From: Monocercomonoides exilis PA203
Lineage: Eukaryota > Protista > Preaxostyla
Assembly (NCBI GenBank): GCA_001643675.2
Contig: LSRY02000064.1
Span: 186,001-250,000 of the forward strand
DNA length: 64,000 nucleotides
Direction: 5' to 3'
The notes beneath the pieces are model-generated. The model was not told the origin of the DNA. It did not search any database and saw only the letters and a list, made by a program, of their open reading frames with translations. Shown in pieces: positions 1 to 64,000 of the stretch. A program made the position numbers and the translations under genes. Within the stretch, counting starts at the first letter, position 1; every line of letters begins with the position of its first letter.

Positions 1-1337
1 GTTGTGCACATCTCAATCAGCAGCTCTGTCGTCTTCTCCCTCTCTTTGCTCAGCAGCTGCTTCCCATACTTCAGCACAAGCATCTCCCGCTGCCCGCTGT
101 CTCTCAGCGACCGGATCCTCCCAAGCGCCAGCAGCGGAACAAGCGATGCTGCTGGCACTTCTGACTCACACCCGCCACTCACACCCCCATAGCTCGATGA
201 GCTGCCCATCTTCCCCAATGATGATGATGATGATGATGATGATGAGGCAGAAAGCGAAGACACTCCACTCCCCCATCCTCCTTTCTCCTTTTCCCTCTTC
301 TCCTTCTTCTCCTTCTCCATTTCTCGCCTCCACAGCTCCCTGATCTCCTCCTCCCCCAGGTTCCCTTCCAGCATAATCCGCAGCGACCACTCCTGCCTCC
401 CTGCTTTCTCTGCCAGCCGCAGCGCCTCGCTCTCAAACCCTGCCTGGAAGCACACCCGGATGGCTGTGTTGATGTCGAATGAGAATGATGATGATGAACT
501 TGATGAGCTGATCGAAAAAGAACGGTCGAAAAAGTCGTTCAGCCTCTTCTGCTGCTGCATCTTCGTCAGGCAGTTGATCAGAAGTGTTGTGTGCTCCTTC
601 GTCGCTGTCAGCTCCTCCAGCGGAATTGCTGCACAAAGCGGATCCCGCTCTGCCTGCACCTGCCGTTCCCTCGCTCTCCACACCCCATCCACCCCTGCCT
701 CTTTCACCCCTGCTGCCTTCGCCCTCGCCTTCTCCCGCTCCACACTCTCCGTGAACGAGTGCAGCGCCAGCAGATAGTCTGCCAGCACATCCACCCGCCT
801 CCACATCAGCAGCCGCTCAATCGCAATGCTCGGCTGCACACACCCAATCGACCGCACGAACGCCTCCCCCGCACCCCCCGCGTCTGTGTCCCACGCATGC
901 CCCTCCAGCACACACACTGCTTGCTCGCTGTGCAGATGCCCTTGCACATACGAATGCAGCGACGGATGCAGCGCAGACGACGACCCGCTCAGCGCTGCCT
1001 CCAAATCTCGCCCCAAAGACGCTGGCCCTTTCAAGGACAGTGCCGATGGCTGTGGTGCTGCTGTTGTGGCTGTGCTGCCCTTTGGCCGCGCAGCTGCGCC
1101 CAGAAATGTCTCTGACAGAAGCCCGTCTGAACACCTCAGCTTGTTCATCCCAATTGCAATGTCCATCTTCCCGCGCTCTGCCAGCACCCGCCTCTTCAAC
1201 GCAAAGTCCTTCTCGAAGATCAAATACAGTCTGCACTCCAAATCAGCAAGTGCAGATGAAGAGGCAGAAGAAGAAGGAGAAGTGGATTGTGAAGTGGAGT
1301 CAGAAGGTGAAGAGGCAAATGAAGATGATGACGATTT
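1..1337 (-). CDS. VPS11: Vps11 (HOPS/CORVET core subunit), large exon running off the left edge; not in the ORF track
   Basis: Manual translation of the - strand is open from 1337 to 1: LYLIFEKDFALKRRVLAERGKMDIAIG...AFVRSIGCVQPSIAIERLL...LADYLLALH...ATKEHTTLLINCLTKM...FDINTAIRVCFQAGF...ALRLAEKAGRQEWSLRIMLE...LKYGKQLL...TTELLIEMCT. These are the Vps11 alpha-solenoid/clathrin-repeat motifs (HTTLLLNCYTK, FDVETAIxV, YGKxL, TTxLLxxLCT) in the right order. Probable acceptor TAG at 1340-1338. Confidence 0.88.
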
Positions 1338-1739
1338 CTATGCTTCTTATAAAATAAAGTGAGTGACTTTGCATTTAAATAAAGAAATAAATTATCATTT
1401 TTTAAATATTCAATTAAATATACCAAAGAATGAACAAATAACCTATGATATTTTTATCTATTAATAATCATTTAAAAAATTGCTTCGGAAGTGTAAAAAA
1501 TACTTATTTGTTCTTTGTTCATCAATTTTCCAAAATTTTTTCTTTCTTTTTTGATAAAGACTGAATTCTTTTGGTTTTTATTTCGAAAATGGACTTGACA
1601 AAAACTCTTTAATATTTATTTTTATCCTCATATTTCTCGGCTTTCTGCTTTTGTAAAACCGGAAATATGATGATTTTAAATACGATTCCAGATCAGTTTT
1701 TCGATAAATAATTAAGGTCACAGATCGCATTAAGTGAAC

Positions 1740-3357
1740 ATGATTGCAATATTATTGCTGATATCGGAATTATATTCAGTTATTCAAATTCCAAGATATC
1801 CATCTTTGTTGGAATTAAGCGCAAGACCTTGGCTTTATGAACTTGGAAAGAAATATCATAAGAGTATTACAAGTTTAAGTATGATTCCAGAAGCTGAATT
1901 TCAAGCAATTTCTCAAAGTGGATATAACATTGTGTGGCTTATGGGCGTATGGAGCTTGGGACCGAAAGGATTGCAGCACGATAGAACAGATTCTGGATTG
2001 AAAAGATCTTATGATCGTGTTCTTCCTGGGTTTGTTCATTTTATTTATTCATTTTTCAAAAATAATTTTCACTGTTCTTATTGATTATGTAATTCAATAA
2101 TTTTTGATTAAAACTCACATTTATTTCAGATGGACAAATGATGATGTCATTGGCTCACCTTATGCAATCAAGGATTATGTTATCAATCCGCAACTTGGGA
2201 CGCCACAAGATCTTACAGAGTTTAGAAATAGACTTCATAAATATGGAATTCAACTGTATCTCGATCTTGTTCCAAACCATTCAGCTGTTGATATGAAAAA
2301 TGTTGATGCGCATCCAGAGTATTATGTGAGAGCTCCACCTTCTGATCGTCCACCATATGACCCCAATATTTATTTGAGCAATGGCGTTGCTTATGGAAAA
2401 GATCCATATAGCGGTGCGTGGACAGATACTGCGCAGTATAACATGTGGGAGGAAAAGATGAGGGCACAGTTAATAACATATTTGAGAGTTTGCTCTCAGT
2501 ATGCAGATGGCGTTCGATGCGACATGGCGATGCTGTTACTGAACGATGTTATTGAGCAAACGTGGGGATATCAATTGCATGCTTGGAATTACACGCAGCC
2601 AAGTGCTCAATTTTGGGAGCAAGCAACAAAGACATTGAAACGTCTTGTGCCAGGCTTTTCGTTTATGGCAGAAGTCTATTGGGGACGCGAAAATCAGCTG
2701 CTTGGAATGGGATTTGATTGGATGTATGATAAAGATGGGCTGTATAACAGATTGACCGATGGGAATCTCGACAACTTAAGAGGATATATCAAAGGGACAG
2801 ATCTGTCGCACATGACTCATTTTACTGAGAATCACGATGAAGAACGAGCAATCACCAACTTTGGTTCAGTGAGCAGAGCAAATGCAGCAGCTGTAGTGTC
2901 GATGACACTGCCAGGCATGCGCTTTTATTTCCAGGGGCAGATGGAAGGAAAACAGAACAAATTGGATGTTCATCTGAGACGCTCAAAGGACGAGGAAGTG
3001 AAGCAAAATGTCGTGAATTTCTATCAAAAACTCCAGAAATCTTTGAACCACACTGTTTTCCATTCAGGCGACTGGCAGTATGTTGATCCAACAGACGTTG
3101 ATGGATCCTCGTGGAGGTTTTTGAGCTGGAAATGGAAGGAAGGAAAAGAAAAAAGACTTTGCATCATTAACTACTCAGATGGGCAGGCAGTTGCAAGATT
3201 CAAATGTCCTGATGTTTATGAAAAGGCACAGGGAGACGATGTTAAAGTGGTAGATGAGTTGAATGGAAACACATACAGCAGAAGCGCTTCAGAGATGAAA
3301 AATGAAGGACTATATGTTGTTTTGCCAGCCTGGGGAGCTCATATTTTCAACTATTAA
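1740..3357 (+). CDS. Secreted GH13 alpha-amylase-family glycoside hydrolase (2 exons: 1740-2029, 2130-3357)
   Basis: A GT...CAG intron at 2030-2129 joins the two ORFs in frame (LPG|WTNDDVIGSPYA). GH13 motifs DLVPNH, DGVRCDMAM (nucleophile), FMAEVYW (acid/base) and ENHDE are present. Hydrophobic N-terminus MIAILLLISELYS. Confidence 0.92.
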
Positions 3358-3496
3358 CAAGCTTATTGAATAAAGAAAACACTTCTTATTTTTAATTATT
3401 TCATTTTCATGTTTTTAACTGTTATTTTTTTGTTTTTTCCCCCTGTTTGTCATATTTTAATATATGACGAGTTTTGATTGTGCATTATTCTCGTAA

Positions 3497-4608
3497 ATGT
3501 CTGTTCAAGCCATGGAAGTTAATGCACTGATCGAAGCAATACTGGCGGAAACAGCCGTAAGTAATAATTCAAATTTTCGCTAGAATTTTTTTTATTTGAC
3601 AGTTCTGCTCAATTTTTGTTTGTGTTAATTGTTTGCTGCTTAAATACACTTTTAAATATTATTACTCTATTTACCTATTTCGATGTCTCATTTAAATTGA
3701 CATATTTTTAAAGTCAATTTTTTTCCAAAAATGAAAGAAAGTCAGCATTATTCTTCTGTTATCTCGTCGTGGAGTGTCAATACTGAATCCTATTTTTGAT
3801 ATATTTTTAAACCTCTTTTTTTTTTTTTTAGACAATATTCAGAGTTGATTTATTTTAAACTTTAAAAAAATTTAAATAATAATTTTTGTTATTTTTATCA
3901 ATTTTGAGAGAACAGAAGGTGAGAGAACATATGCTTGTTTGAAGACTTTTATTTATCAGCAATTTCTTTGATTTTTTCCCCAATTTATTTCAATTATTCA
4001 AATGCAATTATCATTAAAAATATCTTATTAAGTAAATAAAAAAATACTGAGGATAAAGAAAGTTATCTTTCAGCAGTAATATGAATATCAGTACATCTAG
4101 TAACTGAAAATCGAAAAACAAAGATTAATCTTTGATGTGATAAGAAATAATTACAAAAAAACAAATGAAAAAAATGAAGCAAACTCAAAAAAAAGTGATA
4201 GAATGAACATAAAAAAAAAGACAATGAGGAAATGAAAGACGAACTTTGAAAAGAGAACATTAAAGTCTGTAACAATAAGAACAGAATCTTGTCAACAAAT
4301 AATCAACATCTCTTCGTTTCAACGATGGATGAAATATCACAAGAAACAAATTGAACAAAGACATTGCAGAACAGCTGTTCTTCAAACATGGCAAGATAAA
4401 AACATTCAATACAACAATATTCAAATAATAGATCATTTTCTTTAAATTATTCTTGAGTGAATAAATCATGAAAATAGCAATCAAAAGGAAATAACTGTTT
4501 AAAAAATTCAAAATTGTACACTTTATTCTTTTTGACAGCAAGCCATATAATTTGAGAACAAGAGAAAGAGGAAAACTTCAAAAGAATAAAGTGAAGAAAA
4601 GAAAATGA
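3497..4608 (+). CDS. Possible small multi-exon gene of unknown function
   Basis: ATG-led exon MSVQAMEVNALIEAILAETA ends at a perfect GTAAGT donor (3557). A plausible last exon follows ttttgacag (KPYNLRTRERGKLQKNKVKKRK*). Middle exons were not resolved. Confidence 0.25.
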
Positions 4609-5023
4609 AAAAAGAAGCAGAAGAAGAAGAAGAGCAAAAAGCAAAAAAGCAATATGAAATAATAAGCACCACACAAAAAAATAATACAGAACGAAATTGA
4701 TGAAAACAATTGTCTTTATGAATCAGAAAGGAAACGAAAATTGAAAATTATCAAGCCATCAACTCTGATAGACAACAGCCAATGTGATATGAATGAAATG
4801 AATATGCTTATATTTTATATTTTATTTATTTATTTTTATTTTTATTTCAAATGCAATCAAGAGAATTATTACTGAAATGTGAATCAATACAAACAGAGTA
4901 ACCGATCTTCAAGCATTCCATCAGATACATACGCATCTGCCTTAAATGACATGCAATCACAGAATGTGAACAATAATTCCCGTTCATCTCCAAAAAAATT
5001 ACCCTCCAAAAAATTGAATGTGT

Positions 5024-7550
5024 TTAAGGCTCAGGTGGAGGTGGAGGAGGTGTGTCGAGTGCAGGTGGTGGTGTCAGAGGAGGTGTCAATGAAGGAAGAG
5101 GAGGAGAAGGCGGCAGCGAAAAAGTGTCAATCGGAGGTGGAGTCGTCAGAGGCGTCGGCAGAGAAGAAGGAGAAGAAGAGGGAGAAGAAGAAGGAGGCGG
5201 TGGAGGAGGAGTCAGTGTGATAGGCGAGTCAGACGGGAGAGACAGAGCAGATGAGGGTGCAACGGGAGTGGCAGGGAGAGGGCTAAGTGCTGGCGGCGGG
5301 GGAGTCGAAGGCAGCGGCGGATCGAGCGACGAGCTGGAGAATGTGAGAGTGTTCGAAAACGGCTCGTCGCTTTCGGAGTTTTCGTTGTTTGCTGCCTGAA
5401 CGAGTGTCAGTGGCTCTGTGCCCATGGGATGGAGATAGTCTTCAGAGGGCATTGATTCTGAGTGTGGTGACAGTGCTGAGTCTGAGTATTTGAGAGGAGA
5501 AGAGACAAAAGAGGTGGAAGAAGTCATGTTTGGTGAAGCTGAAGAAGAATAAGCCGAAGAAGGAGTGGGAAGCGAAGTGAAATCGTCAGACGGAGAAGGA
5601 GAAGGAGATGGTGTGAAAGGCGACTGGCCATTCATCTGGGGAACAGGTGTTTCGCCCACCAGACTCGCCCGCGCAGGGAACGAAGGAGCTTCACTGGAGG
5701 CGTCGGGGTTTGGAGTGGCACTTGATGAGCAGCCAGAGCTGTCAGCACGGTCGAATGAGGAAGGAGTGCAGGAAGAGGATGAAGGAGAAACAGAAACAGA
5801 AGCAGAAGAAGAAGATGATGATGATGATGAAGGAGTTTGAGAACTGACACTTTTGTCGCTGTTGGATTCTTTTTTATCTTTCTTCTTTTTTTCCTGTGTG
5901 GCTTCGTATTCTGTCATGAGCTTTTTGATTTCCTTGCGTGAAAGAGAGATGCCATATGCAATTTTGATTAGCCCTTCGATGTCGACTTTCTGCTCCTGTG
6001 CTCCATGATGGATGTGCATAATCAGCTCTTCATATGATGGACAAGTGGTTAAATATGCTAAAAGGAAAATAAAATAGTTGAGGCAATCAATTAGAAATTG
6101 AAAAAAATAAAGATTGAAAGTGAATTTGAAAGCAAGAGATAAAAAATTTTTTTGCAAAAGGGAATAAAATTCACAAAATAAGTGTAATCAAATGGCTCGC
6201 TTTAAAGAGGAATTTAGATTCTTTTCTCTTCTATTATGTTTCGAATTGAGCTTTTTCTTTCTTTCTTTCTTTCTTTTTCTCAATCTCAGTGCACACGTTC
6301 AAGCAGCTTCATAAATGCTATCCCGAATCTGTACAGCACTTTACGCCCTCCAGCGAAAAAGCAGTCCCACACTCTCACAGCAGAAGAGAAAGGAAATGTG
6401 TACAGATAAATAGTCCAAAACCACTGGTCCGCAAATGGCTGCACGATTCGGCCTGGTTTAAGCCGGCATTTTTTGTATTTCTCCTGCATCTGCTGCTTGG
6501 TGGGCTAAGAATAAAAGAGGATGAATAATTATTTATTTTTTCAAAAATTACAAATATTTTTAACAATTCATTCTTCTTGTAAATTTCAAACCTTTCTTTT
6601 AATAAAGCTTGAGTCACTGTCTCCAAAAAATGTTGAGTTTGCAGCAAGAAATCGAAGCTTTTTGTAAACGCTTGGAATCTTTTTCTCTAATAGTCTTTCA
6701 AGCACATACATGCATGCAACTAACAAAGTAAAATTCGTTGTATAGAACTTTCTTATTCCATAAGACCCTTCATTCAGCATAAATACGAGCATCCAAAATG
6801 AATCCTCTGCATTGTAATACATGTTAAGGCAGCCGGCCAAGTACGATAAGCTCTGACAATAACCAAGTTCAGGATCAAATACAGCATAAGCCACTAAAGT
6901 ATGTAAAAGTTTAACTCTCCTGAAATCATTTATAAAAAAAGCCAAAAAAAAATTAAGAACATTGAACGGAATATGCAACTTTATTTCAAACTCTACTGAA
7001 TTACCCCCCATTAGATCTGTATAATCAGGGAAAGTGCGATCTAAGTCTTTTTCTATTTGTTCTCTGTGCTCGGTAGGCTTATCTTTCAAATCGTAAAAAT
7101 TTATGTTTCTATACTTAGGGCTAGCTCTAAGTTCATCAAATGCAACAAGTTTTTTCCAAGCACTTGATCGAATGCAATCGGGAATTCCTTTGGCACATCT
7201 CTGCTTAATCTAAACAAGGGAATAAAAATAAATACTCTGTTAAAAATTATTAGAAAATAAAATTCACACTTTATTTGGATTTGATTTTACCCATTTATCC
7301 CAATTATCAAGCATCACTCTCCATTTTCTTGTTCGTTCAACTTCTTTATTAATCTGCTCAGGAGTTAAGTCCGCATTTCTATTTTCATCATAATAAATAT
7401 TATTTTTTAAAGATAAAGCAATATTCCACAAAAAGAATATGCAATGCAGCGTTAGCACTTTATTGTTGGATAAAAAAAATAATTCTGATACTTTTCAATT
7501 TTAAAGCCAAATCTATCGAATTTCAACTTATCTTCTTTTGAAGAGGACAT
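5024..7550 (-). CDS. TBC-domain Rab GTPase-activating protein with Ser/Pro-rich C-terminal tail (about 6 exons)
   Basis: Spliced exons give MSSSKEDKLKFDRFGF...KWRVML...KGIPDCIRSSAW...IEKDLDRTFP (Arg finger IxxDxxR)...GYCQSL (Gln finger)...QWFWTIY...VRVWDCFFAGG, then a poly-Ser/poly-Pro tail ending at 5024. GT-AG boundaries are visible. Confidence 0.93.
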
Positions 7551-8403
7551 ATTAAAAAGTTATGTGAAACTTAAAATCCTAAGATTCTGTGAAGGCGTTT
7601 TCAATATCAAATTGGGGAAGAATAAAAATATCCGACCCATATTTGAGTAATTCAATAATCTTTTATAATCAAAACTGACAGATTCCATTAAAAACATGTC
7701 TTTTCGAACAGAAAATGATGGTTCACAGTATTAATAAAATATTTGATGTTCTTTTCGATTTCATTATCAACAAAAATGAATGAATAAAAAAGAATGAACG
7801 AATTCTGTCTGATTTTGGAAATTGGAAATTGTTTAACAGGTATTTTCACGTGAATGATATGATTCGATTGTGCAAAGAGATCTTCATTTCTAAAATAATT
7901 AGACCTTTTCATATGATAATTTTGGAAAACTTATAACAATTTGTAATGACATGTTATAAAAAAAAAAGAAAAAGAAAAGAAAAATATGCATAAAATCATT
8001 GGATGATGTGTAAAATTTCACGAACAATGGTTTAAAAAAATAAGATTAAAACAAAATACAATAGAAGCGTTGAAGAGTAAAATTCGCCAGTAACATATAA
8101 AACTGCAAAAAATTAGAATAATTCGAATAATTTACATTCAAAAAACTAAAACTAAACTAGAAATTTTCTGAACATAGCAAAAACAGAAGAAATGAAATCT
8201 TTGCAGACAAGAAAATTTAAAAAACAAAAAACCAGCACATGTTTATTGATTTTAATAATTTTCAAGCACAGTTTCCATTGAAATAGAGATTGCTTGCAAA
8301 ACCAGAACATACATACACATTTTATTCCTTCTGTTTATTTATCGAAAACCCTTTTATTCAACAATTTGAAGATGGCTTATAAATAATCTTCTATTGCAAC
8401 CTC

Positions 8404-10656
8404 CTAAAAATATGTCATTGCAGCAATGCCATTCAGAGCAGGGTTAACTTCCTCTTCGCTTTCAGCAGATGTTGAAGAAGATGTTGATGAAGTGTCAGAC
8501 GTTTTTCCTTCCGCTTTCTCTTCCACTTTCGCTTCTGTTTCAGCACTTCCTTCAGTTGATGCAGAGCTGTTTGCAGAACTTTCTGATTTTTCGGTCTGAT
8601 TTGCTTCATTTGTCGAACTATCTGTTGAAGAACTTGTTTCTTCAGATGATTTTTCATGTGCAACAATTGTCGTTTGCTGGGGATTTGCCAGTTCAGGATC
8701 AACCACGCTCAGTTGGTCTGTTCATATGGAAATGCACAATCATAATTTAAAAACAATAAATATATTCAATTTTCAATAAAATCATTGAAAAAAATATATA
8801 TAATGATTTTTTCTTTCAGCTATTTCTATTTTATTTCTTCGCATACTGACAACATATTGCGATCCTCCTCCTCTTGTTGGTGCATATGCCATAAGTTCCT
8901 TTCTCGTCTTTCCGAGTTTCTTCAACTCTTCTTCAGTTAGAGTCAATCCTTTCTGCATCAATTTCTGTTGCAGATCCTCAACATACCAATCTTCACCCTG
9001 TGAATGAAATTGAAGAAATAACGAAAAAAAGGAAGAAGAAATGAAACAAAATCAATAAAAAAACGTAATATGGACTTTAGTTAAAAGAAAGGAAAAAATA
9101 AAATATTGAAACATAAAATCGATAAAACAAGGAACATGCAAAAGATAATTAAAACTCATATCCCCAACCTTTGTCATTGTTATAAACGAGCATATGCCCA
9201 ACCAGATAACCAACAAAGAAGTGTAGAACATGATTGTCTGTCCTGGAAAGATCAGCCCACTTGCCGTCTTGACGTACATGTCGTACACTTCCTGAGGTGT
9301 AGCAAGCGGAAGACAAATTCCCACTTCAATGTCATCAGCTGGCGAATCTTGTGGTTCATTTCCTTCTAATGGCGTTGGTTTGGTCAAGTCAACACCCAAA
9401 TACGAGCAGCATTTCTTGGCTTGCTTAGTCGTCATGTTGAACGGATTGAAATTCAACTGTTTGATTTCGCGTGTCTCTTTGTCTCTCACAACAGTTAGCT
9501 TGCACACTCTTGAGCTTGAGCTGTCGGTAACAGCCTCAGCAGACCGAGTATTCATCACAAACCCCACAACGCCCACAATCAGCAAAACAACTCCAAAAAC
9601 AGAAAACATTGTCCCGTTTATCATTTGCGTCTTCTTCTTGTTGAATTTAATGGAGCCGCAAATTCCCCAGACGCCTGCAACAGCAAGCAACACTCCCATA
9701 ATGCACACGACAATCAGAATAGCCACCCCAGTTCCAAAGGAGGATGCCATGATGATGACAGAGTATAGAAAGATCAGCAGTGCGAGCACAAACAAACAAA
9801 AAGAGCCAAAAAAGAGAGATGTTTGCACCACGCCGCGCAAGCCAAGTCTTCTTGAGACAATAAAAAGTGTTATTAACTGAAAGTATTTCAAAAAATTTTA
9901 TTCAAAAGAATATCATAATTATTAAATGATATTCGTTTTATGCCAAATATTTATAAATAAAACAGTTTTAAAAAAGTGGCAAACAAATAAAATTCCTGCG
10001 ATAAGGCCAATTACTCCTGCAGCGATAGACAATCCTTCCAGAGACTATTTGATAAAAGATGATTAATATAACATGAAATAATTACAAAACTCAAAAAAAT
10101 AAGTCTATGAAAAGGATTTCCCAACATACATCTAGTAGGCTGCACAAAGATTTATTTTGCTTGATATCAATGTTGCATCCAACTTCCTGCTTTGAAGCCT
10201 TAAAGGAGATTTTTGACTTAATAATAATTAAATTTCAAAAAGTGCACAAACTGCAATGACTGCATCAACAATTGATCCATCTGCCATGATAATCGTTGAG
10301 ATAATAAACAGAGCAAGGGTTACTGCAAGCGAGCCAAAGAAATACTAAAAAATTGCATAAAAAAAAGACAAAACCAATACTTAACAATAACTGCAATATA
10401 CTATATAATATCATACAAGTTTTCCAAAGCAATCAACATTCGTGCATACGGAGAAAAATCCGAGAATCATGAAAACAACAAGCAGAACTCCCACCAACAA
10501 AAGAACAAAGAAGAAGAAATTGAATTGCTTGGTCTGACCCATCAAAATAGACGGAGCGACAACGAGGAAAACTCCAACCGCGCCGACGATGCAGATCAAG
10601 ATTGAAAACACAATCATACATGCTTTTGAAAGTTTTGGCTTCGGTTGGCCAAACAT
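8404..10656 (-). CDS. 8-TM membrane protein made of two tandem tetraspanin-like 4-TM units plus an acidic Ser/Thr tail (7 exons)
   Basis: All junctions keep phase: 10656-10417, 10344-10252, ~10198-10130, ~10044-9985, ~9877-9168, ~8997-8847, ~8717-8404. Each half has three clustered TMs, a Cys-containing loop (GCNIDIKQNKSLC; RVC...KKCCSY...GIC) and a fourth TM. Confidence 0.7.
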
Positions 10657-11395
10657 CTTTCAATTATATTTTTATGATTCTGAATGAAATATATATATTT
10701 GATAAAGTATAAAAAATCGATTGTTTTGATTTTTAAATTTGTTTAATAGATTAAAAACAAAAAATCAATACCAAGAAATATTGATAATGGTTAAAATTTT
10801 TGGAATCTTCTCCTTCATATTAACTTGTTGAAAATTTTATGCATATCAATGCAATTTCAAGCATTTTATTTTAATCTTCACTTAAAGAATTGTTCAAAAT
10901 ATTTGCACCAACATATTGATTGGATATACGCAAATCAAACTGAAACAGAAACGAAATGATATGTTAAAAATTCTTGATCAACTGATATTTCTCATGAAGA
11001 GGTTATAATAACTTGAAGCATTCAAAGTAATTTAAACATATATTTCAGAAAAAGCTTTAACTTTTCAAAAATAGTTTTTTAATCTTTTTTAATTGCTCCA
11101 ATAAAAAAAAACATAAGCTATAAAATCTTTTCATTTAAATTTAAATGCGGAAAAAACGTTTTCACTTAAAAAAACAAAAAGATTATTAAAAATTACCAAT
11201 AAACTGATTGTAATCCACAAAAAAATTAAGAAAAATGCAAGTTATACAGAAATATTTAACAATATTATTCTTTTATTGAAAATCAAAGAAAAATCTAATC
11301 TTATAACATAATACAACAAACAACAATAATTATTTTTAAGCTTAATAATCCATTTTCGGATATTTGGTCACAAACATAAAGCAATCACAAGAGAT

Positions 11396-14300
11396 TCAAT
11401 GATGATACAGCTTATAAAGAGAAAACGGGTAAATGAAGATAAAATGGAACACGATGATGGAAGACAAGCAGAAGACAAGAAGCTCCAAAATGTGAAGAAG
11501 AGAAAGAAGAAAAGAGTTGATGAACTTGCGCCGAGCAGATGAGTGTTTCGACTGGTGAGAATGAGAGTGACGCGAAGAAGAGGAAGAGGAGGAAGAGGAA
11601 GATGAAGAGGTAGAAGAAGATGCTGATAATTGCTGCTGACTTTCTATTTGTGATTGCATGTGAAGCGATGTGTAAGAGGAAGAAGAAGATGATGATGAAG
11701 ATGAAGATGAAGAGGAGGAGGAGGAAGAAGAAGAGTAATTTTCTTTCATTGAGAAAAGAGATTGGATGGCATTAAACACAACAGATATGACAGAAGGTGT
11801 GGTTGAAGAGAAAGGAATAAGATTGATTAGAAAATGGCACATTGAAAAGAAAACAGCCGAAAGATAACGAAAAACAAATGATGAAGCAGACGCAAAGAAA
11901 GCAGAGAAAGAAGAGAAAATCGAAGAAGAAGCCAGTTGGATGTCAGATTGCGAAGAAGCACTTGCATTTTTCATTCTCTTCTGTTCTTCGAGTGCTGCTT
12001 TGATCACATCTTCGATCTCTTTTCGCTTTGCGTCGCTGTCCAATTCATTTCCTTTTGAGCTTTTTTCTTTTTCTTTTTCTTTCTCTTTCTGTCTCTCTTC
12101 TGCAGACTGCTCTTCTCTTCTATTGCAATCATCAGTTGAGCCACGTTCTTTTCCTTCAAATGCAGCAATTTCACAATTCTCGCTATTTTTTCCTCCTTTT
12201 TGATTTTCCATTTGTTTTGCACAGTTTTCTTTCGTGTTTGTCTTTGAGTGGTTGATTGGAATGACAATCTGATGCTTCAAAGAAGACAGCGGACCAAAAT
12301 TCATCTTCGGTTTTTGCTCAAACAATTTTGATTCGCTTTCGCTCAAACAAAAGTCCTCCTCCCTTCTCCCTCCTCTTTCTCTCCTTCTTTCTTCTTCTTC
12401 TCCTTCTTCAGGAAGCACCCATCTTCTATCAATCAATCCAACTGCCACTGTATCCTCTGCCTCTCTTCGTATTCTGTGCATTTTGTTCTTCCGAATTCGA
12501 CTGCCAGAATTCACAGGGCACGTCGGCTGCCCCAAAATAGATATGTATTTTGGCTTGCTTCTTTTGTGGTGAGGAGTCTGCGATGGAATCGATGAAGCAG
12601 AAGAATGGGAAGGATATCCAGAAGATGAAGAAGATGTTGCATTGTTCTTCATTGCGCCTCCACTGTAGATCATCCATGCAAGTGCTTTCCCTTTCTCATT
12701 TGATTGTTCTGTGCTAATCTTTGATTCTTTTGTTGACACATTTTCAGTCGAAACTTGATTATTGACTTTGTTTTTCAATGAAGACTCTTCATTTCCCTTT
12801 TTTTCTTCTTTCCTTTTATCTGCTGATGTTGTTGACTCCAATGCTGATTCATTTCTTCCCTCCAAAGCATCACCCTCATCTTCTTCCTCTTCTTCCTCTT
12901 CTTCCTCTTCCTCATTCTCGCTATTCCAATTGCTTTCCGCTTTCCCTTCTTCGCAATCAATCGCCTCTCTTCGATGTGTCTGCCTTTTGCTCCTTTTCCA
13001 AATGCTGCCTGTTTTCTCTGTTGATTCATTCGCTTCGCTTTCACTCCCCTTCCCTTTTTTGCTGCCTATCAAAGGAGTCTTATCATTTCTCTTGCTGCTT
13101 CCTTCTTTTGACATCTCTTTCTCATTCTCTTCTCCTTCATCCATTTCAACTATCTTTCCTTTCCCTTTCCCTTTCCCTTCTTCAATATTTCTTCCTCCTT
13201 CGCTCATCTCAACCATCTTCTGCTTCATCCTCTTGTTGTTCTCTTCCATTTCAAAGAGCATTTCAGCAAACACAACTGAAATACTCGATGAGCCACGGGC
13301 AACTCTGAGAATAGCTTCAATGTTTGGCTGAGGGGTGGAAGGAGGATAAGAAGAAGAAGAGGAAGGAGAAGATGGAGATAAATTCTGTTTGTTGCGAATC
13401 AAAGGAGAAGGAAGGAATGAAAAGAAAGCAGAAGAAGAAGCAGAAGGCGAGAGAGGAGTTGAAGGGCAGGATGGAAGCATAATCGATGAGGAAGAAGAGA
13501 TTGAAGAAGAAGAAGAAGAAGAAGAAGATTGTAATTGTCTTCTTCGTCTTGTCAGATGTGGATTGTGTCGCAGAATGTTTGTTGGTTTGTCGTCTTGGTC
13601 GGTCAGTACAAAGGAAAGTTGAGTGTTGAAAGGATCAGAAATCATTGAAGGAGATGGAGGAGTTGAAGAAAAGGAGAAAGGAGAGGAGAAAGAAGAAGAG
13701 AGAGAAGGAGATTTGGATGAAGACTTGACAAGTGCTGTGGAAGAGGAGAATGGGGAGGAGGATGTTGGAGATAGAGAAGAATTGCTTGTATTGTTGGAAG
13801 GGGATAATGAAGATGTCAAAGATGTATAAGTAGTAGAAGAAGAAGCTGATGATGATGATTGAGAGGATGAACTATTTGGCTGAGTAGCTGGTGACAATGA
13901 AGAAGAATGAGAAGAAAGAGAATGAGAAGGAGAAGAAGAAGAAGACGACGATGATATTTGAGTTGTGTTCAAAGGATGAAAACGCAAAGAAGGCGGTGAA
14001 AGTTCAGGAAAAACAGATCGAATTAGAGAAGATGGAGATTTAGGATAGGGACGAATGGAAGAGGAAGAGGAAGAAGAAAAAGAGGAAGAAGAAGACGATG
14101 ATAAAGCTGAAGGTGAAAGTGGAGACGAATGTGAAGTAGATGAAGATGAAGCAAAAACAGAAGGAGAAGAAGAAGAATTTGAAGGAGAACGAGAAGAATC
14201 TTCGCACAAAACAGGCATTTTATCTGTTGGTGAAGGAGAAGATGAAGAAGAAGGAGAAGAAATAGAAGAATTAACTGATGACAAAGAGGGAGAAAGAGAA

Positions 14301-17300
14301 GAAGGCGAAGAAAGCGAAGAAGGTGAAGAACCTCCTTCTTTGATTCCTTCTTCATTGCTTTTTGAGGCAGATTGGCGGGTGTCTGAATAGAGAGAGTAGA
14401 GGAACTTGGAAGTTGGGGTGAACAGGACAGAGTTTGGATGGACGGTGAAGATGGGAATTTGCATAGAAAACAGAGTGCGCTGTGGTTGTGACTGGGATGA
14501 TGTGGTGCTTGTGTGTGTTTGAGAAGGAGAAAGAGAAGAAGGAGAAGAGGAAGAGGAGGGGGAAGAGGAAGAGGAAGAAGAAGAAGAGAAAGGGGATAAT
14601 GATTTCAGATTAGACAAGCTAAACTTTGGAAAGGATGAAGGCTTCTGAGAAGGAGAAGATGATTGAGTTGATCCAAACATTTCGTCTGTCTCGAAAGAAA
14701 TAGAAGCCAAAGAAGAAGGCGACGAAGGAGAAGAAGAGGAGGAGGAAGGAGAAGGTGAAAGAGGGTGTGTGTATGAGGATAAAGTTGATATGGACGGAGA
14801 AAACGGAGAAAATGAACTGGAAGATGAAGGAGATATGACAAAGCTTGGTCTGATGGAAGAAGGAGAAAGGACAGCTGGAATTGGAAGTGGCTGATGGGAA
14901 GAAGAAGAAGAAGAAGAAGAAGAAGAAGAAGAAGAAGAAGATTCATTCGTTTGAGATTGAGTATCATCTGATGAGGAATGCTTATTTCCTTCTTCTTCAT
15001 CCTCAGTTGATGATGATGATGATGATGATGATGAAGCACTTGTATCATCACTGCCATGCTTCTGATTAGCTGAAGAAGCATCAGAACTGTCTCCTTCTTC
15101 ATTCAGCAGCTCGTCTGCAAGCTTCTCTTTCATCCGCAGCAGCTCCAAATGAGCGTCGTAGTCACTGGGAAACAGATTGATGGAAGTTGAAAGAGACATC
15201 AGCGAGTCAGAAGAGCGTGTTCTTCGGAGATGAGACAGAAGAGAAGGCTTGTGTGAAAGAAGAGAAGAGAAACGATGAGAACCAGAAGAGGAAGAGGAAG
15301 AGGAAGAAGAGGAGGAAGAGGAGGAAGAGGAAGAAGATGATGGTGAACTGTGCTTTGAATCTTCATTGGATGTGGCATCAGCATTTGCAGATGGCAATGA
15401 ACCAGCTGTCTGCTTCGAACGAGGTGATCGCAGAAGACTCGCAAACCATCTTTCGCATTTTTTGCTCCATCCTTTTTCTTCATCACACTTTTTGCCGTCA
15501 ATTGCGCTGTCTTCTTCTTCCTCTTCCTCTTCTTCTTCTTCGTCGTCGTCGTCATCGTCGTCGTCGTCTTCACTATTGCTGCATTCATTGTAATCATTTT
15601 CTTCATCGATTCGGTTGCTATTTAAACTTGAATGCAAGCTCTTCGCTTTTTCGTTGCCTTTCCATCTGTTTGGTTTGAATGGCCGATTCTCATCATCTTC
15701 TTTCCTGTTTGTTTCACAAATCACTTCGTTGTTATCATCATCAATACATCTTCTCCCCTTTCCTCTATCTTCTTTTCTTCCATTCATTTTATTCTTATCT
15801 TTGGCTTCACCTTGCTTTAGCATCAGCATTGCTTTGCTCGCTATGTTCAGACACAGACAAACCAGCGAACGAGATTTTGTCATTTTGTCTTCTTGAACAT
15901 CTTCCTCGTATTCTCCTTTCATTCTTTCTGTTTTAAGTTCTTTCTTCTCGTTTTTAGCCTTCTTCACTTTATTGTACTTCACAGAAAATAGTATGAGCCC
16001 CAAAAAGACGATTATGACACCAAAAAGAGAGAGAAAAGAGAGCAAATACGCGATAAATGGATGAGATGCAAAGAGACAAGAAGGACGATATGGCAGCAAA
16101 GACACGTAGGTGTTGATCAACGAAGAAAATGACAAATGATTATTGGCAGAATAAACAGAAGAAGAAGAAGAAGAAGATTGCATTTCAGCACTTGCAATCG
16201 GAGTTATCTCCTGAATGTTTAATGAATTGCTGTCAGATTTGTGCGTGGGAATTAGAACGATGGAAGATATGATGAACAAAAGTGTGTTGAGCAGCGGAGG
16301 CCAAAGCGCCAGAACTTCCAAGCGGAAAGCCGACGACGTTTTAAGCAGCGAGAAGGAGAAGATCTGCTGAAGTGAAGAAGCTGCAATGTACAGCAAGACA
16401 ACGATATACGAGAACAGAAATGAATGTGTGCGAGATAATTGTGCATTGGAGGAAGGATTTGAAGAAAGAGATGATGTTTCAGAATAAGAATCAGAATGAG
16501 TGTATTGATCTGTTCTATCATCTGAGCCTTGTGAAGTGGAGTTTGTGAAATGGCTGTCTGCAGCCTCAAGTTGACTATTGTTGCTGGATGTTTCAATGAA
16601 ACTGCTTCCTTCTGATTGAAGGCACTTAATCTGTTCTTCGCTCCTTGACTCATTCAAAAAGGAGTGCTGACTGGATGAAGGTGAAATGGTGTTGTTTGTT
16701 GTGAATGCGCAAAGGGAAGACGAAAAGGATGGTGAAGACAGAAATGATTGCATTGAAGGAAGCAGAAGAAGAGTCTGACAAACATGAAAAGACTGACGTT
16801 GAAAAAGCTCCAATGAAGAAGATGAAGAAGTGGATGACGGTGAAGAAATTAAAGTTGAAAGAGTATCGAAGTTGTGCTGCATAATATGTTTATGGCTATT
16901 GATTTCTGTTGAATTAATGGTATGTGTTAAGGACATATCTGTCCTTGACGGTGATGAAGAAAATGAAAAGAAAAGAAATAAATACATAAAGATGGAGATG
17001 AGCAAGACAGAACACCCAGCTGTCAAATATGTCATGTAAAGTGGCGAGCGTCCACTGACCAAGGGGAACGAGAAAAGACGACTGACAAACGAGAAAAATC
17101 CAACGTGTGACGACTTTCTGGAAGACAAGTGCGATAAAGTTTTTGATGAATGGCTTGAAGAATAACTTTTATGTGTTTGCGATACTGATTTGATTAATCC
17201 TGTTTGTGTTTCTTCCAAACTTGTTTTTGGAGAATGACGCAGCGCAAGCGCGCCATAATGCTGTGGAGGGTGAGTTCCTTGAAAACGAATCAATGAATTG

Positions 17301-18082
17301 GATGAATTCAAAGGTACAAGTGTTGTAGATCTATTGTTTGGAGATCTCGGAAAAGGATGCGCCTCGATCGGAAATGAATTATCTGTTTCGTCCATGGATA
17401 CAACCGTCGTTTCACTTCCTGAATAATCGCTGTCATCGGTGTCTTGGTTTTGATATGGTGAATCTATCAGATCCTGAAGTAATGTGTGAGAGCGCAACCA
17501 AATTGAAAGATTTGTCAATGAAAGATGAGAAACGTTTCGCAATCTCTTTTTTCGAAATGACATTTCAGCCAACGTATGCTTTAAAACAAATATTAATGAT
17601 GACGCAACACTAAATAAAACTCCACTGAGTTTCATTGAGAATGTTGAGAAAATTGTCAAAAGTGCGCCAAATAGAATGAATAATATAATTTTTGCATATT
17701 TACGTCCGCTACAATCTCCAAATAAGTACATAGATGCATTTATCTGAAGAATTGGCGCAAATGATGTTAAAAAAAGTTTTATCGGAGGAGAAATTAATAT
17801 TTCGCTTTTATTCATTAGATACGAAGCAAAATTATCCAAAAATGAAAATATGATAGTTACAATAAGCACCTTTCCAATGGAATATCTTATTTTCTCGTTT
17901 GAAAGCTCTGTTCTTAGAGAACAAAATGAAACGAAATAAATTACAGTAGCTTGTAAAAGAGACAGAATAAGGGGAATTGGGTACAAATAAATCACTATTG
18001 GTCGTAAGGTAAATTTTACACTTCCAGCAATCAACCAAATAAGAGTGCTCCAACAGATATTTCTTAAAAAAGAAAAATTCAT
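11396..18082 (-). CDS. TPT/SLC35E-like (DMT superfamily) transporter with large Ser-rich insertions and a ~1500-aa low-complexity tail
   Basis: Single 2228-aa ORF. TM segments match the TPT pattern: YPIPLILSLLQ, FAPILQINASMYLFG, FGALLTIFSTFSMKLSGVLFSVASSLIFVLK, FSLLKTSSAFRLEVL, GVIIVFLGLILFS. They are separated by poly-Ser tracts. Confidence 0.65.
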   Translation of the reverse strand: MNFSFLRNICWSTLIWLIAGSVKFTLRPIVIYLYPIPLILSLLQATVIYFVSFCSLRTELSNEKIRYSIGKVLIVTIIFSFLDNFASYLMNKSEILISPPIKLFLTSFAPILQINASMYLFGDCSGRKYAKIILFILFGALLTIFSTFSMKLSGVLFSVASSLIFVLKHTLAEMSFRKKRLRNVSHLSLTNLSIWLRSHTLLQDLIDSPYQNQDTDDSDYSGSETTVVSMDETDNSFPIEAHPFPRSPNNRSTTLVPLNSSNSLIRFQGTHPPQHYGALALRHSPKTSLEETQTGLIKSVSQTHKSYSSSHSSKTLSHLSSRKSSHVGFFSFVSRLFSFPLVSGRSPLYMTYLTAGCSVLLISIFMYLFLFFSFSSSPSRTDMSLTHTINSTEINSHKHIMQHNFDTLSTLISSPSSTSSSSSLELFQRQSFHVCQTLLLLPSMQSFLSSPSFSSSLCAFTTNNTISPSSSQHSFLNESRSEEQIKCLQSEGSSFIETSSNNSQLEAADSHFTNSTSQGSDDRTDQYTHSDSYSETSSLSSNPSSNAQLSRTHSFLFSYIVVLLYIAASSLQQIFSFSLLKTSSAFRLEVLALWPPLLNTLLFIISSIVLIPTHKSDSNSLNIQEITPIASAEMQSSSSSSSVYSANNHLSFSSLINTYVSLLPYRPSCLFASHPFIAYLLSFLSLFGVIIVFLGLILFSVKYNKVKKAKNEKKELKTERMKGEYEEDVQEDKMTKSRSLVCLCLNIASKAMLMLKQGEAKDKNKMNGRKEDRGKGRRCIDDDNNEVICETNRKEDDENRPFKPNRWKGNEKAKSLHSSLNSNRIDEENDYNECSNSEDDDDDDDDDEEEEEEEEEEDSAIDGKKCDEEKGWSKKCERWFASLLRSPRSKQTAGSLPSANADATSNEDSKHSSPSSSSSSSSSSSSSSSSSSSGSHRFSSLLSHKPSLLSHLRRTRSSDSLMSLSTSINLFPSDYDAHLELLRMKEKLADELLNEEGDSSDASSANQKHGSDDTSASSSSSSSSSTEDEEEGNKHSSSDDTQSQTNESSSSSSSSSSSSSSSHQPLPIPAVLSPSSIRPSFVISPSSSSSFSPFSPSISTLSSYTHPLSPSPSSSSSSPSSPSSLASISFETDEMFGSTQSSSPSQKPSSFPKFSLSNLKSLSPFSSSSSSSSSPSSSSSPSSLSPSQTHTSTTSSQSQPQRTLFSMQIPIFTVHPNSVLFTPTSKFLYSLYSDTRQSASKSNEEGIKEGGSSPSSLSSPSSLSPSLSSVNSSISSPSSSSSPSPTDKMPVLCEDSSRSPSNSSSSPSVFASSSSTSHSSPLSPSALSSSSSSSFSSSSSSSIRPYPKSPSSLIRSVFPELSPPSLRFHPLNTTQISSSSSSSSPSHSLSSHSSSLSPATQPNSSSSQSSSSASSSTTYTSLTSSLSPSNNTSNSSLSPTSSSPFSSSTALVKSSSKSPSLSSSFSSPFSFSSTPPSPSMISDPFNTQLSFVLTDQDDKPTNILRHNPHLTRRRRQLQSSSSSSSSSISSSSSIMLPSCPSTPLSPSASSSAFFSFLPSPLIRNKQNLSPSSPSSSSSYPPSTPQPNIEAILRVARGSSSISVVFAEMLFEMEENNKRMKQKMVEMSEGGRNIEEGKGKGKGKIVEMDEGEENEKEMSKEGSSKRNDKTPLIGSKKGKGSESEANESTEKTGSIWKRSKRQTHRREAIDCEEGKAESNWNSENEEEEEEEEEEEDEGDALEGRNESALESTTSADKRKEEKKGNEESSLKNKVNNQVSTENVSTKESKISTEQSNEKGKALAWMIYSGGAMKNNATSSSSSGYPSHSSASSIPSQTPHHKRSKPKYISILGQPTCPVNSGSRIRKNKMHRIRREAEDTVAVGLIDRRWVLPEEGEEEERRRERGGRREEDFCLSESESKLFEQKPKMNFGPLSSLKHQIVIPINHSKTNTKENCAKQMENQKGGKNSENCEIAAFEGKERGSTDDCNRREEQSAEERQKEKEKEKEKSSKGNELDSDAKRKEIEDVIKAALEEQKRMKNASASSQSDIQLASSSIFSSFSAFFASASSFVFRYLSAVFFSMCHFLINLIPFSSTTPSVISVVFNAIQSLFSMKENYSSSSSSSSSSSSSSSSSSSSYTSLHMQSQIESQQQLSASSSTSSSSSSSSSSSSRHSHSHQSKHSSARRKFINSFLLSLLHILELLVFCLSSIIVFHFIFIYPFSLYKLYHH

Positions 18083-19004
18083 ATTGCATTAATGTGGTTA
18101 CGATCAAAATGCAAATTCTTCTAATGATAGTCAAGAAATTAACATTTTTCTTTATGTGTTAATTATTATCATTAATAACATGGTGCAAATGGATATGATA
18201 CGACCAGTGAAAAATTCATATCATAATGATTTCTTTTTCATAATCCAACCAGAAAATCATTAGCGCAATGAAGATAAAGTTTATTTTTATCATCAATTTT
18301 TCAAAGAAAGAAACTTTTAATTTTTTTCAATTTTTGAATTAAGATAAAAAAACTATTTTTGAATTGAAGCACTAATATCTTTATGAATGAAGAAAAAATG
18401 AAATTTCTTTTAGGGTTAACCCTTATTCATACAGTTCTGTTGTTAAAATTAGTCAAAAGGGAAAAAAACCAAAAAAAATACATGATTTAATTAAATGATG
18501 GGTTTGATCAAAGATTTTTATGTATTAAAGATTTATGACATTGGAAGATCATTTAATTTTTGAATAGAATTTCATAACTGATCTTAAGCCTTTGTGACTT
18601 ACTGACTTTTAACAATAAAAATTACCATTCTGACTGACTTTTTCTTTTTTTTCATGTCAAAGCTATATTTTTTTTTTGATTTGGGATATATTTCTTTCAA
18701 TTTAAGAATTTGTTCACTATTTCAGTTTTGAAAAATTTCAAAAATTCAAATTATAACTTCATGGAAAAATCAATTTGAATATTTCGTTTATTATAGAAAA
18801 TGACCAGATCAACAATTAGGGAATTTCCAAGTCAGTAACTTGTTGATCTTTTTGTGTCTCAGTCAAAAAAGTCATGTCAGGGCCCATCATTTTAAACAAA
18901 GATTCACAAATCAAAGAGTTTCAAGTTGCACTGACAGATTCGAAAATTGTTTTATTGTTTTCAATCTTGCATTTTTTTGTGAAACATATTTTTCATATTA
19001 TTAG

Positions 19005-20785
19005 GCAATGAGTTATTTAAGAAAACTTGATGAATTAAAAAAATACGAATTCAACTTTTTGAATCTCGCTCTGGTGGAACGAAATGGAAAAGGAGCATGT
19101 TTGCTTGTGAATGTCTTTAATTTTGATTCGTGATAAAAATCATTCAAAGTCTACAAACATCCTGTTAAAGAAAAAGAGTTTTTAACAAATGTCACTTTGG
19201 AAGTTGTTAACGAAAAATTATGGATATCTTTCATCCCATCAAACGAATGCAGATCGCCAGTTAGGGAATATCACGAACAATTCCGTTGTCCAAATGCAAG
19301 AGGAGATGCAGTTTGCGGTGTCAGTGAAAGAAAAAATTATGCTGGAATTAAAAATCATCATTGTTCAATTTTATTAACACAAAATTATTCAAGTTTTTAA
19401 CAATTTTCTTCTGTGATTAAAAATCGTGATGATCCTGACAAAAATTTTGATTATTCAGTTAACAACACAAGCACTAATTTGGAATTTCTATTTGCGCAAA
19501 TTGTGAGTCACTGCAACATTTTCATAGCTTCTGCATCATCGAAAGAATTTAACAATTTCAGAACTGCCTTAACCAAAATTTCTCAAGAAAATCCAGACAA
19601 ACATCCAACCAAAATATTCCCATATTTAACAAGTAGAAAACTAAGCAGCTTGACTATTTCTAAAAGTGAAATCGTTAAAGAAAAGAGGGAGAAAGAATTA
19701 TTCTGAAAATGCATTTGCGTTATGATGGATGGTGGAATAGTTGGAGGACAAAAATGCACCATTTCTACAATTGCTCAGCTGTCACAAGAAATAACAACCT
19801 TTTGTGGAAAGTTTTTCCTCATTGCTTCAAAACAAGTCATTATAGAAAATTAGCCTAGATTATAACAAAAGAATTGGAGTCATTGCATGCAAGTGTTAGG
19901 TGTTTCTGTTCAGATGGTTTTAAACCTCAGAAAAAAGCTCTGGAAAACTTCACAACATCACTTGAAGAATATGAAGAATATTTGCTATCAAAAATTAAAG
20001 TTGCTCCATTTTTTATTTATTGTTCAAACCATCTTCAAAATTTAGTTATTACAAAAGCTTTCACGAGAATTGTTTTTTTGAGACAAATATTGAATGATCT
20101 TTCATTTTTTTTCAAAATTTGTCCATTCTTCGGCAATCAGGAAGTTTCAAAAGCAAGAATGTCCTTCATTTGTTCAAACGAGATGGCTTTGTTTGTACCA
20201 AATTTGCTCAATTAAAAGGAAAAACAGCGAGGCCATTTTTTAACATTCGTTTCTTTCATCAGATAAAGTGTTTAATTCAGTATTGATGGAATTATTGTTA
20301 TTTCCTATTCACAGGTGACAACTTTTTTTGGAAACTGATCGCACAAAACTTGGTGAAATTTTCCCCATGATCCTTTAAACAATTGGAATTTTATATGGAA
20401 TCAAATGCTTCCAAAGATTCAGATCTTGTAATTGGCAAAATGTTATTACTAATATTCTTGTTCTGATGCAAAACCATTTTCTATTTGGAAAAACAGGTGA
20501 AATGATATCACTGGCATACGTTTTTACACCAGTTGGAATGCAAAAGTTCATTAGAAATGAATTTTCAAATTCATTTATTGAAGCAAAACACGTGATAGAA
20601 AAGTTGGATTCAAAAGGAGTAACAGTAAATCTTCTCCATTCAATCAGTGAGCATTCTAATTCGGAAAAAACTATTTTTCAACAAGGTCATTTTAATGAAG
20701 ACAATAGATATGTTCAAATGAGATCTTCCTCGTTTTTACAACCAAGGAATATTTCATCACACTCATATTTTTTCAACTAATCAAA
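19005..20785 (+). pseudogene. Decayed hAT-family transposase (stops and frameshifts), truncated at the TIR starting 20786
   Basis: Fragments occur in hAT order: zinc-finger-like FRCPNARGDAVC...NHHC, VMMDGG (D1), FCSDG (D2), YCSNHLQNL (CxxH), FVQTRW (TRW). The C-terminal dimerisation/E region is absent. Confidence 0.75.
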
Positions 20786-21698
20786 GGCATAAGTATAAAA
20801 AAACGCCTCCTTCAGTTTTATGATTTTCTTAATTTCAACAAAATTATCATAAATAACATTAAAAAACAACACTTTTGGGTGGAGCAGTTTTATGATATTT
20901 CAACATAAATTTCATTAAAAAATTTTTTGTGATCAATCCCTTAATTAAAAATTTTCTTGTTCATTTTCTGTTTTTAGTGCGAAAGCGGAAGAATCTCAGC
21001 TTGATTGTTGCAGCCAATAATGCATTTCTTGCGATGTCATAAATGAAGTTAGAATTTGCACTAATTTTATTTCTTTAAATCTGTTATTCAATAAAAATTT
21101 CGCTATCGCTTATTAATCAATAACAATTCATAATATTTAATTGAAAGAAGTTTCTCTCAATGAAAGCCAATGTCACAGAAGATCTGATGATTATGAAATA
21201 CTCATATTTCCAATTTTATTAGAGAAATCAGTAATTTATGTATTATTTATTTTTTTGAATTGAAATGCTTTCCATTTGAAATGAAGGCTATCGCTCTTGT
21301 TTTTTTATTGATTTTGCTAAATAAGACATAATTGTTTGATAACGATTATTGTTCATTTTGTTTTTGTCAAATTGTCTCAAATAATAAAAACTGTGAATGA
21401 AAATACAAAAAATGTGCAGTATTCACGTGATTTATTTTTTGAGGGCTCGTTTCATCAAAATGAAAAGAACGAAAAACTTCAAAATGAATAAATGCCGACG
21501 GAAGATGTTTATTAATTGTTAAAGAAGCTGCTCGTAATAAACTTGAAATGCGGTAACAATCTCGATGTGTTCCCAATTCCACAACATATGAAATTCTATG
21601 GATAAAAAGCCAAATTTCGAATCGGTTCAAAAAAAGTTTTCGCTTCTATTTTCATTAATCTCCAATAATTTCTGTATTATGCATGAACTTTTAGAATA

Positions 21699-24198
21699 TC
21701 ATTGGTGCCAAAACCGGGACCTTTCGCGAAACCCGGAACCATTCGCAATCCAGAAATAAATTACTATTGTTGGCAATGCTTATTTCTTCTTCAAACAAAT
21801 ATAAGACAATTTTAAATATAAAATACTCGAAGGATAAATAAAATTTTATACGCACCACTCTCTCGTATTGATATAATATCTCACATGAAAAATGTCATAA
21901 AATTTCCTGATATTTGAGAAATATCAAAGAATTTTATGACGAAACAAAAACACACAGTGATAAAACAAAAAAGAAATAATGTTACATATGATTTTTCTTG
22001 ATTTCACTTTGTGTTTTTTCAAAACGGATTTTTTATTGGTTCAATCAATTCCAAAATGCGTTATGGAAAAAACTCAAACAAACATTTACAAGTTGCAAAA
22101 AGTTATTGCAAAATCTTGTTATAGAAAAATTAAATCCAGATCGCAAAAACTTTTTGAAGCAAAGAAAGAAATTCCAATTGCATGCAGAGAAGCTACGAAA
22201 GCGCAGTTGATTTCTAAATCATCTTGGTACCGTGCAAAAAAAGCAGAAAAGGAAGGGCGAGAAGTTGGAAGGATTGGTCGGGAACTTGCGATTTCAGATT
22301 CAGAATTGGAAATAATAGAGAATCAGGTGTTATCGAAATTATCTGAACATGAAATAGTTAAAGTTTCAGATGTCCAATCAATGGTATTTCTATTTTTTTG
22401 TTTGAAATTTTATTTATTTTCTTTATTTCAGTGCGTTGAGTTGAAGCAAAAAAGAAATGAGAGTGCAAACAAAGAGGTAAACTTTGATAAGAAATATGCT
22501 TACAAATTGTTGAAAAGAAGCGAAATCATTCACACTGCTGTCGCGAAACCGTTGGAAGCTGCAAAGATTATTGCACAATCACCAGAATCCATTAGAACTT
22601 GGTTTGCTGATTTGGCTGACTTGGTTAAAAAGCATAATATCGTTGGATCAGCCATTTTCAATTTTGACGAAACTTCTGTTCGATGTGGACAAGAAGCGTC
22701 AAAACTTGTTGTTTGCCTGAAGGATCAACTTCCTCCTTCACCTCCAGCTCCACAAAAGGTCTCTAATGCAACAATGTGTTTCTGTGTTTGTGCTGATGGC
22801 TCATGTTTGAATCATTATTTGCTCTGGCCAAACAGGACGATTTCTGCCGAGTTTTCGAATCTTCCTTCTTTTTCCATCAAATATCTTTACGCAAGCTCCG
22901 GATGGATCACAAACGATTTGTTTAAGACGATTTTTATCAATGATTGGTTGATTCAAATAAAAGAGAAAGTGAAGCCAACTCGCTTGAGGAGAGCATTAAT
23001 TCTAATGGATAATCATGTAACGCATTTCTGCCCTGAAGTTATTGCAGCCGCAAAAAATTCCCATATAATAATTAAGTATTTCCCTCCGAATATGACTCAT
23101 TTACTACAACCTTGCGATAGTTGCATTTTTTCCAGGTTTAAATCTGTGCTTAACAACCAGCTTCATATTCCACATCCTTTCTCATTGCATTCTTATAGGT
23201 TTGCTTTGTCCCAAGTTCTTCCTGATGCTATTGCTGCAGCAATTCAGCCTTCAACAATTAGAACTGCATTTTTGAAAACAGGCGTTTGGCCTATAACAGC
23301 AACTGAAGTTCTATCACGAGTTTGTGGATCTTCAAAGCAAATCTTTGGAGAGAAGAAAGCTATCAAGTCATCTACGGATCTTCAATCAGAATTGTTCGGA
23401 AAATTTTCACCGACAAAGAAAATGGATAAAAAACCAAATTTTGATGAAAAATCTGCAATTACACAACCAAGTTGCCTTAAAGATACAGAGGACTTACAAA
23501 GAGAGCTGGATGTTTTATGCAACCGTGTTGTACAAATAAAGAAGCAGTTGGAAGGCGCAACAGAACCAAAGAATGATGAGGATGAAAACTTGAACGTGAT
23601 GAAAAAAGTGAAAGTGACAATTATGAATGAAGAAAATACGATATCTGACACGAAGAAATCTGAAAAAAGAAGAATGCTGGATATTCTTCAAGATGATATA
23701 GATACATTTGAAGTAGATGAATTAAAAGAATCAATCGCCAAAACAAAGGGGAAGGCAAAACGTGTGACAGCTTCAAGAGTGAGACATGTTGGCATAATAA
23801 CAAGATGCATATCTCCAATAATCTCTCAAAAAGAAAAGGAGGCTCGCGAAAACTACTTCTTGAAAAAGAAAATGCTAGAAGAAAACGATGAATAAAGAAA
23901 TCAAAATCGATTCATCATTTGTTCAATTAGCTGTTGACCATATCTTTATTGTTGTTCAGAAGTGTTTATCATATGCAAAGAAACATGTTATTCTGGTTTT
24001 CAATATCGTTGTATGGTTTTTCTATCATTTCGTCGGTTTTGAAACCGTTTGATAACAAAAATGCAAAAGTTTTTTAAATTTATTGTTAAACAAAGGAGAA
24101 TTTAAAAAAAAAATTCCATAAAATGAAAAATATTATCAATGTTCAGTTTCATAAAAAGTTCCGGGTTTCGCGAAAGGTCCCGGTTTTGACACCAATGG
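21699..24198 (+). mobile_element. pogo/Fot1-like DNA transposon, 2.5 kb, ~41-bp TIRs, TA target duplication
   Basis: TA|TCATTGGTGCCAAAACCGGGACCTTTCGCGAAACCCGGAAC ... GTTCCGGGTTTCGCGAAAGGTCCCGGTTTTGACACCAATGG|TA, with two mismatches between the TIRs. Confidence 0.92.
21979..23895 (+). CDS. pogo-type DDE_1 transposase (DD35D)
   Basis: NFDET, SSGWIT, LIMDNH and PPNMTHLLQPCD motifs, with 35 residues between D2 and D3. Likely in-frame 48-bp intron at 22384-22431. The true start may be downstream (MEKTQ). Confidence 0.92.
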   Translation: MLHMIFLDFTLCFFKTDFLLVQSIPKCVMEKTQTNIYKLQKVIAKSCYRKIKSRSQKLFEAKKEIPIACREATKAQLISKSSWYRAKKAEKEGREVGRIGRELAISDSELEIIENQVLSKLSEHEIVKVSDVQSMVFLFFCLKFYLFSLFQCVELKQKRNESANKEVNFDKKYAYKLLKRSEIIHTAVAKPLEAAKIIAQSPESIRTWFADLADLVKKHNIVGSAIFNFDETSVRCGQEASKLVVCLKDQLPPSPPAPQKVSNATMCFCVCADGSCLNHYLLWPNRTISAEFSNLPSFSIKYLYASSGWITNDLFKTIFINDWLIQIKEKVKPTRLRRALILMDNHVTHFCPEVIAAAKNSHIIIKYFPPNMTHLLQPCDSCIFSRFKSVLNNQLHIPHPFSLHSYRFALSQVLPDAIAAAIQPSTIRTAFLKTGVWPITATEVLSRVCGSSKQIFGEKKAIKSSTDLQSELFGKFSPTKKMDKKPNFDEKSAITQPSCLKDTEDLQRELDVLCNRVVQIKKQLEGATEPKNDEDENLNVMKKVKVTIMNEENTISDTKKSEKRRMLDILQDDIDTFEVDELKESIAKTKGKAKRVTASRVRHVGIITRCISPIISQKEKEARENYFLKKKMLEENDE

Positions 24199-24199
24199 T

Positions 24200-25520
24200 A
24201 TGAAGATGAAGTGGAAGAAGAGGAAGAAAAAGAAGAAGAAACAGAAGGAGAAGGAGAAGAAGAAAAGGAAGAGGAAAAAGAAGAAGGAGCAATTGGAACA
24301 GCAGAAGAGGAAGAATAAGAGATGGAAGACGTGTTAACTTCTGTTTTTTCAGAAAGCTGTGATTGAGCTGGGAGATTTGCATTGGTAAGCATTGATTCAA
24401 AAGACAAGGAAGTTTGCGTGGGCGCTGCTTTGACAGGAAAAACAGGACGAGAAGAAGGAAGCTTAGAAAAGGGAATGGAAGCATTTTGAACTGAAGAAGA
24501 AGAAGAAGATGATGATGATAGCGATATTGTTGTTGAAGGACACATCAAAGAACCCATGAAGCGCGAGAAAAATGCCTGACACGGTGAATGCACAGGTGTT
24601 GCAGTTGAAGAAACATCAATTGGCTTCCCAGTCGATTCTGCAAGCGCTTCAGAGCATTCAAGTGTCTGCATTTGGTTCTGTTTCCTTTGCCTCAGATCCT
24701 CATCCTCCTCCACCACTTCTTCCTTCTTCTTCTTCTTCTTCTTCTTCTTCCTATTCTTCTTCCTATTATTCTTTTTCTTCTCTTTCTCTTTCTCCTTCTC
24801 CTTCTCCTTCTCCTTCTCCTTATCACATGCCTTTTGAGACGCCGATGATTGCCACATCACATCCTGCGCATGTTGCATCGTCAGCATCGCCTGGTTTGTC
24901 TGATTGACAGCTGTTTTGAATGTGAATAGAACAACCACAAAAACACGGGCAAGAACAAGAGCAATGTGGAGAACAACAAAAATGGAGGTGGAAGATCTGA
25001 AGGGGTTGTTGTGTGTTTGGTGGTGGGTGGATGAAAGGAGAGAAGAATTCACAATGGAAAAAGAAGAGCAAGAGGAGGAAGAAGAAGGAGGAGGAGGAGG
25101 ATTAAATTGTAGTTGTCTCGACAGATGAACTTTTAACGAAGAAAAAGTTTTTTGTTGAACAACATGTTTATTTTGAACCCAATTGTTCTCGAGTTTAATC
25201 CTGTGCTTTTTTTTCATTTGAAAAAGCTCATCTGTTTTTTTCGCTGTTTCTTTTTTCTTTGTTATTTCTCTCAAAGCACTTTTTTCTTCTTCACATTCAA
25301 AAATCTTGTAAATAAGATACGCAGTTTCAACAACTTGTATCTCTTCATCTGGTAAAAGTTTCAATCGAGTTCTGTGCAGGGATCGAAATGGACGCCTTTT
25401 TGCTCCAATGCATAGGTCGAGATGGATGGTGGATGAAGAGTGTCAAATACATCAAGCTCGATGTGTATGGTTGACATCTTTAAAGAAGAAGATAATGAAT
25501 GAAGAAGATTTGTGGTGGGA
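24200..25520 (-). pseudogene. Fragment of a Ser/Lys-rich host-type gene, truncated by the pogo element
   Basis: The low-complexity ORF (poly-S, KEKEKE, poly-K) reads straight into the pogo right TIR (…TSSSY|HWCQNRD). Confidence 0.5.
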
Positions 25521-25839
25521 GGACGATATTGAAGATGAGAAATGGGAAAAGAAAATTTTGTTCGTTGAATAAAAGCCAGATATTGCGATAGACTGAGTGT
25601 GCAGATTAGAGGAAAGCTGATCAATTGGAAAGAAGCGAACGAATAATCAGATTCAATATGACGTGAAAAAGCATATTGATGGCATAAAAATGCGTTGATG
25701 TGTTGCTTCGCTTTGATGATGAAAACCATGCAATGAGGAGCGAGAAAAGAGCAGGAAATAGTTGTGGAGAATTGAAAAAAATGATTCAGCAAATGAATTT
25801 AAATAATGTGTATTGCATGTAGATACTTTTAATAAATTT

Positions 25840-26675
25840 GATACACAGCATACAGTGATTTCCGTGACAGCTTTACTAAAGGGAATTATTTGTGTCTGAA
25901 CAAATGTTGAACCAAGAAGGGTGAGGAAGGCATCTTGGAGAAGGGAAATGAAGCCAGTGAGGGCATACTCGACGGCTGCACACGGAATCTGTTGAGGTCT
26001 GCCACAGACATCAACATCACTTCCACCATTTGAGACTATTCTGTTCTGGGCGATGAGGGGGAGCCAGCCATTGAAAGTTTCATTGTCTGCTTGTCCATTA
26101 TTCCACAATCTTTGTGTTAGAGTTGTTGATCCACACTGATTGAATGGTGATTGGGTGATGGCATTACCACTGAAAAACACATCGTTTCCTCTTCCATTTG
26201 TTGCAGTATTTCCATCGAAGAAGCAGAATGAGATGAATTTTATTCCATTCATCCAAAAATAAGTGTTCCAAAAATACATTCCTGCACCTCCATAATTGGC
26301 AGAGGCAGTCAATTTGTTATTAATAAATCGGCAATCATCAATCAAAAACTGAGTTGGTTTATTAATTGGTGGATTTGCAAATGTTAATGATCCCGCAGCA
26401 TCACCACCAGAATTAGCAATGCACTTGCATTTGGTGAGCAGGAATAAGAGCATTTTCTGGCATATCATACACATGAAAATGCCAACCAGTTCCATAAATG
26501 CCCTTAATATTACAACCTCCCACTCTATTATCTGAGAATGAATAAACAGAAGATGATTGTCGACCATCAATGCAAATTGCACCTCCATGCAACGCCGAAC
26601 AACCTGTTGAATTTGATTTTGATTTATTCTCATTTTGTTAACTGCAACAGCATAAAGCTCAACCTGCAGCGTCAT
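25840..26675 (-). pseudogene. Frameshifted fragment of a Pmp/adhesin-like beta-helix surface-protein family
   Basis: GGAICIDG (other frame), CRFINN...YGGAGMYF, FFDGNTATNGRGNDVFF, VSNGGSDVDVCG...PCAAVEYAL. Confidence 0.7.
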
Positions 26676-27369
26676 AATAACAATAATTAAATTCTTGAAT
26701 TATTTTCTTTGAATATGTTTTTCAAATCTATTTTATTATTGGTTTCTTTTTTTCCCCATAATTAAATTTCTTCATAATCATTTGAAAAGATAACAATCAA
26801 AGCTTTCTTGCAGGTTGTTTTCGGAACAACATTATAATGTTTGTATTAATTTTTCGTTGATTAATTTTTCAAAGCTAAATTGAGACTCTCAGCTTGTTCA
26901 ACGTTCCTTATTGTTAGTGACTTTATCTCTTCAAAAATACCATTTGAACAATCTGAAAAAGCATCAAAAAACATATCGTTTATAACAATCTAACTTATGA
27001 GCATCGTTAGTATCCATAGAATCAATTTATTCACACGAAGGTTGAATTTCCATAAAACGATGCTTTATCTTAAAAAACATTGACTGATAAAAATAAGAAA
27101 GAATATTCAAGGTTAAGACTTTTTATTGCTTCGTTCAATACTCGCGTTAATTGTTCACTATGATACACTGTGTTACTCTTTCATAGAAATATTTCATTTC
27201 TTCGAAATCCCAATTGCACTTGTTAAGGTTATTTCTTCTCGCATGCAATACTCTTTTGCAATGGAAACCCGAAAATAATCAAATACAAGAAAAATGACTA
27301 AAACACTCGAGTGGAAAATTCTTATCTCATGTTAAATGCGAACAAATGATATTCCTTTCAAAAGTCATC

Positions 27370-28356
27370 TAGGGTTACACTTTTACTCTGACCTATATTT
27401 TACCCCCACCCTTTTTTTTGTGGAGCTGGCTACGGCTTTATACAAGCCTGTAGCCAACAAAAAATAACTAGAAATGTTTATTTTTATATATTTAACTTTT
27501 ACAGAAAAAATTTTCGTAAAAAAATTTTTTAACTTTGAGATCTCGGTATTTTTTAATTTTATTTTTTGATCATTGAATGATGGTCTTTCCATGAATATAA
27601 CATTCTGGAAGTTTAATGAAACATCATCATAACACAGCATTTCCTTTTTATTGTTTTTATAACTTTTCACATTTCACAATTTTCTTTTTCACCTGTTTTC
27701 TCATTTCATCGACTTTTCGAAAAAATGCAATTTCATAAGGAATGATGAATTTTTGAAAAAATTTTTAAGATTATTCTTAATATATGATAAAATGTTAATA
27801 ATGTTGATATACAAATAAGTTTTTCAAATTTGATTTTAAATAGAAAAATCAAAACTTCCGAAATTGATGTTTTTCATTTTTCTAACCAGTAACATTTTTT
27901 CAGCAAAAAATAATATGAGTATGCAACAAAATATTGAGTTTAAAATGAGGTGCAGCTCACAAAATTTAAAAATTGTTTTTCACACACTAAATAATTTCAT
28001 TATTTCGAAAAGTCGATGAAATGAGAAAACAGGTGAAAAAGAAAATTGTGAAATGTGAAAAGTTATAAAAACAATAAAAAGGAAATGCTGTGTTATGATG
28101 ATGTTTCATTAAACTTCCAGAATGTTATATTCATGGAAAGACCATCATTCAATGATCAAAAAATAAAATTAAAAAATACCGAGATCTCAAAGTTAAAAAA
28201 TTTTTTTACGAAAATTTTTTCTGTAAAAGTTAAATATATAAAAATAAACATTTCTAGTTATTTTTTGTTGGCTACAGGCTTGTATAAAGCCGTAGCCAGC
28301 TCCACAAAAAAAAGGGTGGGGGTAAAAAAAGGGTCATAGGTAAAAGTGTAACCCTA
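27370..28356. mobile_element. Non-autonomous foldback element: ~353-bp inverted arms and a 280-bp spacer
   Basis: Arms 27370-27722 and 28003-28356 are near-identical reverse complements. Termini are (TA)GGGTTACACTTTTAC...GTAAAAGTGTAACCC(TA). Confidence 0.88.
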
Positions 28357-28534
28357 CTCAATATTCATTATTAAAATCATAATATATGAAACTGCATGTG
28401 CAACTTTTTCTTTTCATTCATTAATTAATATTTCAATTATCCAAAGTTGATTTTCTGAAAAATTCAAAATTTGTCAGATCATTCAGATTCATTTCGAAAT
28501 TATTGATCAGAAAACTGCAAAAAACGTGACATGA

Positions 28535-30526
28535 TTAAAGTGTAATAGGTTTGTCTTTTAATCCAATGCTCTTTGATTTAATATGGCTTCGCAGAATTTT
28601 TTTCATTTTGGTCGATAAAACTTTTTTCTTTTCTTTCAAGGATCTTTTTTTCGCCTGAAAATCTATTATTTCACAAAATCGATCAGCTTCCATGCGAAGA
28701 ACTTTAATACATGGAAAATCTGTTTGCTTTATGAATCGTCCACTTTTCGACCTGAGCCTTGATACTGCTTTTCTTTTTAAATTCTTGCTTCTGCTTGGGA
28801 TGATAGTTTCTGAATCTGAAATTATTTTCGAGAACTTCTTTCTTGAATATAAGTTTGTTGTTCCACAAGTTATTTCATCTTTATCATCCTTCTCCTCCTT
28901 CTCCTCCTTCTCCATCTCCTTCTCTTCCTTCTCCATCTCCTTCTCCTCCTTCTCCATCTCCTTCTCCTCCTTCTCCATCTCCTTCTCTTCCTTCTCCATC
29001 TCCTTCTCCTCCTTCTCCATCTCCTTCTCCTCCTTCTCCATCTCCTTCTCTTCCTTCTCCATCTCCTTCTCTTCCTTCTCCATCTCCTTCTCCTCCTTCT
29101 CCATCTCCTTCTCCTCCTTCGCCATCTCCTTCTCTTCCTTCTCCATCTCCTTCTCTTCCTTCTCCATCTCCTTCTCCTCCTTCGCCATCTCCTTCTCTTC
29201 CTTCTCCATCTCCTTCTCTTCCTTCTCCATCTCCTTCTCTTCTTTCTCCATCTCCTGCTCCTTTTGCTTATTTTCTTTTTTTCTTTCCTCTTTTTCAAAC
29301 GTTTTATTTTTTTTTCTTTTCGTTATCTCAACTATTTTTGTTTCGTTTTCTATTTTTGCTGGATCATCTTCACTGTCAAATTCATCAATCATTCTGATTT
29401 TTCTGTTTTCGCGTGCTCTTTCTTTTTTCAGTTTTGATGATTCTTTTCTGTTCCGAATAAAATTATCTAAATCTTCTTCATGAAAAAGTTCAATAACGTT
29501 TTCTGTTTCTTTTTCATTTTTTTTCATCATATATATTGATTGCTGCAATATTTTTTCTTTTTCAATCACACTTCTTATTTCCATTTCACATGATTCATAT
29601 GTCAACAAATATGAATTCAATTCATTTCTATTGATTAAGCACATATCACAAATTAACTTTGCAATTGATTTTTTTGTGTTAAACCTATATTGAAATTCCA
29701 GTGCATATTCCTTTGTCTGTTCAAGTACTCTACCACGCTTTCTCATGTGGCATTTAATATGAGACCACATACACTCGATGGTTTGAGTGTGAACATTTTT
29801 ATCTTCAGGTTTAACAAAATTTAATGAATGATTCACACAATCGTGTTTGTATCCTGCAATTTTTATACCTTGATAAGAAGACCACATATCAGAGTAAACT
29901 ATTGCGCTTTTATCAATATTCTTTTCTATGAAATACATGAGTGTTTCCTCAGTTCTGTTGGCAACAAATTCGACTTTGAAGTGCTGAGGTGCTCCTTCCA
30001 TCTTTCTTTCACACACACCCCACAGCCACTGTTGATCCTGAATTCTTCCTACTCCATTTTTTCTTTTGTGCACAAGTGTCTCGTCGATTTCAACGATTCG
30101 ATTTTTTCCAATTTTTTCAAAGCATTCCATCTCAATGAAACCGCAAATTCTTCTAATTTTTTGATTGAATTTTAAAACTGTTTTATTAGAAAGATTTGTT
30201 TCATGTGTTTCTTCGCTAATTGAATGCTTATACCAGAAATGAAATAGCAGGCAAATGAATTGAAATGGTGAAAATCTGGACTCTGAAAAGATAGTGAAAT
30301 GATTCCAGTTGAGTTTTTTTCCGAATTTTGAACATTTGTAATAAAATTCATCTCGTTTTCCACCATCAACAAAATGCATTTGGCTTCGACAGCAATGACA
30401 ATTGGAGTATTTTTTGATGAAATTGAAACTGTTCAATATCTTTATTGCAAAATCGCTGTTCCCATTTGACCGTTTAATAAATTCACATAAAGAAATTGTT
30501 TCGAAAATGTTCTTATAATCCTCCAT
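28535..30526 (-). CDS. Merlin/ISXO2-like (IS1595 family) DDE transposase with a long E/K-rich C-terminal extension
   Basis: VEIDET (D1), [23 protein letters not shown] (D2), [18 protein letters not shown] (E), and an N-terminal CHCC...KC zinc ribbon. Confidence 0.93.
28899..29255 (-). repeat. 21-bp tandem repeat, 17 copies, encoding EM(E/A)KEEK
   Basis: Counted directly (17 W in the shifted frame). The EMAKEEK variant occurs at copies 4 and 7. Confidence 0.95.
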
Positions 30527-31400
30527 CCTTTGGAACTTTAAAAGTTATTTGATCTTTGTTTTGAAAACGTTAATTTTGAATGATTGATCGATAACTTTAT
30601 AAAAAAAACTCGATAACATGCACATATGCATTCGATCAAAATTCAATGTTTCAAAATGAATTGATTTGATTGTTCAACATTCTAAATAAATATAAGTGAA
30701 ATTTTTGTATAAGAACATTTATAATTTTCTAAACAAAATTGAACATATTTTTATGAGTTGTTTTCAAGGAAACTGAAAAGAGATAATCGACAATTTAAAA
30801 ACTTAAGATTGAATCATATTTCTCGAAATATTCAAATATGGTTATTCGTTTTTTGATATGTTTTTTTTCTAACGAAAGAAATTGAAATGTTCAAAACGAT
30901 GTGCATATAAAGTTTTCCTTGCACAGAGAATGCTAATAGAAAAATCAACATATTCAAATTGATTACTGTCAAACTTTGAAACATTCAAAAGCATGTTTTT
31001 TTCACAATAAAAACAATCTCGTATGTTTTATCGTGTCAAGAGTGGAATTCTCAAGTTCGAATAAAATATTAATCAAATATCTAAATTCAACAATGATATG
31101 ACCTGTAGCTCTTGTTCATTTGAAATAAACAAATTGGTACTAAAATCTATCAAAGATTTGTTTTTGCAGTTAGAAAGAATATGAAGAATTTAATGAGTAT
31201 TCATGAAAAAGTCGAAATAAAAGTCAAATATTCTTCAGAACAACTATCTTAGAAGAGTTTTCATTCAGTTGAGCTGTATTACATAAAGATTGATTTTCAA
31301 TTATTGCAACTGAACATTTCAAGTGAAAAAGATGATTATGAAAATTTTTAATTAAGGGATTGATCACAAAAAATTTTTTAATGAAATTTATGTTGAAATA

Positions 31401-34400
31401 TGGGAGATTTTTTTTGAAATCATAAAAAATTCCGACGTTTGATCAAATATTATTTTCATTAAGGGTTTCATTGATTGGTATAAAAGAATAGTCCATTTCA
31501 TGAAAGTATTGCTTTATATGTTATTGTTATTATTTATTGGTTGTTTCGAGTTAGAAATTAATAGTTTTTATATTAAATTTTGAAAAAACATTAAAATCTG
31601 TTCAAAAAATGGCGAATCTTGAATAAACATAAGAAAAAATAAATTGAGACGTTATACTAGCATAATTCTCAAACTGTAATAACATTTTCATTCAATTTCA
31701 TAGAAAAAATTTTGTGATATAATATCATTGAAAAAATATTCTAATTTTTTTTTTGAATATCAATAATCATTTAAAAAAATGAATTTTCAAAAGCAAACGT
31801 TTTATATATATGTAAGAAATGCTTTATGTTTTTCAAGTAAATAATAATGAATAAGTGTTTCTGTTAAGTCAAAGAAATTAAAGAGAAGTTTTCAAAATTA
31901 ATTGATCAAAAAAATTATTATTAAAAGTTTTATTGAAAATGTGAAGAAAAAAGCGTTACGATACTAGAAGTTAAACTTAAGATAACTCAAAAGTGACCTA
32001 AGTGCATTTGCGACTTTCTGAAGCGCTATTCACACTTCTTTTCCCTCATCTTCCTCAAATGTCATCTCATACAATCTTTCTGCAACTTCCTCATTTTTGG
32101 TTCAGACTTTTGTCGTCTTGCTGCAAACCCTTTTTCTTTTTTGCTGGTCTCACAACTCTTCTCTATCTGTTCTGCTTCTGCATTCACTGGCAGCGCTGAA
32201 GAAGTTCCTTAAAAAGATCCTTCTGCACTGTTTATGTGTCCGAGGCTTTCCATTTTGCAGTTTGTACTTCCACTTGTGCGGCAACAAAGACAGATCTTCC
32301 AATAACGCAGTACGACACATGTTGCTACTCGAAACATTTTCAAAAATAGGTTGAGATACAAGCTGAGAACGTTCAACTCTGTGAAGATGTTACTGAGCTA
32401 TATGGCAAGCTAACTGTATTGGACTATGGAGCACAAAGGCAGTGACTCAGTTAAATGCAGCAAATGAACCATTAGGAGTGGGCAAAAGTCGAGCGGAGAG
32501 CTTGTGCATGAAGATGGCTGGAGCAGGAGATGAAGGACTTTGTGTCATTCAGATTAAACTCCAAAAGAAGAGAAAAGTGCATGGTTGCAGGTTGCATTTT
32601 GGAGCAGCTGGGCGGTATTTCCAATTGCGACACTTCGAAGGACAAAATTCCTTTTGCATAAGGTAGCATTTGCAGGATATGGAGGATTCATTCAATTTCA
32701 ACAAGGGAATGATCAGCTTCGATTTGAACTTTCTCAATGAACCATCTGATTCAAGATATTTGCATCCAATCCTTAGCATTCAATCCCTCTTATGTCGTAT
32801 TTCTGGATACACATGACTGATGTTGCGCTCACATGCAAAGTGTTTAACTTCCACTCACAAATGCACTCGGCTGATCCCAGAATATCTATCATTCATTCCA
32901 CTTAACCAAAAGAAGAGCCCGCGCACATCTGTATGCATCCTTGCACGATGAATCTTCTCTGACTCAACCGCTTGATGCAGCAGGCTATTTATTTACTAAC
33001 AACAAGGCCAAAAACTCACATTTCATCCCTCTGTCCATTATCAACCTCATTTTCGACTTGAACGAAACTTTTAACGGAAAGGGCATTTTTCTCCGCTTCT
33101 CAAACACCCTGTATCTAAAAAATGGAATTATCCTTTCCCTCATCTTTCCTAAGACCTCTTTCATAAAAAACTCCTTATCTGCAGATGTAAATTCTACGTT
33201 ACGTCTTTAACTTCGAAGTCTACATCCTCCCCTTTATTATTTTCTGTTGTATTCAACAGATATTCATTGATCAGGACACTGAATCCTCTGTCCGCCAGTG
33301 TAGTTAACAGCTTGTCCCATGCACCTTCCTCTCCACAGCCGTCTTCCACTTCATCCATTTCATCGGCAACATCTGTATCAGCTCCTTCTCCTCCTTCAAC
33401 GCCCTGACCTCCCTTGCAGACATCCAATTCAAGTCTATGTCTGGAAGTCTTGTCCCTGTTCACATCTCCACAACCATCCCCATTTCTTCTGATCTATCTT
33501 CTGATCTGTCTCCAGACCACTCTGATGTTGTTGCCTTTCTCAACTCCTGGATCTTCTCTAACTTCCACTTCTCCTTCCACTCCTCGTGCATAAGCAAACT
33601 CTTCCTTCTTCTGAATCCTCGATGGATCCCTCTGTATGCGCCCCTCCTTCTTCTTCTGCTTCTTCTGTACCATATCAGCCAGAAAGCTCCCTCAGCATGA
33701 TTCACTCCTTCTTCATTTCCATTTCTTTCGATCTGCCCAGCAGCAACACATACGAGTGAAACAGCAGCAGAGCCTGTGTAGCAGCCAACGAAACCATTGC
33801 CAAGAGAGGGGCTCCATCTTCTCTTGGGAGCACATTAGTTTTCCGCTGTCGCTCTTCATCACAACTTGAGTAATGCTCAATAAGCAAAGGAACTCAGTCG
33901 CTGCTGAAAGCTCCTTCAGCGACCCATCAGGAAACAACGAAATGAACACCGCCGATGGTTCACGATGTGGAATTTTCATGTGAAATGACATTTATCTCTT
34001 GGCCGGAATAACAAAACTGGACGCATTCTCCTCACTTACTAGTCCAGCGAGCACCGCTGAAGCCTCAGGTCGTTTGTTCGCTTCTTGTCCAGCACTTTCA
34101 CCACCACGACGAGCTTCACATCTCCATCTCGACATTCTCCTCTTGCAACCTCATCATTAATTCAGTCATCAACTTTTACTTCGGAAGAGCAGCAACTTTC
34201 TGCAGAAGAACCCTGTATTGCAAGAATGTTCGCAAAAGGTGATATTGCATGTGTGAGAAGTCAAATTTCTGAAGTACAACACTAAGGGCAACTCATTTGA
34301 CAATCTGCGAGGAGGATGAAATTGAAAGGAAAGAAAAAAAAGTTAAGGAAGAGAAGATAAAATCGAATAAATAATAATGATTATGAAGAAAAGAAAAAGG

Positions 34401-36527
34401 AGGAAGAAGATATGTTTTTTGAGAATGATCAGGATGAGTTGAATGCGGAAAACAATTTGAAGAAAGACGAGAAAAAGGAAAAGAGAGGACGAAGCAGAGG
34501 CAAGAGCAATGGAATATATGTAAAAACAGAGAGCAGAGAGAGTGGCAATGGCTGGATGAAGCGAATTCAAAAAAGATTTATATTCATTCAACTGATAAGG
34601 AAGTGAAAGAGAAGAAACAAAAACTTCGCAAGTTAAAACAAGACACAGAAGAGAGAAGACTCAGCAAATGAGCGGAATGAGAAAGTATTTATTGAGTGCA
34701 CTCTGAGAAAGAAAAGAGAATAACGAACGATATTTTAATGTGTTGAAAGGGATGGAAAGGGAGTAGAGGGAGAAGATGGAGAAGAGGGAGAAGTTTAATT
34801 GGATAATCGTTTCAAATGTGATTAAGCAAATATTTGTTTGGGAAAAAGTGTTTCATGATGAATAGAGAAAGTTAAAGAGAGGAAAGAAGGAGTTGAACAT
34901 TTGACAGCGAATGGCACTATCCGTATAAAATTTAATTAGAAATATTGAAAAGAAGATATTTTAGGAGTGGTGAATGAAATAATTGTGATTTTCAATGACT
35001 GAAAAAGATAGTATTAATCGTTTCGCTTCAATTTCACGTCATCTGAACTTCAACACGTTCTCCAATCGTTTCTTCCTCTTCTTTTTCGACTTTATCTAAA
35101 CTCCATTCTTTTATTTGGTTATCACACACATTAATCCACTGACAAATCTGCTCACTCAAAAATCCCTGCCTTATGATCTGCACCTTCTTCAGAAGACCCA
35201 TCGCATTGTGTGTCCTCTTGAAGGGAGTCTTTTCCAACTCGCAATTCACTTCCTTGATGCCAAGATGCTCATTCACATATGCATTGCCAACTGTATTCTC
35301 GTTGAGAAATATAAATAAATCGACATTCCAGTTGCTTCTATCGCTCCCAAATATGGCATTGTCTTTTGGAGAGAGGCTTCTCATGAAAGTGAACAAGGGC
35401 TCTTTCACAGAAGCGACAAATGATTCACATACAAAATACACATCTCTTCCAACACAGGCCTTGTTGGCTGAAAACACGATTTTGGTGATGGAAAAGGAGG
35501 ATTCTGATACTTGTGAGCCTTGGTTGAACTCGATCATGAGAGCTCCGCCTCTTCCTCCAGAACTTGTATCCTCGCTCACAGAGCAGCTGGAGAAGGTTGC
35601 GTCACTCACCGAAAATGTGTTTGCAGATACAGATGAGGCGAATGAGATGCACCCGCCATTGGTGGGAGTCTGTTGGTTTTGTGGAGCTGAACGGATGTTG
35701 GTGATGGTGAAATTGGTGAGGGAGAGGGAGAGGGCAAGGGAGGTGGCAGAGGAGAGGACACAGCTGGCGGGGGTGGATGTGGAGGTGATGTGAGTGATGT
35801 TGGAGGAGTTGTGGATGAGGGGAGCGATGAGGGAGGCGAGGTGGAAGAAGAAAAAGATGATTGAAAGGCTCATGCTGTTGAGTGAAGTGAATTCTGATGG
35901 TCTGAGAAGTGATTGAAGATTAATAATAAACAGAAATGAGAAAGAAATTATTTTGAAGAGTAAAAAAGAAGAACGAAAAGGAGCTGTTGATGGAAAAGGA
36001 AGCAAGGCAGATTTCTAATCGAAAGAATGGAGAAAGATAAATGAAATATATGTTAATTGTCCACGTTGCCTGTTGTCTCCCAAACATTTCATACATCGTT
36101 TTCTGATACGGTTTAGCTGCACAATTGGATTGAAAACTTAGTGATGAAGTTTCAACTGAAGAAATAAAAAAAAACCGCTTTTATTTTTTTTTGAAAAAAT
36201 ATAAATCTTTATTTAAATGCATCTTTAAAAGTTTTTCAAAATTTTTTTATATGCTTTGTATTATATATTTAAATTCTTTTATTTTATCTTTTTGATGAGT
36301 TGTGTTGGTTTAACTTTATTAATTTTTGGTTTATTTTTACAAAACTTGATCAAAAAATCCTTTTTCACCAAAAACATTAAAAAGGTTTGTATTTTTTGTT
36401 TTTATAAATAAAACTAATATATATAACAGAAATAAAAGCTAAATACTTGAAATAAATCTATTTAAATCTTTGATCAATTAATACCTCTATCGATTTTATT
36501 TTTCTGTTTTTGATCTTTTTTTTGATA
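31401..36527. mobile_element. Unit A: non-autonomous TGGG...CCCA-type element carrying gene fragments; right end interrupted by Tc1
   Basis: Left end TA|TGGGAGATTTTTTTTGAAATCATAAAAAA. Positions 36335-36527 match the subterminal region 60420-60612 of unit B and stop at the TA inside the TIR (gaTA|CAGT). Confidence 0.75.
35034..35875 (-). pseudogene. Captured fragment of a Pmp/adhesin-like surface protein
   Basis: TNGGCISF, FSSCSVS...GGRGGALMI, FSANKACVGRDVYF, FGSD...VDLFIFL. The sequence decays downstream. Confidence 0.7.
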
Positions 36528-38380
36528 CAGTCTGTCCCAAAAAAATGTTGATCTGTCCTTTTTTTATGTTGAGCATCCCGCAATAAATAAAAAATAAATT
36601 TCCCACATTCGCCTTTCGTCATAATTAACATTTTCACAACATGGAAAATATTCAATTATTGGATGCTCGAACGGTCGAAAAGAGAAAGAAAATAATAGAA
36701 TCTGTTCCAAGCGTTTCAGAGTTTAGAGTTAGTGCAGTTTCTTTACCTGCTGTTCATCCTTTGGAAGAACGCATTCATCAAACTATAAAAATGAGAGCAG
36801 CAATGAGAGCAGAGGAAGAAAGAAGAAAGAAAATTGAAGATCTGAGAAATGTTGGAATTCAGGAGAATCAAAAAATGAAAAATCCTTATACAAATGCAAC
36901 TGATGCGAAAAGAATGAAATTATCTAATCTTTTTCAAATCCATGGTCAGGAGAAGAGCGAAACATGGTACGCGAATGAGTGCACATTAACAACAATTACT
37001 ACAGCTAGGTACTTATCGAAATTAAAGGCGGGAATAGACATTACACTCCCACGACATCAAAAAGGCAGAAAGAAAAAGGTCGAAAACGAACAATATCAAT
37101 CAGTTGTTCGCGAAAAAATGAAGCAGAATCCTTTAAACACAGTGAGGAAAATAGCATCAGAATTGTCAAATCATGGAAGCCCGATTGGAAAATCAACTAT
37201 TAACCGTATTCAAACAGAAAATAATAAAGAGACCCAAAAATATCCAATCTTTTCCTTCAAAAGAATAACAAAGAGAGAAGCAGCGGCAAATACTGAAGAA
37301 AACAAAATACTCCGAATTAAATTTATTGAAAAACTTAACAATTATCAAATGGATGGTGTGATGGTGTTTTATATAGATGAAACTTCCTGGAATATAGAGT
37401 GCATAAGAAAATATGGATGGTCCCCAGTTGGAGAAAAAGTTCTTATTCCTCCTCCGCCCGTTCATCAGTCCCTAACTGCAATCACATCCATATCCCAATC
37501 AGGAATGGGATATTCAGAAGTTGTCAGGGGGTCAATTAATCATGAAGTCTTTGAGGCATACATCAAAAGATTTTTGCTATCAATTAAAGTCCATGGATCA
37601 TCGGTAATTGTGATGGACAACGCTTCAATTCATCATCTTAACACAGACGCAATTATTACGGAAGCCGGCCATCATGTACTATACAATGCAGCTTATTCAC
37701 CAATACTAAATCCAATAGAAAACGTTTTTGGTTTTTGGAAAAAAAGAGCTGAAGAAAGCTCTTTCATCTGGAAAGGAGAAAATCATTTTATTGCCGTGCT
37801 TGTTGAGACCTTCAAAGATATTACGGCAAGAGAAGTGCGAAGAACAATAGCAAATGTTGAGAATGAAATTTGGCCACTGGTTTTGGAAAAGAAAGACCTT
37901 TAACCTTTTCGTTACACTTATTTATTCATACTTCATTTATGTCCGATTGAATGATTTAATTTGAGTTTATATTTGTTGTTTTAATATCTCAAATCATTTA
38001 GTTTATATTCCTTTTATTTTAATCAACGATCTTTATCAATAATAAAGTAAATCGGATTGTTGGTTCTTTATAATCTCATTTTTTTACAAAAGGAAGTGAA
38101 AAATACATAAACATTCACATATAATAATGTCATAAAAGGCTATTAACCAAAAAGAATAAAAATTATGAACAGTTTATTCAAAAGAAAATTATAAATAGTT
38201 TTGAAAAATGTTTTTTAAAACAAAGATTCAAATTCACATTCAGTTATATAATATTTGCACAGTTTTCATTTTTTCATGAGATTTCCATCTGCTTGATTCA
38301 TTATTTGTGAATAATATATCAAAAGGTTTTCCTGAATTAACATTTTGTAAGATTGAAATTTTCATTCAATTAAATCAAAA
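36528..38380 (+). mobile_element. IS630/Tc1-like element; left TIR present, right TIR not found
   Basis: TA|CAGTCTGTCCCAAAAAAATGTTGATC is a typical CAGT Tc1 start. No reverse-complement copy was seen before unit B begins. Confidence 0.75.
36641..37903 (+). CDS. IS630/Tc1-family DDE_3 transposase (DD33E)
   Basis: HTH region (TVRKIASEL...IGKSTINRI), FYIDETSW, YGWSPVG, IVMDNASIHH, YSPILNPIENVFG. There are 33 residues between D2 and E. Confidence 0.93.
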   Translation: MENIQLLDARTVEKRKKIIESVPSVSEFRVSAVSLPAVHPLEERIHQTIKMRAAMRAEEERRKKIEDLRNVGIQENQKMKNPYTNATDAKRMKLSNLFQIHGQEKSETWYANECTLTTITTARYLSKLKAGIDITLPRHQKGRKKKVENEQYQSVVREKMKQNPLNTVRKIASELSNHGSPIGKSTINRIQTENNKETQKYPIFSFKRITKREAAANTEENKILRIKFIEKLNNYQMDGVMVFYIDETSWNIECIRKYGWSPVGEKVLIPPPPVHQSLTAITSISQSGMGYSEVVRGSINHEVFEAYIKRFLLSIKVHGSSVIVMDNASIHHLNTDAIITEAGHHVLYNAAYSPILNPIENVFGFWKKRAEESSFIWKGENHFIAVLVETFKDITAREVRRTIANVENEIWPLVLEKKDL

Positions 38381-39989
38381 TATGGGTGATTTTTTTTGAT
38401 ATCATAAAAAATAACGAAGTTTGATCATTAAAAATTTTCATAAAGGGTGAGGTTGTAAAGATTAATTTTATTTGAAATTGCATGAAAATATAGATCAATA
38501 TATTATAATTATTTATTATTTGTTGATTTTAATTAGTTTCCAATTGTTTTTTTTTTCAAATATCGAGAAATAAAAATAATTTCAAAAAAAAAATCGAAAA
38601 TTCGATTAACCTAATAAAACATAAAAACAATAATAACAATACGTAATCAATCAATTTTTTATATAAAAATTAATTTTATGATGTTATTGCAAAGAAATTT
38701 TTAATTCAATTTTGAAGATCATAAAACATTTGTTGAATTTTATCAATTCACATTAACACTTACGCAAAAATATAATAGTAACATAAGACTCTCATCAAGT
38801 AATCAACTGTTTGCTGATAAATTTGTTTGTAAACAAGTAATCTTAGAAATATTTAATTATTATCTAAATATCAAACAAAGTTTAAGATAAGTGAAGAAAA
38901 TATTAATAAATGAAAAGAAACTCGTCAATTTTTGCTTTTTCCACGTAAAAAGCTTTTATCGCACGAACATCTTCATTTTATCTTCCTCTCTTCGTTTCTC
39001 CTCTGATTCTCTCTATCTCCTTCTCATCAATTATATGTCATCCAGTTATCTGCCTCCTTAGATGCTCTGTTTTTGTCTGCCTGTTCGTTTTGAAAACAGA
39101 TTGGTTAAAAACCAGTTTCACATGAAAGGATATGAACAACAAAATGGTGCATGAACATAAAGCGCTGAACCACAGTTCCAGTATCTTTGTCGTTCCACTT
39201 TCTCTGTATCACTTCTGCATCCCATTCCGTGAAACTCGTATACCTCTGATCGCTTTCCCATTGCTCGCTGGCTCTGCTCTCGTTGTCATTAGCCCATCCG
39301 CCCTGGCTGGCAAGGCTGCCTTGAGGTAACTTCCATAGACATCAGAAAAGTCTTCGCTTTGGACTCTGCCTGAATCACCTTTCACCGCGCTCACCAGATA
39401 TTCGTTAACCAGCACACTGGCTTCTCTTTCCATCAGTGTGGCTCCCCGCTTTCCTCCGCGCTTCTCTCTCCACAGTCGTACACCACATCTCCCCTTCCAT
39501 CGACAACATCCTCTGGATCAAATGCTCCTCCTTCTTCGAAGCCCTAACCTCCCTTGCAGACATCCGATCCGAGTTCGTACAAAAGAGTCTTTTTCTTGTT
39601 CTTTTAAACATTATCAGTTGGCTACAGACGTATTTCTCAATGGCTGAATCATCCTTAAAGTTATTCCTCCCTCTATTTCTCCCTTCGCATCCCTCCTCTT
39701 TTCCCTTTCTTTCCATCCTTTCCTTTTTCTTTCTCTCCTTTTCTTTCATCCTCCTTGCCCAGATCTCATCCTCTCTGACTTGCAGTCCTTTTATTTCTTT
39801 CTCAGTTAACCTCAACTCCGGAGGGCGTTTCAGTATGAGGCCAAAATCACTTCTTCTTCATAGCACACAAGCTTTTTCATATGCCATCCATCAACAGGAA
39901 GCAACAGCACGCTGCCTTCCATTATGCTTCTCCGCCCACACATCTCAGCACATCCGACCCAGTGGTGGAGAAGAGAAGGAAGTGTGAAA

Positions 39990-42900
39990 TGGAGCGAGCA
40001 CTGTTTTTCTTGAAGAACAGAAGAAGAAGAGGAAGATGAAGAAAACGAAGAAGAAGAAGAATATATAACTGAGTCTGAATGTGGAGACGATGTCGAAATA
40101 GTCAGTCGAGTCTTTTCTGAAGAGGATGAAGATGATTTTCCATCTGGTTTTGAAAATGCTTTTAGATGAGAAGCAATGATACCATTTGGCGGATTTTCTG
40201 CATCATCTTCGTTTTCCTCGTGTGCGGTTTCAGGAGAACTGTGAGTTGTTGCATTTTTGGCTTCATTTTCTCTTTTTTTCTTTTCTTTAACATTTCCTTT
40301 CTCAGATTTCTTTTTGGAAGAAATAGAATAAGAGAGCAGACTTGAAGATGGAGAAGAGGACAATGAAGATGCAGAGGAAGAGGAAGAAGCAATGGAAGAA
40401 GATAACATCAAAGAAGAAGGTGATACAGACGAGTTCCTCTTCTGACTTGCTTCCGGCTTCTTCTGCCTTTTGATTTCAGATGCATTTTGCGAGAGAGATG
40501 AGAGTAGATATGTAATAGAGATCGGTTTGAGGGTGTGGCTGCATGCTTCTTGTGTATCCTTGAACGTGGTTAGCTGCAATAAAGAAATTGTTTGATGACA
40601 GATGTATTTTGAGAGGCTGAAGAAGAAGTTGAAATAGAAGAAGTTGAAGAAGAAGGTGATGATGATGATGCAGTTGGTACAGCTGTTGAATGAAGAGATA
40701 TGGCCGATACTGATGATCTGGGTTTTGAATGAGATGACTTTGAGGAATGAGTTTGTAAAAAATGCAAAGAAGAGGAAAAAGAAGAAGCAGGAGCAGATGT
40801 GCTTGGAAATGGCAAATAAGGCTGCGAAACTTCAACTTCACTTCTATTAGGAAAAAAAAAACGAAACATAAAGACCTCTCAAATTTATTATTGAATAACG
40901 CCTTCACATTTTCACTTTGCGTTTTCTCCGAATGTTTTCGTTCTTTTGAAATACAACTCTCTTCTTCATCTTCTTCTTTTGATGTTCTTTTGAAGGAGAC
41001 AAGTTTTCTGAAATTTTATCTTCTCCTTTTTCTATAGATAGAAATGTGATTTTATTCTGAATGACATCTGCAAAGCTTCCATATTGAACAACTTGCCAGA
41101 AAAAATTATTGATCTTTTCGAATCGACAGCGCCTTCATTATCCAAACAACTGGAGGCGATTCGAAATGCTCCTTCATCAACATATTCCTCTTGTTCGCTT
41201 CGCTTTTGAAGTTCGATTCACTTCTTTCAATCTTCATCTTTTTCAGATACGAAACAAATACCTCTTTCTTCTTCTCAGCCTGCTCCAGCGCATTCTTCTG
41301 CTAGTCTTCGAGCTTTTCACGTTTTTTCTCAAAGTACTCATTCTCTTCCTCCAGCTGCTCCTTTGACTCCTTCTCTGCCTCTTTCTTCTGCATCTTCTCT
41401 ATCTTCCACTGCGTCGCTTTCTCTTCCTCAATTCTATCGATGCGGCTTGGAATGGCTGACAATTTTGGCTCAGGAAAGCACAGTGACGAAGTAGGAACGG
41501 ACACTGTGAGGCAGAAGAAAGCGAAGATGGAAGAGAGGAAGAAGGAACAGGATGCCACATTTGATTGGTGGGAGATGGGGTGCTGGTGGAAGAAGGAGGT
41601 AAAGAGCATATTGAAAGAGGAGGCGAAAGTGATGATGGTGAAGAAGGCAAAGCATTGACAATCTGATTGTTATCAGATGAAATTGGTGTGGATGACGAAG
41701 AAGGAGATGATGAAGATAAGGAAGAAGAAAAGAATGATGCTGATGTAGTTGGCTGAGGAGTTGACTGAAGAGTTTGATTCGGTTCAATTGACATTGTGAT
41801 AATTGCATTTTGCTGGTTAAAAGGCAAGTTTTTCATTCTTTCTGCTTCTCTTTCTCTTTCTTCTCTCAGCTTCCTTTCTTTTATTCGCCTCAATCTTTCG
41901 TCAAATTTCATTCTCGCCTTCGTTTATTGCTCCTTTCTCTCCTTCTTCCTTTCGTTCTCCCCCTCTTCTACTCCTCTCATCACATCCACATCTTTCACTT
42001 CCTCCTCAAACAACTTGTCATCTAAAAGCGCAATGTTACAAACAATTATCAGAGTCTGCATCCTTTCGCTTATCAGCGACGAATTCAGTGAAAGAAAATC
42101 TGTATTCTTTTTCTTCTCTTTCCTCCTCTTCATCCCTACAAATGAAGCATGAATGCTGCTTCGTGGATCCTTTGCGTATTTGTTGGAACTTTGTGGAGGG
42201 ATCAATAAAGAAATCTGAGGGATAGACAAAGCAGAGGATGATGATTGAGAAACAGATGGGGTCAAAGCTTTGTTAGCAGTTGTATTCTTTGACATAAAGA
42301 AATCATCATCTTCTTCTTGAAGCAGAACCATGTCATCCTTGCTGCATTTCTTCCTTTTCGCGGTCATTTTGGATTCATCCTTTGGATCGCGGAAAAACGT
42401 CTTACTGCTCCGAGAAGAGGAAGAAGATGTTGAAGATGAAGAAGAAGAAGATGATGAAGATGAAGCAACTGAATATGTGTCACGAGCATGCCTGTCTTTC
42501 AACGAAGCTGATTTCGACACTTCAGACTCACTTCCGTTCAAAACACTCTGCTCGCTTTTCCTTCTCTCTTCTTCCTCTTTGTCTTCGACAATAAATTGCC
42601 CCTTTCCTCTTTTGTTTTTCCTCATTGCATTCTCCCCTACAGCTTCTGCTTCCTGCTTTTTGACAATTGAACATTTAAATTCTTCCTCTGCCACAACTTT
42701 TCCAGCCGGCTTCCATTCTTTGAAGGACAAATAACAACAGATGTTTTGCTTCCAACAAATGACTTCAAATGGATCATTCTATCAACTTTTCTATTTGAAG
42801 TTCCATCTTTCTCTATCTTTTAATATTTCTCATGTTCAATTCTTTTTCCTCTTTTTCTTCCTCTTTCATTCATTTTTCATTCTCGTTCATATTCTTCATT

Positions 42901-44900
42901 TTCTTCCTGTTGACCTCTTTTTCTTTTCTTCCCAGCATCTGCCTGAAGAACTCCACCTCAAACAAAAGGGCATCGGCATAACAGAAGAACGATGGATGGA
43001 AAAGCGGTGTTAACGAAGGAGAAGAACACATCAGAGTGAATAGGTGAGTGTGTGGGTGTGTTATAAAAAGAAGGTGCGCGTTTTGATGAGTGAGGGAGTT
43101 GAGAAAGAGGCAGCAAAGACAAGGGTGGAGTCGAGAGATGGAAAGCAGAGAGGAAGAAGAGAGAGGATAAGGAATTGTTTGTGTGATTGAACTGAGGCAT
43201 GGCTCACTGCTGTCAAAGGAAGTTTTCACAGAGGCAACTGAAGAAGAAATCGATAAAGATGTTGCTGTTGTGTTTGCAAAAACAGAAGCAGAACTTGACG
43301 ACGATGAAAAGAAAGAAGATGCATTTAAAGTCATTCGAAATGTTGTTGTTTGAGCATCTGCTGCTTGATAAATATGCTTGCTTTTGTGGGAATTCGGATG
43401 ATTCGTGATTGTGGGTACAATCATACCTCCTCTCTCTTCTCTCTCTCTCTCTTTTTTTTTTCCTCTTTCTTTCTTCATAGTTATTCAAGTCCAAAAAATC
43501 ATGCCTGAAACGTCATAGCTCAGTTCATTTTACCTTCCTTCTCCCTTAATACGCGAAGCAGAAACAGAAGAATGGCACACCAGTTAAGAACAAGGTGATG
43601 AATTTTAAGTCAATTCCTTATCTTCCTTTTCATGTTTTGTCATTGACGTTTTATCTTTGTTCTCTGTCAGCCAGCTTCACTCTTTCTGAGATCAGATCCT
43701 CCAGCGACTCAAAGAAGATGTCCATTTCTCTGCCCCACCTCACTCCACAAACATGATTGAATAAAATATCGATGCTGGAGTGAATTAGATATTCTATGAA
43801 GAAATTTGAGATTGTTCTGTTTTAGAAGAAAAAAAGGAAGAAGAGGATGATGAGGAAGAAGAGGAAGAAGAGGAAGAAGAGGAAGAGGAAGAGGAAGAGG
43901 AAGAAGAAGAGGAAGAAGAAGAGGAAGAGGAAGAGGAAGAGGAAGAGGAAGAGGAAGAGGAAGAGGAAGAGGAAGAGGAAGAGGAAGAGGAAGAGGAAGA
44001 GGAAGAGGAAGAAGAAGAAGAAGAAGATTGATCAATAGAAGAAGGAATCCAAATAGAAGATTGATACAATGAAGAAGAAGAAGAAGAAGATGATGATGAC
44101 GAAGATAAAGGTGAAGTCGAAGAAGAAGGTGGAGAAGAAAAAAGTTGGAGGAAGGGTCAAAATATGATGCAGAAGAAGATTGTATTGCTTGTTTTGAGGT
44201 TGATGGTGATAAATCAGATGACAAAGACGACGAAGATGAAGAAAATGAAAAAGAAGGAGAAGGAGTGTTGTGTGCAGAATGTGTCTGTCGGAGAAACAGA
44301 AGCTTTTGGGTTGCATTTCTTCGAATGAGAATGTTCTCATTGGCTTATTTTGGAATTCATAAAAAGATGAAGATAAGCTGAAGGAATTAAATAGCAATGG
44401 AAAGAGAAAGAAGAAGAAGAAGGTGAAGAAGACGAAGATAAAGCAGCAGAAGGCGAAGACGACGAAGAGAGTGAAGAAGAAGAAAGTGAAGAATAGGAAG
44501 AAGAGATAGAAGAGGAAGCAGAAGATTATGAAAGCTATGAAGGTGGAGCAATTGATAATTGTGAAACGAATTTAATCCTTTTTCAAAGATGTTGATAATG
44601 ACTTGAGGAATATCGATTGATTAAAATAATTCATTCGCTGAGTTGATTTCAGATGATATAAACAATATTCATCACAAAATATGTGAAAGAGAGAGAGATA
44701 CAAACAGATGAAGAAATCAGTCCACAAATTATCTACTGCCTTTGAGCGGTTGAACTGCTTTGCACCTCAGAAAAATAAAATTGTGTTTGTCTGTTGGCGT
44801 TCATAATTCAAACGAACGAAACATCTGATAAGCGTATGGGCAAAGAAGAATTCGAAATCGAAGAAGGCGTTGACAATTGATGAAGTTGTCTTCAATGGCA
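39990..44900 (-). pseudogene. Decayed large Ser-rich/coiled-coil host-type gene
   Basis: Chain of - strand ORF pieces with poly-Ser and E/K-rich segments, broken by stops and frameshifts. Confidence 0.55.
43835..44027. repeat. (GAGGAA)n/(GAA)n microsatellite encoding poly-Ser on the - strand
   Basis: Seen directly in the sequence. Confidence 0.95.
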
Positions 44901-47900
44901 ATAATTTCAAATTCAAAAAGAAGAAAATGACGAATTTTATGATTATGTGATTGATGTGTCGATTCTGGCAATGAACATCATTTATTGAAGCGAGACTGTT
45001 GAGAATGATAGCGAAGGTGAAAAAAAATAGAAGATATCAGCTTTTCCAAGTCATATTGAGCAACAGAAAAAACTGAATGTGTTCTAAATGTGAATGCCCA
45101 GTCAGCTCATCATCCCCGACAAAAGAGTCGCAACTGCAAAACATTCCGAACAAAAATGCCAAATAAACTGCTTTTCTCTTTCTTGCATACTCATGTTAAG
45201 CATTGTCAGGCTATGCAGCATGCAAAACAGATGGTAAGAAACGAATGTCATCGTTGAATGCCATCCAAACAAGGATAATCTCAAAACTTCTGAATCCTTT
45301 GAAAAAGGATAAAATGGCTTCTTTCCATGGCATTCCTGTTCATGACCAATCTGTATTCATTCAAAGAATACCATTAAAGAATAATGAGTCAAATAAAAAA
45401 AAGTCAAACCATCTTTTTGGCCTTGAAATATTTTCCCATTTCCAATGGATTGGTGATAATCAGCCCAGCTGGCTTTCTTGTTCTCCAAAATTGCATCTTA
45501 CCACATAAAAAACAGATAACTGGACAACAAATGGCTGACAAAGAACATCATCGAAAGCAGAAAATCCTTTATGAAACCGATAATGATGCAAGTGAAAGAT
45601 TATATTATCCAAATGATAAAGAAATGAGCTCCTTTTCAATGACTTATTCAACGCCATGCCTTTGTTGATAGTTTTCCAAAGGGTTTCACGTAAATGGCAA
45701 TGCGTTTGTTGTTAAGGCCTGCTGAGTGTCTCGCTGTGTTCGCTTCTTCCATTCTTCAAACCCCCAATTCCCTATCCTTTTCCATAAAACAAACCTCCCA
45801 ATTAAAAATAACGCAAAACAAATCCCACTCAAATGATATGTCAATCGCACTGCATTTCCCTCGAAATGAACAAGCGGTTCAATTCAATCTTTCTGAAATT
45901 CAACTCGCTTTTTTTGCATCTTGCTTGAGTTATTTCTCATTCAAAATACAACAGCTGATGTTGTATCATATGTTTTGTTATATATAACCAAGTTCAAATA
46001 TCATGCAACTTCCTCCACTAACTCACTTTTCGCAAACAATATTGGAAAACAGCCACTCGCTCCTCACTCCATAGGCAAAATCCCTGCTCTTCTGAAATGC
46101 TATAACTCGCATGGATGTATCCTTGGTCTTGCATCAAAGCAGCTCAAACATGCTCTGGCTGCAGCAAATAATTTATCAAAAATCTTCACTAATAAAATTA
46201 TAGGTTGGACACCCTTATTAATTAACCAAACAATAAATGAATGCTTTGTTGCCCTTCGTCTTGCCTGTCTTGAGGCAAAAGACAACAAATGACGCAGAGG
46301 AATAAGTTTATGCTTGTGCATATTCTGGTATTTTAATCGATATTTGTTACACTTTTGATGCAGATGTTCCTCCAACATTCAGATAATGAACCAATTTGTT
46401 GCTTCTGTTTGATTTTGCCGAATGCAGCAGGGCAAGCAGCTAATGCTTCAGGGTGTGCTCCGGGCATATTGAATCACTGCTTATGCGATTTTATCTGTTC
46501 TTTTTTTATTATTATGAAAAAAGAAATTATTTATTAACTTTTGAAAGGGGCTTAGGAGATTGAACAATTTGAGGGACCTGGAGCAAAAAGGGAAAAGCGA
46601 AGAAATGGATGGAATACGGGAAGATGTGAGATTTGAAGAGACGGCGCGATTTGTGGGGTGAGTGGTTGGAAAGAAAATGGAGAAAATGGTGGATGGAAAG
46701 GGATTGGGGTTGGGGTTGAGATTTTGGCATTGGAGCCTTTGGGGGTATATTCAAAAGGGCCAAAGGACTTGAGGGACAATGACTTTTTATTTTCGTTCTT
46801 CACTGAGGAAAAGCTACAAGAAAAAGAATTTTGATGAAAAGAAGAACGAATAAGAAAAGGATGAAAGACTTCTGGGGGAATGTTTGCAATGGAACGTAAT
46901 TCTGAATGAAGGCCTTTCAGTGGAATTGGTGTTGATTTGTGTGGCTTGCCTGCTGAAAGGTGTGTTGGAGAAAGAAGGAAAGGGAGGAGACTCAAAAAGA
47001 AGTTGAAATGAGTTTGCTGCGAGAGTCATTTTCACACAACATTCAAGTGTGTCTTATTTTTTTTTTTTCAATTTTATTTTATTTTATTTTTTTTTTTTTG
47101 AAATGTATTTGTATTGAATAGGAAACAGACAGCGAGTGATATTTGAAGGAAGAAGCAGGAAACATCAGATCCGATCAAAAACAACGCAATTAAAGGGGAG
47201 TTGTTAATGGATAAGTTTTGGAGAAAATGATGAAGAGATTGACGAAGTGCAGAGAGATGGAGGAAGTGAGTATGAATGAGCTGGGTTTTTGAGAGAAGAT
47301 TCAAAAGAAGTGGAAGAGATGGGAAAGGATGTGAATTGGAAGAGAGAATATGATGAGAGAAGGGAGAGAATGACTGAACCCTGATGGGGGGATGTTGCAA
47401 GAAGATGAAGAAGAGGAATTTGAAGAAATCAACATTTTCAGTTTCTGAGGGAAAAGAGGAGGCGACCACTCAAGTGCAGTCAATGAACAGTGGATATCCA
47501 ATTCAATTGGTATGCATCAATCTGTTTGTTGAATTTTTTGTGATTATGTTTTTCTTATCAATATGAAGATAACTTATCATATACAATATTTTTACTCAAT
47601 GACAGCATCACATGAAGCCTTTTCATCATTTTCTTCAGAAATATCATTCGATTTATTGTACATTTCTCTTTCACATCATCTCTTTTTCTTCTTCTTCTTC
47701 ATTCAACAAAAATGAAACTTTTCTTCAATTAAACAGAGCTTTCTCCAAGCATCTTAACTTTTTGATAAAATGACTTTTTTTCATCTTTCAACAGAACTGC
47801 TGTTTATTCTTTTTCTCCTTCAACAGTGTACATTGTATTATAATAAATTGCTTGCATTGTTTTAAAACCATGATAGATAATGTCCAATTGTCAGATGAAT

Positions 47901-48090
47901 TGATTATTTAACAAATTACAAAAAGTGATAAAATGTTCATATTGGAGAAAAATGAAAAAAGAAATTAAAATTGGAAAATATGTGAACTTCAAAAAAATAT
48001 TAAAAACAAAAAAACAAATAATGAACGATGTTAGAATAATAACAAATTAATAAAATAAAAATTAGATGAAGAAGATGCAGTTTCAGATGC

Positions 48091-48365
48091 ATTTCTGAAA
48101 GATGAATTATTATTCTTTCATTTTCACTGATATTCCATCTCGGGCTGACACATTTTTGATGCAAATCATCGCGCTGATTGCGATTATTGTCGCTTTTATA
48201 ATTGTCATAAAATGAGAATATGGTTTTTCACTTCATAAAATGCATTGTTCTTTAATCATAATAAATAATATAAAATATATACACACATATTTTTAAGACT
48301 CAATAAAATACAAAAACCAAGAAAAACATTGCATTTTCATGAAATTTTGTCAAATTGAACATCTC
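48091..48365 (-). repeat. 275-bp arm X ending in a Sola-type terminus; inverted copy at 53933-54207
   Basis: Reverse complement of 53933-54207. The first ~53 bp from the GAG terminus equal the left end of the full Sola element. Confidence 0.9.
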
Positions 48366-48697
48366 GATCACAAAAGTGGTCACTAATTTTTCTTCAGATT
48401 TTGCAACAAACAGACATAAAAAGATGTGGGGAAGCGGTTTGTGCGGAAATCTGAGAAAAAATTAGTGACCACTTTTGTGATCGCCAGTCATTTCAATTTT
48501 CAGTTTTATAATAGTTCCGATCGTTCAACGGATCAAATCTGATGAGAACCTTAATAAAAGTGTTTTTCTAATTGACTGGCGATCACAAAAGTGGTCACTA
48601 ATTTTTTCTCAGATTTCCGCACAAACCGCTTCCCCACATCTTTTTATGTCTGTTTGTTGCAAAATCTGAAGAAAAATTAGTGACCACTTTTGTGATC
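48366..48697. repeat. Two inverted copies (48366-48482, 48581-48697) of a 117-bp self-complementary GATC-to-GATC unit U
   Basis: U = GATCACAAAAGTGGTCACTAATTTTT...AAAAATTAGTGACCACTTTTGTGATC. The inner flanks GCCAGTCA/TGACTGGC extend the inverted repeat around an ~82-bp spacer. Confidence 0.93.
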
Positions 48698-51600
48698 GAG
48701 ATGTTCAATTTGACAAAATTTCATGAAAATGCAATGTTTTTCTTGGTTTTATTCATTATTAATATATTTTCTTATATATATTCGTTTATGATTTGTTGTT
48801 ATTATGTTATTAACATTTGTTTTAATGAGAAACATTTATGCGTTGATTTTTGTTTGAAGACGAAAAATTGTGATATCAGTTTCCAATATCAGTTCATCAT
48901 TTTGATAAAATTAAATTACATAAATATTTATTTTTTGTGTGAAACATAGTGTTTTTCACCGAAAAAGAAATGTGACTTTTGTTCCATAATAAATTCAGAA
49001 AAATAAAAACAATGAATATTTCCAAACCTCAATCGACTCTTTATTCTCGATGCAAAGTTATTTGGAATGAAATAAAGCGCATCGGCGGAGATGACGTGGA
49101 TTCATTGCTTGTCTATCTTTTATACAACTACAGGCAATCATCTTCTGTTATTAACGATTTGCTGAAGTCTTTGAATGGTTTGATTTTTATTTTTTGAATT
49201 TTTATATAGAAAAATTTATGAACTGTCATCCTTGTCATTTTCTTATTTTTTTGTTTATTATTTATTTTTTTGAAATAGAATATCACATTAAGCTGCTGGA
49301 AGACCTGTCTGTGGTGTACAACAACGCACCGTTGCACACTCAGACAACAATGCTGCAAGCGCTTACCCGCAACACATCATTATCCGATTTACAGGACTAT
49401 GGATATGATGTCACAGAGGGAAAATTTATTTACGCGAAACAAACGCTGAAGAAGAACCAAGGATTTATTGTCCCTCCTCAAAAACCTCATCTTCCGTCTT
49501 GCAAAAGTGGTTTGTGTTTATTCAAATTATTTTTGAATTATTTTCTATGTTTATTTTAGGCTTAAATGAACAGGACTGGGAAAAGGGCAACAACTGGATG
49601 TTAGCCCATTCAACTGAAGCCTCAACTTCTCTTCAATCTGCAAAGAAAAAGCAGAGAGCTGAGCCAGATTACGCAAGATTTATAGACGAAGCAGCGTGGG
49701 AAGATGAAATAATCACAGAAAACTCTTCTTCAAAAAGAAAACAATCTTCTTCATCTTCTTCAACATCATTTCAACAAAATAAAAGTTCAAGTGTTATTTC
49801 AAAAAATAAATCTTCTTCATCAAATTCTTCACCGTCGAAAGCTGTTGATGCTCCAATAAGCACTCCAATAAGGAGAGAAAGGTGTTCAACAAAAAGAAAA
49901 ACAAACAAATCACATCGTGAACGACGTTCGTCTCCTTCTCCAATTCCAATTCACAAATTCTTCAAAACAAAAAAACCATCAACATCTTCTTCTTCTCCTC
50001 CTCCTCCTCCTCCATCTTCCTCTTCTTCACCTTTTTCTTCACCTTTTTCTTCACCTTCTTTTTCATCTTCTTTTTCATCTTCCTCATCTTCCTCTTCTTC
50101 CTCTTCTTCCTCTTCTTCCTCTTCCTCTTCCTCCTCTTCTTCCTCTTCATCCAAAAAGCATCAAAAAGAAGCAACAAACACTTCTTCCTTCAGCAACAAT
50201 GATGTATGGGTTAGTGATAAATTGCTTGAATATGTCACTTCTCCCACTCTTGTTCCTCCACAGGCATTTCAAGATCTTCTATCTTCATTTGCAAAAGACA
50301 GCATCACTTCTGCATCTCAACACAAAACCCGCGAAGACTATAGAATTTGTTCAAATCATGAAAATTCTTCGCGTATCATGAACAACAAAAACACAATGGA
50401 TATTTATTCTTCAACTTGTTCTCCTTCTCCATCAATTTCTTCAAGCGTCAAAACCACTGCTATCACCTCATCAAAAACTCAGAAAGGATTAAAAAATCTT
50501 GGAAACACTTGCTATCTTTCCTCTCTTCTTCAATGCATGTCTTCAATCACTTCACAAAATCAATCAATAATTAAAACCACATCATTAAAAAACAATTTAT
50601 CTTCTCGAGCATTGAGTGTTTGTCGACAACTAACCAAAGATGGAATGGCGGTGCGTTCGTGGGTCCCATCACTGATCAACAAATGGGAAGACTATTGTGG
50701 ATATGGAAGCAGACAGCAACAAAATGTTACTGAGGCGTTTGACAATCTTCATCAACTTCTTCAAAAAGATGAGTTAATTAAAAAAGATAGCTTCAACCCT
50801 GTTTTGATCACTCATTTGAAATGCCAGCAATGCCAAAAAGTTTCAAATCGTTTCAATGAAATTGTCAACAATGTAGTTATTAATTCATCTTCTCCTCATA
50901 AAGGTCTATCTTCTCTCTTTTCTACTGAGATATTGAACGGAAAAAATTCTGTCTATTGCAACAATTGCAAAGAGAAATGCTGTGCTGCTCGATGGGAGGA
51001 AATGACTGCATTTCCAGAGGTGCTAGCCCTCTGTCACGAATGCACTGACAATGCTAGTTCTGCACCTTCAAGAACATTTCAAATAGAAACTGACAGAGTT
51101 AATCAACGCACGTTTTGTAAAGGGTTTTCAGAAGAAAATATTAAACATCTTCAAAAAGATAATCAGGAAACGATCATCTACCATCTAATTGGACAAATTC
51201 TATTCAAGCGTCTGGATCTCCAAAATGGACACTACATCGCTGTGATCAAAAGAAAGAGTGGAAACGATATCAAATGGAATATCTGTAATGACGCTGATGT
51301 GACAGAATTGAACATCGAAAATTGGACAAAGTCATGGAAGGAACTTTATGCTCAAGGTTTCACTCCGTCACTCTCATTCTACATCAAAGAAAAAACAAAA
51401 CCAACATTTTCGACAATTCAATTCGGCGGTTCTTCTTTTTCATCTTCTTCAGAAACATCTAATAATAACACTTCAAATAACTCATCATCATCGTCGTCGT
51501 CTTCGTTGTCATCATCATCATCATTCATCACTCCACTTCATCCAACAACTTCCATTCCACAACTATCATCATCAATTACATCTTCTTATGGATTGGAAGC

Positions 51601-53815
51601 TTTGAAAGAAAAAAGAAAGAAAATGGGCATTTTTTCTCCCAACGAGAAAAGATTAATCTTCAAGCCCAAGACAAAATTGTGGAAAGAGTTTTCAGAAGAA
51701 ACAAATATTAAAGTTTCTCTTTCCCACTTCTATAAACTCACCACCAACTTCTCCAAAGCGAAAAGACGAACGGATCTCTGCGGAATGTGTGAAAAGTTGG
51801 ATTATTTGGAAACCAAATTAAAGTGTTCGCAAAACAAAAATGGACTGTCTGAAGCAGAGTTTCATACACTTAAATTACTTCGTCAACATCGACTTGTTGC
51901 AGAAATGCAACGAAAACATTATCAATCGACTGTCGACAATCTGAAAGAGGGGGAAGCTGTCTTCGTCTTCGACTTTAAAGAAAAATGGAAACTCCCTATC
52001 AGAAAGAACCAACTTCAACAAGAATTCTTTAATTATCAACAGGTTTCTCAATTCACAATCATCTCTCTTCAAAAAATTAATAATCAACTAATTAAAAGAA
52101 CATTCAACTTCTTCTCCGACTGCCTCTCAAATGATCACAGATTTGTTATTGAGTGTCTGGAATCTGTGATCAAAAGACACTTCTTCTCAGACACTCACAC
52201 TTTTAAGTTCTTCTGCGATTCTGGTCCACACAACAGAAATCGCTTCCTTCTTCACTTCATCCTCTCAAAACAATCAAAACTTCTCAAAAAGAAAAACACT
52301 CAACTCAACTTCTTCGCTGAGCACCATGGAAAAAATATCTGTGATAGTGAATTTGGTGCGTTAGTGAATTCAATCGACAACAATCTTTCGACAGAACACA
52401 TCACAACACTTCATGATTTGATCAACTTCTTCGAAAACAACATGAATACTTCAACATCAGCTTCTTCAACTTCACAATCAAACATTTTATCAATAACGTC
52501 ATCAAACTCTTCACCATCGTCAACATCTGTCAATAACTTTGAGCATGAGAGGTACTTTGAAGAATATGTACCATCTCGACAAATCTCATGGCCATCATTG
52601 TCAGTCCCTCACATGAAGGATTATTTGTATTTTGAGCGCAAGGGCACATTTGTCTGTGCTTCAGCTGTTGGATATCTTCCTCAACGCTCTCTGGTTGCCC
52701 TCGAATCTACAACAATGAAAGAAAAAGTTCAACGAACAAGGAAGTCATTTCACTCTGATATCACATCATCTAACTCTTCTCTTCTTTCTCAATCTTCTCA
52801 AGATCTTCTTTCAAGGAGATTTGAGCTTCTTCTTGACTCTTCTTCTTTTAATGAATCTCAAAATTGTTCTTTTGGTGTCCCCTATTAAGAAACTAGTTGT
52901 TGTGCATGCTTAGCTGGCACTCTATCGGAAGGGTGCTGGACATGACTGTTCGTATTAGATATTGCAACCTTCGGGCTGCAATATCCGGACCTGGATACGA
53001 CGAACAGCCTCCCAGGTGCACAATAGTTAGAATCCGATTGTTTTCTTGCGATTTTTGTCCCTATAATGTCCCTTTAATTAAATTGGTTATTGTCCCGCTT
53101 ATATTTGTATTTATCGAGATTCATTAAAAGAGAGAGTTGTGAGGGAATTCAAAGATCTTTGAGTGAGGTTTTTGGAAGGGAGAGTTGTTGGGAGCGTGAA
53201 GTGATGTTTTATCATTGTGTCTGCTTTTTTTCTTTGTTGGATTTGATCTTTTTGAGTCAAAGTTAGGGAAATATCAGAAAGGGGAGAGTGGATGGAAAAC
53301 GGAGGGAAAATAGACAAGAATGTTTTTGAACTTTTAATATTAGTATTCTTTTTTGTTTGGAATTGTCATTGACACCATGAATTTGTTGAAATAGTACTGT
53401 TTCTTCTTGTATTTTTTATTGTTTAAAATTGTTGATATTAAGTTGATATTCGGTGATTGTTTAATGATAATGTGATTGAATTTTGTTTTTTTGAAAGTTA
53501 TTGAATCTGATTTGAAAATTTCTGACTGTTTTCAATTTTTAAAATGATTAATATCATGAATTTCTTTTTGTTTATTAATGTCATTTTGATTGCAAAACGA
53601 TTGCTATTTTTTTACGAATATTTTTTCACTTATCTTTGTTATTTTTTCACTTGTTCACGAAAAAGTTTATCAATGCACATGTCATATACTTATATAAATA
53701 TCTATAAAATTAATTTTTCTAAAAAATCGAAAATATTGTAAAATAAATTTCAAAAATATCACATTAGACAACAAAAAGCTAATATTTCATAAAAATATGT
53801 CAAATTGAACATCTC
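48698..53815 (+). mobile_element. Sola2-like DNA transposon, 5118 bp, ~31-bp TIRs, GATC on both flanks
   Basis: GATC|GAGATGTTCAATTTGACAAAATTTCATGAAA ... TTTCATAAAAATATGTCAAATTGAACATCTC|GATC. The first 18 bp are identical, with 3 mismatches in 31. GRG termini and 4-bp duplications are Sola2 hallmarks. Confidence 0.82.
49012..52888 (+). CDS. Sola2-like DDD transposase with an embedded USP (peptidase C19) domain; exons 49012-49177, 49279-49509, 49560-52888 (~1241 aa)
   Basis: Two GT-AG introns join three ORFs in phase. USP at ~50486-51385: GLKNLGNTCYLSSLLQC, QQQNVTEAF, CQQC/CNNC, NGHYIAVIK, WNICNDADV. Transposase: TDLCGMCE, VFDFKEK, FFSD, FCDSGPHNRN, FFAEHHGKNICDSEFG. Confidence 0.88.
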
Positions 53816-53932
53816 GATCACAAAAGTGGTCACTAATTTTTCTTCAGATTTTGCAACAAACAGACATAAAAAGATGTGGGGAAGCGGTTTGTGCGGAAAT
53901 CTGAGAAAAAATTAGTGACCACTTTTGTGATC
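53816..53932. repeat. Third copy of the 117-bp unit U, with a Sola-type end on each side
   Basis: CATCTC|GATC...GATC|GAGATG. Confidence 0.93.
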
Positions 53933-54207
53933 GAGATGTTCAATTTGACAAAATTTCATGAAAATGCAATGTTTTTCTTGGTTTTTGTATTTTATTGAGT
54001 CTTAAAAATATGTGTGTATATATTTTATATTATTTATTATGATTAAAGAACAATGCATTTTATGAAGTGAAAAACCATATTCTCATTTTATGACAATTAT
54101 AAAAGCGACAATAATCGCAATCAGCGCGATGATTTGCATCAAAAATGTGTCAGCCCGAGATGGAATATCAGTGAAAATGAAAGAATAATAATTCATCTTT
54201 CAGAAAT
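53933..54207 (+). repeat. 275-bp arm X (Sola-type end), inverted copy of 48091-48365
   Basis: Direct sequence comparison. Confidence 0.9.
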
Positions 54208-57200
54208 TTATCTGAAAGCGATTCTTTTTTTAATGAGTATTTTTTTGTGATTCAACTCGTTAACGTCAAATACTTGCTGTTAATTTCGTATGCTGCACAG
54301 GGCACATATAGCAATTTGTTCTATGCGTTGAACACAAACTCTGAAGCGAATATTAACGAATATTAGTGGATGAAAAGCGAGAGACGAACGACACGCTTTT
54401 TCGGATGCAAACCCCACTGTATAATTCTCTCGCAAGTTCCACTTTCCTTACAGTCTATTCATATACTATGGGAGAGGGTGTGGCAGCTTTATGGGGTCAT
54501 ATTTAGGCCATCACACATTGCTGATTCAGATTATTGTGGTGTAAGCAGTGGAGAAAGAGGAGGCAATGGTTTCATCCAAGGGCTTAACATGTCAACTTTG
54601 GATATGTTCAAATTGACATCGTGTGTGGCAGATGCACTGGAGAAGGAGAAGATCATCCGGCCGAATGAGATTGTGATTGTGGAGCATGCGCAGTGCATGT
54701 CACTTGAAGAGGAGGTATTTGAAGAGGCGAAGCTTGATGCGCCCAGAGCAGCAAACTTTGTGGACCAGTAAGTGAATACAGCTATTTTCAGCAAATTTTA
54801 GTTTTTTTCATTCAATATTACCTGGATTCTCGAAGGAGAGGGAGGTCAGGAAAGCAGAAAAGAAGAAGGCAAAATATTTTGAGCTTGATTAAAGAAAAGA
54901 AAAAAATTTCAAACAGATCGTCTAATGCAATGGCGAAGATATGAAGCAATGTGGTATGTTAAAATTTTCTTTTAATTATTGCAAATAATTTTTGTGTATT
55001 TATTTTAATATATATATATATATTTTTTATTTTTGTAATTTTTAGAACTTTTTTTTCATTATTCATTATGAACTTCCTCTTTTTCTTGTAAGTTGATCGC
55101 AACGGCCATTTTATGAATTTGTACGTTGGCAACATGCATCGAATTGCCTGTCTGAACTGTATCTGCATTGAAATCATTGATGCGCTTGATCTTTTTAGCT
55201 GTTTGGACTCACTCAATCAACAACCAAAAAGTTTCGTGAAAGAAGTGATGAAAGAGCAATTTTTCATTTTAAAAGGTTTGCACTATTTTTCGATAATTGT
55301 TACAATTGTTTTAATCATATTTCTTATTTTTCTTTTTTTAACTTATTCAAACTCTAATTTTTATTTATTCAATCAATTAATACAAAAAAATATGAACCAT
55401 CCGTTTTCATGTTTTTATTTCATTCAACCTTTTCTTCTAAGTTTGGGTAATGTGTCTTTTCCATGTGCTCTTTCCAGCGTTTTTATTGCCATTGGAAAAA
55501 GAACAGATAAAAAAGACTGAACAAGGAGTTATCTCCCCCACCCTATCTGCCACCACTGCTATTTCAGTGACACAGCTGACTGAGTCCTCCCCGCTCACAC
55601 TGGATTCATCTCCTCCTAAGCTACTCGAAATTAACTCTCTTCATCATCATCGCCTTGTTCTTCTTCTCCTTTCTGAGATCAGTCATCCGCAAACCGCTTT
55701 GATGCTTCCATGATTGAGTCAATTAAGCGCCCTTCATATTCAGCAAACATCCTTTCATATTTCTAACAAGATACTTCCTCTTCTGCTTCACCGCCAATTA
55801 TATTTTGAGAATATTTCTTCTCCATGAACCTTCAGATCTCCTTCTCCTCTTCCTCTCAACAGTTCCATTTTGTATTGATACTTCGTATTAGCTCCCACTA
55901 AATGCTCTCTTGCATATTACAATCTCTTTTAATGGCATCACTTTCATGAACTTCATCTCAACAACAACCAAAGCTGTAAAATGCTCACACAGCACAGACT
56001 TTAACGAATCTTCAACATCTTCCAACTCATCGAAATGTTCTTTTTCTTCTTTGATGTCCTCCTCATACTGAAGGGATATCAATAAACAGATCGCTCTATT
56101 CTGTCCATCGTAATAAATCACTTTCACGTCTGTTACTTGCTCCTAAATAAATAAAGTTGTCTCTTTCTGTCTTTCCAAACTTTGCACTACCGCTGCTGGG
56201 CTTGTGTTCTTCAAATTTGAGATTTGCCCCTTTATGTGTGTAACCTGCAGAAGTCAACATTAACTTAAGTGGAGCTACCAATTCTACTTCTGGAGGAACA
56301 AACGATTATCCACTTTGAAGCATCAATAGATGTTTGTGTTGGATGAGAGGCAATGCTACTGCTCTTCTTGTCTCACATTATAAGTCGACAACTCCTCTTA
56401 TGGAGCGTGTTGGATGCAAATATGGGAACTCATTTATAAAAAAACCACATACAGGGAAACGGGGAAATTTGCGTTGCATAACTGCAATCTCCTGTGAAAG
56501 TTTCAGATGAGACGATGAATAAATTATTGTTCCCGTACGAGATATTCGTTAATGATATGGAGGTTATTTAGAGAAAGAAGGAGCAAGAGAGAAGGAGAGA
56601 AAGATGGAGGCTTCAATAGAATAGGAAATGAAAATGACAAAAGAAGATTCTCGCCTTTGGAGATATACGGAGAAACCTTATTGAGTTATTCATCTTCCTC
56701 ATCTTCCTTATTGAAGGCAAAGACGTTTGAGAGTTTTACAGGAGGAAAAGAATAATTAATAAAAGGCGATGTAATGACAAGGACAAAATATCCGTGACAA
56801 ATTCGTATGACTACCTGTTGTCTTCGATGTCGTCTGAGCGGAAGTGAAACAGAGATATCATGCACTCAATTGCAAAGAAGAGAGACAAAAGAGGAAGTAG
56901 CAGCGGAGGGGGAGTGAGCGGGAGTTGGAAAAAGAGTTTTGTGTTCTCCTTCAACCACTCATTATCGGGAAATGTGCAGCTCCTTTCTTCGCATGTTCTG
57001 TCAACTACATCGTCTGCTGCATCTTCAATAGCATTATTTATTTCTTTGTCCAAGCTCATCGTTTCGTCTTCTGCTAATACCTTCGTTTGCATCAGGCAAG
57101 TATCTGGAAATACATCCTCCTCTTCACATTCTTAGCATGACAATAGGAGTAACTTAGCGGAATTACTGAATTATCAATTTTCCGTCTCTCCTTCCTCAAA

Positions 57201-59949
57201 GATTCTTTTTGCAGGATAGCCTTCATTCTCTTTCATCTGATCGCTCATATCCTGGTCACCTTAGTGGTAAAAAAATGTTAGAAAGATTGCGTTATCCACA
57301 CGCAAACCGTCTATCTCATTGTTCTCCTAATATTCATCTTCCTCATCTTCTCCGGAAGAAACTGACCTTTCTCTCCATCCAAAACCACCTCATCGTTCTG
57401 AAATTGCTATGGCTCGCCGCATAAGAGCAATGCATCCTCTCCTCCGCCGACGCCATCTCAACCGCTGTGCACAAGTGGCTGCTGCTTCTGGTGCTTCACG
57501 TTCTTCTTCCTCTTCCTCTTCTTCCTCATTGCTTCGCTCTTCTTGAAACAGATTTCTGACAGGAGAAGAGCAGCAGATGAGGAGGATGAGATTGCAGTTC
57601 GGAAGAAGAAGGAAAAGACAATATTTTGTTTTCCCACCAGATGTGTTTGAGGCGCTGCCGCTGTTTGCAGAGTTTTGGATGGTGGAGCGGTATGCGGAGA
57701 ATCTGGAGAATAGGAAGAAGTTGAAGGCGATGAAGATGACTGAAAAGAAGAGGATCAAAAAGTGATTTTGGAGGATTCAATGAACAACCCCAATGCGGTT
57801 GTTTGAAAAGCAATGATAACAAACGGAAGCAGAAAAGAATACAAACGCAAAAGAATCTTCACAAAACGACATTAAAGGCGAAACGAACAATGATGAGCCA
57901 AAATTAGAGCCTTTTTCATAGGAAAAGCAGCAAAAACAACTCCCTTTCCCCCACCTTCTCCTTCTCCTTCTCCTCAACCTATACAATCCTCTTCAGAACG
58001 AGGCACCTTTGGAACAATACACTTTACGCGAGGGAAGCGAATGGACGGTGGATGAAGAGGAGTCGGAGGGAGAGCGTTGATTGCGTACAGCCAAGAGATG
58101 GAGATGGGGAGAGGGGCTGTTGGTGCACAAAAAACGCTTCCATCAACAGTTGTTGTTGTTGGAGGAGGAGCGGTGATGTTGAGTGTTGTATGGATGAAGA
58201 ATTTCAACAGAGAAGAAACAAGGGCGATACAAGATGAGTTTCAGAATGAGAAAGGGAAGGTGGACGATGAAGAGGCGAAGATCACGTTCAATTCATTGGA
58301 ATCTGATGATCAGAGATAAAAACTACTTCTGCTGATGAAACTGCAGGATATACAGAAGAAGAAGAAGGAAAAAGAAGAAAAAGACATGAATCCGTTTGCA
58401 GCATCCAAGGAATACTGCAGATGCACCTTGAGACAGGCACGCCAACCAACCAGAAAGAAAATAATGTGGCAAGCAAGGAGTAACAAGAGACGAAAGAAAG
58501 CCAAACGCCAATTTTGACAAGAGAGCTGAAATTGGACTGCATGCTGAATGACCTCGCTAATTCTGACCTGGAAGATTTGAGCGATGAACCGGATGTGCCC
58601 TGCCGTTATGTGCGTGTCAAAAGCGAGGAAAACGGGCAATTTGCGTGGAAGATGGGAAAAGTGCCTGTGTATGCAGCAGTCGATACGAGGCAGACAGGTG
58701 TGCAGCTGGATCTGATGAGCGCGCTGAAGAGCGGGCTAAAGCTAAGCCAGGCGGAACTGCGAAGAGAAAGCAGAAGCGACACACAGGAAGGGAAGGAAAG
58801 GAGCAGGGAAAGGATCACCTCTGATGTTTCAAAAGGAGAAAGGGATAAGAACATTCAGTTAGAACAACGTGCCTGGGAGAAGAGATGCGCTGTCGTTCTC
58901 AAAATTGGTATCTTTTTCCGCTTTGCAGAATTCAACTGCGACGGATTCGATGAAGAAATATCCTTCACTCAATTTGGTAGCGCCTTTTGATTCAGCTGCT
59001 GATTTTGCTTCAAATGAGAATATTTCTCTTCATCCTCTCTCTAACTGCTCTTCTTCGCTTGTTGATTCATCCTTTTTATGAACATCCAACTTCAATTTTC
59101 TCCTTCTTTCAGAATCTCTTCATCTCTCTTCCTTTTATCTCAAGCTGTTCATCCATCTGCTTCTAATCCTGCTGCTCCTGGCTCACTTTCTCCACTTTCA
59201 CTGCCTGCTCCTTCTTCTTCTTCTTTTTCATTCAACTATCATCGAGTTCAGTGCCAGGCCTCATCTTTCGTTGCAACTTGGAAAGAAACAAAGAAATACT
59301 TATTCTCGATGATACATCAGCTTAAGTTATATGTCAACTGAAACGATTCTCCACAAAGCAAAGAAAAGTCTGCAAGTTATCAACAACTGAATCAATTCTG
59401 ACTTTTTCATTTGGAGGCTGAAGCATTCGAAGTGAAAAGGAAAGGGCATTGAAGCGATTTTTGTTTGGAATGGCTGGGTTCCTAAATAGTCTTCGGCAGG
59501 TTACACAGCTACGAAGTCACAGTAAATTGTTGGAAATGAAACGATGAGTGAGAAAAGCTATTTTGAGAAAAAGACTTAAGTGAAGAGAAATAATATGAGC
59601 CTCTAGCGCTAATTGGATACAAGCAAGTTGAAATCGGAAAGGTGAAGAAAATATAATCTGAAGAAAATTACTAGATACGTATGAATATATTCTTTTTGAA
59701 GATACAACAACAATGAATCTTTTTTCATGAGCTTTGTTTTCATTCGATGAAGAAAAATTAGATGAAGAAATTTTGAAGAAATATTTCTAAGTGAGCTGAT
59801 GTCAAGGATTTTGATAAAATAAGTGATGATATTTTCTTCAGTTGAAAGTGATGTGAAAGCTTATGAATTTTTCTATGATATGGAAAATGGTGAAAATTGG
59901 AAAATGAAGAAAAGGAAAGAATGCAAGAAAAAGTTCATTATTTCCTGTG

Positions 59950-60140
59950 ATTTATGTATCAACCACGCTGAAGGTGAGTGTTTGAGTTGGAACAAATGTT
60001 GATGTGAGGAGGGTGAGAGAGGCGTCTTGGAGGAGGGAAATGAAGCCGTTGAGGGCATACTCGATGGTGGCACATGGGGTCTGTTGGGGTCTGCCACATG
60101 TATCAGCATCAATTCCATTGAGGATAACAATTTTATTCAA
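59950..60140 (-). pseudogene. Short captured fragment of the same surface-protein family as 25840-26675
   Basis: NGIDADTCGRPQQTPCATIEYALNGFISLLQDASLTLL here vs NGGSDVDVCGRPQQIPCAAVEYALTGFISLLQDAFLTLL at ~26 kb. Confidence 0.8.
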
Positions 60141-61217
60141 AACGACGAGGAGGAGCGAGCTGTTGAGCTCTGCTTAATCAATTTATCCACTTCTTCTGTT
60201 TATGTTTGATGAAGCTGCTGAACCGAATAAAAGGAAAGGAAATTTGTTAGCTGTTCAAAGACGAAAAGAAAAAAGAGAAATAACTATTATTTATAAATTG
60301 GTTTCAATAATTTTGTTTTCTTATCGTTTTTTCTGTTCTTATTTTAAATTTTTTCTTTTCAATGTTTTGTTTTTCCAGTTAAGAAATATCTATTTACCTT
60401 TTAAAGATTGGTTTTTCAATTTTTATAAAACTTGATCAAAAAATTCTTTTTCGCCAAAAACATAAAAAATGTATGTTTTTATCTATAAATAAATAAAACA
60501 AATAAATATAACAGAAATAAAAGCTAAATACTTGCAAAAAATCATTTATATTCTTTGATCATTAAATACCACAAAAGAATTTATTTTTTCGATTTTTGAT
60601 CTTTTTTTATGATGTCAAAAAAAATCACCCATATCATAAAACTGCTCCACCCAAAAGTGTTGTTTTTTAATGTTATTTATGATAATTTTGTTGAAATTAA
60701 GAAAATCATAAAACTGAAGCAGGCGTTTTTTTACACTTATGCCAAACCATTCAGTGTTTTTCTTTATTAATTTTTAATGAGCAAACAATAAAAAAATTTA
60801 ATTGTCTTTTTTTTTAATTTTCTAAATACAGCACCTTCCAACACTTTTCATTTAAAACATATCTTCTAAAAAAAGACATGATTCTTATATTTGAATGTGT
60901 TTCTTTTTTCTTTTTTCACACTAAAAATTATGGGTTATGCACCAATTGGGATTACACCGTAATCGATTACTTCACAAAAATATTATGTTGGTTTGATCAA
61001 AAAGAAACAAAAGATTTCCTTTTTTGGCTTCACACAGCAAATCCTTGGGGCTTATTCGCATTTTCTTTTGCACTTCTTTTTATAAAGCAAAAATTTAACG
61101 GTTTGTTTTACGATCATTTTTATTTTGAGAGATAATCAATGTTGTTTGTTTTTATCTTTTATTTTGTTGCTTGTAAAGATTTTCCTTTGTTTTGAAAATT
61201 TTTTTAAAACAAGCAGA

Positions 61218-62690
61218 ATGAGTTTGCCAGATGATGATTATTCAGAATATGAACCTCTGACTACATCCAGAACTGTGCAATTTTCAAGTTTGCCATTTTA
61301 TTTGGTTTGAACAGTTTTGAACAAATATTTGTATTTTGAAACGTGTTTGCAGAATTGTTCGATGAACTTGATCATTGCGGAGAAGATGAACAAACGCAGA
61401 AAATAAGAGAAATGAATGAAATAATCGAAGAAATGAATGAAATAGTTGAAGAAATGGATTATAATGAATTTAGATCAATTTTCACAACAAGAATGTTCAA
61501 TAAAATAGAAAAAATGATCGAGGAAAATACAATGTCATTGGAAAGTGCGATCTTGCTGTTGAAGCACATTGGATATTGCAAAATGCTGAAAATGATTTTA
61601 TCATATTCTTTTGATTATTCATCATTGAGCGAAAGATTAAAAAAGATGATAATCGAAGAGCAAAAGGAAAAAGAAGAAAAGAACGAAAAGCTTTTAGTTG
61701 ATCTTTGCGAATGCTATATTCAACTCAATCGCAACTTTTCGCCTGAATTGCTTTCAATTTGTATTCCTTGCCTTCTTGTAGTTGCTTTGAACAAAGAAGA
61801 AAAGGAGGAAAGCAAAAAAGATGTGGAAATTGTTTTACTGACTTTGTGTCGCATTGTGATATGTTATGTTTGATTTTGCTTTACTCTCTTAGTTGACTTG
61901 ATTTTGCTTTTTTTTTCTTATTTTTTTGAAAGTTTATCGAACAAAAATTATATCTGAACGAAATAAAAGAAATTATCCAATATCATCAGGAACACAGAAA
62001 TCTGACTCGACTGGCCTATCAATCTGCCTGGAAGTTTTTGATTTTTAGAATGCGAAAAGACGATAGCTTGGAAGAAGTGATAACGAAAGAACTGCATTTT
62101 GCAAGAGAGGTGGCAAGTGAATTAGAAGATCAAATGAAATGTGTGGATTGGAAGAGAGAGAAAGAAGAAAGAGGGAAAGAAACGAAAGAAGAGGTTGCTT
62201 TATTGAGATGGCTTGATACAATTAATTGTTTCTTTAACTCATGTAGATCATGGAATGAAGACTTTGCTGGACTTATCAGACGAACTGTTCAGATACTTAG
62301 AGCATCAAGAGAAAATTACAAAAAAATTCACGTTAAATGCCTACATTCGATTCAAAGAGCAGCGGAAGAAAAAATCGTGAAAATTGATGACTTACTGAAA
62401 GGAGAATCTGTGGATATTATTTTGGAGGAGATTCAGCAGCCAACAACTTATAATAATGCGATGATGAATTGTTTGTATTTCTTTTTGGAAATTTCAGAAA
62501 GACTGAAAGAAAAAACAGATAACAAAGCCAATGAAGCGAAAAGAATGGAGTTGAAAAGAAAGATATTTGAAAAGATGGAAGAAAAAGGATACGAAGATAC
62601 CATTGCAAGCCTTTATGGAGTGATTTCTTTTGTTTACTTAGATTTAACGAATTATCAAAATATTTTGCAGATTATTTTGTGAATATCTGA
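61218..62690 (+). CDS. Member of a lineage-expanded alpha-helical (ARM-like) hypothetical protein family; 3 exons, probable frameshift near the C-terminus
   Basis: Exons start MSLPDDD..., ELFDELDHC... and FIEQKLYLNEIKEIIQYHQEHRNLTRLAYQSAWKFL. The family-type ending ELSKYFADYFVNI* lies in a shifted frame and ends at 62690. Confidence 0.75.
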
Positions 62691-62840
62691 GAAATTGAAA
62701 TGTGTTACACTTTGATGCACAAAAATCAGAAGAACTGCTAAATTTCAGACCAGTTTTCTTTATCCTCCATTACCTTATTTTGAAATTTTTAGCTTTGAAA
62801 GCCCAGAATTATTTTTTTAAAAGAGTTTTACGAATATTGG

Positions 62841-62881
<41 letters not shown>

Positions 62882-62948
62882 GAAGTATAATTGCTTTGAC
62901 TTTCCCCTTATTCTTTTTAGAAGAGAAAAACAAAGGACAAACTCTTTT

Positions 62949-64000
62949 TCAATTCTTCAAAAAATAATCAAAAGGATCAGATGATAAATTATAATCATAA
63001 TTGAAATATTCCAATAATTCACTGAAACTTAAAATAATGTCTTCATATCCTTCTTCTTCGCATTTATCATATATCATCCGTTTTATCAACCTAAATGGTG
63101 CCTTTTCTGCATATTCAATTGATTTTTCATTCATCAATTTTAAAGAAGATGTTCCACTTTTTTTAATTTCATTTTGAGAATGTTTTTGATCACCCTCATA
63201 TGAACAGTCTTCCATTTTGCTTGGAAGCGTATGAAAGAAAATAAGGCAGTACTCAGTTGAATAATCATCCAACGTTGACTCGAAAATCATCTTCAAGACG
63301 AACATAACAGACCCACTCTTCCATAAGTAACAAATTGATTTTTCACTGTTCATTTCTTCAAAAAGTTGAATGCAATCTCTTACAACAAAAATAAAATTAT
63401 CCTTCGTTAAATTGCAAATTTTGACAATGCATTCAATTAAATTGGAAAAAATTTCATTCCATAAATGATTGTCCCAAGAAAAATAACTATAGATTGTTGA
63501 GCACCATCTTCGAATAATAAAAACTTCTTTAACCTTTTTTAATTTATTTTCTCTTTTCGTCCAGCAAATATGTTCAGCAAGCTCTTCCAATTCTCTTGTT
63601 GCTTCTCCAGCAAAATGCAAAACATTCACAATTTCATTTTCAATGGTAATGTCCCCCCTTAATCTTTCAATTAAAAATTGCCAAGCGGATTGATATGCAA
63701 GACGAGTCAAATTGTGATGTTCTTGATGATACTCGATGATTTCTAATATCTTCTTTAGGTGCAATTCTTTTTCTGCTTTCTATTGGAGAAAAAAAAAAAA
63801 ATAAAGAAAAAGAAAAAGAAAAATTGATAATCAACTGAGAGAAAAATGGTTGCACACAATATAGTGTGGTAGATTACTTAAAGCTAATAAAGATATTTCA
63901 GCTTCATTTTCCACTTCCTCATTTTTATTTTTGTTTAAATCCGATTTTAAAAGGAATTGTATGCATTTTGAAATGACCTTTTTTGGTGGATCATAGCCCA
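62949..64000 (-). CDS. Convergent paralogue of the same family, 5' end outside the window
   Basis: EAEISLLALSNL|intron|KAEKELHLKKILEIIEYHQEHHNLTRLAYQSAWQFL...EEEGYEDII...DYFLKN*. Confidence 0.8.

Follow-up and report, generated by a model that had tools for sequence, protein, structure and literature searches.

Monocercomonoides exilis is a protist without a mitochondrion. A gene in its genome raises the question of whether a ubiquitin-removing protease has become part of a DNA transposase and, if so, of what kind of mobile element. In an initial annotation, positions 48698 to 53815 of the window (the whole 64,000-nucleotide stretch of contig LSRY02000064.1 analysed here) were taken for a 5.1-kb Sola2-like transposon with GAG..CTC terminal inverted repeats (TIRs) and a GATC target-site duplication (TSD), encoding a transposase with an internal ubiquitin-specific protease (USP). 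The present analysis places the gene in a Sola2 family of M. exilis with units of 15 to 29 kb, whose transposase has a built-in USP that is kept by selection and is predicted from its sequence to be a ubiquitin-removing enzyme. Many divergent copies of the stretch were seen in the contigs searched, and an assembly chimera or an accident of a single copy was ruled out by seven close and two distant copies.

An uninterrupted spliced reading frame of about 1,241 residues had been proposed and was borne out: the transposase frame at 49012-52888 comprises three predicted exons and 1,241 codons, with 0 internal stops.

49012-49177, plus strand: exon 1, N-terminal helical region.
49279-49509, plus strand: exon 2, N-terminal domain, homologous to that of relatives lacking a deubiquitinase (DUB); dN/dS about 0.09.
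49560-52888, plus strand: exon 3, end of the N-terminal domain, Ser-rich linker, USP, Ser-rich linker, CxxC, DDD core and stop.
52900-53030, plus strand: GC-rich structured 3' segment, with between-copy conservation above that of coding DNA.

Both introns (49178-49278 and 49510-49559) are GT-AG, are kept in five other copies (one copy has AAG/G at the intron-2 acceptor) and correspond to the two splices of NCBI model P0001. The large exon is open in at least two copies. Searches with the spliced protein were performed exon by exon or domain by domain, the exons being joined for the codon count alone. The 3' segment had no match in Rfam.

All of the motifs named for the protease and the core (GNTCY, a four-Cys zinc finger, GHY, ND, CxxC and DDD) were located at defined positions, and the protease matched the Pfam UCH model at E 4.9e-16 with 59.5 bits, the cut-off being 23.9 bits.

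50468-51403, plus strand: USP/peptidase C19 domain, with Cys at 50510, Gln box at 50714, zinc ribbon at 50822 and 50957, His at 51230 and Asn-Asp at 51287.

In protein numbering, the catalytic residues are C450 of GNTCY, H690 of GHY and ND at 709-710, and the zinc-ribbon Cys pairs are CQQC at 554 and CNNC at 599. Sequence matches in the PDB were USP15, USP36 and Ubp8. Foldseek matches of the USP model, which is of low confidence (pLDDT 52), were USP-fold proteins; USP35, USP36, Ubp8 and USP1 were the best and near-tied, at 15 to 20% identity, on this weak model. The triad is conserved in families A and B, save for single-copy decay, and its conservation, together with selection, makes an active ubiquitin or ubiquitin-like isopeptidase the most likely identity of the domain. 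The Gln box, QQD in the USP consensus, is QQN-V-x-E in family A and QQE in family B, and the residue after the Cys box is S where the consensus has N, so that activity or specificity could differ.

The domain lies, as had been suggested, within the N-terminal portion of the transposase, with a disordered linker on each side; the insertion site is a loop, short in other Sola2 proteins, that immediately precedes the core. Across copies the linkers measure 591-1092 and 171-228 nt, every length being a multiple of 3, and this conservation of frame argues for translation of the USP within the same polypeptide as the transposase. By language-model features, the nearest USPs were compact UCH domains of 260-290 aa (score 0.96; ESM Atlas clusters). 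No alignment-level relative was detected in viral contigs or, outside the element, in the protein database; none of the USPs in these collections, host ones included, was near enough to place the domain in a tree.

The assignment to Sola2 was upheld by the core, by its series of motifs and by the termini and TSDs of the element.

51593-52885, plus strand: Sola2 transposase core, with CxxC at 51779 and D at 51971, 52217 and 52343.

The catalytic residues D937, D1019 and D1061 are invariant or near-invariant among 76 relatives, and the CxxC is CGMC at 873. No Pfam model matched the core. The structural model of the core (pLDDT 85.6) shows a DDE fold of the RNase-H type, for which Mos1, Metnase and integrases gave Z about 10; strand 1, strand 4 and the helix after it carry the three Asp residues. 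The clade consensus matches published Sola2_DFa-2 and Sola2_PPa-1 motif by motif in a comparison made by eye, and the core tree consisted of unclassified relatives. Bao et al. in 2009 reportedly gave the Sola2 termini as 5'-GRG..CYC-3'. Families A and B have GGG..CCC termini with TIRs of about 28 bp. A 4-bp AWWT TSD is a criterion for Sola2 (PMC3627910); the TSDs were ATAT in the window, ATTT, ATAT and AATT in three other copies (L003, L004 and L007) and ATTT/ATTA, with one mismatch, in a fourth (L008).

The 5.1-kb boundaries and the GATC duplication did not survive this analysis, as the true ends lie far outside and the unit measures 22 to 29 kb, has GGG termini and is flanked by ATAT as its TSD.

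31402-60630, plus strand: last-mobilised unit, 29,229 bp, with GGG..CCC ends, made up of broken element X and a 22.2-kb unit.
31398-31401 and 60631-60634: TSD ATAT of the last-mobilised unit.
31402-31429, plus strand: outer left TIR, 28 bp, PWM score 32-34.
60603-60630, minus strand: outer right TIR, 28 bp, PWM score 32-34.
31402-36527, plus strand: element X, a deleted family member, its right TIR interrupted at TA by a Tc1/mariner element.
From 36528: the Tc1/mariner element in the right TIR of X, starting with CAGT; DDE_3 ORF at 36641-37903.
38384-60630, plus strand: Sola2 unit with the USP-transposase, 22,247 bp; its end at 38384 is of the left type and follows an ATAT, and its arms are colinear with those of other copies.
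20786-20967, minus strand: empty paralogous target site, outside the element, with a single ATAT.

The empty site consists of the left flank, one ATAT and the right flank, with 100% identity over 80 nt at the junction, and thereby shows that the last mobile unit was the entire 29.2 kb. Arm ORFs tested against Pfam had no match besides Tc1.

The repeats on which the shorter element had been based are real, and they bound an inner cassette.

48698-53815, plus strand: inner transposase cassette, bounded by 31-bp GAG..CTC repeats and flipped between copies.
48081-48483, plus strand: left inner inverted repeat, 404 bp, 92.6% match to 53815-54217, flanking the cassette.
48313-48750, no strand: left palindrome, 438 bp, of spacer, mini unit and spacer, joined at GATC.
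48365-48483, 48483-48580 and 48580-48698: parts of the left palindrome, namely a 119-bp spacer, a 98-bp mini unit and a spacer.
53785-53963, no strand: right palindrome around a third spacer (53815-53933); the inner inverted repeat runs to 54217; DNA fold z -15.

The 31-bp inverted repeat and the GATC flanking it left and right thus exist but are not the TIR and TSD of the element: GATC reads the same on both strands, and at either side it forms the junction of a 119-bp palindromic unit, identical left and right. Outward-facing copies of the GAG sequence also occur, at 48365 and 53933, and these lack a partner end; separate elements docked on the spacer were rejected, since there are no partners and the arms continue to the GGG termini. 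The arms of the window and L008 are reverse-colinear and the gene is not, indicating that the cassette was flipped, presumably by recombination between the inverted repeats. The alternative that the 5.1-kb GAG..CTC unit is a transposon in its own right, inserting at GATC in a palindrome within the larger element and flipping by excision and re-insertion, draws on GAG being a valid Sola2 terminus (DFa-2 starts gag) and on a weak resemblance of the inner ends to the outer TIR (they rank among the top 0.7% of positions in the window). It is nevertheless very improbable, as these ends score -5.5 versus 32-34 for real ends and are missing on the gene side in five copies, four of which (82-84% identity over the gene) have no GAG..CTC ends altogether, while the fifth (L005) has the spacers. 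Moreover, none of the inner repeats was bordered by a TSD on its outer side, and the unit was never seen within unique flanks.

Copies with and without the USP were compared, as had been called for, together with the evolution of USP and core. The USP was present in 7/7 close M. exilis copies and was under purifying selection, with a dN/dS of 0.20-0.29 (upper confidence limit at most 0.41), well below 1; it evolved faster than the core (dN of 0.20 versus 0.045). A sister family, B, with 39-43% identity in the core, has kept the USP at 23% identity, including the Cys, His and Asp residues and the four zinc Cys. In P0015, a relative from a different sample, the slot holds an OTU-like domain; in relatives that lack a DUB it holds a linker or is empty. 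The many relatives without a DUB indicate that it is dispensable for transposition. The presence of two predicted DUBs of different classes at one position points to deubiquitination itself as the target of selection, and the second class in a relative suggests that the host may oppose these Sola2 elements via ubiquitin. Neutral carriage of the USP, or its removal by splicing, is scarcely credible and largely refuted. The P0001 gene model does skip 1.1 kb including the Cys box, but that donor site is absent from the window copy, in which the frame is open, and the low dN/dS, the frame-keeping linkers and the retention in family B all weigh against such a reading.

On balance, we lean towards an autonomous gene of a giant Sola2 element whose captured USP likely protects the transposase or transpososome and neighbouring proteins from ubiquitin. 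The DDD transposase would bind the short GGG..CCC outer TIRs and move the whole cut-and-paste element of 15-29 kb, including kilobases of arm DNA, duplicating a 4-bp AWWT target as the TSDs and the empty site show, with its gene carried in the central, flippable cassette. In the M. exilis lineage, the loop before the core may have lengthened into a disordered linker, and a compact USP would have been captured there later. On this flexible tether, the USP would strip ubiquitin off the transposase or transpososome itself and off host proteins nearby, and so counter the ubiquitin-dependent turnover by which transposition is limited. Such ideas on DUBs, including the same functional roles, were already put forward by Bao et al. 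2010 (PMC2836005) in their passage on transposon proteases; Helitron DUBs are active and K48-cleaving, and countering turnover has been proposed for them (PMC9741609).

An active USP could instead act mainly on proteins of chromatin or DNA repair at the donor or target site (ubiquitinated histones, PCNA, repair factors) and steer repair of the breaks instead of making the transposase more stable. Fusion to a DNA-binding protein would place the DUB at the break, as that passage of Bao et al. 2010 (PMC2836005) proposes for Ulp1 and OTU domains acting on chromatin or repair, but there is no substrate-targeting domain beyond the transposase and the near-tied matches to USP35, USP36, Ubp8 and USP1 are uninformative on substrate; we regard this as unlikely, though a serious contender. 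Less probable again is a USP fold and triad acting on a ubiquitin-like modifier (SUMO, NEDD8), or serving as a ubiquitin-binding module or self-cleaving protease. The non-consensus Gln-box and Cys-box residues and the faster evolution of the USP would fit, and many transposon proteases are, according to the same passage, SUMO proteases (PMC2836005); against this, families A and B both retain the Cys, His and Asp, every one of the nearest matches by profile and by features is UCH, and the other domain known from the slot is OTU-like.

A broader reading is offered tentatively, as a minority possibility: that a metamonad-type Sola2 lineage has a DUB socket, filled independently by USP and OTU, which would reveal an undescribed ubiquitin-based host restriction of DNA transposases, and that in M. 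exilis the armed transposase drives 15-29 kb cargo elements in which self-homogenising inverted repeats allow the cassette to flip, possibly switching its expression. Why ubiquitin- and SUMO-removing proteases recur in unrelated transposons has been a guess since 2010. One transposase clade with the same slot empty, occupied by a linker only, by OTU or by USP is a natural comparison and, with at least two copies open in the large exon and measurable selection, makes ubiquitin restriction of DNA transposases and its countering by elements directly testable via one point mutation in the USP-Sola2 family. The family also puts a name to a large, apparently recently mobile part of the M. exilis repeats, which are mostly unclassified (28.9 Mb; PMC8767320), and extends the Sola2 range to 29-kb composite units.

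Among known systems, the amoebozoan Sola2 elements DFa-1/2/3 and PPa-1/4/5 (Bao and Jurka 2013, PMC3627910) are alike in motifs (TDxCxxC, DFKE, S-x-x-L-x-H/N-D, D-G/S-x-x-H and HGK-x-x-x-D-x-x-F), N-terminal helical block, 4-bp AWWT TSD, short TIRs and a size of 10-15 kb with extra DNA. Their extra gene, however, is a separate Fanzor ORF and their transposase loop has no insertion, whereas the M. exilis elements reach 15-29 kb and have the USP fused inside a transposase encoded in an invertible cassette. The compact USPs of Nucleocytoviricota resemble this USP in their minimal UCH domains, of the size and feature score given above, and are a lead only as to its origin. Novelty had been claimed for the fusion, and this holds in part: C19 with a transposase is known from another metamonad, Trichomonas vaginalis (XP_001314237.1), and no report of a USP in a Sola transposase was found in the literature searched for Sola or for transposase with USP. 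The T. vaginalis protein, compared by its description in the passage of Bao et al. 2010 (PMC2836005), likewise joins C19 to a DDE transposase (transposase_11, PF01609) but is a single protein of an IS4/IS5-like superfamily, for which that passage gives no selection or family analysis. Ginger1 (OTU, Ulp1), Mutator (Ulp1) and Helitron/Helentron (OTU, VTD) also have ubiquitin or SUMO proteases on transposon proteins, and DUB classes swap among them (VTD/OTU), as described in that passage and elsewhere (PMC2836005, PMC9741609). They differ in transposase family and protease clan from the M. exilis elements, in which a USP, or OTU in a relative, lies inside the N-terminal part of a Sola2 transposase.

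The transposase gene (49012-52888) comprises 1241 codons, with predicted GT-AG introns at 49178-49278 and 49510-49559. Both introns were also present in five other element copies and an independent NCBI gene model contained the identical two splices, in agreement with the uninterrupted spliced ORF of ~1241 aa proposed in the initial annotation; splicing is inferred to follow these predicted introns. Exon 3 was free of stops in the window copy and in one related locus, L001, while the remaining copies carried one to four point stops and no frameshifts. Protein searches were run on single exons or domains of this gene. The closest proteins to the core were uncharacterised MONOS genes of Monocercomonoides exilis (90 to 93% identity; loci from GCA_001643675.2). 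Directly 3' of the stop codon, a GC-rich hairpin-forming segment (52900-53030) was 91 to 96% identical across family A (the window element and its close M. exilis copies), exceeding the coding average. A positional analogue with short common motifs was seen in the distant sister, family B. Outside the window, segments of this kind lie at ~12130-12230 in L007 and ~6200-6300 in L005. An Rfam search of the window segment gave no match; it is a candidate structured 3' RNA.

No Pfam model matched the transposase core, for which 676 relatives were found. Across 76 core relatives, no variation was seen in the CxxC, at the second Asp or in the H-x-K-x-x-x-D motif, and the first Asp was nearly invariant. 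An AlphaFold model of the core (pLDDT 85.6) had an RNase-H fold with three Asp at the DDE positions; Foldseek matched it to IstA, Hermes and Mos1, and structural comparison gave Mos1, Metnase and integrases at Z ~10. In a by-eye comparison, the published Sola2_DFa-2 and Sola2_PPa-1 proteins shared these motifs and their order, and their N-terminal helical block was similar. The elements encoding these proteins are 10 to 15 kb long with AWWT duplications (PMC3627910). The fold, the three Asp and the motif series upheld the original assignment, and the core belongs to Sola2.

The USP domain was matched by Pfam UCH (E value of 4.9e-16, domain residues 7-284), and PDB sequence and fold searches returned USPs; the model behind the fold search was weak. 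The sequence contains C450, H690 and N709-D710 together with the Gln box and four zinc Cys, confirming the intact triad at the sequence level. The USP consensus has a QQD box and an Asn following the Cys-box aromatic; here, QQN or QQE was found instead of QQD and the Asn was absent. The domain occupied the same position in 7/7 close copies and was also present in family B, and is not, therefore, limited to the window copy. As proposed initially, it lies between linkers, which ranged from 591 to 1092 nt and from 171 to 228 nt across copies. All length changes were in multiples of three, a supporting but not decisive observation because triplet-repeat slippage favours such changes. Pairwise dN/dS values relative to the window copy (Nei-Gojobori; copies not independent) were 0.20 to 0.29 for the USP (upper 95% CI bounds, 0.28 to 0.41) and 0.09 to 0.14 for the core, arguing against neutral evolution. 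These results indicate that the domain is real and under selection. Synonymous divergence was ~2-fold higher in the USP (0.85) than in the core (0.35) and identity between copies was uneven along the gene, suggesting that recombination between subfamilies has shaped it.

Family B is represented by L007 and by an additional element of L005; its core was 39 to 43% identical to that of family A. The slot, a loop just before the core, contained a USP of 23% identity that retained the Cys, His, Asp and zinc ligands, indicating that the fusion predates the split between the families. In published Sola2 proteins and distant metagenomic relatives, an S..R motif almost directly adjoins the 'KRL/K.L...F' helix. 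In a nearer clade (proteins P0008 and P0157; loci L011 and L014), the slot was a low-complexity linker of 90 to 270 aa with no recognised domain. A further relative, P0015 (run SRR25904989), had N-terminal exons in common with the window gene and a DGxC...HYW domain in the slot. The nearest Atlas clusters to this domain were OTU (score, 0.93), while Pfam and PDB searches of it detected no OTU-like domain. The C-terminal half of this domain appeared to be partly duplicated upstream in L009 (P0015 residues ~100-190 and ~285-450). The core tree placed families A and B with the DUB-less P0008 (94/93), and the P0015 group joined next (85/81). The simplest reading is that a loop became a disordered linker, which would then have captured deubiquitinases (DUBs) twice independently. 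No USP was found among the core relatives examined outside M. exilis; compact giant-virus USPs were nearest to the window USP, by features only.

The initial annotation had bounded the element at 48698-53815 by GAG..CTC ends and a GATC duplication. These were rejected as termini. The flanks were non-unique DNA: an identical 119-bp palindromic unit with GATC junctions occurred at 48365-48483, 48580-48698 and 53815-53933, and GAG points outwards from this unit four times. GATC lies on both sides by symmetry alone because it is self-complementary. The inner ends were missing in four copies, L005 had the spacers but other gene-side ends, and the inner GAG ends scored -5.5 against a true-end matrix, on which true ends score 32 to 34. 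Homology between copies extended for kilobases to common GGG termini, with TIRs of ~28 bp and of two types. The 119-bp spacer and a 98-bp mini unit, joined by GATC (window 48365-48698 and 53815-53933), also occurred in L005 (7625-7957 and 13407-13738) and L006 (12795-12913). Contig depth over them far exceeded that of adjoining DNA, and the two could form a high-copy MITE-like family of their own.

Complete elements and their target site duplications (TSDs)
L003: 19.1 kb, TSD ATTT
L004: 20.9 kb, TSD ATAT
L008: 17.4 kb, flanks ATTT/ATTA
L007 (family B): 15.1 kb, TSD AATT
Window, 38384-60630: 22.2 kb, TSD ATAT

Units of 15 to 29 kb move with AWWT duplication. One ATAT alone separates the flanks of 31402 and 60630 at an empty paralogous site (20786-20967), where 80 nt are 100% identical; the last jump, therefore, carried 31402-60630 (29.2 kb) and was recent. 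This unit includes a deleted family member (31402-36527) whose right end was lost through a Tc1 insertion, after which the transposase presumably used the next right end. The Tc1/mariner element (36528-37903) has a CAGT end at TA inside the right TIR of the deleted member and a DDE_3 ORF of 420 aa; its far end was not found. The arms (39400-47500 and 54300-60200) contain Ser-rich, host-like ORF fragments conserved at 66 to 88% between copies, one block (59391-60160) being common even to family B; a Pfam search of four arm ORFs gave no match. An outer element seems to surround the Sola2 units in the window (~40 kb) and in L007, and the 29-kb unit is inserted within one of its repeats. A nesting preference is possible. 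An imperfect palindrome (27370-28356; 987 bp, 87%) lies outside the element.

Outer inverted repeats of ~300 bp
Window: 20786-21089; 31329-31401/60631-60743
L007: 1298-1600; 19586-19887

Both window arms were reverse-colinear with those of L008, yet gene orientation was identical. L004 had the window arrangement; in L001, L003 and L008, the end lying upstream of the gene was of the other type; and L005 had the window's left-arm sequence on the right side. The transposase cassette is inverted between copies. Inverted repeats surrounded the gene in each copy; these were alike within a copy, while those of separate subfamilies were unrelated sequence sets.

Inner inverted repeats and their identity
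L005: 605 bp, 99.8%
L008: 1389 bp, 99.2%
L004: 1413 bp, 96%
Window: 404 bp, 93%
L001 and L003: older, 69-76%

No TSD was present at the outer edge of these repeats in any copy. The flipped cassette most likely arose through recurrent inversion, in which the repeats became homogenised. A chimeric copy in L006 (1975-19105) had two right-type ends, lacked exons 1-2 and combined an upstream arm of the L001/L003 subfamily with a downstream arm of the window subfamily.

On sequence evidence, the transposase belongs to Sola2 and carries an in-frame USP that is under selection and is probably enzymatically active. Acting in cis on ubiquitinated transposase or transpososome, the USP would prevent removal; we lean modestly towards this as the best single reading, and protection from the proteasome has been proposed for Helitron DUBs (Erven et al. 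2022; PMC9741609). Action on chromatin and repair factors appears unlikely, although a repair role for transposon proteases was proposed by Bao et al. 2010 (PMC2836005), and a ubiquitin-like modifier is a still less probable substrate. As to the supposed novelty of the fusion, a literature search covering few subscription journals and no Repbase Reports found no report of a USP in Sola or of these giant elements, but Bao et al. describe a transposase of T. vaginalis that carries peptidase C19, as well as Ulp1 in Mutator, OTU in Helitrons and both in Ginger1. Helitron VTD DUBs are active and DUB classes interchange (Erven et al. 2022). Neither the concept nor a USP-transposase fusion is therefore new to the literature.
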